A stretch of DNA of 60,571 nucleotides, filler included, from Nemertoderma westbladi (taxonomy: Eukaryota; Animalia; Xenacoelomorpha): assembly GCA_032718475.1 (NCBI GenBank). It is 3 parts of 3 records of this genome, joined end to end, with 100 filler letters (N's around TTAATTAATTAA, not from the genome) between each part and the next. Parts side by side here need not be neighbours in the genome. Positions count along the whole stretch, not along the records: positions 48,611 to 60,571 come from JAUCBJ010000286.1; 2 more parts are not named here. One strand, given 5' to 3'. The notes under the pieces are model-generated. The model made no database searches and was not told where the DNA came from. It was given only the letters and a program-made list of their open reading frames with translations. Position 1 is the stretch's first letter. Every line of letters begins with the position of its first letter. Below are positions 1-60,571 of the stretch, in pieces. A program made the position numbers and the translations under genes.

Positions 1-532
1 TTGAAAAATAAAAACTAAATAAATGATTATTAGATTGTAAAACTTCGGTTTATATGGTTGCTTTAATACAGCAGAGTGACTTACAGTGAGGAATATAGTA
101 GCTTCGTGTAACAGATGCAACGTGTACAGATAAATTTATTACATTAGCGTGAGTTAGAGAGTGAAATAGCAGTAACGTGTAACAGATGCAACGTAATCAA
201 TGCTAGCCCTGTCATTCTAACTTATATTCAACTTAGTTGATCGATCAGTTACAACGATAAAAGAAATTGATTATTATTAATAGTCGAATTAATGTATTCT
301 ACGCTATAGTAATTATGTTAAGGAACTAGAAGCTATTTATAAACATCTGCTACCGGTGATGAAGATGAAGAATTCAATGACTATGGTATAACTCAGATAT
401 TTATCGCCTTTTTCTCTCGAGGTTGGATGGGGGAGTGAGTGGAGGAATGTGGGGAGTTATAATGGTCCCGAGTTCGAACCCTGTTGAATATTTTGTTATC
501 TGAAAAATTGCAAAATTAAATTTAGTTACTGG

Positions 533-783
533 TGAAAAATAGTAGAAGTTACCTGTAGACACCTCTAGCGTCTGTAAGATAAAGGTTGGTGAATATGAAA
601 AATACTGGTTGCTGAAAAATTGCGATTTGAAAAATAGTAGAAGTTACCTGTAGACACCTCTAGCGTCTGTAAAATAAAGGTTGGTAAATATGAAAATACT
701 GGTTGCTGAAAAATTGCGATTTGAAAAATAGTAGAAGTTACCTGATGCTAAGTGTAGACACTCGAACACCTGTAAAATAAAGG
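533..783. repeat. Tandem repeat, ~95-bp unit, ~2.6 copies
   Basis: TGAAAAATAGTAGAAGTTACCTG recurs at 533, 628 and 722; the intervening sequence is near-identical. Confidence 0.85.
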
Positions 784-1305
784 CTTATGATTGGATGGAT
801 GAGTAGCGTTGGGTGACTAATAACGCCTCTAGCGGAAGATGCGGGAACTTGAGAAGTTGCCATGGTTACGGATTAAATGCTGACATCTGATTGGTTGAAA
901 TAATAACGACCACCGCTAAAGGTTGAAATAGTGGCTTCTGATTGGACAGAGTACCAGAAATGGACGGTAATGATGGGCTACGGGTGACCATTATCCAGTG
1001 TCATAGTATTGTATACTACTGTCAGAGTCAGATTCCGAAGCGATGAGCCATGAGTGAGGTCTAACTGTCGCCGAGCCGCCCAAACCCCTACTACTAGTAG
1101 GCCTACACGTAAAGCACCGCTTGTTTAAGCAAAATCAACTAAAAAGACAAACATCATTACTGGATTTATCCGAGAATTGATTATCATCCGTTTATGTCAC
1201 AAAGTAACGCAAAGTTGATGTTACTTTATTACATAAATTAGTAAAAAAAATTCCAAATATAATTCTTTAGATTTCCAAATTCGAGCTAGAAAAATATAAC
1301 GAGGG

Positions 1306-1770
1306 TTACAAATACGTATCTTCCCCAGAATCACTTAATACAAAAGGTAGTTGCTTCATATTGAACGTATCTTCTATGTATTTTGGGGGCAGTCTGTCGT
1401 CTAGAGTCGTTTGATTTTTATCGTTTGGAGGGAAGTTGTTTCTATCTGAGTCCTTCTGAATTGCATCAGTACATTCGTATGACGTAACCCCTGCATGTGA
1501 CGATTGATGTAGGCCGGAACCGATGTTACCGTTGGTATTACAATCAACAGCTGAATCTTTCAGTGCGGAAACTTGCTGGAATGACGAGGTATGCCACAGT
1601 CGGGCGGCTCTGTGACTCATTTGGGAGGGATCCACAGAGACAGATCGGGAGCGGGCTAGAGGGGAGGCCTTTGGGGTTGGATCGAAACCGGTTGAGTTAA
1701 GGTCAGTTACAGCGGCAGTTTTTCGTCGGAAAGCCTCTAGTGATTCGATATACTTTCGATATCGCAACAT
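1306..1770 (-). CDS. PSD: PSD/EFA6 ARF-GEF, terminal coding exon
   Basis: Acceptor tttctttcag precedes 1770. Joined in phase 0 to exon 2312-2193 it reads EYLQFS|MLRYRKY, matching the PSD C-terminal coiled-coil motif (YLEFEKxRYxxY). AATAAA on the minus strand at 1225-1230. Confidence 0.8.
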   Translation of the reverse strand: MLRYRKYIESLEAFRRKTAAVTDLNSTGFDPTPKASPLARSRSVSVDPSQMSHRAARLWHTSSFQQVSALKDSAVDCNTNGNIGSGLHQSSHAGVTSYECTDAIQKDSDRNNFPPNDKNQTTLDDRLPPKYIEDTFNMKQLPFVLSDSGEDTYL

Positions 1771-1792
1771 CTGAAAGAAAGTAAAGATCCCA

Positions 1793-1870
1793 GTGATATT
1801 TTATGTGGCAATGTATAACATGTGGTGATATTTTATGTGGCAATGTATAACATGTGGTGATATTTTATGT
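1793..1870. repeat. 32-bp tandem repeat, ~2.4 copies (intronic)
   Basis: GTGATATTTTATGTGGCAATGTATAACATGTG repeated. Confidence 0.85.
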
Positions 1871-2192
1871 TATTTCTGGGACATACTTTTCTTTAAACAA
1901 AGACACCTAATTTTATAATTAGGAAAATAATTAAATTAAATGATTCATAGAGTTTCACAAATAATTTTTGCGATTTTTAACGGGGTGATTTTTAGGATAT
2001 ATGGTGGGAAATGTAAAACGAAAAATACCATTAAATCCATCAATTCCCACTTTGTTAACCCCCCTCTTCTTCCCCTTAGAAAATGTTGAATTTTAAGATT
2101 ATGAACAACAACATAAAAAATATCCAAGTTTCCTTAAAAATTGTGCCAGTTTTATTGAATGTCTTACTATAATATTTATTAAGCAAACTTAC

Positions 2193-2312
2193 AGAGAATT
2201 GAAGGTACTCAATGTGTTTTAATAGTTGAGGGTTTGGAGCTTCTAAAACTAAATTGGTAATTTCTTCTTCCATATTTGCGGCATGAGCATGCCATTGCTT
2301 CATCTGCTCTTC
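2193..2312 (-). CDS. PSD: PSD/EFA6 exon (coiled-coil region)
   Basis: ttttcacttag|GAA GAG CAG ATG...TTC TCT|gtaagt; 120 bp, phase 0/0. EEQMKQWHAH...EYLQFS aligns with PSD EEQxxxH...YLEFE. Confidence 0.85.
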
Positions 2313-3399
2313 CTAAGTGAAAAAAATTTAACAATTTATAATCAGTTGCGGTCGGGCTAATCAATTAAGGACCGGGGACCGGTCGTCATTACAGTATTTG
2401 GGGGCTGACGATCCAGACTTCGTCTCAACTTTGCAGTGCTAGGGTAGTACAGTAATAGCGGGTTTAGTTAAGGGCCCTACGTGTGGTTTTGGGTGACCTT
2501 TGCTCTTTACACTAGTATACTACTGTAGCGCACTAGTTGACACTAGCTGACTGGCGCTGCTAGCGCTGTCGGTAACACTACCAGCTCTGTTGCTAATGCT
2601 ATTTTGTGTTGTGTTGCTGAAGAGTGCCTGATGCTTGAATGTAAATGTTTAGATAGTCGCTATCTTTCTTGATTGTTTTCTATTTCTTAGTTTATGCTTA
2701 TTAATTGCTGATTAGGTCAAAATAATACAGTATTTAGGCTGTTGCTAGTATAACTCAGTAACGTAATAAATTAGAAATACGTATTCTGGAATACTTAGTA
2801 ATTAGTACGCAAATTCGTATTTTAAGACACTGTAGTTAATTTAGCATTTCAGAATGAAATTAAGAACTTGTACGCTGCATAGCGGAGAATAGTTTGGGTA
2901 AATTACTTTAGAATACCGTATAATATTCAACGCGAGGCGGTTATTTATTTGAAAATAGCGGGCTGACCGTGGTAGCTAGTATACAGTAGTAATTTGCTGG
3001 TCTAAAACCAGCGAAAGGCCAAGTTTGACATTAGGACAAATAAACAGTCTATCCTATTATAGTATTAAAATATTGTCACATTCGACATATTTCCGCCCGA
3101 TAACTTCCAGTGTTTCTGTGATAAGTGGACGCTGAGTGCTAGACCACCCGCACTCATCTTAAGTAGCTTAGGGAGCCATTTCAGATTTATTGTTTGGTTA
3201 TTGCTGTGGCTTATAGATTCGATCAGTTAGCTCTCTGTTGAGAAAATAACAGAGAAAGGAGCGAGTGATTGTCAGAGCCGTATAGTTCGTAATAGTAAAA
3301 TATTCTTAGCAGACGGTTCTGAAGGTTCTGAAGGTTCTGCTTGTGTTCAAATTGAGAGATTGCGTCGGACCTTATCAGTAAGGAGTAATGTCCTCTGAT

Positions 3400-3860
3400 C
3401 GCTTAACATGCTGCAATGCAAAATGCAACAAATTTACAATTTACAAGTTATGCTATTTCATAACCCCAATGTAAGCGAGCTAAATTTCTCCTAATACATG
3501 AATAAAATTGGTAACAGTCGGCAAATTGGCGTGTTTCCGTATTAGTGTCAGTGAAGTGAGTGTGAGTGAATAATTCTACATTCCTAAAGAATGTGAAACA
3601 TTGATGCTCTATAAACAACCGTTGTAATTATTGTAAGTCATAACTCTGTCTGATATTTAAAGCGCAGCATCTGAAAGGAACTGTTGATATTACCCTGAAA
3701 GTAAACATAGTTTTTGGAGATTATATAGTAGAGATCAATCGAATAATACAAAGTAACCTACCCAACTCACATAGAATTCAGTCTCCCACACGCGGTGGGT
3801 CATACGCCGCCCTTGTTTAGTATTATTAGAGGTAGCAGAATACATCGCTGAGGCTGAGAA
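3400..3860 (+). repeat. Dispersed repeat, same family as the arms of the 51.3-52.8 kb palindrome
   Basis: Shares blocks such as AAGTCATAACTCTGT, AAAGGAACTGTT, TTCCTAAAGAATG and TCGAATAATACA with 51630-51805. Boundaries approximate. Confidence 0.65.
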
Positions 3861-4004
3861 TTTTTAATTGGATAAGACCTATTGATTTTTATGGTGAACT
3901 ATATGGTAAACATTGTTGAGTAAATAAATATATAAGCCAAGCATAATAACTATTACAATACATACAGAGTTTACATTATTTTATATAAATTAAAATTCGT
4001 TATA

Positions 4005-4410
4005 GGCTTGATTGAATAGGCTTTCCAGGATTTGGAAGTCACCGAGAATTAATCGGAAACTTAAGGTCCGATTATTTAGAGCAGCAGTAGTTCCAGTACT
4101 CCTCTACGGGAGTCCATGCTGGGCTCTAACTGCTGAGGACACCAAATCTCTGGATGGCACATTCACAAGAATGCTACGCCGGTTCATTGTGTCAAGTACA
4201 ATGCACACATCTCCAACCAGACACTATATAACATTGGAGGTGTCTCATTGGTTCCCCCAAGCTTGACACTAGAACAAAATCGCCTCCGCTTTGCAGGACA
4301 TTGCTTTTGCCGTGAGGACCAGCCAGTGCATAATCTTGTACTTTGGCAGCCTCATGGAGTGAATAAGCATGGTGGACAGCCCATGACTTTCTTGAGACGC
4401 ATCTTAAATC
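4005..4410 (+). mobile_element. RTE-like LINE 3' fragment (post-RT region, frameshifted)
   Basis: LKVRLFRAAVVPVLLYGSPCWALT...RLRFAGHC is typical of the RTE C-terminus. Near-identical reverse copy at 39343-39748. Confidence 0.8.
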
Positions 4411-4411
4411 C

Positions 4412-4563
4412 GGCACAGCATTCTTAAAAATGCAGCTGCAATGCAGCATGCCGATCCTAGTAGTAGTAGTAGTAGTAGTAAAATCAAACTTATGAATTAT
4501 TGTATATACTACTACTAGGATCGGCATGCTGCATTGCAGCTGCATTTTTAGGAATGCTGTGCC
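4412..4563. repeat. Near-perfect ~57-bp inverted repeat with (TAG)n/(TAC)n inner ends
   Basis: GGCACAGCATTCTTAAAAATGCAGCTGCAATGCAGCATGCCGATCCTAGTAGTAG, with its reverse complement ending at 4563. Confidence 0.9.
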
Positions 4564-4660
4564 AGAAAGTGTCATTCTGAGATAATCACACTTTTGCGTT
4601 TTTTTTACCTACACATTACAGTTGATGTTGGCATTCTGTATTTTTGCATGCAAGTACATA

Positions 4661-7600
4661 CACCATGTCCCAGAATATAGTGTCGTAATTCAGTGACACG
4701 CCCCCCCCCCCCCTAATTTTTTTACAAATCTTAATGAGATTGCATGAAATTTGAAACAGAGATAGTTTCACCTCCCGACCACTGACTGGGTGAGCCAGAA
4801 TTTTTATTTTTGCTTTCATTCTTTAGCTACAAGCGTTTAAAAAAAAGTGTCTCCAGCGATATTACACCAGTTACACCGCAGTTATTCTTCAACCTTATAG
4901 TGATTTATTGGTATTGATAGAAAGCTGACCGCGCAAGGATTCCAAATATGTAAAAATATTTGAATTTCGTTAAAAAATAGCGGAGATGGGCGTTCAAATT
5001 TTGCATGGTTGGTTATGCACCTGCGCGAGGCTATTTTATTCTATTTAATAAATGCATCATAATCTGGAACATTTTGTTTATCCAAATACGTAGCTGGGCA
5101 ACAATGCATTACATCTTTAATCATACTATTATGTAGCTATTCATACATTTAGAAAATGTTCCAGAATATAATTAAATTAATCACCCATTAAAATTGTATC
5201 TAATTTTATTTATTGATTTACATTAAAGCAAAACTAAATTACAAGAAACCGGTTAACTACATAATATTGTACAAAGTTCGTATATAGAGGAGCTAAAATT
5301 CGTAAAACATCAAATTCTCTCTCAGAGTAAGAAATACTAGAAATACGAACAGACGGTCAATCATCCATCTAATGTTATAAAAGTAATCTCAAGTCTCCAA
5401 GGTTACAGTTTTGTACTATCGAGTGTGCTATGCCTCGTCATTTCCGAATTGTAATTGACAGTTCTTTGATTGACAAAAGCCAAGCGCTGTTGGTTACCCC
5501 GGCAACAAACGCGACGAAAGTCCCGACGAAATTGTTGTGACATTTCACTGCTGAGTTGAGATAAATTAACACCTATGAGAATTCCTGGATTCAGAGTAGG
5601 AATACCTCATCAAAGCCCGCCTGGTGGGGGGTGGTACCTAGGACAGATGTCGCATTCCCTCTGACCACTGCAATTGAGAGCCGCTGGAAAAGGAATTCTG
5701 TGGACCTAGGTTCACCTGTTTCCTTGGCGATTATCCGCCCTATCTCCCGCAGTACTGCGGTGCCTTCTGCACCGATTGGGCCTAAGGTCTCTAAGGCAAT
5801 AGTGCGGAATAAGTGGTGGTGATGGAGCGCAGCATACTTATTTCCTTTACTGGTCTCTGCCATTAAAGCGGCTGCACCTGCAGATTTACTTGTCTCGGGT
5901 AGATAGGAAGGAGCGAGGGTGTCCCTGCAAGTAAAGTCCCAAACGAGTGGGCGGCCTGAGGACCAGGGGGCAAAGGTCAAACCGTCTGGTTTCTTGCCGT
6001 CTTGTGAAAGTCCTCGAGGCTCCAAGGTGGAGGCAATGCCGGCTGATGAGAGTGCACGGTGAATGATGTCATTGGCCTCTGCATGACGGGTGTATTTCCC
6101 ATAATTGTGTAAGCAGCTGAGGCCATGACTTCCACTCGTGTCGACTTCCAACCCGCAACCCCTGCAGGAATGCTCCTCGCAGATAGGTGTACCCAAGCGG
6201 AGAGCTGCTCCCACCCGCAGCTGCTCATCACTGAGGCGAAGGCCTAGGGATGATACCGGCAGTGCCCTTAGCCAGTCCCCGGCGTGGTCTGCGGCGGCAG
6301 CTAGGAGACGAGCCTTCTCTTTTGCTGATGAGGCTATGGTGATCAGTACATCCTGTCGTGATGAGCACAGCGGGGCATCCCATCCTTTCTGAATGGCTTG
6401 ATTGATTGGTTCAGGAAAATCGGTAGGTAGTAGTTGCTTCGCAGCTATTAGGAGTGGGTTGGGGATGCTGGAAATGGAACAGGGTAGTAGGGTGTTAAGC
6501 AGTGGGATGCATCCATGGCTGGAAGCCAGGAAAGCTGGTAAAGCTACGTCGGATGTGCTTCTAACCCCCAGTCCGCCCAAAGATATTGGAAGGGAAGCCT
6601 GGGCCCAAGCATCGCCCCCAATCCTAGTGTTGAGCACAATTTGGCAGCACTGCCGAATCTTATCATCTAGAGACTTCAATCGAGGCGATCCAAAGGCGGG
6701 TGAACACCGCAGCACATACATCAACTTCGGAATGGCAAAGCAATGTCTGAGTAGGTATAGGGCGTCATGCGCCGATAGAAGGTGGAGGCGGTCGGCGAAC
6801 CTAGAGAGGTCTGATTCCTTCTCTTCAAGGATCTTCTCCATGGCTGAATCTCCTAGGGGTGATCCAAGCAACAGCGCATCAGAAAAATCGATTGGTTTAA
6901 TGCTTGGTGTGATGGCATCAAACAGAGCTGTTGTCTCTTCTTTCAGTTCTAAGGGAAAGTGCTTGCCAAAGATTAACTCACACTTGGATGCCTTGACCAT
7001 AAGCCCTAACTTTGCTGCCTCGGCTATGACCCTCTTCAGGTCAGAAGCAACAACAGATGGTGTTCCACCCAAGGAACCGTCATCCAGGAACCACACGTTG
7101 AGAGGAGATTCCATGCTATCGACAAGTTCAATTGTGTCGTTGCTGAAGAATAGAGAGGCTAGTGGGTCTCCCTGTTGCATACCATCGTCAGAGGCAATTG
7201 TTGTCCCATTGTAGAATAGGAGAGAGGGTTGCGAATATGACTGATATGCCAGGTTGTATAGTGGTGGGAGGTTCTTTAGCACTGCCCTCAAGGCTGGTCC
7301 ACGGTGAATACTGTTGAAGGCATTTGAGAAATCAATTTTGATCATGACTGTCTCTCTCTCTATTGACTCACTGAGGAAACGCCTGGCTGCATGTACTGCT
7401 GCTTCTGCACCCCGGGGGGTCCCGAACCCTAGCTGATGGGGTCCTAGCTTTAAACCGGAATGCTTTGCCGCTGAATGGCAGCCTGTTTTGGCGGTAAGTC
7501 GACTCAGAGTGCACCCCACGGCTATGGGGCGAACTCCACCTGCTGGTTTAGTGAAAGCACAAAGCCTGGCGCCAAAGAGGTAAGGGAGAACTTCCTGGGG

Positions 7601-9463
7601 CACTCCTCCCTTTAGCATGATATTAGCTACCGATGTCATAGCCTTGAGGGAAGTCAGGGCAGCATCCCCCGCTGATGATGAGATGATGTCCTTGAGGAAC
7701 TGAGGACGGCAGTTGTCGGGACCTGGTGCCGAGCCATTGGGGAATAGCTTGATTGATTTTAGAACCTCTGGGTAAGATAGCTCGAGGGTCGGGACATCTG
7801 CTTCCTCTAATGACGGTACTCCGTGGAAGTCATCTGATGGGCGTGTAGGATGAAGGAGTCGGAGGGCTTCAAGGGTCTCTGAGGTGGCTGGGGCTATAGT
7901 GGCTGATGAGGATGCTAGTCGTGCAGCTGCTTTCACATTTCCTTCGTCTATCTTAGATGCTATCAATTTCCCTAGCATGTCATCCGAGGATTGTTGAGTC
8001 TTGGGCTTCAGATGGGATGGAAGGCTAGTCGTAGGCAGTACTAGTAATTCTTTGGTGTTCTTGACCACCTCTTCAAATTCCAACAGTTGGTCCTTTACCT
8101 TGGCTGTGAGTGATTTGCAGGCTGGACCGATAGCCCTCCGGCCACGTCTGGACCTTGATCCCTGGGAGGGTACTCTGAGAGAGAATGGAAAGGCCAGCAG
8201 GTTTAACCAGTTTGACTGACTGTTGTTGAGGACGATGGCATCACAGAGACTACTGTAAAGTGTGGCTGCTTTTAGTCTTGCACCCCTGGGGATACGAGTC
8301 AGGGTTCTGATCCTAGTGAGGGTTTCGAATGCACTGCTAAGTGAATCTGATATGGCGCTCTGGCTGGCTACCACAGGAGCAGGGGATGGAGTGTCATTGG
8401 TAAACGGTTGGGACAGTAGTCCGGGTGACCCTTGAGACATGGCTGGCTGATTAGAGTGTAAGTCGGGTGGAATTGCAGCTTCAGCAGGAGCGGAGGAACC
8501 GGTGGCTGGAAATGTAATGATGGAACCTGACCCAGGACAAGAGGTGCCTTCAGTGGATCTGTGTTTGCGCAGCCCTCCCTTGGGGTTGACACAGCAGAAT
8601 TTAGAGCAGGTGGTGCATGGGAACTTGAGGGACAGTCCTCCACTGGTAACGGTGGGAGGTTGTCCCGGCTCTAGCGGTGCAATTGATGGAGTATGGGTAA
8701 ATAGGGGTGGATGAGAGTTCGGGACCAGAGTGGGGTCTCCAATTTGATTGTTATCCAGGGAGGATTCGGCTGATTGGATTGGAGGTTGTTTCGGCTCTAG
8801 CGGTGAGATTGATTGTGTATGGTTAAGCACGGGTGGGTGAGAATTCGGAAACGGGGTGGGATCTCCAATTGGAGGTGGTGTAGGTGTCGGTGCCTTCTGT
8901 TGATTGGCTGACCAAACTAGAGGGGCATTTCTGGAAATATCAGAATACAGATCACTACGATGCTTGGAAATGGTAATATCATTGATATCCTCAAAATCCG
9001 ATCGTGAGTAACCTTCAATACACCACTTTGCATACCGAATACCGAAATACTTTGCATACCGTCCCGAATATGGTTTATTTATTAAATATAATAAAATAGC
9101 CTCGCGCCGGTGCAAAACCATGCAACATTTGAACGCCCATATCTCAGCTATTTTTCAACGAAATTCCAATTGTGTTACATATTTGGAATCCTTGCATGGC
9201 CAGCTTTCCATTGGTACCAACAAACAGCTATAAGGTAGAAGAACAAATGCGGTGTAACTGGTGTAATGTCGCTGGAGACACTTTTTTTAAACGCTTGTAG
9301 CTAAAGATTGAAAGCAAAAATAAAAATTCTGGCTCACCCAGTCAGTGGTCGGGAGGTGAAACTATCTCTGTTTCAAATTTCATGCAATCTCATTACGATT
9401 TGTAAAAAAAATTAGGGGGGGGGCTTGTCAGTGAATTACGACACTATATTCTGGGACATGGTG
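4661..9463. mobile_element. Tc1/mariner-like non-autonomous element with ~390-bp TIRs and TA TSD
   Basis: TA|CACCATGTCCCAGAATATAGTGTCGTAATTCA... at 4661 and ...CTATATTCTGGGACATGGTG|TA at 9463. Arms ~4661-5052 and ~9077-9463. No transposase seen. Confidence 0.8.
5591..9121 (-). CDS. CRE-clade non-LTR retrotransposon ORF (Zn finger + reverse transcriptase + restriction-like endonuclease)
   Basis: Uninterrupted 1176 aa. N-terminal CxxC..H..C finger (CTTC...KH...CPGSG). RT motifs APGPD, RPIAVG, IDFSNAFN, QQGDPLA, FLDDG, LGGLG. C-terminal CxxC-H-C knuckle, RH, PDG..D..E..K..KY RLE signature. Confidence 0.92.
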   Translation of the reverse strand: MVLHRREAILLYLINKPYSGRYAKYFGIRYAKWCIEGYSRSDFEDINDITISKHRSDLYSDISRNAPLVWSANQQKAPTPTPPPIGDPTPFPNSHPPVLNHTQSISPLEPKQPPIQSAESSLDNNQIGDPTLVPNSHPPLFTHTPSIAPLEPGQPPTVTSGGLSLKFPCTTCSKFCCVNPKGGLRKHRSTEGTSCPGSGSIITFPATGSSAPAEAAIPPDLHSNQPAMSQGSPGLLSQPFTNDTPSPAPVVASQSAISDSLSSAFETLTRIRTLTRIPRGARLKAATLYSSLCDAIVLNNSQSNWLNLLAFPFSLRVPSQGSRSRRGRRAIGPACKSLTAKVKDQLLEFEEVVKNTKELLVLPTTSLPSHLKPKTQQSSDDMLGKLIASKIDEGNVKAAARLASSSATIAPATSETLEALRLLHPTRPSDDFHGVPSLEEADVPTLELSYPEVLKSIKLFPNGSAPGPDNCRPQFLKDIISSSAGDAALTSLKAMTSVANIMLKGGVPQEVLPYLFGARLCAFTKPAGGVRPIAVGCTLSRLTAKTGCHSAAKHSGLKLGPHQLGFGTPRGAEAAVHAARRFLSESIERETVMIKIDFSNAFNSIHRGPALRAVLKNLPPLYNLAYQSYSQPSLLFYNGTTIASDDGMQQGDPLASLFFSNDTIELVDSMESPLNVWFLDDGSLGGTPSVVASDLKRVIAEAAKLGLMVKASKCELIFGKHFPLELKEETTALFDAITPSIKPIDFSDALLLGSPLGDSAMEKILEEKESDLSRFADRLHLLSAHDALYLLRHCFAIPKLMYVLRCSPAFGSPRLKSLDDKIRQCCQIVLNTRIGGDAWAQASLPISLGGLGVRSTSDVALPAFLASSHGCIPLLNTLLPCSISSIPNPLLIAAKQLLPTDFPEPINQAIQKGWDAPLCSSRQDVLITIASSAKEKARLLAAAADHAGDWLRALPVSSLGLRLSDEQLRVGAALRLGTPICEEHSCRGCGLEVDTSGSHGLSCLHNYGKYTRHAEANDIIHRALSSAGIASTLEPRGLSQDGKKPDGLTFAPWSSGRPLVWDFTCRDTLAPSYLPETSKSAGAAALMAETSKGNKYAALHHHHLFRTIALETLGPIGAEGTAVLREIGRIIAKETGEPRSTEFLFQRLSIAVVRGNATSVLGTTPHQAGFDEVFLL

Positions 9464-9712
9464 TAGATGTACTTCAAAATCTTTACATAAAAAAAATGTT
9501 TCAAAAAACTTCAAAATTGTTTCGCATATATCAGGCAGTATTGTACATAAGACCTTTTTTGTTTATGTCTATGCGATTTTTACTGCACATACTGTAGGAC
9601 TATTTTACTCTAGGATATCAGGCAGCATTGTTCATATGATCTCAGAACCTTATTGGTAAATTAAGTTAGGTCTCAAAGGACCTCTGTATCGGACATTAAT
9701 TCCTCCTATTTT

Positions 9713-10390
9713 ACGCAAGTCAATATATTTACGTACTAAATAAATATATCGACCTACTAAATAAATATATTGACGTACGAAATAAATATATTTCCGTACT
9801 GTATCAATATATTTACGTACTAAATCAATATATTGACGTACTAAATAAATATATTGGCCCATGTGAAGAATACCAGACTTTCTGCCGTTATATTTCACTT
9901 TGCAGTTACCCCCATGGCAAGAATACCAGACTTTCTGCCGTTATATTTCACTTTACAGTTACCCCCATGTGAAGAATACCAGGTTTTCACTAAAACCACA
10001 GGTTACAGAAGGGCTGAATCTAACCAAAACAATAAACGAATTAGTATATGTACAGGTTATAAGACAGAAATAAGCGCTATAAAACACTTAATAAAGATAA
10101 ATTTAAAAAATTAAAAAATCTTCATATATAATATTCCAATAAAATGTCGACCGAAAAGTGAAATCCTGGTATTCTTCACATGGACGAATATATTGACGTA
10201 CGAAATAAATATATTTACGTACTAAATAAATATATTGACGCACTAAAGGAATATATTTACGTGCTAAATAAATTTATTTACGTACTAAATAAATATATTG
10301 ACGTACTAAATCAATATATTGCCGTGCTAAATAAATATATTTACGTACTAAATAAATATATTTACGTACTAAATATATATATTTACGTGT
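9713..10390. repeat. 21-bp tandem array interrupted by a ~325-bp TIR element (9859-10183)
   Basis: Unit ACGTACTAAATAAATATATT(T/G) on both sides. The insert is bounded by CCATGTGAAGAATACCA / TGGTATTCTTCACATGG. A related fragment lies at ~17320-17475. Confidence 0.8.
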
Positions 10391-11759
10391 GTTAAAAACT
10401 TATAATTCAGAAGTGGCAGAAGTTCATTTAAAGAAAACAACATCTTGGACAGCGAGAGAAATAATAGAACGAGGGCCATAAAAGCTTTAAAGTGCTAATT
10501 ATGAACAATGGCGAATCCAATTTTATTTATTTGTGGGGAATTATTTGTAGTTATGCAGTCAAACTTTCTAGAACAACCTAATAATGACGCGGTGACATAC
10601 TGAATATACATAGTAAAATCTATGGCGTAGGGACCTACTGAGAAATAATGTCGCACTGTGTTATAAAGCTGGAAAATATGTCGCCCTGGCGATTTGGGTA
10701 TTACTATGTTATGGGTACCCACTTTTTAAACAAATTTTTTCATATGAAAATGGCTTTAATCATGAGGTTTTTTGTTCTAGAACAAATATTTGACCTTCTG
10801 ACAGTAAGATGGTAGCTAGTAATTTTGATTTTGTGTTATAGCTAGTACTATTTATTAGCTAGTAAATGTAAGATATACCGGTAATTTAATTCTCAATTAT
10901 ATATTTGCATGGAATAATTTATGAGTCATGGGTAGCTAGTAATTTTTATTTGATAGTCAAAGTAGCTAGTAATTATTCACTAGCTAGTATTTTATACAAA
11001 ATATAGGCAGATGTCAAAATAGAGTTTTTACATATTTTACTTATGTAGGCCTATTTTACTTATTACTAGATTTATTTATCTATTTATTAGTCATTTCGAG
11101 AATATTGATGATATGGAAATTGTCTAAATAAAAGGGGCACTGCAAAATTTGTTTTGTAATTTTAAGTTCACTAGCTACCTTTAAAAACACTACCGGTAGC
11201 TAACATAATAACAGAATAAAAAATAATAGCTTTAACCTCTCTCAGAAGGTGAAAAAATGTATGTTCTAGAACAAAAAACCATCTTGATAATATCCATTAA
11301 CATGGTCCAAAATATTATTTTGTAATTTTAAGATCACTAGCTACCTTTAAAAACACTAGCTACCTTGAAAAAAATAATAGGTAACCTCTCTCAGAAGGTG
11401 AAATTTAAAATTAGGTACCAAAAATTTGGTTTTGTAATTTTAAAAACAGTAGCTACCTAAAAGAAATCACTAGCTACCATAAAAAAAAACAATAGCTAAA
11501 TTCTAACAGAAGATGACAATAATGTTCTAAAACTAAAAACCTCAAGATAATAGCCATTAACATTGTCAAATAAATGGTCAAAAAGTGGGTACCCATAACA
11601 TAGTAGTGCCGCGATAAATTAATTCCATACAAATAAATAACGTATTTTTTTGTCCTTATGCAAACCACATTTCCTTGAAATAGTAAACGCATTTCTACGT
11701 TGGCCAAGGAAATAAATATGCTTTTGTTACATTATGTCAACTTAAGAGTTCTGGTGAAT

Positions 11760-12925
11760 TCCGCCCAACGCTGCAAAGTACTACTTTGCAGCGTTGCAGC
11801 ATATAGGACGGAACGCTGCAAAGTAATAAATGGCTTGGAAACAACTTAAATTACCTTATTCCAGAATGTATCCTTTTCATTCATATTAATGCATTCTTTA
11901 TTATACAGTTTGCAGTGACTCCTACAATAGCTACTGTATTGATAAATAGGTAAATAAATAATTGTTTAACTTAAGGTGTAGGCCTACTGTATTGGGCATA
12001 TGTCGAAACGCTCAACAGAAGAGATTTTAGCTTCGAGTGTGCCTTCCACCAGTAAAGCAAGGTACGAAAATGCCTTCAAAGATTTCGCCGAAACTGAAAC
12101 ACCCGATGAAAGCAATTACTTGCAGTATTTCGACCATCTACACCTGGAAAATAAAGTGGCGGGGGCTGAAGGCGGGGTAGCTCAGTTGGTCGAGCGCCGG
12201 GCCTGCAATCTATTGGTTGTAGGTTCAGCACCGCCAGGGTCCACTCAGCCTTTCATCCACTGGGGTCGATAAAATGAGTACCAGTTAAATAACTGGGAGC
12301 AAATCTTGGGATAGGAGTAGCGCCCACCCCTACCCTCAGGTAGCAGCTATCGAAAGAGGAGCCTTCAGGTCGCCTCCGGCTTCGGCCGACTGTTTGCTTG
12401 CTTGCTTGCTTACACCTGGAAAAAGGATTTAAATCTCCGACTATGTGGACGACATATAGTATGCTTGCTTAATGCTTGCAACCAAAGAAAAGGAAGTGAA
12501 TGTTAACGATGAAGGAAGATGGCGCTTGGATCACAAGTCATTCTCGTACGAAGCAGCAAGGTGAGGCGGCGAAGTCATCCACGTTTCTTGTACCCAATCC
12601 AATGGCCAATCATATCGTTATCTATTTGGCTGCCCTTGAAGCTTCAATTCCCGGAAAAGTAAACGGTCCAATTTTTAAGAGCGTGCCAATTAACAAGGAA
12701 ACTGGCAGCAGTCGCTATGTGTGCACCCATAAAATCCTTTATTCACATACCGAACGCTGATAAGTTGACATAATGTAACAAATTTACATACATCATTGCT
12801 TGCAAAGGTCACTTTTCAGCGTTAAAGACCCTTAAAAGTTTATTTATGTAAACCTCCCTCGCTGCGCTCGATCGGTACATAAATAAACTCGGATCATAAC
12901 GCTGCAAAGTGCTACTTTGCACACA
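11760..12925 (+). mobile_element. Crypton-like tyrosine-recombinase element relic (internally deleted, SINE-interrupted)
   Basis: After removing the SINE the ORF reads ...VPSTSKARYENAFKDF...YLQYFDHLHLEKGFKSPTMWTTYSML, followed by ...SRTKQQ...FLV, recalling CryptonI-type YR proteins. Repeated AACGCTGCAAAGT motifs near both ends and CTCGCTGCGCTCG at ~12858. Confidence 0.6.
12152..12410 (+). mobile_element. tRNA-derived SINE with 13-bp TSD
   Basis: A-box TAGCTCAGTTGG and degenerate B-box GGTTCAGCAC; conserved-looking core CTCAGCCTTTCATCC...GGTCGATAAAATGAGTACCAG; (TTGC)n tail. TSD TACACCTGGAAAA at 12139-12151 and 12411-12423. Confidence 0.9.
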
Positions 12926-13033
12926 ATGATGTAAATAGTTATTACTATACCTCGAAAAAAACGGATTAAAAAGAAAGACAAAATAATGCTACTTTATTTT
13001 TGTAAAACATTCATTTATACATGGGAAGCCAAC

Positions 13034-13178
13034 CTGATTTAATTTGCTCTTATAGGATGTCAACAAGGGTTTACTGAACAGCTGTTTGGAACTGCAGGCA
13101 CCTGGTAGGGGTGGGGAGGACATCGATGCTGCGCAGAAGTTACATTCTGTTATCCAATCCGACAAAGAGTTTTGATCA
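13034..13178 (-). CDS. PSD: PSD/EFA6 exon (end of PH domain)
   Basis: ttctag|T GAT...CAG|gttggc; 145 bp. DWITECNFCAASMSSPPLPGACSSKQLFSKPLL matches PSD WIxxINxxAAxxSAPPxPAAxSSQKKFxRPLL. Absent from the ORF track. Confidence 0.9.
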
Positions 13179-13701
13179 CTAGAAATAGAATATTAGAATC
13201 ACATCAACAAACTAATGGATACATTTTATTGAAATTAAAGTGCAATCAGTCTTCAAAATGCTTACGGTATGAATGCGTCTTAAAAATTGATGTGAAAGTG
13301 TACATCGGGCAACTAAGTCAGCGTTGTGAATGGGTAAATAATTAATTATTAATTATAATAATTACAAGATAGGTAAATAATTATAGAGGTTATTTACTTA
13401 CATTTTCTTAATGTAATGAATTTTTGGTACTTTTGAAAAAAGGGGGCCAAAATAAAAAAAAGGCTTTACTAAAGACCTTAAACAATTTCCATGTAATGGT
13501 TCCAAACATATGAGCGGGTTGTTTATATCAAGGTTCATAATATTATATGGTTCATATTTTAGGTTCATTACTAAATGCTACCTGTTTATATGTTTGCCAT
13601 CAAAAATACACCTGTTTATATGTTTGCCATCAAAAATACCACGCCCATACTTGCCCCCCCCCCCCCCCCCCCCCTTATCAACTCTAGGGTACAGTAGATA
13701 A

Positions 13702-14075
13702 AGGCCTGTTTACACGTGGCAACTTTTATAGCAACTTTCTCGGCAACTAGCAACTTTTTTTTGGAGCAACTTAATTTAATCGCTGTTTACACGTGGCAAC
13801 TTTACCAGCAACTTGGCCGGTAACTTTTATAGCAACTTGGCTAGTTTGACTGTAAAATAGTGGGTGATTTTATCTACTAGCTAGTTTTTGATAATTTAAT
13901 TTGATTATCCCGCTTTAATTCGCCAACGCAAATTCCTTTAAGTTGCCGTAAAAGTTGAGCAACTTTTACAGCAACTATTTTACGTGTTTACACGGAGCAA
14001 CTTGATCGGCAACCTGGGTTGCACAACAAGTTGCCAAGAAAGTTGCTCTAAAAGTTGCCACGTGTAAACAGGCCT
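13702..14075. mobile_element. PIF/Harbinger (Tourist-like) MITE, TAA TSD
   Basis: TIR AGGCCTGTTTACACGTGGCAACTTTT / AAAAGTTGCCACGTGTAAACAGGCCT flanked by TAA on both sides; internal GCAACT repeats. Confidence 0.85.
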
Positions 14076-14791
14076 TAACCTCTACGTACCTCTTATATTA
14101 TTTTATTATTTTAAGAATTAAATTGAATATATTGGCGATTTAATATCTTGTCTCAATGTTATGTTATAAATTAAGGAGCCGGTTACTGTGGCATCTTTTT
14201 CTAACAAAACAATAAACGAAAATCATTAATTACAACAGATTACAATTTGTGAATAAACAAAAATAATAACTGTTAATAATGTAACAGTTCAAAGTCAACA
14301 GATAGAATTCTTGAGGTTGCCTCAGGTGTTTAACTTTCACTGAAAACTTTAAACTTTTCGTTCGTGATTGTTGTTAGGTACTCATTGAGACGCCTCATAA
14401 ACAACACTGACCTTGAAGATGCGGATAATCTCGCGAAAGTCATGGGGATAGGTAGTTGTGTCGGTTCAACTTTGTTGATAAGCCGGTATTATTAATGCAC
14501 GCTGCATTGGGCTTCTTTGCACATTGTGGTTTGCATGGTGGTGACAAAATGTTAAGCTGGTATAGATGAATGTGCAGTTTCAATGCAGCATGCTGATTAT
14601 AGATAGACTCATTGTTGCTCAATGTTGGTCGATGTTGTTCATTAATGGTTGTTAGATATTTTATCACTATCTGCTTTGAAACACTTTGCATTGAAACATA
14701 AATATGATGTTCTGCTTATTATTAAGAGGGTTCACTCTTAGAACACACCATGTATTGTTGTATTTATTACTATATTTACGTATAGACTAAC

Positions 14792-15011
14792 CCACACTGC
14801 ACAAAGTATTCGGACCAATCAGCGGTCCGTATGACAAACACATCGTTCCTCTGTTTGTATCCGCCAGCTGGTTTGCTACTAAACGAATGATGGAGTTTTA
14901 TTTTCTCGACGAATTTCCCGATGATCACGTCTTCCCATCGTTTGTAACAATTGAGGTCGACCCCTTGCAGACACACATGGTACTGCTTCCAACTCCGTTT
15001 ATTATTCGGCG
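14792..15011 (-). CDS. PSD: PSD/EFA6 exon (PH domain)
   Basis: ttttgtag|CG CCG...TGT GG|gttagt. TPNNKRSWKQYHVCLQG...LHHS...VFVIRTADWSEYFVQ matches the PSD PH motifs KRxWK, IHHA, RTADW. Confidence 0.9.
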
Positions 15012-15584
15012 CTACAAAACAAAATCAACATAAATGTGTAGCTAAATAATTATTAAGAGGTAAACTAGTGACGGGCCTAGCGGCGCGATACGGAACCGAC
15101 TTTTTACTAGAAGCAAGTAGGAAGTGATCAATCAAATGTAAATTCCATCAACAATGTTTGCCTATGGTCTGAAGGAAAGTGTTATTTACATACGGTCAGA
15201 GAGAGAGAGATTCCATTCTGTAACTTGGCAATTACTCAAATCCATTCTGGGACTAATTTTCATGCATCGCATTTCATTACATATAACGTACGTGTCAACT
15301 GAGCTGCTTTGTACGCAGATATGTACTGTATTTCGACCAGAAGCTAAATTTCTTCATTTAAAAAAAAACAGCAAACGGCACCCAGAGATAGTCAAATGAT
15401 GGATCGGATTGTCTAGATGAGGTTATGATGTCGACGGAAGGTCTAGAGTTCGAACCCTATAAATGGAACAACCCAGTTTTCGTTAAGCTTTTAACTCTAA
15501 GGCACTAGATTCACAGCCGACCCAGTAGCGATGGTAACGAACCGGGTATGTTGGTGGAGTAAATCAAGAAAGTGATTTGATAGT

Positions 15585-16238
15585 TCGAGTACTTGACCTT
15601 GTTTAGTGTCGAACCCTCCTTGTCTTACATTTTATCGAGTACTTGACCTTGTTTTAGTGTCGAACCCTCCTTGTCTTACATTTTATCGAGTACTTGACCT
15701 TGTTTAGTGTCGAACCCTCCTTGTCTTACATTTTATCGAGTACTTGACCTTGTTTTAGTGTCGAACCCTCCTTGTCTTACATTTTATCGAGTACTTGACC
15801 TTGTTTTAGTGTCGAACCCTCCTTGTCTTACATTTTATCGAGTACTTGACCTTGTTTAGTGTCGAACCCTCCTTGTCTTACATTTTATCGAGTACTTGAC
15901 CTTGTTTAGTGTCGAACACTCCTTGTCTTACATTTTATCGAGTACTTGACCTTGTTTTAGTGTCGAACCCTCCTTGTCTTACATTTTATCGAGTACTTGA
16001 CCTTGTTTAGTGTCGAACCCTCCTTGTCTTACATTTTATCGAGTACTTGACCTTGTTTAGTGTCGAACCCTCCTTGTCTTACATTTTATCGAGTACTTGA
16101 CCTTGTTTAGTGTCGAACCCTCCTTGTCTTACATTTTATCGAGTACTTGACCTTGTTTAGTGTCGAACCCTCCTTGTCTTACATTTTATCGAGTACTTGA
16201 CCTTGTCTAGTGTCGAACCCTCCTTGTCTTACATTTTA
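15585..16238. repeat. 50-51-bp minisatellite, ~13 copies
   Basis: Unit TCGAGTACTTGACCTTGTTTAGTGTCGAACCCTCCTTGTCTTACATTTTA, nearly invariant. Confidence 0.95.
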
Positions 16239-16426
16239 AAGCTGTCCTCAATATCTAAAGTGCTCGCTTAATTTGAAATAGATAAAATGAAATCAAGATC
16301 TTCTTACCATCTTTAGAAAGAGTGAGTGAAACCTTAACAGTATGATAGCATTAACGGTCTCGCGAAAACTCCACTACGTGACAATGATGATTTATTAAAC
16401 GGTAGACCAATGACTTTCATACTAAC

Positions 16427-16605
16427 TGCGTTTGAGGTCGGTGTCGTATGATTGTTTAATACCGAGCGAGCCCTGCTTTTTGATTGGCTCGAGAATCTCG
16501 GTAGGAGTCTCGGTACTGAGGGTTGATAGACTTCTGGATGGTCTCATTCTCCGGAATGAACCGCGGGGGGCGCTGCTAGATTTTTTCTTTTTTGATTCGT
16601 CATCT
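16427..16605 (-). CDS. PSD: PSD/EFA6 exon (Sec7-PH linker and PH start)
   Basis: gttttag|A GAT GAC...CGC A|gttagt. Phases 2/1 fit both neighbouring exons. KKQGSLGIKQSYDTDLKR resembles PSD KxGxLxRKxHxDxDxKK. Confidence 0.85.
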
Positions 16606-17031
16606 CTAAAACAAATTAATTTAAATCAAGATAAGTCCAACGTTAGGTCCAATAGCTTTAGCCATTGGTCGTTAGGTCTTACAGGGTTAGTTTGTGCGGA
16701 GTAAAGTCCTGAGAGTTTAAGGGAAAGGAGCAGGTTACAGAGAGATGTCATTCTAACCAAAACAATAAATGTGAGTTAGCGCAGATTGCAGTATATTTTG
16801 TTAGTAATTAGTGGTAAAAAAAATTACAATTACTACAAAATACAATACATGGGGCCACCTTCGGTACTAGTAGTTGATTCTCACAAGTTCTATCAAACTC
16901 TGTGATGTTACTAACTATTAGCAATTAATTACAATCCTCTTTCCTAGAAAAATGCGAAATAAAACGTTTTTGCATCCCAAGAAAGTTTTTAATAAATAAA
17001 TTACCATTATCAAATTTTTAAATGCTACTTA

Positions 17032-17256
<225 letters not shown>

Positions 17257-20200
17257 TTAATAAACGTTATACGTATTTAATAAAAAATATTCGCGATCAT
17301 CATCAAATGAAACACTTATATTTCACTTTGCAGTTTACCCCCATGTGAAGAATACCAGGTTAAAAACGCAGTTTAATTTAGAGCAAAATAAGCATCTAAC
17401 CAAAACAATAAACAAATTTGTATATTTATATTAGGTAATGAGATAAAAAAAAATAAACGCTATAAAACACTTAATATTGATTTCGGTGTGCGTGCAAGTA
17501 AAAAAAGATATGGAATAACGTGCAAGGTGTTCCGTACCTTTTGATCACATGAAAAGAATTTATAAAATCGTTATTCTATTTTGTACTTTTTCTTTTTGAT
17601 TTTAGGGGATAATTGAACCGTAAGAGTGAAGGGGGTGGATGTAGTGAGGGCATGGTGGGGTGGGGTGGTTGTACCCGGCGATAATACTACAAAAATTATA
17701 ATATTAAGTTAATAATAAAGGATATTATACAAACTACAGTCTTTTTTTAACTCAAAATATGTAATAAAGGAGAATTCTGTAACATAAAATATCAATGATA
17801 TATAAAGTAATGGTATAAGGCAAATAAAGTCAATAATTTATAACCAATAACTTTATAAGCCCACAAACTGGTTATTTGTGGCAAAATTAAAATATGAATG
17901 TCAAGGAGTGATTCTCCATAAAAGTGGCCAAAACTATGTTAAAAAATGAATTTCACAAAAGTATGGAATACTAAAAATATTATGAGACCTCTTTTAATGC
18001 TGAACTCAATGGTTCTATTGGTCGAGCTTATTAGGTCTTTGATTTATTTCGACAGACCATTGTCCAGCCTGTAATACCACGCACGTCATTTAATAATTTC
18101 ATATATAATTGACTTATTTCCCACACCTTAAAAAAATTAACATTGTCTGCGCCTGTAATTTTACACATTAAATTAGTATAAGTAACAAGGTATACAATAC
18201 CATGTTAACTGTGTTTAAGTATTATTAAAACTCTGAGTACTAACATTACTGGGGTGAGTACAAAACAAAGACACAAGACCCGAAGACTCAATCAAGAGCA
18301 GCACAAAACACATGTGTAACTGTTGTTTATTGTTTTGATTCCCCCAACACGCCTCTGTAACCTGCTCCTTTACCAACCTGCTCCTTTAAATGGCAATGGG
18401 ACCTAACGCTTTTTGTGACCTAACGCAACTTTACCTCTTTGTTTTGTACTCACCCTTTACTACTAAAGTACTGCAGTACTAACAGTGAGGAGAAAAAGGC
18501 AGTGCAGATTCAAAATCAGGTAAAAGGCCAAAATTATGAAACCATAATAACTATGCATAATTTGAATTTCCCACCATTCGATATGCCATAAGGTTAATCG
18601 ATTACACTAATTACAGATAGGTTTAGTAACATGCCATAACAGGCATGTGGCAGTCCATGCCTGTAATCTGTGGGACTAAACCTATTATGTCTGTAATTAG
18701 TGGACATATTACAGGCAAATTACAGGCTGGACAAGTTAAGCTCGCCTCGGTGTGTAGTAAGAAAAATAATAAGAATCATTCATTCGTTTTTATTCTGTCT
18801 GTAATATAAGATGATCTACTTATGTTTCATCTTTTGTAAGAAACTCATTTTCGTAGTACATTATGTCATGTAATAAGTGGGACAGGTTAGCGCGAACAAA
18901 CGAACTTTACAAAATTCAATCTCGGTATCTCCAGTAATTATCAGTCATTTCCCATGAAATTTTTACTGATTTGTTCGCCAATAATAGCTCTTTATTTTAA
19001 GGTACAGCCTCGGTAGTAACAACTATATGCTCGACAACAGCTTTCAATGAACTGACGTGAGACATAAATTAAAAAAATTATCCAATCTTATACGTTACAT
19101 TTGTATGAGTATTATAAACACAGGAAAGTGTTCAAATTTTACATTTACGCTTTAAGTTCAAAAACATACATTTTTGAGAAATCATTAGAAAATTAACTAT
19201 GATTACGAGGGTGTATTACCTTAAAACAAGCTCACCAGTATAATAAAATTATCTACTTTCTGAAAAACTTTACCGCATGAAATTTCGTTCACCAGATAAA
19301 ATTCTGTGGACACTTGAAGCAATGTTAAATATGAGATTATATATCTAGTAATTATATAGCTACACAATGAAACGCTATTTCCGTGTTATTTCCTGATAAC
19401 GCATAATTCCATAAATGATTTTGTTTGAAATTTAAATCACAACTTTTATCAAACACAGTCAGTGTCCATGCACAGCAGGTGCCAGGATTTTTATAAACTA
19501 CCCGTAGTATCTTTATGAAATTGCAGCTTAATTTTCTATATCGTTATGAAACATTACACTCTAGCTTGCGGTGAAAGCATTTCAAAAAATGTCTGAGTTT
19601 TGTTGAAAAATAGAGGAGATAACATCTCATAATATTTCGCAATGAAACTCAAATAAATATTTACAAATTTGGAATCGCTAGCTTTCCAAAATCAGTACAC
19701 GATGGAGATAACATTTATTTTTGCAAATGAAATCATATTCAGCAAAAAGAAAACAAGACTTTATTACTCAGACAATGTGAAATAAAAATATACCATAAGT
19801 ATATATCCGGGCGCTGTTTGCTGACCTGTGATAATAAATCAAAATGAGTTTTAGAAATGGTTTTGTTACTTTTTATAATATAATTATAATAGTAATAAAA
19901 ATACTCAACAAAAGACAATAATAAACGTATCGTATATATATACAGTTAGTAAACAAACAATGAATAAATACAGAAAAATATAATCACACACAACAAACAG
20001 TAAGTGAGTAAGTACAGTATCGTAGTGTGTCGGTTGGTGTGAAACGAAGGCCACGGGAAAAAGGGAAAAACAAAGTCAAGAATTCTCGACATTTGTAATT
20101 CAGCACAAAATATACATTGGGAAAGAAAGTAATCGTATCAATTAACAATTAATCGCAAATAATTAATTAAAATAATACAATAGGCCGCGGTAAATAAGAC

Positions 20201-20839
20201 AAGGCATAAATATATAATATATAGTGGGTAGAAATGGGAAAACGTGACTTACAATGTATAAAATGGGGAAGTTGGAAAGTTTAAGATGAATATCGGAAAA
20301 TTTATTGAGTTTAAAAGAAAAACTCCAACACAATGACGTATCGGTAGCTATAGTTACATGTAATAGCTAAAAGATGCAAGTCAGGAAACGAAATTAATAG
20401 TGTGTCTGTCAATAAATTATTAATTAGGGTCTAATAATTATATATTTATTTATATAAAATAAAAGTTATTTAAAACCAAACGAATTCCGAGAAACAAAAT
20501 GACATAACTCTATACTCTATGAATGTACTACAGAACCGGTACATACACGGTTTACTAGTCTGCTAGTGCCAGTATACCTAAACTAAACAAACAGTCCTAC
20601 TCACATGCAACACACACGTTAGCTCGTTAGGACGGTGGGAGAATTCTAGAATAAATCGCATAATTAATAGATTCTACAATTTACATACACTATATAAGCC
20701 TAACTAACTCGGTCTATCCATACAAAATTCCCTATTAATCCGAAACATATCCCCAGAAAATATAAACATTGATATACAAATTTAAGCAGCAAACTACTGG
20801 AGTCAAATAAAATGCATCCCGGACATTGTGGTTAATACA

Positions 20840-21117
20840 AAACCAATACATTGTACCTTTAGGCCTACCCAGCTATCAAACCAATACATTGTACCCTTAG
20901 GCCTACCAAACCAATACATTGTACCTTTAGGCCTACCAAATCAATACATTGTACCTTTACGCCTACCAAACCAATACATTGTACCTTTAGGCCTACCAAA
21001 CCAATACATTGTACCTTTAGGCCTACCAAACCAATACATTGTACCTTTAGGCCTACCAAACCAATACATTGTACCTTTAGGCCTACCAACCAATACATTG
21101 TACCTTTACGCCTACCA
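20840..21117. repeat. 30-bp minisatellite, ~9 copies
   Basis: Unit AACCAATACATTGTACCTTTAGGCCTACCA. Confidence 0.95.
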
Positions 21118-21419
21118 GTGTTCGATTACTAAATTGTACAAATAGTAGGGCTGACTGGTCTGCCAGTACCATACCAGAATGCAGGTACCAGTCTGCCGGT
21201 ACCAGTCTACCGGTACCGGTAGCATTGAAACTAAATAAAATATATAAAAATATCAATAAACATCATTAGGCTATCTATTCAGCATCAGATAAAATAATAG
21301 CAGTTATTATGATATTATTTATTAGTAAGGAAAACTCAACAAACATATGATATCAGTAAAGAAGCGGCATAATAGTACTCAGTACTGTACTGTGTAGTAG
21401 TAAGCTGGTTGTATTTGTA

Positions 21420-21884
21420 TTAGAAATGTTGGGGTTGTTGACTGTACATGTATTGCTGTTGTGGGTCGTACATTCCAGCCATATCGACCTGCTGCTGCTG
21501 CTGTGGGGCGGATACTGGTTGCTGGAAGTCCTGAAACCCGTAGATGTGACGCGGCAAGTCAGTTCGACTGATCTTCAGCTGCACTAAGTCGCGTTTCGAC
21601 ATCAACTTTAGGGCGTGCTCGTGGGTAGCCATGGTCACGTCAAAACCGTTAATCTCTAAAACTTTGTCGCCGATCTGCAGACCGGATTTATGGGCTGGGC
21701 CGCCTTCTAGTATGTTGGTTACGTAAATGCCGCTGTCGCCTTTGCAGAAGGGATTGCACTCCGCGTTCTGATCGATTCCACCGCCAACCCGGCAACCCAT
21801 TCGCTTACGTTGGTCCGTTCCCACTCGTCCCTTTTGTATAATTATTTCTACACAGGGGATTGTCGTGTATTCGCAATCCATCAT
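21420..21884 (-). CDS. TAX1BP3: Tax1-binding protein 3 (TIP-1)-like single-PDZ protein, intronless
   Basis: GGGIDQ...NPF...D.GIYVT...GGPA...GLQIGDK...NG.D.TM.TH..A is the TIP-1 PDZ signature. Added Q-rich tail. Confidence 0.9.
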   Translation of the reverse strand: MMDCEYTTIPCVEIIIQKGRVGTDQRKRMGCRVGGGIDQNAECNPFCKGDSGIYVTNILEGGPAHKSGLQIGDKVLEINGFDVTMATHEHALKLMSKRDLVQLKISRTDLPRHIYGFQDFQQPVSAPQQQQQVDMAGMYDPQQQYMYSQQPQHF

Positions 21885-23718
21885 CTTGCTGTCTTGGTTA
21901 ATTCAGTACTTGGTGCTTGGTTTCTTTTAAGCTGTTCGCACAGTCGTATAATATAAACCACCAGTAACCACTGAACTAACGGCAACGGTGGCCAACTCCT
22001 CGACTCGACTCCTCTACGCTCTACTCAGCAACTAGATATACTTGGTATACTGGTATAAGGGAAATAATACACACACAGGTCTAATTAGAAAATAAATGTC
22101 GCAACAATGTTCTGATTTCTATTTCTTATTTCAGTAGGCCTATTACAGATTTTCAGTTTCTAATTATTATAACAACAGAACAAGACAAGACAATAAGACA
22201 ACAAGTAAAACTACCTCCAGCTTAAGCTTGGAGCACTTTACAATACAAAGTTTCCAAATTCATGCCGCTATTGCTGTATTGGGTACAACTAGATCAGTGG
22301 ATCTCTAGACTGCTAGATACAGAGATAGAAAGGCTGAAAGTGGAACGGATTAGTTACTTTTACTCTGTTACTCGTAATGTGTAATGTCTGAATGTAGCGT
22401 TAGGTTCAAATCGGCATTCTTTAGGTCCTGTCTGCCTGTAGCGCATAGCGTTAGGTCCCGTAGCTTTAGGTCAGTAGGCCTACTGCTACTGCAGTAGGTC
22501 TAGGTCCTGGGCGCTGGGCCTGGCGCTGGTGCCTGGGCCCTGGCGCATTACAGCATTCAGGCATTAGGTCATCTAGCCAGCTAGCATTCTGGCATTACTG
22601 CATTTGGTGAGATGCTGTAACCAAGGCAGAAGGCGTACTATATACAAGGTCATGCCATGAGTTAACTGGGGGCGGTGACAGGTGACTGGGGGCAAGATTT
22701 TTTTTTACAACAATTTGATATTTGGATATGGGGAGACTTCTATAAATTTTCATTTGCTGCAATTTGGTCAATGGACGTAATTGAAGCATCCTCGTTAAGT
22801 ACTGAACTGACTGACTGAAGTAAGATAAAATTTTTTATGGTAGCTAGTTTAGGCAGGTTTAGCTAGTAATTTCGACACTGGCTGACTGGATCCGACATCC
22901 TACCTCTGTTCTCTGTACCTCCCTCTATAAATATTTTGTAGTACCCCCTACCCCGTAGCTATTTCCTTTTACTATTTGTATAGAAAATGTTCCAGAACAT
23001 GTTAGGTTTTGTTAGCTATTCATTTTTTTAAAAATTATGTTCTAGAACAAATATTTTTTGTTCTAGAACATTTTTTAGAAAAAAGTCTGGATTCTATTTA
23101 AAACGCATGGAATCGTTCTAAAACGTGTACTTAAAGTCAATAAGGTAGGTAGATCTACCAGGATTTAATGTCAGAATGTCACGGACCTAATGCAGTACCG
23201 GTACTCCAACTGCAGTAATGTATAGGCCTAATGCTAATGCAGTAATGCTACCGGTACCTGCTACCAGGACATATGTCAATGCCACGGACCTAAAGCGCCA
23301 GGCAGCCAGGACCTAACGCAGTAGGCCTACCGGTAACTGGGTAACGCACCATAACCAACTTAACACAGTAACCGTTACTTCGGTAATTCCTAGTCTGCTA
23401 GTTCAGTAGTTCCTAGACAAGTACCTGTACCGGTAGATCTACAGCAGTACTGCAGTACAGTCTGACAGTAGGCCTACCGGTACCGCTATTTATACGCAGA
23501 TACAACATAGGCCTACAACATAAGAACATAGGCCAGTAGGCTACCGGTACAGCAGAACAGCATACGGACATACAGTACACAGACTACAGGCAGGGGCTAA
23601 AAGGCTTACTGCAGTTGTTGCAGTTGCAGTTGCACTAACTACTGTATTCTAGTATTGGTCATACGTGAAATTAAAATTACGACAGGAGGAGGGGAGTACA
23701 AATTATCTAGGCCTATAC

Positions 23719-24635
23719 GGGTGTTTGAAAAAGGTGGACTGGACACAGAAAACATGGACAATGGACATTGGACAGACCAATCACGGGCGATTTGCGTCAC
23801 ACAGCATGTCCACCTTTTTCAGCTTTGTTGTCCACCTTTTTCAAATTTGAATAAGGTGGACTGGGTTGAGAAAGACAGGCAATGAATTGACCAAACAGAT
23901 TGATTTTCACATTATTATTATCCCAGACTTACTGTGACAGGCCTAGTTCAATAATATGGGGCGAGCCACGCGATAGCGTACTGTGAGGGAAAAATAATAT
24001 GCTTTATTTATCGTTCATCCCGAGATCTGTTATTAAACGACCAAGCGCAGCGAGCGAGGTAAATAAGTCCCCATATTTTGGGAGTGGCGGTCCGAAACCA
24101 TAATTCAAAGTGGAAATGGAGGCCCAAAACCTTAATTAAAACTGTCACGTAACCCCAACCTTAAATATTTTGGATCATAAATTCCACAAAATTTCTTAGA
24201 GTGCTCTACGGTACGCTAGACCTACTATTATTATACTGTAAGTCTATAGGGGGGGCAATCCGCGAGGGGGGTGGGGGGGGGGGGGGGGGGGGTAGATACG
24301 CCTAGGACACCGGCAGCATTCTTAATGCAGCTGCTTCCAGCATGCCCATTATAGATAGATAATTGAAACCTGAAAAAGGTGGACAGTCCAATCACTAATA
24401 AATAGCATTGCTTTAATACGTTTCTGATTGGTCAGACTATTATCTTTGTTTTTTGTGCATGTGTCCAGTCCACCTTTTTCAAACACACATCTTATTCCCA
24501 ATTATGTAACTAAGAAAGCGAAACTTGAAAAAGGTGGACAGACCAATTGCTACAAACTGCTTGGCATAATACGTTTCTGATTGGTCTGTCCGTTGTCCAT
24601 GTTTTCTGTGTCCAGTCCACCTTTTTCAAACACCC
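23719..24635. mobile_element. MULE-like non-autonomous element, 9-bp TSD
   Basis: TIR GGGTGTTTGAAAAAGGTGGACTGGACACAGAAAACATGGACAA with its reverse complement ending at 24635. TSD GGCCTATAC at 23710-23718 and 24636-24644. Confidence 0.85.
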
Positions 24636-25713
24636 GGCCTATACCTGTATTCCGCATACAGATAGAGAGAGGGGACTTTCGAAGCAATAAAAATTAATCC
24701 CTCTCCAGGGGAAATTCGACGCTAATAACTGCTGATTACGAAACTGAACACTGTCAAGACTGCCAGAATACTTTCTTTTTTCGTGTAATAGGAAATGAAT
24801 ATGGAATTCATTAAGTGCAGTAATAATTAACAGCACGACACTGACTATTATTAAATATCATCTCAAATGTACTGCAGTACTGATCTGAGCCCATTTTAAA
24901 ATTTCGATAGAAATATGTAGAATGTACGGTGGTGAGTTGCGGCCAATTATTGCATTTTTTTTTAAACGTTTAAAAAAAGTTATTTAAGTTTGTAAAAAAA
25001 AATTAATGTTTTGCTAAAAAAAATTAATGTTTTGTTAAAAAAAATTAATGTTTTGTTAAAAAAAAAATAAAGTTTTGCTAAAAAAAAATTAATGTTTTGC
25101 TAAAAAAAATTAATGTTTTGCTAAAAAAAATTAATGTTTTGCTAAAAAAAATTAATGTTTTGCTAAAAAAAATTAATGTTTTGCTAAAAAAAATTTATGT
25201 TTTATAAAGTATAATTTGAATTTCCCGCTTTCTTCTTTCTGGCTTGTTGAAGTGAATACAGAAAGAAGGCCTATCGAAAGATTTTCACTTTCAGTCTTCC
25301 CTTCAGTCTGTGTTGTATTATAATATTAGCTGTAGGTAGATACCGGTACGGTTGGTATGTGTAGGGAAGAAAGAAAGGCCTATTATCATATGGCCTATAC
25401 AAACCTGACACCAACTACAGGCAACAGCAAGAGTCTTTCACTGATGCTAACTGTAATGTGGATGAGGGTGTGTTTAGTGTAACGCAGTAAAGTAAACTAG
25501 TGCACTACATGCTGTACAGTACAGTATATGTACTTTAAGTGCAGTATCAGTACATATATACTGTATAATCAATAGCAATAGAGCCTACACGTATGTTATT
25601 GTAGGATTGGGCGGCGTCATGGATAATGAGCGACGGCGGCTTTATACTGCCTTACGGCATGAACTAACAATCTTATTTCCGATACAGAAAGACCAACCAG
25701 CGGTGGGACAAGT

Positions 25714-26209
25714 ATGCCGAGTTGTACGTCTTCAGGTTCCTTAGAAAAGGTTCCTTCGGGTTCCTCAGAAAACACTGTAGATTCGAATTTTATGAGTTGT
25801 GACGAGTCTGTCTCTAGGCCTATGTATTCATCTAAAGCAAAAGGTATAGGAAGTTCAAGGTTGCGTTCCTTACAGCGGGGGCGCCCAAAGCTAAAAGATA
25901 AAGCTATTCTGTTCAAATGTTTAGTCGACACAGGTAGGGGCACTGCGGTAATTAAAAAACCCCTTGGTGCCTCAACTACACTTAGGATTATGGTACCACT
26001 GCGACAACCCATTCATTATAAGTGTAAAAAACCTTATCATTGATAAACTCTTTCCTAATGGGAAAAATAGGACATTGTTAGCGAAGAAATTACCTTCAGC
26101 TCCAAGTGAATACGATTTCACTTTAGTCGATGCGAATAACGATTCCATTGAGAGCTACAAATGGTTAGATGAATATTGTGTTGCAAATGGGTTTCCCGTC
26201 GATTATTGA
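25714..26209 (+). pseudogene. Second (accessory) ORF of the IS3EU-like element, frameshifted
   Basis: Overlapping ORFs 25714-26043 and 25964-26209 inside the TIRs, converging on the transposase; includes LFPNGK...DFTL. Confidence 0.5.
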
Positions 26210-27219
26210 AACGGGTTATGGGACTTCTGTGGGTTTCCCGTCGATTATTGAAACGGGTTATGGGACTTCTGTGGGTTTCCCGTCGATTATTGAAACGGGT
26301 TATGGGACTTCTGTGGGTTTCCCGTCGATTATTGAAACGGGTTATGGGACTTCTGTGGGTTTCCCGTCGATTATTGAGACGGGTTATGGGACTTCTGTGG
26401 GTTTCCCGTCGATTATTGAAACGGGTTATGGGACTTCTGTGGGTTTCCCGTCGATTATTGAAACGGGTTATGGGACTTCTGTGGGTTTCCCGTCGATTAT
26501 TGAGACGGGTTATGGGACTTCTGCGGGGTTCCCGTCGATTATTGAAACGGGTTATGGGACTTCTGCGGGTTTCCCGTCGATTATTGAGACGGGTTATGGG
26601 ACTTCTGCGGGTTTCCCGACGGGTTATGGGACTTCTGTGGGTTTCCCGTCGATTATTGAGACGGGTTATGGGACTTCTGCGGGTTTCCCGTCGATTATTG
26701 AAACGGGTTATGGGACTTCTGTCGGGTTTCCCGTCGATTATTGAGACGGGTTATGGGACTTCTGCGGGTTTCCCGTCGATTATTGAGTCGATTATTGAGA
26801 CGGGTTATGGGACTTCTGTGGGTTTCCCGTCGATTATTGAAACGGGTTATGGGACTTCTGTGGGTTTCCCGTCGATTATTGAGACGGGTTATGGGACTTC
26901 TGTGGGTTTCCCGTCGATTATTGAGACGGGTTATGGGACTTCTGCGGGTTTCCCGTCGATTATTGAAACGGGTTATGGGACTTCTGTCGGGTTTCCCGTC
27001 GATTATTGAGACGGGTTATGGGACTTCTGCGGGTTTCCCGTCGATTATTGAAATTATTGAAACGGGTTATGGGACTTCTTCGGGTTTACTGTCGATTATT
27101 GAAACGGGTTATGGGACTTCTTCGGGTTTACTGTCGATTATTGAGACGGGTTATGGGACTTCTTCGGGTTTACTGTCGATTATTGAGACGGGTTATGGGA
27201 CTTCTTCGGGTTTACTGTC
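26189..27219. repeat. 42-bp minisatellite, ~24 copies, inside the IS3EU-like element
   Basis: Unit GGGTTTCCCGTCGATTATTGA(A/G)ACGGGTTATGGGACTTCTG(T/C). Confidence 0.95.
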
Positions 27220-27594
27220 TATATTAAAAATTGGTTTTAAAATGTTTTTAATAATTATAAATCATATGTTCAGTAATTGTTACCTATACTTATTTATTGA
27301 CAACTATATACAAGTTGGGGAACAAAAAATGCACTTCAAATACAATTGAAATAAATACATACAGTAGTAATGCAAGTGTGTTTGTATCTTACTAAATATA
27401 TGAATCAATTTCTTTCATAATAATATTAATTAAGTACAGCGCTGTCGCTTTACAATCCCCAAGATTTACACATTCTGATGGTTGTTTAAATTATAATTCA
27501 TTATTTAATAAATACTGACAAAGGTTTTTCACTGATTCTATACAGTTTGGCACATCATACGCAAAACATTTCACCTGCTCAATTGAAGAAGCAC

Positions 27595-28320
27595 CTACTG
27601 CGGTCTAAGATAGTTTGGTTTGTCGAGATACAGTATACTTGGCTTACCACCCTTCGATATAATCCCACTCTTCCTCAAACGGTGTGCGTACCATACCTGG
27701 AGCACATTTTCTAGAGTCCTTTGCAGCAAATCCAGGTAAACGTAGCGTATTATCTCTATATGTAGGACGTTAGATGTATCAATTAATCCCTCGTAATCTA
27801 GCACCATGAAATGGTCCATCCAAAGTTGCAATCCGAGTTGGGGAAATTTCGACCACCAGAGTTCTTTCGATCCTATCTATCGGTCGATTCTTTGGTTTCG
27901 GGAACTTTTCCCATATAAGAAAACTTTCCCGGTCAAAGCACAATTGTCACGGTGTGGAAAGCGTAGAAAACGTTGAATGGTTTCCACATTCACGTTTTCG
28001 GTTCCTCGATCTGAACGTATCAAATTTGAATGCTGTGGCTTTCTGAATGAAGGCCACAATTTCCTCACGGACAAAGAGGCCATACTTGAACAGCAGTATT
28101 TTTTCATATGTCTATAGCCAGAAGAAGGCTCCGCAAGAATTGCACTAACTATTTCGGGTAACCGTTCGATTTGAAACCTCTTATGCAATTCCATATCGCC
28201 CAATCGTCGACGAATTGTTCGTATAGAAATATCCTCAAAGTGCTCTTCACGCAGTAAGCAAGAGATTTCCTTGTATGTAAATCCCTTCTTAAAGTATTCT
28301 AGCAACACGCGGTTGTCCAT
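27595..28320 (-). pseudogene. IS3EU-type DDE/integrase-core transposase, degraded
   Basis: HTH-like N-terminus (SIRTIRRRL); RSDRGTEN, YGKSSRNQRI, W..HF, W.AHRLR..GKP..LY motifs across two frames. Confidence 0.75.
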
Positions 28321-28944
28321 GTCCGTACGAAATAATTAATCGGATAGCTTACCGGTATCGCGTACAATAAGACTACAGTCTAATCGTATTGCACACAATT
28401 AACAACCAAGAATGAAGTACCTAAGCCTATGTAGGCCTACTTAACAAAACATTGATTTTTTCTCTCAAAACATTGATTTTTACATTAATTTTTTTTAACA
28501 AAATATTAATTTTTTTTTATCAAAACATTAATTTTTTTTTATCAAAACATTAATTTTTTTTTATCAAAACATTATTTTTTTTAACAAAACATTATTTTTT
28601 TTTAGCAAAACATTAATTTTTTTTGCAAACTTAAATAACTTTTTTTTAAACGTTTAAAAAAAATTCAATAATTGGCCGCAACTCACCACCGTAAGAATGT
28701 ATATCGCTTTTATGTATAAATTGGTGCAATGATTGATTAATTTTAAATATATTTAAAAAAGTTTTTCATTCCCATTATCTAATCAGTTTGCTCCCATTTT
28801 AGAAAACGCGGCCATTATAAGTAGATCCATTAACTATTTTACCTATTGTTTGTTAATTTTATAGCTGCCAGTCGCTTCTGTGTCGGTTTCACTCTTATTT
28901 TTATGTTGTGAATAAATAAATAATATATTATAATAATAATAACC

Positions 28945-30221
28945 ACAATTATGAACAAGAATGGCGCGAGTGTGTCTCCTTGGAGGAGTCCCCATAAACA
29001 CTTCGAATGGTTCTGTGTCAACGTCAACAGTAGACACAAATGTTGTCAAACCATCGTATACTGATCTGATTGCTGCAATAATTTTATCAGGTATCCCATA
29101 TAATGAAAGTATGCTGAACATACGTGAGTGAGAGACTGAATCAAAGGCCTTTGAAGAAGTCAACAAAGATAACAGCCAGATGCCTGTCTTTCTTTTTTGA
29201 TAACTCTTCAATTATCCTTCTAAGTGCCAAAATGGGCTCCATGGTCCCACGACCTTTATGGAACCCATTCTGATTTCCACGGAGCAGTCTCTCAATGGGA
29301 TACCTGAGGCGATTTAATAGAATTCTATTGTATAGCTTTGCAGCAATCGAGATCAATGAGATTCCCCGAAAAGAACCATAGAGTGTTAGGTTGCCCTTCT
29401 TGGGAACTGGCACCAACTTATTTGTTTTCATTTCTTGTGGGACTCTTGTTGTTCGGTACATGTCTACTATGATGGGATAGATGAGCTTTAAACACTCAGG
29501 TATTTTAAAGACCTCAGGGGGAACACCATCTACTCCACTGGCACGATTGGTTTTAATGCTCTTTGCAGCAGCCGTCACTTCAGCAAAGGAGATATCGCCA
29601 ATGGGAATACCTGGGAGTACTGTAGGCCCACAGACTCAGACACTTTTACTTCTATAAAGTTATCGTAATCGGGCAATACTGTCATTATTGAGGAACTTTT
29701 CAAAGTGGGGCTTCCAACCATTGAGGCGATCGGCTGGTGATTCTGCCTTAACCTTGGTGGTTAGTTGGCTTTTCCGCCCAGTAAGCAAGTTGATTGATTT
29801 CCATGCCTGGGGTAATTGCCTGCTGTCATCGGCATCATTGATGGCATCAACCTGTTGGTTTATTAGCTCCTGTAGATTAACAGAGTACTGCCTGTTCAGG
29901 GACCTAGAGCTAGAAGCAGCCTTAACTGCATTCTTGGCCGCTGTAGTCTGTTTGAGTCGGGACTCTTTCTGCGCCTTATAGAGGTAATTTCGGCACTTCT
30001 GAATTTTGTTGTCAGTCCAGGGGGCCCTTTTCCGTTGTTTTAGTTGTTCTGCTAGCACGCAGACTAAGTCTTACCTTGGCCACAATATGGTGGTGATCAC
30101 TGGAGAAGGGTCGAAGTGTAAATGCATTACAGTCTTGTAGAGAGCTCCTGTATTTCCTACGAAACAGAATATGGTCTATCTGGCACTTGTGACCACTGGG
30201 TCCACTATGAGTACTGTACAT
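28945..30221 (-). mobile_element. RTE-like LINE fragment (EN end + partial RT), multiply frameshifted
   Basis: IDHIL...SDH, ASGVDG, PKKGN...FRGISL, NQNGF, FVDF/SKAFDSV, QGDTLAPFLF. Confidence 0.88.
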
Positions 30222-31613
30222 AGCTATGCACTAAGGAGAAGGGGGGGGAGAATAAACTATCTCGTTTATAAGGTTGGAAAATACTGTCCATAAAATAAAT
30301 ATTCAGTTATTTAATAGTTTATTATTAGTAGATTTAATTAAATCTAAATTAGCCGATGACGTACTTCCGTCCTAATCACAAGCGAGAAAATATCACCAAT
30401 TTTAACACCTTACATGCTACTATCGCGAAGCCAACCCCGCCCATATCGTGGATTCCATTTTGTAACCACCTATTCGACATCTAAATGGAGATGGCTGCAT
30501 TTCTTTGTTAAAATGTATTTGGTATCCGATTAACACACTTATTTAGATAGAAGCCCATACTCCAACATATTTATCGTTTCAAAACGTTTTATCGTTTCTA
30601 TACATCCAAGCCAGTTTTGCATAGACGGCATGCTAAAGCAATTGTTTTTTAAAACAACCTACTGTATATAACACATTTTACTATTATTATAAACTGGGTT
30701 AGCGTGGGAAACATTGATATAAAATTGGAAACAACGAATCAGGAGCTAGAATTGTCGTTTATTATAATAAAGGGACATTTTATTAATATTTTAAAAATCT
30801 AATTATTCGAATTTGTCTTAGGGTTTTAATGCTTTTTGAGTAATAATTGTAAAATATGTAATAAATGTTTTTTTAAAACAAACTATATACATACTATATA
30901 CATAGTTTCCTACCTAATATGTGACACAATTCAAATATTTTCAAACACAATTTGTTTTGTTTTATTTTAAATCACATAAGATTACAAATATGTCAAAACT
31001 AATTTAATTACTCCAAAACGAAATTAGAATGAATAATGCTGCTTTGTGATGCCACATTTGACGTATAGGGGTTTCAAAATGGAACCAACGATATGTGCGA
31101 ATGTCGGACCCTTGGATCATACTACTACTACGATCGGCAAATCTTCGCCTGCAAGCAACCGTGGCCCACTAAAGAATTATTGATTTGGTTAGAAAAAGCC
31201 ATCTGTGTAACCTGCTCCTTTCCCTCAATTTGGTAACAACATCGTTTATTGTTTTGGTTAGAGAAGGCAGTCTCTGCAACCTGCTTCTTCCCTCAATTGG
31301 TAACTTAAATGGTTACTAACACAAATCTTATTGGGCGAAGGATTGCCTTGCGGGCAAAGGTTTCCCCCGAACGAAGGTTGTACGCGAGCGAAAGTTGCAC
31401 CCAACCGTAGGCAGGGGCCTCATAAAAATTGATTTTATCTGCTATTTGAAACACACTAGGATTCCAAATCTATAAATAATTGAAATAGATACACCCCCAA
31501 ACTGGGTAAAATGGTAAACAATATAAAATATAAACAGAGACACAAAGATATATTATATATTATATTTGTAATAAAAAATATTAAAAGCTAAAAATTGCAG
31601 AGTTATAGGTGTT

Positions 31614-31713
31614 NNNNNNNNNNNNNNNNNNNNNNNNNNNNNNNNNNNNNNNNNNNNTTAATTAATTAANNNNNNNNNNNNNNNNNNNNNNNNNNNNNNN
31701 NNNNNNNNNNNNN
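31614..31713. other. Artificial assembly spacer (44 N + TTAATTAATTAA + 44 N)
   Basis: Six-frame-stop linker inside N runs; identical to the spacer at 48511-48610. Confidence 0.97.
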
Positions 31714-31796
31714 CCCATGGTGGTGAACATTTATTATAGGAAGGGATTTAGGGGTCTTAATCTCGAATGATAAGTTTATTTTACCAAAAATAACTT

Positions 31797-33650
31797 ATGG
31801 TGAACAGACATTCCTTTAGGAACCAGTGTGAAGGGTTAACTGTGGAAGATCATCCGTGATGGTGAACCGGCATTCCTTTAGGAACAATAGTGGAAGGGTT
31901 TACTGTGGAAGATCACCCGTGTGGTGAACAGGCATTCCTTTAGAAAACAGAGTGGAAGGGTTTACTATGGAAGATCACCCATGGTGGTGAACAGGCATTC
32001 ATTTAGGAAACAGAGTGGAAGGGTTTACTGTGGAAGATCACCACTGGTGGTGAACAGGCATTCCTTTAGGAAACAGAGTGGAAGGGTTTACTGTGGAAGA
32101 TCACCCATGGTGGTGAACAGGCATTCATTTAGGAAACAGAGTGGAAGGGTTTACTGTGGAAGATCACCCTGGTGGTGAACAGGCATTCCTTTTGAAACAG
32201 AGTGGAAGGGTTTACTGTGGAAGATCACCCATGGTGGTGACAGGCATTCCTTTAGGAAACAGAGTGGAAGGGTTTACTATGGAAGATCACCAATGGTGGT
32301 GAACCGGCATTTCTTTAGAAAACAGAGTGGAAGGGTTTACTGTGGAAGATCACCCATGGTGGTGAACAGGCATTCCTTTAGGAAACAGAGTGGAAGGGTT
32401 TACTACTGGAAGATCACCAATGTGTGGTGAACCGGCATTCCTTTAGGAAACAGAGTGGAAGGGTTTACTGTGGAAGATCGCCCATGGTGGTGAACAGGCA
32501 TTCCTTTAGGAAGCAGAGTGGAAGGGTTTACTGTGGAAGATCACCCATGGTGGTGAACCGGCATTCATTTAGGAAACAGAGTGGAAGGGTTTACTATGGA
32601 AGATCACCCATGATGGTGAACAGGCATTCATTTAGGAAACAGAGTGGAAGGGTTTACTATGGAAGATCACCAATGGTGGTGAACCGGCATTCGTTTAGGA
32701 AATAGAGTGGAAGGGTTTACTGTGGAAGATCGCCCATGATGGTGAACAGGCATTCATTTAGGAAACAGAGTGGAAGGGTTTACTATGGAAGATCACCCGT
32801 GGTGGTGAACCGGCATTCCTTTAGAAAACAGAGTGGGAGGGTTTACTGTGGAAGATCGCCCATGATGGTGAACAGGCATTCATTTAGGAAACAGAGTGGA
32901 AGGGTTGACTATGGAAGATGATCACCCGTGGTGGTGAACCGGCATTCCTTTAGAAAACAGAGTGGAGGGTTTACTGTGGAAGATCGCCCATGACGGTGAA
33001 CAGGCATTCATTTAGGAAACAGAGTGGAAGGGTTTACTATGGAAGATCACCCGTGGTGGTGATCCGGCATTCCTTTAGAAAACAGAGTGGAAGTGTTTAC
33101 TGTGGAATATCACCCATAATGGTGGGTGAACAGGCATTCATTTAGAAAACAGAGTGGAAGGGTTAACTATGGAAGATCATCCGTGATGATGAACCGGCAT
33201 TCCTTTAGAAAACAGAGTGGAAGGGTTTACTGTGGAAGATCACCCATGATGGTGAACAGGCAGGCATTCATTTAGTAAACAGAGTGGAAGGGTTAACTAT
33301 GGAAGATATCCGTGATGGTGAACAGGCATTCCTTTAGAAAACAGAGTGGAAGGGTTTACTATGGAAGATCACCCATGGTGGTGAACAGGCATTCCTTTAG
33401 GAAACAGAGTGGAAGGGTTTACTGTGGAAGACCACCAATGGTGGTGAACAGGCATTCCTTTAGAAAACAGAGTGGAAGGGTTTACTATGGAAGATCACCC
33501 ATGGTGGTGAACAGGCATTCCTTTAGGAAAACAGAGTGGAAGGGTTTACTGTGGAAGATCACCCATCATGGTGGTGAACAGGCATTCCTTTAGGAAACAG
33601 AGTGGAAGGGTTTACTGTGGAAGGTCACCAATGGTGGTGAACACGCATTC
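31797..33650. repeat. 63-bp minisatellite, ~29 copies
   Basis: Unit GGTGGTGAACAGGCATTCCTTTAGGAAACAGAGTGGAAGGGTTTACTGTGGAAGATCACCCAT with scattered indels. Confidence 0.95.
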
Positions 33651-34052
33651 CATGGCCTAACGAGCCTAAAAGATTCTCCCATTAAAGTATGTGTATTTTA
33701 CAAGTATATATATGTTGTACTCTTTGTAAGTATCCATTCCAATCATAAGTTTGTTCAAATTAATTGTTGTTTTACTGTAATTATTGTTGTCATTGACTAA
33801 AGTTAATGTTATTCCTGGGTCTCCCATGTTGTACTTCTTCTATTATATTAATATTACCTATAGTCTGCATCTATGTAGTGGGTTGTCCTATAATAATTTG
33901 TAATTAATAATAATTTTCTGATACTGTGATACTTAAAACGACAATGGCCCTAAATTGACGTGTCGGAGGATGTAAATAAATATAATTTAAATATGAATAT
34001 ATAAGACATCAAACACTCCTGGAAAGGGACACGATTTGTATTCTGTCACTCA

Positions 34053-34904
34053 GTGGGAAGGGTTATCGGTAACACAGCAACCCTCGGCATTATTAATAGA
34101 CTTAATGACCCCAATAGGAGGAGAATAAAACACTGCGCCATATCATCGGATGATAAGACCGTTGCTGGTGCAGTCTATGTTCTGCATGGTGGAGGAATCA
34201 ACATCTGGGATGTCGACACATACGAACTATTAAGCTATCTGAACTGCTCGCATCAGCTAGCACTCCAATTCAGCCCCATAAACCCCAACCTTTTTGCTAC
34301 TGGTGGTGCAGATGGTCAGATATCGCTAATATTTACCCCTATTGGTACTGGAATCAGTAAAACATGGGAAGCACACAGTAACAATGTAACTGACGTAAGA
34401 TTTAACAAAAAAGGAAACGAGTTAGTTAGCTGTTCGACAGATGGAACCGCAAAGATTTGGGACCTCAATGGTAACCTAATAGAGGTTATTACTGAATGGG
34501 AGGGGTCTATCTATTCGGTGGTATTTAACTCAGATTCAAGTAAACTTATTTTGCTGTATTGTAGGCTCACTAGATGTATTTCCTTTTTAAACAGAGTGGA
34601 ATTATGGAAAACAAATGCAGGGGGGTGTAAGGTTGAATGGGGACCTCAGGTTGGGACAGTTGTTGTGTTGAGTTTGGGAAAATGGCACAGGTGGGTTAGT
34701 ATTACGTTATTAGATGATGAGGATGGCCAGATGACAGTATATGGGGGTTTGGGGATCAATGTGATGGTCACCAGTCTGAACCTCCACCCAAAAGGAAGTC
34801 ATCTGTTGGTTGGTTTAATGAATGGAACAATTATTAAAATTAACATAAACCAAAATCAGATAGAACCTTTTAGTATATATTATATAGAAAAACCAAAAAA
34901 TTAG
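34053..34904 (+). CDS. WD40-repeat protein (exon or fragment; true start unresolved)
   Basis: INIWD, FATGGADG, AHSNNVTDVRF...LVSCSTDGTAKIWD, IYSVVF. No ATG at the start, but a possible acceptor ttctgtcactcag ends at 34053. Confidence 0.7.
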   Translation: MGRVIGNTATLGIINRLNDPNRRRIKHCAISSDDKTVAGAVYVLHGGGINIWDVDTYELLSYLNCSHQLALQFSPINPNLFATGGADGQISLIFTPIGTGISKTWEAHSNNVTDVRFNKKGNELVSCSTDGTAKIWDLNGNLIEVITEWEGSIYSVVFNSDSSKLILLYCRLTRCISFLNRVELWKTNAGGCKVEWGPQVGTVVVLSLGKWHRWVSITLLDDEDGQMTVYGGLGINVMVTSLNLHPKGSHLLVGLMNGTIIKININQNQIEPFSIYYIEKPKN

Positions 34905-35129
34905 AAGAAATCCGGAAGTATATTGGTGAGGTGGGCCCATTGAGTCATGAGATACAAAGGTTGATTCACTTAAAGGTACTTTTAATGATACGAAATGGAC
35001 CTTACTCATCTACCTGGCCAAAAAAATTTAACTTAAATTTAATTTAAAAAAAATAAAATTATACATTTTAATCTGGTGCTTTATTAACCATTTTAACTCG
35101 TTAAATGTATATAAAAATAAAATCCTATT

Positions 35130-35250
35130 GGGGCGTTCATAAAGTATGGCACATTTTCCCCACCCCCTCTCCCTTTGTCACAAAATGTCACGCAAGCTCG
35201 ACAACCCCCCCCCCCCCCCCCCTCGCGTGACATACTATGTTAACGCACCC
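35130..35250. mobile_element. ~120-bp MITE
   Basis: Imperfect TIRs GGGGCGTTCATAAAGTATGGCAC / GTGACATACTATGTTAACGCACCC. Confidence 0.55.
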
Positions 35251-35489
35251 TATAGCCTATACATACATTTACTTTATTGCTTTGCCAACGTTTTTTCCTT
35301 TTTGCTTCAAAATGACACTTATAAATAATAATAATATGCTTTATCTGTTTTGCATTTGTTAGTTTGTTTCGGTAGTTTGTTTCATAATTGAATATTAAAT
35401 TTGAATAATTCAATGATTTTTTTATGTAAAGATAAGACACTACTTCATTGGGTGTTTATTATTTAGAAATATTAATTACTACTATGTAT

Positions 35490-37659
35490 TAGAGTTGCAA
35501 CAGAGACCTGTTTTTCTTAATCCCGGTAAACCAGAGACCTACCCGGAGAATTATTTTGAAAAATACCGGAGACCAGAGCCGGAGATCAGAGACTTTGCTT
35601 ATTTTTGTGCTTCATTTTGATTAGTCCCATAAAGCACAAACAGGTACATATGGACTGATAACTGTTTTTAAATGGTTGAATTACAGTAACTCCAACCCAT
35701 TTCAACCCTTACCCATTGGAATAAAATAAGCGCTCGTACAGTTTGGGGGACTTAATTAATATTAATTTGGTTATTTGTTTATTAATTCGTTCTTATTTTG
35801 TTATTGTTAATAATATGGGGACTCTTACACTTTACCGTGCCATTATAGCCATATTTTGATATAATAAAATGATCTTAAAATATTTGTTCTATAACAAAAA
35901 ATATTTATTCTAGAACAAAATTTTTAATAGATAGTATAGATAATATGTTCTAGAACATTAAAAAATATACAAAAACTAGCTAGTAAAAAAAATTTATATA
36001 TACAAAGATAACATACCGGTACAATAAAAAATTAACAAGTTAGCTAGTGCTTTGTATTTTTTGTTCTAGAACTTAAAATATTTGTTCTAGAACAACATTT
36101 TTATATGAAATAGATTGATAATGCTCTAGAACATTTAAAAGACAAGAAACAAAAACTAGCTAGCTGGTGGCCATTTTAGCAATTTTTTGATATAACAAAA
36201 TGATAGTTTTTAATCTATCATAACATAATTAGGGAAACTAGTGGGGTCGCTTAAGGCTGAAATATAGCAAAATCGTTAATTGCCGGACAAAAGCATGAAA
36301 ATGTGACTATATATGTAAAAAAATGTGTAGATTAATCTGAGCCTGTGTACCAAAAAAATTGACTACTTCCCTGGCAACAGGGTGACTTTTTCATAGCAAC
36401 CGTTGTATATTTAATGTAATTATGATTGAAACTTGGGATAAACAGCCTGTCTAGCAATAGACTAGACTAAACTAAACTAAACTAGAAACTCACTAAACTA
36501 GAACTAGAAACTAGAAACCCACTAAACTAGAAGGAAGTGTACCCGGATTAGAAACAAACAATAAAAACATTAGCTACACGAGACGTAACAAAATGTAATT
36601 GTACGTAGAGTAAATTTCGGTATCACTTGCGTAAATATATATTATTTAATTATAAAAATGGCATTACTATGGTATGTATAAGCAAAAATTGAAAATTTTA
36701 ATATGACATTTTCTGTACTCATCTTTTGTTGTTCTAGAAGAAAAATATTTGTTCTAGAACATTTTTTTTACAAAACTATAGCTAATATGACAGAACATTA
36801 AAAAAAATGTATAGCAAAAACTACCAACTACAAAAAAATTCCCGTCATGGGTAGGGCCTACACAACACATACTGTAGTATGTAGTAGTGCCTTTCATTTT
36901 TATACACGTTGTAAAACGATTCCATGCGTTTTAAATAGAATCCAAATTTTTTCTAAAAAATGTTCTAGAACAAAAAATATTTGTTCCAGAACATTTAATA
37001 TTTTTAAAAAATAATAGTTGACATGTTGTGCAACATTTTCTATACAAATAGAAATAAGAACTAGCTACTATAAAATATTTATAGAGGGAAGTAGGATGTC
37101 GGAACCAGTGTTGGAATTACTAGCTAAACCTACCTAACACACTAGCTACCATAAAATTTAGAACAATAATTTTTCTTGTCCGTTGAAATCACTCATTCTG
37201 TCTTCTGATTTTGACTTTTTATGATATAGTTACATGCACGGAAACAATTATTAAAATCAATCGATAAAATTGTAAATTGTTGCTTATACATACCATAGTA
37301 ATGCCCAATCCTATTACACTTTACTGTGCCATTATAGCAATAGGTGGCACGGCAAACTGTAAGAGAGCCATAATATGTTACATAAATTTGTTTTGCGCCA
37401 TATAGGTACTGGTACTTTGTTAATTAAAGGCACTTATTTTACAATTGTTCAAATCATAAAAAATAATCTTCATTTTACATTTTGTTGTAGGCCTACAGCA
37501 TCTATTATTAAATAACTATTTCTAATTTGTAAAATCACTGATCTCTGGGTAAAATGTGTGTTTTCAATACCCGGGAACCAGAGACCTATCCGGAGACCAA
37601 AAAACCATCCGGAGAATCCAGAGATCAGAGATCAGTGACAGGTCTCTGTTTCAACTCTA
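35490..37659 (+). mobile_element. hAT-like non-autonomous element, copy 1
   Basis: TIR TAGAGTTGCAACAGAGACCTG / CAGGTCTCTGTTTCAACTCTA; 8-bp TSD CTATGTAT. Confidence 0.85.
35818..37369. mobile_element. GG..CC TIR element with 8-bp TSD (Merlin-like), nested in hAT copy 1
   Basis: GGGACTCTTACACTTTACCGTGCCA / TGGCACGGCAAACTGTAAGAGAGCC; TSD ATAATATG at 35810-35817 and 37370-37377. Empty site present in copy 2. Internal similarity to 22830-23120 (reverse). Confidence 0.7.
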
Positions 37660-37667
37660 CTATGTAT

Positions 37668-38870
37668 TAGAGTTGAAACAGAGACTTGTCACTGATCTCT
37701 GATCTCTGGATTCTCCGGGCAATTTTTTGGTCTCCGGATTGGTCTCTGGTTCCCGGGTATTGAAAACAGACATTTTACCCAGAGATCAGTGATTTTACAA
37801 ATTAGAAATAGTTATTTAAAAATAGATCCTGTACAACACAAAATGTGAAATGAAGATTATTTTTCAAAATTTTTTTACAATTAATAATATCTTTAATTTT
37901 TAACTATTTTTAATACTCTGCTTCAACAAAATTATATATTCACTTTTACAATACTTTTAATCGAACTCTAAATCTGACTCAAACTAAATGTACCGATAAT
38001 CTTCTATTTACAGTAATTAATTTAAGGTGCGTTTAATTTTAAGTTAAATTAGCACCTAAAGAGGGTTCTTATTTAAGGATAAAGGTACTTAATTTGAGCA
38101 CCCATAATATTTAAAAGTGAAAGAAAGGGCTGATCTCCATTCAACTTGTTGTAGGATAGATAATATGACGGATGGGGCGAGTAGAGTACCATACCTGTGC
38201 ACTGTATTCGTAATTTACTAAGTTTATTTTATAGTACATTGAATGAAATAATGTATATGATTTAAACAATTGTAAAATAAGTGCCTTTAATTAACAAAGT
38301 ACCGGTACCTATGGCGCAAAACAAAATTAGGTAACATATTATTAATTATAATAAGATCGAACAAATAAACAAATAACCAAATTAATATTAATTAAGTCCC
38401 CCAAACTGTACCTGTGCTTATTTTCTTCCAATGGGTAAGGCCGCGTTCACACTACCGAGTCAAAGTCAAAGTCAAAATAAATTAAATATAGCTAGTTAGC
38501 AATAATAAATAATAATACATTATATAGGCCTAATAGAATACATTTAAGGGGATTCTAGAAAAAAATAAATTTCATGTTTTGTGATTTACATTTTGTCTTT
38601 TTTGACTTTTACTTTGACTCGGTAGTGTGAACGCGGCCTAAGGGTTGACATGGGTTGGAGTTACGGTACTGTATGTAATTCAACCATATAAAAATAGTTA
38701 TCAGTCCATATGTACCTGTTTGTGCTTTATGGGACTAATCAAATTGTAAGTAGAAAAATAAGCAAAGTCTCTGATCTCTGGCTCTGGTCTCCGGTATTTT
38801 TCAAAATAATTCTCCGGGTAGGTCTCTGGTTTACCGGGATTAAGCAAAACAGGTCTCTGTTGCAACTCTA
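37668..38870 (-). mobile_element. hAT-like non-autonomous element, copy 2 (inverted relative to copy 1)
   Basis: TAGAGTTGAAACAGAGACTTG / CAGGTCTCTGTTGCAACTCTA; CTATGTAT on both sides. Confidence 0.85.
38439..38638. mobile_element. Harbinger/Tourist-like MITE, TAA TSD, nested in hAT copy 2
   Basis: GGCCGCGTTCACACTACCGAGTCAAAGT / ACTTTGACTCGGTAGTGTGAACGCGGCC. Single TAA at the empty site in copy 1 (~35709). Confidence 0.88.
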
Positions 38871-39083
38871 CTATGTATATATAATTTACTCGAATGAGGC
38901 CTTCGCGCAGCACAACTGCACCCATCTTAGCGAACAATTATAATTATAATATGGCTAGTTTAGTTATATATTCTGATATTGGCTTCCAACTTCCGACACA
39001 CACAGTCAAACACCGATAGTCGCCCCCCCCCCCCCCCCCTCCCCCAGTCTACGCCCACCCATACCGTGACGTCACGCACATAC

Positions 39084-39210
39084 CTATAAATGAAGGTTGC
39101 AGCAAAGCTTCCGGACTACGGAATCTCTCGTTACCAATGGTGATGACCTGTCCGTCTGGAAGTTCGTAACTTTTCTCCAACGTGGTGCTGCTAGCGGCGG
39201 TAGCCATCTC
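39084..39210 (-). CDS. ACT: Actin coding exon 5
   Basis: tttgtttag|GAG ATG GCT...ATA G|gtatgt; [42 protein letters not shown]. Not in the ORF track. Confidence 0.95.
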
Positions 39211-39309
39211 CTAAACAAATACGAAACATTGAGTGACGTCACGCACAGAATGTAAACAATAAGATCCTAATTACTGGGGGCTCCAATCGTGTAGTAACTA
39301 CTACTAATA

Positions 39310-39748
39310 ATTAGTGTAGTAGTAGTAGTACTTACACATATCTTAAGAATGATGTGCCGGCTTGTCGACAAAATTGCGCCGCCACAACTCCCTATCACCC
39401 ATGACATTTGCTAGATCATCCGCATCTTTAAGGCCAGTGTCCTTTAAGATGCGTCTCAAGAAAGTCATGGGCTGTCCATCATGCTTATTCACTCCATGAG
39501 GCTGCCAAAGTACAAGATTATGCACTGGCTGGTCCTCACGGCGAAAGCAATGTCCTGCAAAGCGGAGGCGATTTTGTTCTAGTGTCAAGCTTGGGGGAAC
39601 CAATGAGACACCTCCAATGTTATATAGTGTCTGGTTGGAGATGTGTGCATTGTACTTGACACAATGAACCCGGCGTAGCATTCTTGTGAATGTGCCATCC
39701 AGAGATTTGGTGTTCTCAGCAGTTAGAGCCCAACATTGAATCCCATAG
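39310..39748 (-). mobile_element. RTE-like LINE 3' end with (TAC)n tail; its 5' continuation resumes at ~43240-43290
   Basis: RLRFAGHC...DRELWR C-terminus. Homologous to 4060-4410; split by the 39749-43233 insertion. Confidence 0.8.
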
Positions 39749-42700
39749 CAAGGATGTTATTACGTTACGTTACGGTATCTTTTCGTGAATACCGTAGCTC
39801 AATATTTTTCCGTAACGTAAACCGTAACATAATAGCTTTTTCAATACCGTAACGTAATTTTAATATATTTTTACCGTAAACCGGAACGTAATAGCGTAAT
39901 ATTTGTTTTATCTACCAAGCAATCATTTTGGACAAAAAAGTAAATCTATCGACAAAAAACTTTCACTTTCACTTGTACGTTCTAGCTATGCAATATAAAG
40001 CTAAATGCTTTAATAGGTTTTGTTTGCCTGTTCACGGTCTTCTTATAGCCAGCTTCCTGGCTTCTCAGGTTATTTATGATGAAGTCCCCCTATCAATATT
40101 TCCAAAAGCTAATTCTACGCGCACTTCTTCACTATAGGCTACTTAACAAGTAGAACAACACAAAAACAACATAAACTAGATAATCTACATAATCTAAACT
40201 AAATGACCTAAATAATAGTTTGGGGACTCGACAAATTAATCTGTTTAGAGTTCCAGCGACACTATTAAAATTCGACCAATCTGAAGGTGACTAAATACAG
40301 AGTTCTAGAACACAATAAATCTCGTCCTGAGTTTCAACTCACAAAGTTTCGGAGTTAATTTCAAGATTAATAAATTATTAGTTTATTATAAGGAAAATAA
40401 TAATAACGTTTTTTACCGGAGTTAAGGGAGTAAAGTTTAGTTTCCTAGCGACTAGAAGCAGCATTAGCAGGACAGTAGCCCCCCGGACAGTAGCCCCCCG
40501 GACAATAGCCCCCCCGGACATTAGCCCCCCGGAATATCACAGAAATTCCAGAATATAATATTTTTTTAATGTTTTTTAGTATTGGGTGAATATTCTAGAA
40601 CAGTAAAGATTAAAGATATGTTTTTGTATGATAGCAACCCGTTCTACCAAAGCTGACTGGAATACCGTCAGTACCGGTACTGTGGGCCTTGGTTATAAAC
40701 AGGAATACAGAATAGTGATCAATAAAGCGGGGAATTTAAAGTTATTTTTATGTTAAGTTAATTTGCAATTTCAAAACATTGAAACTACTGTATAATTTTC
40801 CGATGTTTACAAAAATAGGATGAAACTTTAAATATCTCTTTGTGGTCCCCTGGCAATCTGAACCGGTTATTACGTTACGCTATTTTCGGTAATACGCAAT
40901 TATTTTTTCCGAATACAGTAGGTCCCGGCCACGAAAAGTGAAAAAAAAAAATTAAAAACTTTAGTGGACATAACTTTTGAACCAGTGGGCCAATTGTGAC
41001 CATCAATAGCTCATTCGAACAAGGTCGACAAACTCTACAACATATATAAAATTTAGATGCGTTTTCAATGGTCATATTTATACGTAAAATACCATGCTTA
41101 TGTATAGTATTTTGTATAGTTTGCCCGAAACAAGAAGTGTGTACAAACTGTGACTGAATGTGCAAGGTGATCTACACTTACAATACGGAGAAGCAGTTTG
41201 ATTTCTGCAAGAAGAAAGGTGGCCTGGTCCTTCAACTATATTAACGACATAAGTTAGGCCTCTGATGGATTTGGGTGCTCGTTTAAAACTGCATGTCGAA
41301 AAAATACAGTTGCTGTAATCTTCAAACTAGTTTATGCGGATCCATTTTACTCTTGAAGTAAAGCCTATCTATGTATTGTTCTTTCAGGTACATCACTGCT
41401 TATCTATATTACTTTTGTCTGGAAAATAATACAAGCCTCTAAATTGTTTATATAATTAATATATTAATGTAGAGTTTGGATTGTAACTTTCAAGTTCTGC
41501 CAAAAATTTGCCAATGCCGTCTTTATATCGAAATGAAGCAAATCACATAATCATTTACTTTGTCTTCCAGAAAAATAAGTCTTTACCTATTAGTGGTTAT
41601 TCAAATTAGTTCTATGAGATAAAATGTTCGAGTGTTTGACATTAGCAATGTAGAGTTTGGATTTGGTAGACTTTGGAAAATGCAAATTATATATCCAAAC
41701 TCGACCATATTCATGTCCAAACTCAACATTGTGCAGTTAAGCAGTTCGAAACTCTACCATCTTAATTGCCAAACTCCACAAATTATGACTGAAGTTGTAA
41801 GCAGCGTGATATCGAGAGAGAAGTTTAAATTTGAAACAGAATTCTAAAACTTTAAACATTATTTTTAATAATTGATGCCGACAGCTGAGACATTCTTAGT
41901 CTGTATGTAGCAGGGGTTAGTAATTTATAATCTACTTAAACAAAATTATAAATTAATAGATACTGTTGAATAGAGCCGGTTTGTCTATCGACCAGTTCAG
42001 ACTGAAGTAGTTTCTGTTTTAAAGAGTTTCAGTTTGGCTTACTGCCAGATATTTATATACCAGTAGATCACTGACAGGCTGATTGTGGTAGATGATATAC
42101 CTAGAAAAAGTAATGGAGGGCGCGCACATTGAGGAAAGAAAAAGACAAATTAGCGGCACGCAATAAAGATCTTAACATTATCAAGAAATCCGAAGCAAAA
42201 CGAAGTTTATCTACGAAGGAAAACAAAAATAAAACTTAACTTAACTCATCCGCCGAATTTCCCGACGCCGCCAGTCTGCGAAAATTAATTCAGGATTGAG
42301 AATCATGAGAAGGAAAGGTTTTGCCATAAGAGGCAAACCCGTGAAAAGCAGTTCAAATCCAAAACTGTGCGTGCAACTCTTACTATACCGAAAGAACCAA
42401 AAAAGTCGACAAACTTATAAACTACTTGGAACCCCGTCAGCGAAAACAATTTACAGAAGGAATAATCCTCGTGCTTCTAATCGTGAAAAGAAGGCTCAAC
42501 GCAGAAGGCAATACGAGATAAGCAGAAGATTACAGCTTGCGCGGATCCTAACTTCGCCCTTCAACACAGACAGAGTTTATTTTAATTAGGGGAAATACGC
42601 TGCGCAGGTTATAGCGGCGGTGTTTTCTAACCAAAACGTATTTTCACTTTCAGTTAATTTGCACTGGAGATCACCTTTTTCACTTGAGGTCAATTTGTAC

Positions 42701-43233
42701 CACTATCGGGGAAGATCGCCCATCCATGGTGGCATTCCCCGGCTTAATGAGTCTTGAGGATTCTCGGAATTTATTAACTTTGATGTGATTAATTAACAAT
42801 AATTGATGATATTATCCAATCAGAACACAGGGAATTGAAGAGTTTGGAATTATTTACTGGCTTCTCGACCGGATGAAAGTCCAAACTCGATACAAAACTG
42901 TAGAGTTTGGAAAAGGAATCCAAACACTACACCAGGAAAAGTCGAGTTTGACTGCAATTTTACGTTTTTTGCCCATAATTTCTTAGATTTTGAATATCTT
43001 TATGTTTTATTGTCAGATTTGCAATCAGTGGAAAAAATGCAATCGAATGATACTTTTACCACTTTTTAAAAAAAATGTATTTTGACTAATTTGACAGCTA
43101 CGTTTCGTTTTTTTTTTTCACTTTCTGTGGCCGAGACCAGTAACGTAACGCAATTTGGAAATTATTCCGTAATGTAATATCGTAAAAAATTCAGTTTTTT
43201 AAACGTAACGTAAAGTAACGTAAAACATCCTTG
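39749..43233. mobile_element. hAT-like non-autonomous element with a nested TIR element (~40920-43140)
   Basis: CAAGGATGTT...AACATCCTTG termini with CGTAAC subterminal repeats; TSD degenerate. Inner TIR GGTCCCGGCCACGAAAAGTGAAAA / TTTTCACTTTCTGTGGCCGAGACC. Confidence 0.7.
40469..40533. repeat. ~16-bp GGACA(G/A/T)TAGCCCCCC tandem repeat, 4 copies
   Basis: Directly visible; resembles subterminal repeats of DNA transposons. Confidence 0.8.
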
Positions 43234-43398
43234 AACAATAGTGTAGTGGCACTACTGCTGCTCTAAATAATCGAACCTTAAGGTTCCGTTCCCCTACAAT
43301 TATCTGTAAGGGAAGTAACAGACCACTCATACACCCAATGTTGAATACTCTATATCTTCCATAATATAATTATTTGATGTTGGTAAAATATTAAGTTA

Positions 43399-43686
<288 letters not shown>

Positions 43687-43861
43687 TCAAATTCAACCGC
43701 CTTTACGGGAAAATCGACGCAAATAAATCTGATTACAGGCAAAAAGGGATAATAATGTAACCTGTTGACTCGCGTTTATTGTTTTGGTTATACATTTTAT
43801 ACACAAAAAAACAATAAGACAGACAACCGACAACAGAACATACAAGACAACATGCTGTTTA

Positions 43862-44119
<258 letters not shown>

Positions 44120-44215
44120 TTAGAAAATCGAAACACTTAACATAAGATTACTATCCTATTAATATTTGTTTAGTAAATAGTAGAAACTGAAAGTGACATG
44201 TACCGGTACTGCTCA

Positions 44216-44524
<309 letters not shown>

Positions 44525-45064
44525 TCAAAATCAATAGGCCCTAAGTACTTTGTGGTTATTAGATCTTAAGCTTGGTATGGCTGGGATTAAGACAGACCAT
44601 TCACCTGATGTCTTAACCAGAGACGGCTTAGCTATACCCAGCCAGTGCTGTTCAACTACTGTAGTTGAAAGTTATACTACCGCAGTGCTTAATGCTGTTC
44701 ACGTTCAGTTGTCATTTCATGTTTTATATTTAAAGTGGTTTAATTTAACTTGTCACTGCGAATTTAGTTAGCTAACGTTTTTTTTAATACTTGTTATTTA
44801 GTTACGGTACTTTCAACTAAAATCTAACTACAGTAAATTTTATTTTTCTTTGTCCCCTTGTCCTTTGACTGCTCTGGTTCTGGACAATCTAGTCGAGAGT
44901 CTCGACTGAATGCTCTCAAAATAATAACAAGTAATAACACCCATTATTGTTAAATTAACATAGTGCTAATCATATGATGCCATTTACTTATGCTTAAGAG
45001 CCTTATACTCTGCTTGGGGTAGTATCACAATCACAGAGATTACTTACCTGATGCTGATATATTA

Positions 45065-45274
<210 letters not shown>

Positions 45275-45904
45275 TCAAAGAAAATATAACTAACGTAGGT
45301 AGTACAGTAGTATTATTAGGATGGCAATTCTGTTGAAGTAGGCTAAGCTGCTAGGAGGCTACTGCGTCGAAATTGTAGTACCGGTACCGGTAGGCCTACT
45401 CCCTACAGTACAAGAAGTACCGGCAGACCGCTCCACCGGTAATGTACCGCACTCTGGCAATCTGACACTGCTGCACTGCGCACTCTGATGTGACAGACTA
45501 AAGACAGAAATATATAGTTTCCTTCAAGGCAGTCAGGCACTCCCAGACTCCAGCATTCATACAGTGGTTGAGTAGTAGTGCTGTACTGTATGGCAGTATG
45601 AGGCCTGTACCACCATCGGTTGCAGTTCACGGTACCGGTACCGTAAACCTAGAAATCAGTACATTTTCTTTCAGTTTAATGTAGGCCTAGCAGCCTAGAG
45701 TATATTACGGTACATTACATATATCAGCATGTAGGCTACCTTTGTACTATCAACAGTTAGCAGTGTCAGTAATGCGCTGCTAGTGCTAGCTAGTTAGCTT
45801 GTGATTGTATTGTAATATTCCATTGTGGTACAGTACAATGTAGAAAACACTAACAGTAAAAGAAAACTTTGCACACGGAATGGTTGACAAACAATGCTGT
45901 CACA

Positions 45905-45976
45905 TAATTTAAGTAGCCTTTTCCGTACAGTTATCTGACCATATATGGTTGGGTTATAATCTGTAGTTTTGATTGG
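45905..45976 (-). promoter_or_regulatory. Actin proximal promoter: CCAAT, CArG box, TATA-like
   Basis: CCAAT (ATTGG on plus, 45972-45976), perfect CArG CCATATATGG at 45939-45948, TTAAAT at ~45907-45912. Candidate non-coding exon donor aaag|gtagcc at 45740. Confidence 0.65.
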
Positions 45977-46857
45977 CTTAAAATAACTACAGTCTCTTCC
46001 CTGATTCGCTTCTGGTTTAGAGCTAGCTGCCTTGCTGCATGAGTAAGGAATAGTATTGTTGGAATTAATGGGCTTACTGTATTGAATTTGCTAATGAACA
46101 GGGCAAAAGGCTTGAGTATCAAGATTCACTACAGGTTTAGGACAACAACGACTTTGACTGCAGGTAACAAGGAATTATTGTTACACAAGCGAGTACAGTA
46201 CTGATGTATGTTGATATTCAGTTCGGGATGTTTTATTGGACCGGTACTGTTAGACCAGACCTACACATATTTTAATCATTTGACTCCTTATACCACTGAC
46301 CGCCGCGCCACCACTAATGACTGACTGGCACAAGTCTCAGCCACAGTTAACTTCAATGGGAATGAGTGGGCGTAATATCTTATTCAAAGATATCACACTC
46401 AAACCACCAAACCCCACCTCCTAAGAAAAGGAACAACAGGTTCTTTGGCTTTTCAAACAAAAATTATTCGCCTAATTTATAATTATCTATAATCATTACT
46501 ATTTGCATGTAAAATAATAATAATTGACACTTAATTTTATAACCATTGACTTACCATTAGTATCGCGTAATGTTTACCTTGACACGCCATTTTTACTAAG
46601 AAAGAGTATTTTTTGTAACCTGTACCTTGTAACATTTGAGAGGAATTTATCGCCATATGAGCCGAAATACTGTTGGACACTTACAACATAATGTATTGTA
46701 TGCACGGCCGTAAACGGTCTTCTTGTTTATACAAGGCCGCGATTGTAGATCTACAGTTTTAGTTTGTGTAATTATGTAGTAGGCGGTCTTACTACCTTTA
46801 CATACACTGAACACGGTTTAAATATTACCAACCATCGTATATTCGCGATCCGTAAAC

Positions 46858-47820
46858 ATGGATTCCTTCAACGACGTATTTTCAAAAATTTATGACACTG
46901 AGTTAAAAGCTTTGGAAAGAAAAAAACAAATACAGCAGACCAAGGATGAAGCGAATAAATTCGAATGTCGCATAGCTAGTGAGACTGAGGCGATTGTGTC
47001 TGCTGAAAGTGATATTGTCGGGTATACACATCGTCTCACTGAGCAGTCGACAATATTAATGTGTTCGGAAATCCGCAGACGTGTCATAAAACACGAAAAT
47101 GATAAGTGCGATAAAGTTATTGCCGAGTTTAAGGAGAAGTCTGTAACTAATCGAATTAGGTTGGAACAATTGCAGACGGAATTCTTTAAAAGAGCGGAAA
47201 GATTTGGGAAAGAATACGATCTTCTAAGTAACGGTAAGTATGATAGACAATATAAACTGAAAGTAGATGTAAGCAAAGCGGTTGATGACTTAGAGAAAGT
47301 TAAGGAAACAATAGAGAAGTATAAAGCTCAGGATCAGAGTAGACATGTGATCGCTATGGAGGAACAAGAACTAATGAACGATATTAGAGGGCTAGAGGAT
47401 GAGTTGGAAAATGTACAGAAGCAAGTGGATAAAACTAAGAATAAGTTGAACCATCTGGACAAAGAGTTGTCGAGGGTATCCAGCCTACCGACCACGGCAA
47501 CAAGGTTCATTACGATAAAGAACAAGTTATCCAATCTCAAAGATCCAGTTTTGATGAATTATATTCTGGAATTAAAGGAGGAGTTGGATAAGTTACAGCA
47601 GGAGGAGTGGAGACGTTCACTAAAACCATTGAAGGCGCAGCCCTCAGCAACCCTCAAGGGTACTTCTTCAAGCACAGTGGCTCCAGTGGTCACCGACAAC
47701 GAATGGGACAATGATATTCTGTTTAGTTCCCAGTGGGACGAAGAAGGTGACGCACCGGAAGATAGCGACTATTGTGAACCGGGCAATTCGAGACCAAAGA
47801 AAAAAGTTCGATTTGAATAA
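46858..47820 (+). CDS. Coiled-coil protein, CCDC172-like, intronless
   Basis: 320-aa heptad-rich ORF with aaacATGG start. S.ND.F..I..TE..A.ER and F...Y.L motifs recall CCDC172. AATAAA overlaps the stop. Confidence 0.7.
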   Translation: MDSFNDVFSKIYDTELKALERKKQIQQTKDEANKFECRIASETEAIVSAESDIVGYTHRLTEQSTILMCSEIRRRVIKHENDKCDKVIAEFKEKSVTNRIRLEQLQTEFFKRAERFGKEYDLLSNGKYDRQYKLKVDVSKAVDDLEKVKETIEKYKAQDQSRHVIAMEEQELMNDIRGLEDELENVQKQVDKTKNKLNHLDKELSRVSSLPTTATRFITIKNKLSNLKDPVLMNYILELKEELDKLQQEEWRRSLKPLKAQPSATLKGTSSSTVAPVVTDNEWDNDILFSSQWDEEGDAPEDSDYCEPGNSRPKKKVRFE

Positions 47821-48510
47821 AACATTTGAATGTTACATTTATATGACTTTCTTAATTCGTTTATTTTAAAAGAGTAAAGGGATTATTTTCATTGCACTAA
47901 TTTGATTAAAATCTTATTAACAGTTACCATTATTAGAACTAACAGTGTAATGCTTATGTGTGATTTTCCAACATACCCTCGATTATTCTTGTTAAATGTG
48001 TCATAAAATATGTGCCTAATATTTGCCCATATTTTATGCCTATATAGACATAAAGTTATGTACACCGTTGCCAACCTGGGTATTGCACGGTCAATAAAGT
48101 ATCCCATAAGATTGGATTGATTCTACTTTTTTCCCGGCGAAAAAAGTATATTAAAATATTTTTATTCGTTTCTAGAATATTATATTAGCATTGGGCCTAT
48201 ATTCCCTATTTTGCTATTTCGCTTTTTATAACGGTATTTCACTATGGAAGAAGCTTTGATAGACGATATTTATGCTGAAATAGACCAAGATAAAAGTGAG
48301 AAGACTTACAATAAATAAAACTAAGTAAGTGGTGGCATAAAGTAACATTTTTTCTCTTGCATTTTCATTTGTCTCGATAAGCTCGCCAAATAATATAGTC
48401 TGTCTACAAACATATTTTGGATCCTTAATTATCCAAATACTAATTAGCCTCTCAAGGGACATGAAGAAAAAATCTCTATCATACGTGCGCCGTGTTACTG
48501 TACTATTGCG

Positions 48511-48610
48511 NNNNNNNNNNNNNNNNNNNNNNNNNNNNNNNNNNNNNNNNNNNNTTAATTAATTAANNNNNNNNNNNNNNNNNNNNNNNNNNNNNNNNNN
48601 NNNNNNNNNN
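48511..48610. other. Artificial assembly spacer (44 N + TTAATTAATTAA + 44 N)
   Basis: Same linker as at 31614-31713. Confidence 0.97.
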
Positions 48611-48611
48611 C

Positions 48612-49328
48612 GTTGTTACTTATGACAACGAAGGTAGCGTTCCGGTGGGAGAACTAGGAACTACGCGAATGATACATATACGAGGACTCGCTGGTTCTAC
48701 CCACGTATTCACTCGAGCGTGTTCCGACGTGATCGATTATTCTTTTGAAACCCTTACGGAGACACAAAAGAAACTTCGACATGGACAATTCGAGCTCGCG
48801 CAGCGTTACGTCACTGACACCGAGCGCAAACCGGCCATGGGTATCGACGGATCAATGTTACCCCAACCCGTGCTCGAAATGTTGTTTAACGAAAGAATCC
48901 TAAAAATCGGCTCAGCTGTTTATGGAGATCTCCAAAACGACTTCCGGAATATGGAAAACATTCCATACCCTTTCGTTGATACTCAGCTGATTGCTCCTTG
49001 GGCCGAAGGCCGAGGTTTCTTTCGCACTATGTATGCCAATACACCCAGCGACATTACTAAAGTACAACGGACATCCATCGGACATCTTGCCTTTCAAGAA
49101 TATGGATGGAACTTCAAAGTTGGAAATCCTATCAATTACCAGCAGGTATATGGAGATCATTACTCTCGTTTATATTTTGATGGACCATTAACTGCGCCTG
49201 GTGCCGTATATAGCTTTATGAGTGTTCCACTTCGCCCTTCCTTAGCTATATACACGATCTTTGAAAACGCAGCACTTGCCGGTTGGCTAGCCGATGTGTG
49301 CAGTCGTACCATACGCGCTCACCCTTAA
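48612..49328 (+). CDS. DEDDy (WRN/RNase D-like) 3'-5' exonuclease domain, 5'-truncated by the contig break
   Basis: Frame is open from the contig start: VVTYDNEG (ExoI DxE), LPQPVLEMLFNERILKIGSAVYGD (ExoII), FVDTQLIA, SIGHLA...GWNFK. ExoIII region atypical (YTIFE). Confidence 0.65.
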   Translation, partial: VVTYDNEGSVPVGELGTTRMIHIRGLAGSTHVFTRACSDVIDYSFETLTETQKKLRHGQFELAQRYVTDTERKPAMGIDGSMLPQPVLEMLFNERILKIGSAVYGDLQNDFRNMENIPYPFVDTQLIAPWAEGRGFFRTMYANTPSDITKVQRTSIGHLAFQEYGWNFKVGNPINYQQVYGDHYSRLYFDGPLTAPGAVYSFMSVPLRPSLAIYTIFENAALAGWLADVCSRTIRAHP

Positions 49329-50725
49329 TACTTGGAACTAAACTCGCCAAGTTAGACGAACACAATAAGTTCATACGTTTCGAATGTTTCCGGCGCTTTC
49401 TGACTCCGTTCCGTAACGTCGATAGTCAGTTCAAGGACCGCGCGCTGACCAAACTCAGTCTGAGAGACTCAGCTGCGGAGAAACTGAGTAGCGCTGGATT
49501 TGCCGTTTTTCAAGACGTTTGTATACAGAACCTACATTCATCCGTTATACAAAGACCCCGAATATCTACAGGTTATTCTGTCGTGGAAATACAGACAGTG
49601 GGTCCACTTACGGAAACCGACGCACCCACTTCGTCTATGCAGCTGGAGGATGAACCAGTATGCTTGGAATCAGAAGCGATTCAACCTACGGCTTCCCGGA
49701 GCAGTGACAATGATTATGTCATAGAGTGGTATCAAGGTCCACAGCGTCTCACAGCGTACGATTATCGACACGCCAACTACGTTTCTCGAAAACGTTGTCG
49801 ATTATGCGCATCGAGAGACCACTTCACTCCTCTAGACTCGAGCGTACCTTGTTCCTATTTCCTCGAACAACCAATGATGGAAATATATTGTGCTTATTGC
49901 CGGCTTAATAACTCTCATATATTTGCCGTCTGCCCACAATTTATGACTCAATGTCACTACTGTCAACTTAAAGGACATGAAAGTTACAATTGTCCCTTTA
50001 ATCGCGATTTAGAGAGCGTAGACGAGATGATCACCCTGCGATACATCCGAGCTTGGGAAGCGAACGCAGATTTACATTGCGAATCCCGACATCGCTATTA
50101 CCCTGGACGAGCTTACGAGGGAGTTTACGCGTTCCATCCTTATCTATTCGCGTCGATTGAACAGAAAACACGCGTACCAAGTTACGAGTTAATGAAGCGT
50201 GTTGGTGAGTGTATTTCCACCAAGTTTGTCAGGAAATACCTTAGAAACGTTAACCCTAATGATATAACCACATATCACCTGATCAATTTTATCCGTCAGG
50301 ACCCTGAGTATGGCGACATCTTTGTGAACTCGCATCCTGAACTACAGGAAATATCTCGGCGACCATATGAATATCGAACCCGAGAACGCGAGCTGGAGAG
50401 AACCATTAAACCGAGAAAGTTCCTCACCACTCACGGTCCACCCACCGCTAGTGTCCAGACGACCCGTCAAGGACCCGTAGGAGCTGCTGTCCTGAGACGC
50501 GCTCTAAAGGCCGTTAGACCTCGCTCCACTGAGGTTGATATTAATCAACCAGGTACTTCGACCGGCGGGTATACCGATCGTAACCCTGCACCTTCTGATG
50601 CAATTATATTGCACCCTTCGCCTAGGAGCTATAGCCCTCCTCGTAAAGTGGCTCGCCCCAAAGAGAAAAAGACTCTGGCTAGCTTTAAAAAACTGCGTAA
50701 ACGCCGTCCGCGCAAGAAAGACTAA
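49283..50725 (+). CDS. Multi zinc-knuckle protein with basic C-terminus; overlaps the exonuclease ORF in the -1 frame
   Basis: CRLCASRDH...C, CAYCRLNNSHIFAVC, CHYCQLKGHESYNC; ends KKLRKRRPRKKD. No ATG near the 5' end. Confidence 0.75.
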   Translation: MASRCVQSYHTRSPLILGTKLAKLDEHNKFIRFECFRRFLTPFRNVDSQFKDRALTKLSLRDSAAEKLSSAGFAVFQDVCIQNLHSSVIQRPRISTGYSVVEIQTVGPLTETDAPTSSMQLEDEPVCLESEAIQPTASRSSDNDYVIEWYQGPQRLTAYDYRHANYVSRKRCRLCASRDHFTPLDSSVPCSYFLEQPMMEIYCAYCRLNNSHIFAVCPQFMTQCHYCQLKGHESYNCPFNRDLESVDEMITLRYIRAWEANADLHCESRHRYYPGRAYEGVYAFHPYLFASIEQKTRVPSYELMKRVGECISTKFVRKYLRNVNPNDITTYHLINFIRQDPEYGDIFVNSHPELQEISRRPYEYRTRERELERTIKPRKFLTTHGPPTASVQTTRQGPVGAAVLRRALKAVRPRSTEVDINQPGTSTGGYTDRNPAPSDAIILHPSPRSYSPPRKVARPKEKKTLASFKKLRKRRPRKKD

Positions 50726-50803
50726 CTGTTTAGAGTATTTATGTATATTAGAAATTGTGATTTTGTATATTTTATAGACTTAAATCCCATTTTCTGGGAG
50801 CGG

Positions 50804-51208
50804 TGTAAAAGCTTTTGTGGGATAACTGATTCGTTTGCCTTGTTGGCCAGTTCCCCCCCGGGCGCTGAATACTCTAAAAGGGGATCTATAACTCGAATAG
50901 CGCAAGCTACCGGCTGATTGGCTGATTTGCTGTGCGAAGGAATCTGGGCTACGTTTGATTGTCCAACCAGCTTGGGAAAGTTGCCCCACAGCCCTGTTTC
51001 TGTATCTGCCAATAGGATTTGAGTTGATTTTGATTTCGACCTATCACAGATCTACTGAACTGAATTTTCCTATCTGTATGCTCTTTCTCTGTGGTGGGTG
51101 GAAGCCTTTGTAAATAAGGTTATTCTTATCAGTTTTTAGTGTTTTTTGTGATTCTAAGCCAGGAAGAGAGCGGCTTTGGAATTTTATGCTCTTTCTCTGT
51201 GCCTTACA
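50804..51208 (+). mobile_element. Putative 3' LTR preceded by a purine tract
   Basis: GGGAGCGG|TGTAA....TTACA (5-bp inverted termini), 405 bp, starting ~80 bp after the ORF stop. Partner LTR not in the window. Confidence 0.6.
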
Positions 51209-51269
51209 CTAGTAGGCTTAATTATAAGGGCATATATCCGTTATCAAACGAACAATCCAAAACTGATTG

Positions 51270-52830
51270 ATTGTCACAACTCATGCAACTCAACATACCT
51301 AATCAAACATACCTGTGCATACTTTTATATTGTTATACTGCTATTTACTGTCAGTTCTTCATAATATGGTTGATGAATTATTATATTTGGAATAACGATA
51401 AATAACCCCGAAACCCAATATTCTTGATATACCGAAGGTAAGAGAGAAAGGTTACATATAACGATTGTGACTTATGTTAAAGTGGTTTGAAGTGAATCTA
51501 ATGTTATTTGATAGACCCTACATGAGTCAGTCCGTGTTCCTTTTATATATAACTAAAATCAGTGAAGATCGGCAGATCAGTGTGCAGTATTGTGCAGCAT
51601 TGTGTATGAGTGAGACTGATAACGAAGCATTTCCTAAAGAATGCGCCATATATGTGAATTATAACTAAGCCATATCGTTGTGAGTAGTTTAAGTCATAAC
51701 TCTGTTTATATAGATAGAGCGCCACGTCCTAAAGGAACTGTTAATATTTCCCGAAGGTGAATAATATTGTCAGAGATTATATAATACTGTCAGTCGAATA
51801 ATACATTAAGCTTACATAGCAATAAGATTAAGCCGTCGAACCCAATCTCCCGGGTATATCCAGCGGGTGAATGATCGCGCACAGATTGGTTTCGACTAGT
51901 GTAGTGAATTAAATACTTGTCATAGGCTAAAAGTGATTTATTATCTAGAAGACATCATAATTTGGCGGGTTAAACTGCCAAAGGTCTGAAAGCGCGAACA
52001 CAACATACAAACATAGTAGTTTGGTTCTGTATTGGTTGCATAGCCTATCACCACTGCCCACATTGCACATGTGAAGGTGTCACAGGTGAGAAGGTAGATG
52101 TCTTGTTCGCGGTTTTAGACCTTTAGCAGTTTAACCTGCCAAATTTAGGTGTCTTCTAGGTTATAAATCGACTTTAGCCTATCACAAGTATTTGATACAC
52201 ATAATAAGCTACATTAGCCGAAGCCAGCCTATGCGCGATCATTCACCCACGGTTAAGGGAGACTGGATTCGGATGCTCTGACCTTATTGCGGTGTAGACC
52301 TACTGTATTATTCGATTGATCGTTAATATAATATCTCTGACAAATATTATTCACTTTCGGGAAATATTAACAGTTCCTTTAGGACGTGGCGCTCTAAGTA
52401 TGTAAACAGAGTTATGACTTACACTAAACACAACGGGATGGCTAATGATTTACGTATAAAGCGCATTCTTTAGGAAATGCTTTGTTATCTATCACACTCA
52501 TGCACACTACCGCACAATGCTACACACTGATCTGCCGACCTTCACTAATTTTAATCATATATAAGGAGAACAGCAACTGACACATGTAGGGTCTATGAAA
52601 TAGCATTCAATTCACTCCAAAACCACTATAAGGTAAGTCGCAATTGCTATGTAACCGGTCTCTCTATCTCTAACCTTCAGAATATCAAGAAGATTGGGGT
52701 TTTCTGATTATTTATCGATATTCTCCAAATATAACAACATATCCATCAAATGATAACACTTATAACCGACAGTAAATAGCAGTAAAATAATGCGGTGTTT
52801 GTATGTAATCAGGTTTGCATGAGATATGAC
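51270..52830. repeat. ~1.6-kb imperfect palindrome (foldback-like)
   Basis: Example: AGAGCGCCACGTCCTAAAGGAACTGTTAATATTTCCCGAA at ~51716 and its reverse complement at ~52355-52395. Arms meet around a ~100-bp spacer at 52000-52104. Confidence 0.85.
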
Positions 52831-53984
52831 AGGCTGATAACAGTTATACGTTTCTATGATCAAAGCCGTTCTAATGTTTGGCTAAAGTCTGAAACACAGA
52901 ATAATTCCACAGCCGATGTTCTGGGCTCAGGAAAAAAGGTAAACAAAGACCATAATGCATTGCGCAATTTCCCGGAGGCTTCTGTGCAAATAAAATGAAA
53001 ATCGCTCTGATTGGTCGAGCCGAACAAAGAAAAAGCTCTACGTGGACATATCAGCTGATAGATGTCGTCATCTGAACTACACTGTATCAAGAGTATTTTG
53101 GCGTATTGCGGCATAAAATCGCTAGTTATGTCCGCTAAAGTACACATACAGAAAAATGGCTTTTTATGTCCACTAAAACACCTACACAGTAAGAAAACGG
53201 CTTTTTATGTCCGCTAAAACACCTACAGAGTACTTTGCGGGGAAAATGACTAGCTAGATCCGCAAAAGCTTTTACATGTCTCCTGCGATTGGTCCATGGT
53301 ATGGTCACTGGAAATATCTCCATTGGTAAGTTCAGTGGCTTGGTGGTTTAAGGCATGTGCAAGTAAATTTAAGCAGTAAATTTCTTAATACAGTATAATA
53401 TAAATAGTCTTTAAATTTTAAATAGCAATTAAAATAGTCTGAATTAATAATTTTCAACAGTTTGTATTTTAAATACAAATAATGGCCCATTGCATTTAAG
53501 TCAAATTAAATTCAGTCTGTCATTTAATTACGGTACTTCAATATTTTCCACTACCACACATGTTATGAGAGTTTGTGCGGCTAAAAATACTAAAGTATAT
53601 TTTTGCCTCTTAAATAATTAAATATATATTATTTTATTGCGCAGAACACCATCTCCATACCGAAACCTAACTAACCAAAACAATCAACGATATTATTACA
53701 AATTAATGGAAAGGAGTGCCACACACGTCGCGTCTCTCCTCCACATCTGTGGAACGATACGGGTTACCACTTCCATTAACTAAATAATTAGATAATTAGA
53801 CATAGACGGGTTTAGACAAAGTTGTTGTTAGGAATGTTTTTTTTTTGAACGATTTAAAGCTGGCGTTTATAAACGTGTCCAGATTGGTCTCTACTGCTTG
53901 CGTGGAGCCATTTACAAGTCCGAAAAATTCACCTCAGCAAATTAAATATTTTGCCCCCCCCCCCCCCCCCCCCCCCAACATATG

Positions 53985-54560
53985 CGACATATTTTCCATC
54001 TTTTTTGACAATTTTTATTTCGCAGTGCAACATTATTTCTCAGTCAGTCGCTACGCCATACATTTTACTATCTATTTCCATTATATCCAGTATGTAACCG
54101 CGTCATTACTAGGTTGTTCTAGAAAGTTTGAGTGCATCATAACTACAAATAATTCCTCTCAAATAGATAAAATTAGATTCGCCATTGTTCACAATTAGCA
54201 CATTATAACTATTTAAGTTAAGTGGTGGCAAAAAAGTTGGCTTTTTTTTGTCGAGCGTTATTATTTGGCGAGCGTAACGAAACAAATAGAAAGCAAGACA
54301 AAAAAGTTTACTTTTTGCTCCACTTACGTCGTTTTATTTGTTGTAAGTCTTCTCACTTTTATCTGGGCCTATTTCTGCATAAATATCGTCCATCAAAGCT
54401 TCTTCCATAGTTAAATACGGGCATTACTACACCTTGGGTTCCCATTGTCTTAACAATTTTTTTTTCATGTAAAAAGGCTTTTATCGTGAGGTTTTTTTCT
54501 AGAACAAATATTTGACATTCTGACAGTAGTATGGTATTTTTTTCCAAAAAAAATGTTCTA
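53985..54560 (+). repeat. Dispersed repeat homologous to 10495-10815
   Basis: YVTASLLGCSRKF-encoding block shared in reverse with 10495-10690; GACAGTA/TTCTAGAACAAATATTTGAC block shared with 10720-10815. Confidence 0.7.
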
Positions 54561-55034
54561 CTGTAGAAAAAAATGTGTAAAAAATGGGTCATGGTACAAT
54601 CAAATCAATCCCATAAATCAAATCCATTCGTATTTTGAGTTTTTTCGAATTTGTTTTACAAAGTGATTTGTAGTCACATCTGATTGTTTTTTATTGACAT
54701 AAATATTTGTTAAAGTCATTATTTTGAAACAGAGTGGAATGAGATTAAAATGATGAAAATTAAAAATATTTCAAACATGGGTATATCTTTGGAACCATAT
54801 ATCACCGTTATAACAAAACAGGTTTAGCTCTCAGTATACCAAAATTTTCCAAAACTAATATTCAATAAAATGTGGCAATTTGTTTTTAAAATAATGGTAT
54901 TGTTCTAGAATGGTAGCTATTTTTCTAAAACATGTCAGTTTAATTTAGCAGCATTCCCATGGTAACAATAATTATATTCCAGAATTTTATGTCACATTTA
55001 GAATTGTTAGATCAGTAGCTATCTTTTTCAAAAG

Positions 55035-56515
55035 ATCCGGGGGACCCGATCTCCTCCCGTACGAACTCCTGAAGGCCGCACTCCCATTAACTCTTTACTT
55101 TTGGGTAACACTATTTAATATATGTTTCATTTCAATGCGTATGGTATCCACGTGGACACTTAGTTTGTGTAAAGTACTGTACAAAGGTAAGGGATCTCGC
55201 AACGAACCGGACAATTATCGAGGCATAGCATTGTTGTGCAATGCATACAAGGTTCTAACAGGCCTCGTAGCTCATCGCCTACGCACCGCCTCAGGAAAGC
55301 GTTCGATTCCATTCCAAGATCCAAACTCATCGATAAACTGCAGCGATTATTTGGGCTGAAAGGACGCATGCTGAGGTTTATACAACTTTTACTCTCTACG
55401 AATTATATTTAAGTATTCGATGGGTTGCGGAAGACGAAACCTATAAGTCAGCTGATCGGTCTATTACAAGGAGATACACTGAGTCCTTATCTATTTATAT
55501 TATACTGTATATCGCTGATCTTGTGGACGCACTCAAACGGGCTGCTACTATTTTACTCACGCACTAGAGACGGTCTGCAGGCCGGGCTCGATGCTCTATC
55601 GGAGTGGGCAGCTCTGAACGGACTACAGGTGAATCTTAAGAAAACGGCCGTGATAAAGTTTCGACGGGGTGGACAACTATGTAAAATGGATAAGTTCGAT
55701 TACAATGGGCAACCTGTAGAGATTTGAAATGCATACACTTATTTAGGCGTCACCTTCCAAACAACATTATCATTTTCGAAACACATTTCAAATATCTGCT
55801 GCAAATCTATAATGTCTATACATAGTATCAAAAACCCGCGTTTACTATCCCTGACAACAGCTATTAAATTCTTCAATATCAAGATTCGACCCACGGTAAC
55901 CTATAATTTTCATTTACTTTGGCCGCATTTGAGTACAACAAACCTTCATACAATCGACAGAGTGAAAACGAATTTCCTAAAGAAAACCCTCGGTCTGCAT
56001 AAAAGTTCTCGGAATCGCCTGGTGGTAGCGCTATGCGGAGTAAACACCTTTGTTGAAGACATCGTTCTGCAACTGAGTTTAAACGATACGGATGCCCTCC
56101 GGAAATACCGTACGGATATCACCACAAAGAAGCTGGAAATACCGGTCGAATTCTGGAACAGTCCTGCATTCCAGAACCGGACGTGGACAGAACCATACCA
56201 AACCGGTCGACATGTTACTACCAGGGTATCTATCCACGGATTCCACCATAAAATCTGTGCGATATCGAAATTCCACACCCCTAACCCAGAGAACTGTGTG
56301 TGTATGCTGTGCGGAAACCCAGCCCCACTCTACCACCTACTGAAATGTCAAAAAAACACGAAATCGTTAACTTCATGGGCCACTGATGATAATTAGTCTA
56401 CATTTTAACTCATTTTATATAATTTATTGCTATTTTTTACTCACTATGTTTTAATGTTCATAAATTGTTATTCTACCTATAATGCCAGTACCCCGGCGAA
56501 ATTAAATTGATATAT
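55035..56515 (+). mobile_element. 5'-truncated, deleted LINE (RTEX/RTE-group-like) flanked by a long direct repeat
   Basis: GPD, YKGKG...NYRGIALL, QGDTLSP, YLGV and a C-terminal CxxC..H..C. Flanking direct repeat at 54841-54969 and 56516-56645. Confidence 0.8.
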
Positions 56516-56645
56516 AAAATTTTCCAAAACTAATATTCAATAAAATGTGGCAATTTGTTTTTAAAATAATGGTATTGTTCTAGAATGGTAGCTATTTTTC
56601 TAAAACATGTCAGTTTTAATTTAGCAGCATTCCCATGGTAACAAT

Positions 56646-56983
56646 TGTTAGACTCGGGTTTATACTTTACAGTATCTAGCTTGGCTAGGCCTGATTGGGT
56701 AAAGACTGAAAATAGGGATATCAGTTAATATATATGTTTCAGTGATCTTGTACGTAGTTGTGCAGTCGTGTGTTCTGCAGTAGGTATGATCTACTGTCAG
56801 ACAGTTGATTCAGTATTGTAGGAATATAGGTACGGCAGTTGGGGCTGAACCCTTCGTCTGGTGTCTTTATAACTATAATAAACTGTAATCAAACTTAGCA
56901 ATATAATATCTACCTATTGCACCTTTGTTGTTTATTTATCAATACGCCATTGCAACATTGGGAAACTAACAATGGTAGCAGAG
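56646..56983 (+). mobile_element. 5' LTR plus initiator-tRNA(Met) primer-binding site (Gypsy-like)
   Basis: TGTTAG...CTAACA termini (56646-56971), followed by TGGTAGCAGAG (56973-56983), complementary to the 3' end of animal tRNA-iMet. Confidence 0.8.
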
Positions 56984-57116
56984 CGTCAACCCAAAAATGA
57001 AAATGGTGATCCGTGATACAGACAGATTCATGCATGAGTGGAGAGATACAATAACACAGTAACAGGTTGGAAAAAAAGATCACATCCTTCAGTGATTCAA
57101 GTCATTACTGCATTAG

Positions 57117-57561
57117 TAATAATAATAATAATAATATTGGCTTATTAAGGTGCCCCCTTCTAACATCTGTCATGCAGAGGGCACCGTACACACATTAATT
57201 GTTCTGCACATATTTAAGTAAAAATACAAAAATTACTTATTTTAAAACACACCAATTACAAACTTATGATACACAGGTTAAAAAAAAATACAATATGATA
57301 AAAACGTGATAAAATAATTGTTCACCAATTTGGCCATCATACAACGAATAAAATTCAACTTACTAAATGTTAAAAAAGAAGCCATATGCCGAGATGATGT
57401 TAAAAAATGATTTACGAATTCTAGTTTGTAGAAAATATGCCAAGCTTTTAAAAATTGTTTTGATATTTAAAACATACATACAGTACTAATGTAAAAATGT
57501 GAGTTCTTCATTACCTAAAAAAAAATTTAAAAAATGGTTGATTGTGATAAAAAATGATATT
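57117..57561 (-). mobile_element. 3' UTR and tail of the L2/CR1-group LINE
   Basis: Stem-loop GGTGCCC...GGGCACC (57149-57185) followed on the minus strand by an (ATT)n tail. Confidence 0.7.
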
Positions 57562-60500
57562 CTAAGTATTGAAATGTTCATTAAATAAGTATGTCTTGAG
57601 TCTCGTTTTAAAAATATCTAGAGTTAATCCGGGATCTCGCAGGTTACAGGGCAGTGCGTTCCAAACAGCTGGTGCAGTATAACTAAACGAACGCCGGGCA
57701 AACGTCGTTTTACTTGCGTAAACCCGTAAACAGTTAGTCGATACTGCTCGTGTATTTTGGCGTGTGCGGTTATCAATGCAGGCTTTAATAAGTTCGGATA
57801 AGTATGAAGGTACTGTACCTTTTAGAGCCCGGAACGTCAGCACTGCTACTTTGAAGTTTATTCGCGACTTAATTGGCAGCCAATGTAGTTCCTTCAACAC
57901 TGGAGTAATATGTTGTCTTGCTGGTATTTGTTTTACTATTCTTGCTGCGGCATTTTGAATTAGCTGTAACTTTCTCAGAATCCTGTTAGGCGATCCCATA
58001 TAGAGGCTATTACAATAGTCAAGTTTACTTCCTATCAGTGCTACACTTATTAGTTTCGCTGTATCAACCGTTATCCTTGGTCTAATCCTTTTAAATTCCC
58101 TTAAAAACATATAACATGAAGAAACAACTTTATTTACTTGATGTCTAGCAGTTAAGTGAGAATCAAACTCCACACCTAGGTTTCTTTCATGTTCTGAAGG
58201 GTAAATGACGTCAGTGCCAACTTCCAATCTTATCTCACCCACTTGCTGTAACTTTATTCTGGATCCTATCAATAGTAGTTTAGTTTTTGAAGCATTTATC
58301 TCCAGTTTATTTTTATTCATCCAGGTAAATACTTGTGCAAGGCAGTCCTCTAGTCGAGACATCGGTGATGGCCCCCCCATTTCTATTGCCTGATAAACTT
58401 GAGTATCATCTGAGTACAGGTGGTGCTGCATCCCAAAGGAGCTGATCAATTTCGCCAATGGTGCTGTGTATAAGATAAACAACAATACTCCGAGAATTGA
58501 ACCTTGTGTAACACCCCATAACATCCTTATTATTCTAGAATATTTACCATTTATGAATACTCTGTATGAACGATCACTTAGATATGATTTCAGCCACTTA
58601 AGACACACTCCCTGTATTCCAAAAACAAATTCCAAGCGATATATCAAAATATCAATATCTATGGTGTCAAATGCTGCTGAAAGATCTAACAACACCAAAG
58701 CCGTAACCTGTCCGTTGTCCATATTTATCGCAATATCATTTTGTACCCGAAGGAGAGCCGATTCAGTTGAATGATTTTTTCTGTATGCCGATTGTAAGAG
58801 TGGAAATAGTTTATTGTATATAATATGGTCCCTCATTTGCTTGTCAACTACCTTTTCAATAATTTTTCCTATTATTGCAATATTTCCAACTGGACGAAAA
58901 TTCTTTAATATCTCTTTGTCTAGAGTTGTCTTTTTTATCCCTGGCTTGAGAATGGCTTCTTTAATTGCACTTGGAGTAACTCCCATTCTGAGAGACATGT
59001 TTACTGCTTTTGATATATGTCGAATCATATCGTTACCACACTTCTTAATCATTACCATTGGAACTGGGTCCAATTCACATTGTTTCGAAGGCATTCCATT
59101 TACTATTTGACCTATCTCTGCCTCTGTTACTGGTTGAAATGTTTCCATGATCCTCCCAGAAAAACGCTGATCATTAACATTTGTATTTTTTATAACCGGA
59201 GTAAACCCTTTCCTAATATTTGATATTTTCTCATGAAAGAAATCAGCAAATACATTAGCCAAATCCTCTGGATCCGTACTGAAAGGTAGAATCTCTACCT
59301 TCTGTCTCGATAATATTTCTTTTAGTATTTTCCATTTCCCACTAGGTCCATCAACTGATGTTAATCGATCATAAAAATAGCTATTATGTTTACCTTCGCA
59401 TAATTTCCGATACTCTTGTTGCATTTGTCTCCCTTCCGATTTATATATTAACTTTAATTGTGCATTTCGTTCAGATCGCATTTTTCTTTCCAATCTACGG
59501 ATTTCCTGTTTGAGATCAAGACATTCCTTGTCATACCACGCCGACGAGCTTGCAGTTTTCCATGTGAGGCTCACACGTTTGGATTGTAATGGTGCCAGAG
59601 TATCAGCAATATTAGTCAATTTTGAAAGAAAAGTATCCGTGTAATTATCAACATTTTCCTCATCAACGACATCCATTTGATGCACCATATTTTGAAAAGT
59701 TTGTATATTTACTGCTTTCCAATTCCTAAATTGTACTACCTTTGTTTGTACTTTGTCTACCATCATTTTCAAACTCATAGTAATTAAAAAGTGATCTGAT
59801 ATGAAATTATTTTGTACATTATGCTTAAATAATAGTTGTTTCCGTTCCAACCCATGTTTATACGTTATAATCAGATCTAGCGTATTCCCCAGGATATGAG
59901 TTGGTTCTTTGACATGCTGTTCAAGCCCAAAACCATCCAATAAATCCAAAAATTTCGCTGGTCCTGTCTCAAGTGGTTGATTCAAGTGTATGTTGAAATC
60001 TCCCAATATTAGTAAATCAATTGGAATAGAACAGATATTGCTTAGTAAACTTTCAAACTGATCTATAAATATATTCAATAGACGTGAATCTGGTAAATAT
60101 ACCACTAGCAACAAAAATCGCCCCTTTTTAGAACCAACTTCACCAAGAATATATTCAAAGCATAATTCACCGGAGATAAATACTTCCTTTGGTTTGAAGG
60201 TGAGATTCGGTGTCATTATTAAAGCTATACCACCTCCTCGTTTCTCCTTTCTAGTAGTAGTATATTGTGTAAACCCGTTCGGTGTTAACTCTCTGAGTGG
60301 AGTAGCATTTCCCTTTAGCCAGACTTCAGTCATCACTAGCAGATGTGGTTTCAGTTCACATAACACTTTTTTCATTATCGATACCTTATTGTTTAGAGAA
60401 CGGACATTCTGCATTAATATTTCTAATTTCATTTCTTTGGGAGGTTCATCATTTTGTAGGGGCGCGGTCAACGCAACCGGGGACCGCGTGGGCGTGGTCG

Positions 60501-60571
60501 ACGCAACCGGTGACCGCGGGGGCGCGGTCGACGCAACCAGGGACCACGGGGGCGCGGTCGACGCAACTGGG
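57562..60571 (-). CDS. L2/CR1-group LINE ORF2 (APE endonuclease + RT), intact; frame open past the window edge
   Basis: NVRSL, TEVW, GGG, GDFN, TLDL, SDH (APE); NFRP, QSAYR..HSTESAL, LDLSAAFD, QGSILG, YSDD (RT); L2-type LHWLP and FK..LKT.LF. Confidence 0.93.
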   Translation of the reverse strand, partial: PVASTAPPWSLVASTAPPRSPVASTTPTRSPVALTAPLQNDEPPKEMKLEILMQNVRSLNNKVSIMKKVLCELKPHLLVMTEVWLKGNATPLRELTPNGFTQYTTTRKEKRGGGIALIMTPNLTFKPKEVFISGELCFEYILGEVGSKKGRFLLLVVYLPDSRLLNIFIDQFESLLSNICSIPIDLLILGDFNIHLNQPLETGPAKFLDLLDGFGLEQHVKEPTHILGNTLDLIITYKHGLERKQLLFKHNVQNNFISDHFLITMSLKMMVDKVQTKVVQFRNWKAVNIQTFQNMVHQMDVVDEENVDNYTDTFLSKLTNIADTLAPLQSKRVSLTWKTASSSAWYDKECLDLKQEIRRLERKMRSERNAQLKLIYKSEGRQMQQEYRKLCEGKHNSYFYDRLTSVDGPSGKWKILKEILSRQKVEILPFSTDPEDLANVFADFFHEKISNIRKGFTPVIKNTNVNDQRFSGRIMETFQPVTEAEIGQIVNGMPSKQCELDPVPMVMIKKCGNDMIRHISKAVNMSLRMGVTPSAIKEAILKPGIKKTTLDKEILKNFRPVGNIAIIGKIIEKVVDKQMRDHIIYNKLFPLLQSAYRKNHSTESALLRVQNDIAINMDNGQVTALVLLDLSAAFDTIDIDILIYRLEFVFGIQGVCLKWLKSYLSDRSYRVFINGKYSRIIRMLWGVTQGSILGVLLFILYTAPLAKLISSFGMQHHLYSDDTQVYQAIEMGGPSPMSRLEDCLAQVFTWMNKNKLEINASKTKLLLIGSRIKLQQVGEIRLEVGTDVIYPSEHERNLGVEFDSHLTARHQVNKVVSSCYMFLREFKRIRPRITVDTAKLISVALIGSKLDYCNSLYMGSPNRILRKLQLIQNAAARIVKQIPARQHITPVLKELHWLPIKSRINFKVAVLTFRALKGTVPSYLSELIKACIDNRTRQNTRAVSTNCLRVYASKTTFARRSFSYTAPAVWNALPCNLRDPGLTLDIFKTRLKTYLFNEHFNT
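60458..60571. repeat. GC-rich 30-bp tandem repeat, in frame with LINE ORF2
   Basis: GGGGCGCGGTCGACGCAACC... x~4; reads PVASTAPPWSLVASTAPPRSPVASTTPTRSPVALTAPL on the minus strand. Confidence 0.85.

What the first reader, a model, noticed from the sequence alone, without database searches (positions are those of the whole stretch)
48612..51208. LTR retroelement apparently carrying a DEDDy 3'-5' exonuclease plus triple zinc-knuckle gene in the env/ORF3 position
Seen: an intronless, visibly GC-richer coding block with ExoI (YDNE) and ExoII (KIGSAVYGD) motifs, three CCHC-type knuckles and a basic NLS-like tail. It is followed within ~80 bp by a purine tract and a TGTAA...TTACA 405-bp LTR-like unit. 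Known: DEDDy nucleases (Nibbler/MUT-7, EXD1, RNase D) trim small RNAs, and DEDDy cargo ORFs have been reported in bdelloid rotifer retroelements. Inference: a retroelement-encoded RNA-binding exonuclease, possibly an anti-piRNA/siRNA or RNA-processing factor. I know of no description of this exonuclease plus multi-knuckle architecture. gag-pol would lie beyond the contig break.
Basis: partly seen in the sequence, partly recalled or inferred. Interest (0 to 1): 0.85.

Follow-up and report, generated by a model that had tools for sequence, protein, structure and literature searches.

The report
Retrotransposon-borne exonuclease with three zinc knuckles
A many-copy gene in an animal genome, frameshifted in this copy, sits directly before a 1.2-kb retrotransposon end repeat and likely encodes an RNA-trimming exonuclease joined to three zinc knuckles, a likely new variant of a passenger gene known from rotifer retrotransposons.

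Summary
The core observation holds, with two corrections. (1) The coding block is broken by a frameshift near 49.32 kb. A distant natural relative (P0003, 648 aa) carries both parts in one chain, and other copies show length differences at the break, so the family gene is likely one ORF. (2) The LTR is 1,197 bp (50804-52000), not 405 bp. A sister solo LTR lies inverted at 52104-53276 with a 5-bp target duplication and an empty site in 3 of 4 runs. The gene is multi-copy, and 11 of 11 listed variants in the nuclease part are synonymous. The DEDDy assignment rests on weak but concordant profile hits (RNase D E=0.002; Atlas PF01612); both folds failed. ExoIII has Glu for Asp, so activity is uncertain. 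gag-pol was not seen (assembly gap, no genome held). DEDDy ORF3s are published for bdelloid LTR elements, and exonuclease plus CCHC array is published for trypanosome TbRND. This scan noted exonuclease-CCHC ORF3s in another genome. Verdict: new variant of a known kind; interest 0.45.

The parts
48511..48610 (.). Assembly gap (44 N + TTAATTAATTAA + 44 N); hides the start of the gene and whatever lies upstream
48612..49328 (+). Exonuclease-like part of the accessory gene (P0001, 238 aa, cut at the 5' end by the gap)
   Evidence: Atlas first hit PF01612, score 0.90; TIGR01388 RNase D, E=0.0023, residues 85-130; 30% identity over 150 aa to P0003; 11 of 11 listed variants synonymous
48621..48632 (+). 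Candidate ExoI motif YDNE (D-x-E)
   Evidence: sequence; alignment to P0003 not significant
48903..48929 (+). ExoII motif KIGSAVYGD (matches KVGSNIKAD of P0003)
49251..49265 (+). ExoIII-like motif Y-x3-E (YTIFE), Glu where DEDDy enzymes have Asp; P0003 also has Y-x3-E
49265..50725 (+). Second open frame (P0002, 486 codons): linker, three knuckles, C-terminal region, basic tail; follows the frameshift near 49.32 kb
49796..49852 (+). Knuckle 1, atypical C-x2-C-x4-H-x9-C
49889..49933 (+). Knuckle 2, C-x2-C-x5-H-x4-C
49952..49993 (+). Knuckle 3, canonical C-x2-C-x4-H-x4-C
   Evidence: (zf-CCHC_3, E=0.22)
50633..50722 (+). Basic tail, 15 K/R in 30 residues, NLS-like (inferred)
50796..50803 (+). Short PPT-like tract GGGAGCGG next to the LTR start
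50804..52000 (+). LTR, 1,197 bp, TGTAAAAGCTTTTG...GCGAACA; variable 5' half, conserved 3' half; read as the element's 3' LTR
   Evidence: a contig in run X5 leaves the sequence exactly at 52000 (table 7)
52104..53276 (-). Solo LTR of a sister subfamily, 1,173 bp, same first 14 bases, 78% identical over the 3' 699 aligned columns
52099..52103 (+). Target-site duplication TGTCT, left copy
   Evidence: empty-site joint 52097>53276 in runs X1, X3, X4 (table 5)
53277..53281 (+). Target-site duplication TGTCT, right copy

Best explanation
This is the 3' end of a multi-copy LTR element whose last gene, frameshifted in this copy, likely encodes one roughly 700-residue accessory protein that is predicted to bind single-stranded RNA through three zinc knuckles and trim RNA 3' ends with a DEDDy-type exonuclease domain. 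Shown: the gene order (gene, short purine tract, 1.2-kb LTR), that the LTR family moves with 5-bp target duplications, many divergent copies, synonymous-biased variation in the nuclease part, and a distant relative with both domains in one chain. Inferred: that gag-pol lies upstream in the gap, the DEDDy fold (profile hits only), zinc and RNA binding, and nuclear import by the basic tail. My split for the mechanism: trimming or de-tailing the element's own RNA in its particle or RNP, 40%; destroying host small RNAs, 25%; catalytically dead RNA-binding adaptor, 25%; acting on cDNA, 10%.
For: LTR: TG...CA ends shared by two units whose homology stops exactly at both ends. The 14-base start occurs 2 times in the window, 0.09 expected. 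The solo LTR has a 5-bp duplication and an empty-site joint in 3 of 4 runs laid, from three studies. A variable 5' half and conserved 3' half fit U3 then R/U5 in the gene's orientation (PMC3601003, passage). A contig of run X3 joins 50818 to 53261 on the opposite strand, so the same start is attached to the sister LTR type. Multi-copy: 26,690 contigs of X1 laid on the 4.8-kb stretch, 19,604 under 99% alike, and up to 70 contigs carry one variant inside the nuclease part. Selection: 11 of 11 listed variants in the nuclease part are third-position synonymous, against about 0.30 expected (binomial 2e-6). One gene: P0003 matches the nuclease part (E=5e-15 pairwise; 4.7e-5 library-wide) and the knuckles (E=2e-5; 0 of 2000 shuffles reach either score) in the same order, and contigs in 3 of 4 runs show length differences at the break (table 4). 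Fold: RNase D profile hit E=0.0023; Atlas first hits for both proteins are PF01612 clusters, 10 of 10 best named hits in one clan. Mechanistic model: in TbRND the CCHC fingers bind U-rich RNA and are needed for efficient cleavage (PMC7797062, passages).
Against: No gag or pol was seen next to the gene: the contig starts inside it, no genome is held, and left of the gap lie an actin start and a coiled-coil ORF. Pfam gives P0001 no hit at E<=1 and P0003 only E=0.2 for DNA_pol_A_exo1. The Atlas scores (0.90 with 147 shared features; 0.86 with 163) are lead-level. Both folds failed. ExoI is not confirmed by alignment, and ExoIII has Glu for Asp; in TbRND the matching Asp230 is important for activity. 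The linker from nuclease to first knuckle is about 150 residues here, against 28 in TbRND, so direct feeding of RNA is less certain. The variant test uses the 18 coding rows among 40 shown of 587, chosen by support; in the second frame only 4 of 7 are synonymous, and copies are not independent. The listed length differences at the break cover all listed depth in X4 but only about a sixth in X1 and about two fifths in X3 (64 indel rows not shown). The purine tract is short. The context of P0003's 9.4-kb contig could not be read.
Confidence: 0.7

Rival explanations
1. Same gene and element, but the nuclease site is dead or feeble and the protein is an RNA-binding adaptor, as with EXD1 or Maelstrom. 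This rival concerns mechanism only.
For: ExoIII is Y-x3-E in both P0001 and P0003. ExoI is unconfirmed and a long insertion lies between it and ExoII. PMC5408684 (Discussion read) raises inactive DEDD derivatives as a model.
Against: Acidic residues stand at all four expected places in both distant relatives (D-x-E, D, E), which is easier to explain if metal binding is kept. Bdelloid ORF3s also swap one Asp for Glu (DEED) and were read as possibly active.
Confidence: 0.25
2. The element is non-autonomous: two LTRs around this one gene, with no gag-pol, moved by a partner element.
For: No LTR-type pol is in view. The three RVT_1 hits among 11 other ORFs tested lie far off and have non-LTR-type motifs (motif reading is recalled). 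The gene's tail, UTR and LTR start are covered 4-6 times deeper than the rest of the gene in X1, which hints at short derivatives.
Against: The gap is a fixed-length placeholder and can hide any length. Published DEDDy ORFs in LTR elements follow gag-pol (PMC5408684).
Confidence: 0.15
3. The two frames are a programmed arrangement (ribosomal frameshift or two genes), not a lesion.
For: The frames overlap by 64 bases. Only part of the listed depth in X1 and X3 shows a length difference at the break.
Against: P0003 has both parts in one frame. All listed depth in X4 shows a length difference there. I saw no X-XXY-YYZ slippery site in the overlap (by eye). The first Met of the second frame is at residue 127.
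Confidence: 0.07
4. A host gene (a TbRND-like or EXD-like retrogene) with an unrelated LTR inserted behind it.
For: Atlas neighbours are cellular proteins.
Against: The coding part is covered by thousands of divergent contigs, and the gene tail, UTR and LTR start form one high-depth block.
Confidence: 0.04
5. 50804-53276 is a single 2.5-kb fold-back or TIR DNA element with 14-bp inverted ends, not two LTRs.
For: The region is a large imperfect inverted repeat.
Against: The right unit alone has a 5-bp target duplication and is absent, precisely, in contigs of three runs. The outer ends share no duplication.
Confidence: 0.03

Closest known systems
DEDDy exonuclease ORF3 of bdelloid rotifer LTR retrotransposons Juno and Vesta, shared with Athena/Terminon elements (PMC5408684; abstract, passages, Discussion and one supplement file seen)
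   Same: DEDDy-type exonuclease gene in the last, env-like position before the LTR; no transmembrane segment; one catalytic Asp replaced by Glu; activity untested.
   Different: In the passages seen, knuckles are described only for gag and pol, and ORF3 has at most a Cys-His-Cys motif. Here three knuckles and a basic tail are fused to the nuclease. The paper's motif is DEED; here the fourth acid is Glu (D-E-D-E). LTRs there are 159-551 bp, here about 1.2 kb. Sequence kinship could not be tested.
Trypanosoma brucei RNase D, TbRND (PDB 7C42 and related; PMC7797062, passages)
   Same: DEDD 3'-5' exonuclease followed by an array of CCHC fingers. The Atlas first hit for P0003 is a Euglenozoa PF01612 + zf-CCHC cluster (0.86), and 7c42 appears weakly through the knuckles (E=2.9).
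   Different: A cellular mitochondrial enzyme with four fingers, a 28-residue linker and canonical DEDD. Here three knuckles, a long linker and a mobile context. No significant similarity of the nuclease domains was found; the likeness may be convergent.
P0003, an unnamed 648-aa protein on a 9.4-kb ENA contig
   Same: The only relative found among 1.84 billion representatives: same order of nuclease, low-complexity linker, three knuckles and basic end, and the same Y-x3-E.
   Different: About 30% identity in the nuclease; genomic context unknown; the region after the knuckles does not align significantly.
WRN-exo / EXD / MUT-7 / RNase D group (Pfam PF01612 DNA_pol_A_exo1)
   Same: ExoII-region similarity and Atlas assignment.
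   Different: Far below the curated cut-offs; ExoIII Asp replaced; no HRDC domain detected.

Membership tests
LTR retrotransposon | Terminal repeat with TG...CA ends and short inverted termini | tested here: met
   TGT...ACA at 50804/52000 and at 53276/52104; homology between the two stops at both ends
LTR retrotransposon | 4-6 bp target-site duplication | tested here: met
   TGTCT on both sides of the sister solo LTR, with empty site in 3 of 4 runs. Not testable for the gene-bearing copy, whose 5' end is in the gap
LTR retrotransposon | Polypurine tract before the 3' LTR | tested here: inconclusive
   GGGAGCGG, 7 of the last 10 bases purine, 8 of the last 15
LTR retrotransposon | Paired LTRs around the internal region, PBS after the 5' LTR | not testable with these tools
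   Assembly gap at 48511-48610; no genome held
LTR retrotransposon | gag and pol (PR, RT, RNase H, IN) upstream; superfamily (Gypsy, BEL/Pao, Copia) | not testable with these tools
   None next to the gene in the window; upstream sequence is missing
LTR retrotransposon | Multi-copy, dispersed | tested here: met
   Thousands of divergent contigs over gene and LTR in X1 and X3; varied flanks at 52000 and 53276
DEDDy 3'-5' exonuclease (PF01612 / RNase D) | ExoI D-x-E | tested here: inconclusive
   YDNE present and P0003 has IDVE, but the alignment does not beat shuffles; the strand before it is cut by the gap
DEDDy 3'-5' exonuclease (PF01612 / RNase D) | ExoII Asp | tested here: met
   KIGSAVYGD / KVGSNIKAD lies inside the stretch matched by the RNase D and PF01612 profiles
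DEDDy 3'-5' exonuclease (PF01612 / RNase D) | ExoIII Y-x3-D | tested here: not met
   Y-x3-E in both P0001 and P0003; placement as ExoIII rests on position and the recalled motif
DEDDy 3'-5' exonuclease (PF01612 / RNase D) | DnaQ / RNase H-like fold | tested here: inconclusive
   Models at pLDDT 33.9 and 35.9; Atlas feature hits point to the clan
DEDDy 3'-5' exonuclease (PF01612 / RNase D) | Score above the curated cut-off | tested here: not met
   17.2 bits against 298.95 for TIGR01388; P0003 11.9 against 23.6 for PF01612
zf-CCHC knuckle array | C-x2-C-x4-H-x4-C repeats | tested here: met
   1 of 3 canonical in P0002, 2 of 3 in P0003; the P0003 knuckles match retroviral nucleocapsid chains at E=2.5e-4
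Bdelloid DEDDy ORF3 clade (Juno/Vesta/Athena) | Sequence or phylogenetic grouping with the rotifer ORF3s | not testable with these tools
   No rotifer sequence came up
env | Transmembrane segment, fusion glycoprotein | tested here: not met
   Highest 19-residue hydropathy 1.19, 0.94 and 1.24 for P0001, P0002 and P0003

The most novel reading that the evidence does not exclude
A lineage of animal LTR retrotransposons carries a TbRND-like counter-defence enzyme: the knuckles grip U-rich 3' tails and a D-E-D-E exonuclease strips them, either rescuing the element's own RNA from uridylation-triggered decay or shortening host piRNAs/siRNAs until they fail. That would be an enzymatic anti-silencing gene carried by a retrotransposon.
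Probability: 0.15. Interest if true: 0.85.

Novelty: new variant of a known kind. Interest (0 to 1): 0.45.

Why it matters
DEDDy passenger genes in LTR elements are in print only for bdelloid rotifers in my searches, and their role is untested. A high-copy family in another animal, with signs of purifying selection and a fused knuckle array that also occurs in a distant relative, suggests the cargo is old and useful. It gives a concrete handle: the TbRND structure predicts RNA binding by the knuckles and 3' trimming, which can be assayed with the natural intact relative. If it acts on small RNAs or U tails, it would be a retrotransposon-encoded nuclease against host silencing.

Tried and rejected
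No genome is held, so LTR pairing and gag-pol could not be searched. The search for homologous proteins gave nothing for P0001 at 418-2000 aa, only itself for P0003, and nothing at E<=10 for the two-sequence nuclease profile. The search for related loci found no relative in metagenome contigs or viral contigs; an LTR pattern had no match in viral contigs. PDB sequence searches gave no nuclease hit. AlphaFold models were unusable; the fold search on the first gave only Z<=5.6 to unrelated folds and no DnaQ member, which means nothing for such a model. Rfam found nothing in 46000-54000, so no hammerhead for a Penelope-type pseudo-LTR reading. No tRNA in the window. The high-depth block 50530-50830 has no RNA-fold signal (z -0.10). 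No RNA holder is listed; X5 is only guessed RNA, so expression is open. A single-copy depth baseline was not obtained, so no copy number is given. PHROGs gave no hit for P0001 or P0002. Rejected: the 405-bp LTR, a single fold-back element, an env role, and glutamine synthetase hits at E about 0.9.
Full report
Observation. The finding starts right after an assembly gap (48511-48610). The coding block has GC 0.46-0.48, above its surroundings. It is not one frame: 48612-49328 gives P0001 (238 aa) and 49265-50725 gives P0002 (486 codons) in another frame. No transmembrane segment is present.

One gene, broken here. A search of 1.84 billion cluster representatives with P0001 returned one protein, P0003 (E=4.7e-5), 648 aa, a singleton on a 9.4-kb ENA contig. 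It matches P0001 over 150 residues at 30% and the knuckles of P0002 at 33% over 43 residues, in the same order and in one chain; 0 of 2000 shuffles reach either score. I laid 4 of the 7 runs listed. Contigs in X1, X3 and X4 show length differences within a few bases of the break (table 4). These cover all listed depth in X4, about a sixth in X1 and about two fifths in X3, and 64 indel rows were not shown. So the family gene is likely one ORF of about 700 residues plus the missing start, and this copy is frameshifted; some other copies may share the break.

The nuclease call. Direct evidence is weak but concordant. P0001 has no Pfam hit but matches the RNase D model TIGR01388 at E=0.0023 over the ExoII region. 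P0003 matches DNA_pol_A_exo1 at E=0.2 over the same region. The Atlas puts PF01612 clusters first for both (0.90 and 0.86; 10 of 10 best named hits in one clan), which by the tool's own calibration is a lead. Both proteins have D-x-E near the start, an ExoII Asp, and Y-x3-E where DEDDy enzymes have Y-x3-D (the canonical motif is recalled). The ExoI alignment does not beat shuffles. Both AlphaFold models failed (pLDDT 33.9 and 35.9) and the fold search on the first is uninformative. I judge a DEDDy-type fold likely and catalysis open.

Multi-copy and selected. In X1, 26,690 contigs laid on 48612-53400, 19,604 of them under 99% alike; all 30 bins are covered in X1, X3 and X4. Depth there is no copy number, and I obtained no baseline. 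Of 587 variant rows 40 were shown, and 18 fall in the coding block. All 11 in the nuclease part are third-position synonymous, against about 0.30 expected; 4 of 7 are synonymous in the second frame. The rows are chosen by support and copies share ancestry, so this is a sign of purifying selection, not a dN/dS.

The LTR. The region after the gene is a large imperfect inverted repeat, which resolves into two related units. Unit 1 is 50804-52000 (+), 1,197 bp; unit 2 is 52104-53276 (-), 1,173 bp. Both begin TGTAAAAGCTTTTG (2 matches in the window, 0.09 expected) and end GCGAACA, and homology stops there. They are 78% identical over the 3' 699 columns and 42-61% per 100 bases in the 5' 500 bases. 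[quoted passage not shown] Unit 2 is flanked by TGTCT on both sides, and contigs of X1, X3 and X4 join 52097 to 53276, the empty site. Loose ends with unlike flanks fall at 52000 (X5, 1 contig) and 53276 (X4, 3 contigs). So unit 2 is a solo LTR and unit 1 is read as the 3' LTR of the gene-bearing element. The purine tract is short (GGGAGCGG).

What is missing. The 5' LTR, PBS and gag-pol cannot be seen. No genome is held. Left of the gap lie an actin start and a coiled-coil ORF, and the three RVT_1 hits among 11 other ORFs tested are distant. The superfamily is undetermined; a 5-bp duplication fits BEL/Pao, Copia and some Gypsy clades (recalled).

How it likely works. By analogy with TbRND, where CCHC fingers bind U-rich RNA and raise cleavage by the DEDD domain (PMC7797062, passages), the knuckles would hold single-stranded RNA and the nuclease would remove bases from its 3' end. 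The basic tail would bring the protein to the nucleus. The long linker argues for tethering to an RNP over a rigid feeding channel. I favour action on the element's own RNA (40%) over host small RNAs (25%), a dead adaptor (25%) or cDNA (10%). None of these steps is shown.

Comparison with what is known. DEDDy ORF3s are described in bdelloid Juno and Vesta LTR elements and in Athena/Terminons, with a DEED motif and untested activity (PMC5408684: abstract, 12 of 14 passages, Discussion, one supplement file). Two reviews repeat this (PMC6431247 and PMC5718144, passages). PMC5563155 (passages) proposes silencing suppression for virus-derived helicases in insect LINEs, an untested parallel. Ten paper searches showed no LTR element with a fused exonuclease and knuckle array. 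The library is partial: the original Terminon paper did not come up, figures are not held, and repeat databases were not searched, so such a description may exist. Two earlier notes of this scan report Rrp6-like exonuclease ORF3s, one with HRDC and a CCHC knuckle, in another invertebrate genome (unchecked); no look-alike of P0001 or the LTRs was indexed.

Verdict. A real, multi-copy LTR element end with a likely DEDDy-type exonuclease and triple-knuckle accessory gene. It works like the rotifer ORF3 cargo and is built like TbRND, but membership of either clade is not shown, and the ExoIII Asp test is not met. New variant of a known kind; interest 0.45.

Noticed in passing
window 50532-50851: The basic tail, 3' UTR and LTR start are covered far deeper than the rest of the gene (X1: 745,000 and 1,137,000 against 79,000-314,000; X4: about 35,400 against 211-5,015). 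There is no RNA-fold signal. It may be shared by sister subfamilies or short derivatives; unexplained.
   Followed up: partly
By-sequence look-ups with both LTRs found nothing.
   Followed up: partly
window 3450-3750 (+): Decayed fragment of the same LTR family, 66-69% identical to the conserved half.
   Followed up: partly
window 46858-47820 (+): Intronless coiled-coil ORF of about 320 aa with no Pfam family above cut-off; it recalls CCDC172 (from memory, untested). Likely a host gene left of the gap.
   Followed up: partly
window 45062-45274 (-) and 44213-44524 (-): Exons of a cytoplasmic actin gene, recognised from the translation.
   Followed up: no
window 48234-48395 and 54259-54418; 54014-54213 and 10480-10667: Short interspersed repeats in inverted orientation, 83-88% identical; one lies just left of the gap.
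   Followed up: no
window 5591-9154 (-): Open 1,187-codon reverse transcriptase frame (RVT_1, E=3e-10) that looks like a non-LTR element with a C-terminal endonuclease (recalled motifs).
   Followed up: partly
window 21420-21902 (-) and 34005-34904 (+): Uninterrupted PDZ frame (TAX1BP3-like, recalled) and WD40 frame.
   Followed up: partly
window 20786-21145, 26118-27349, 32382-32705: Tandem minisatellite arrays that give long repetitive open frames.
   Followed up: no
window 31614-31713 and 48511-48610: Both gaps are the same 100-base placeholder pattern of 44 N, 12 bases, 44 N, so true gap length is unknown.
   Followed up: yes
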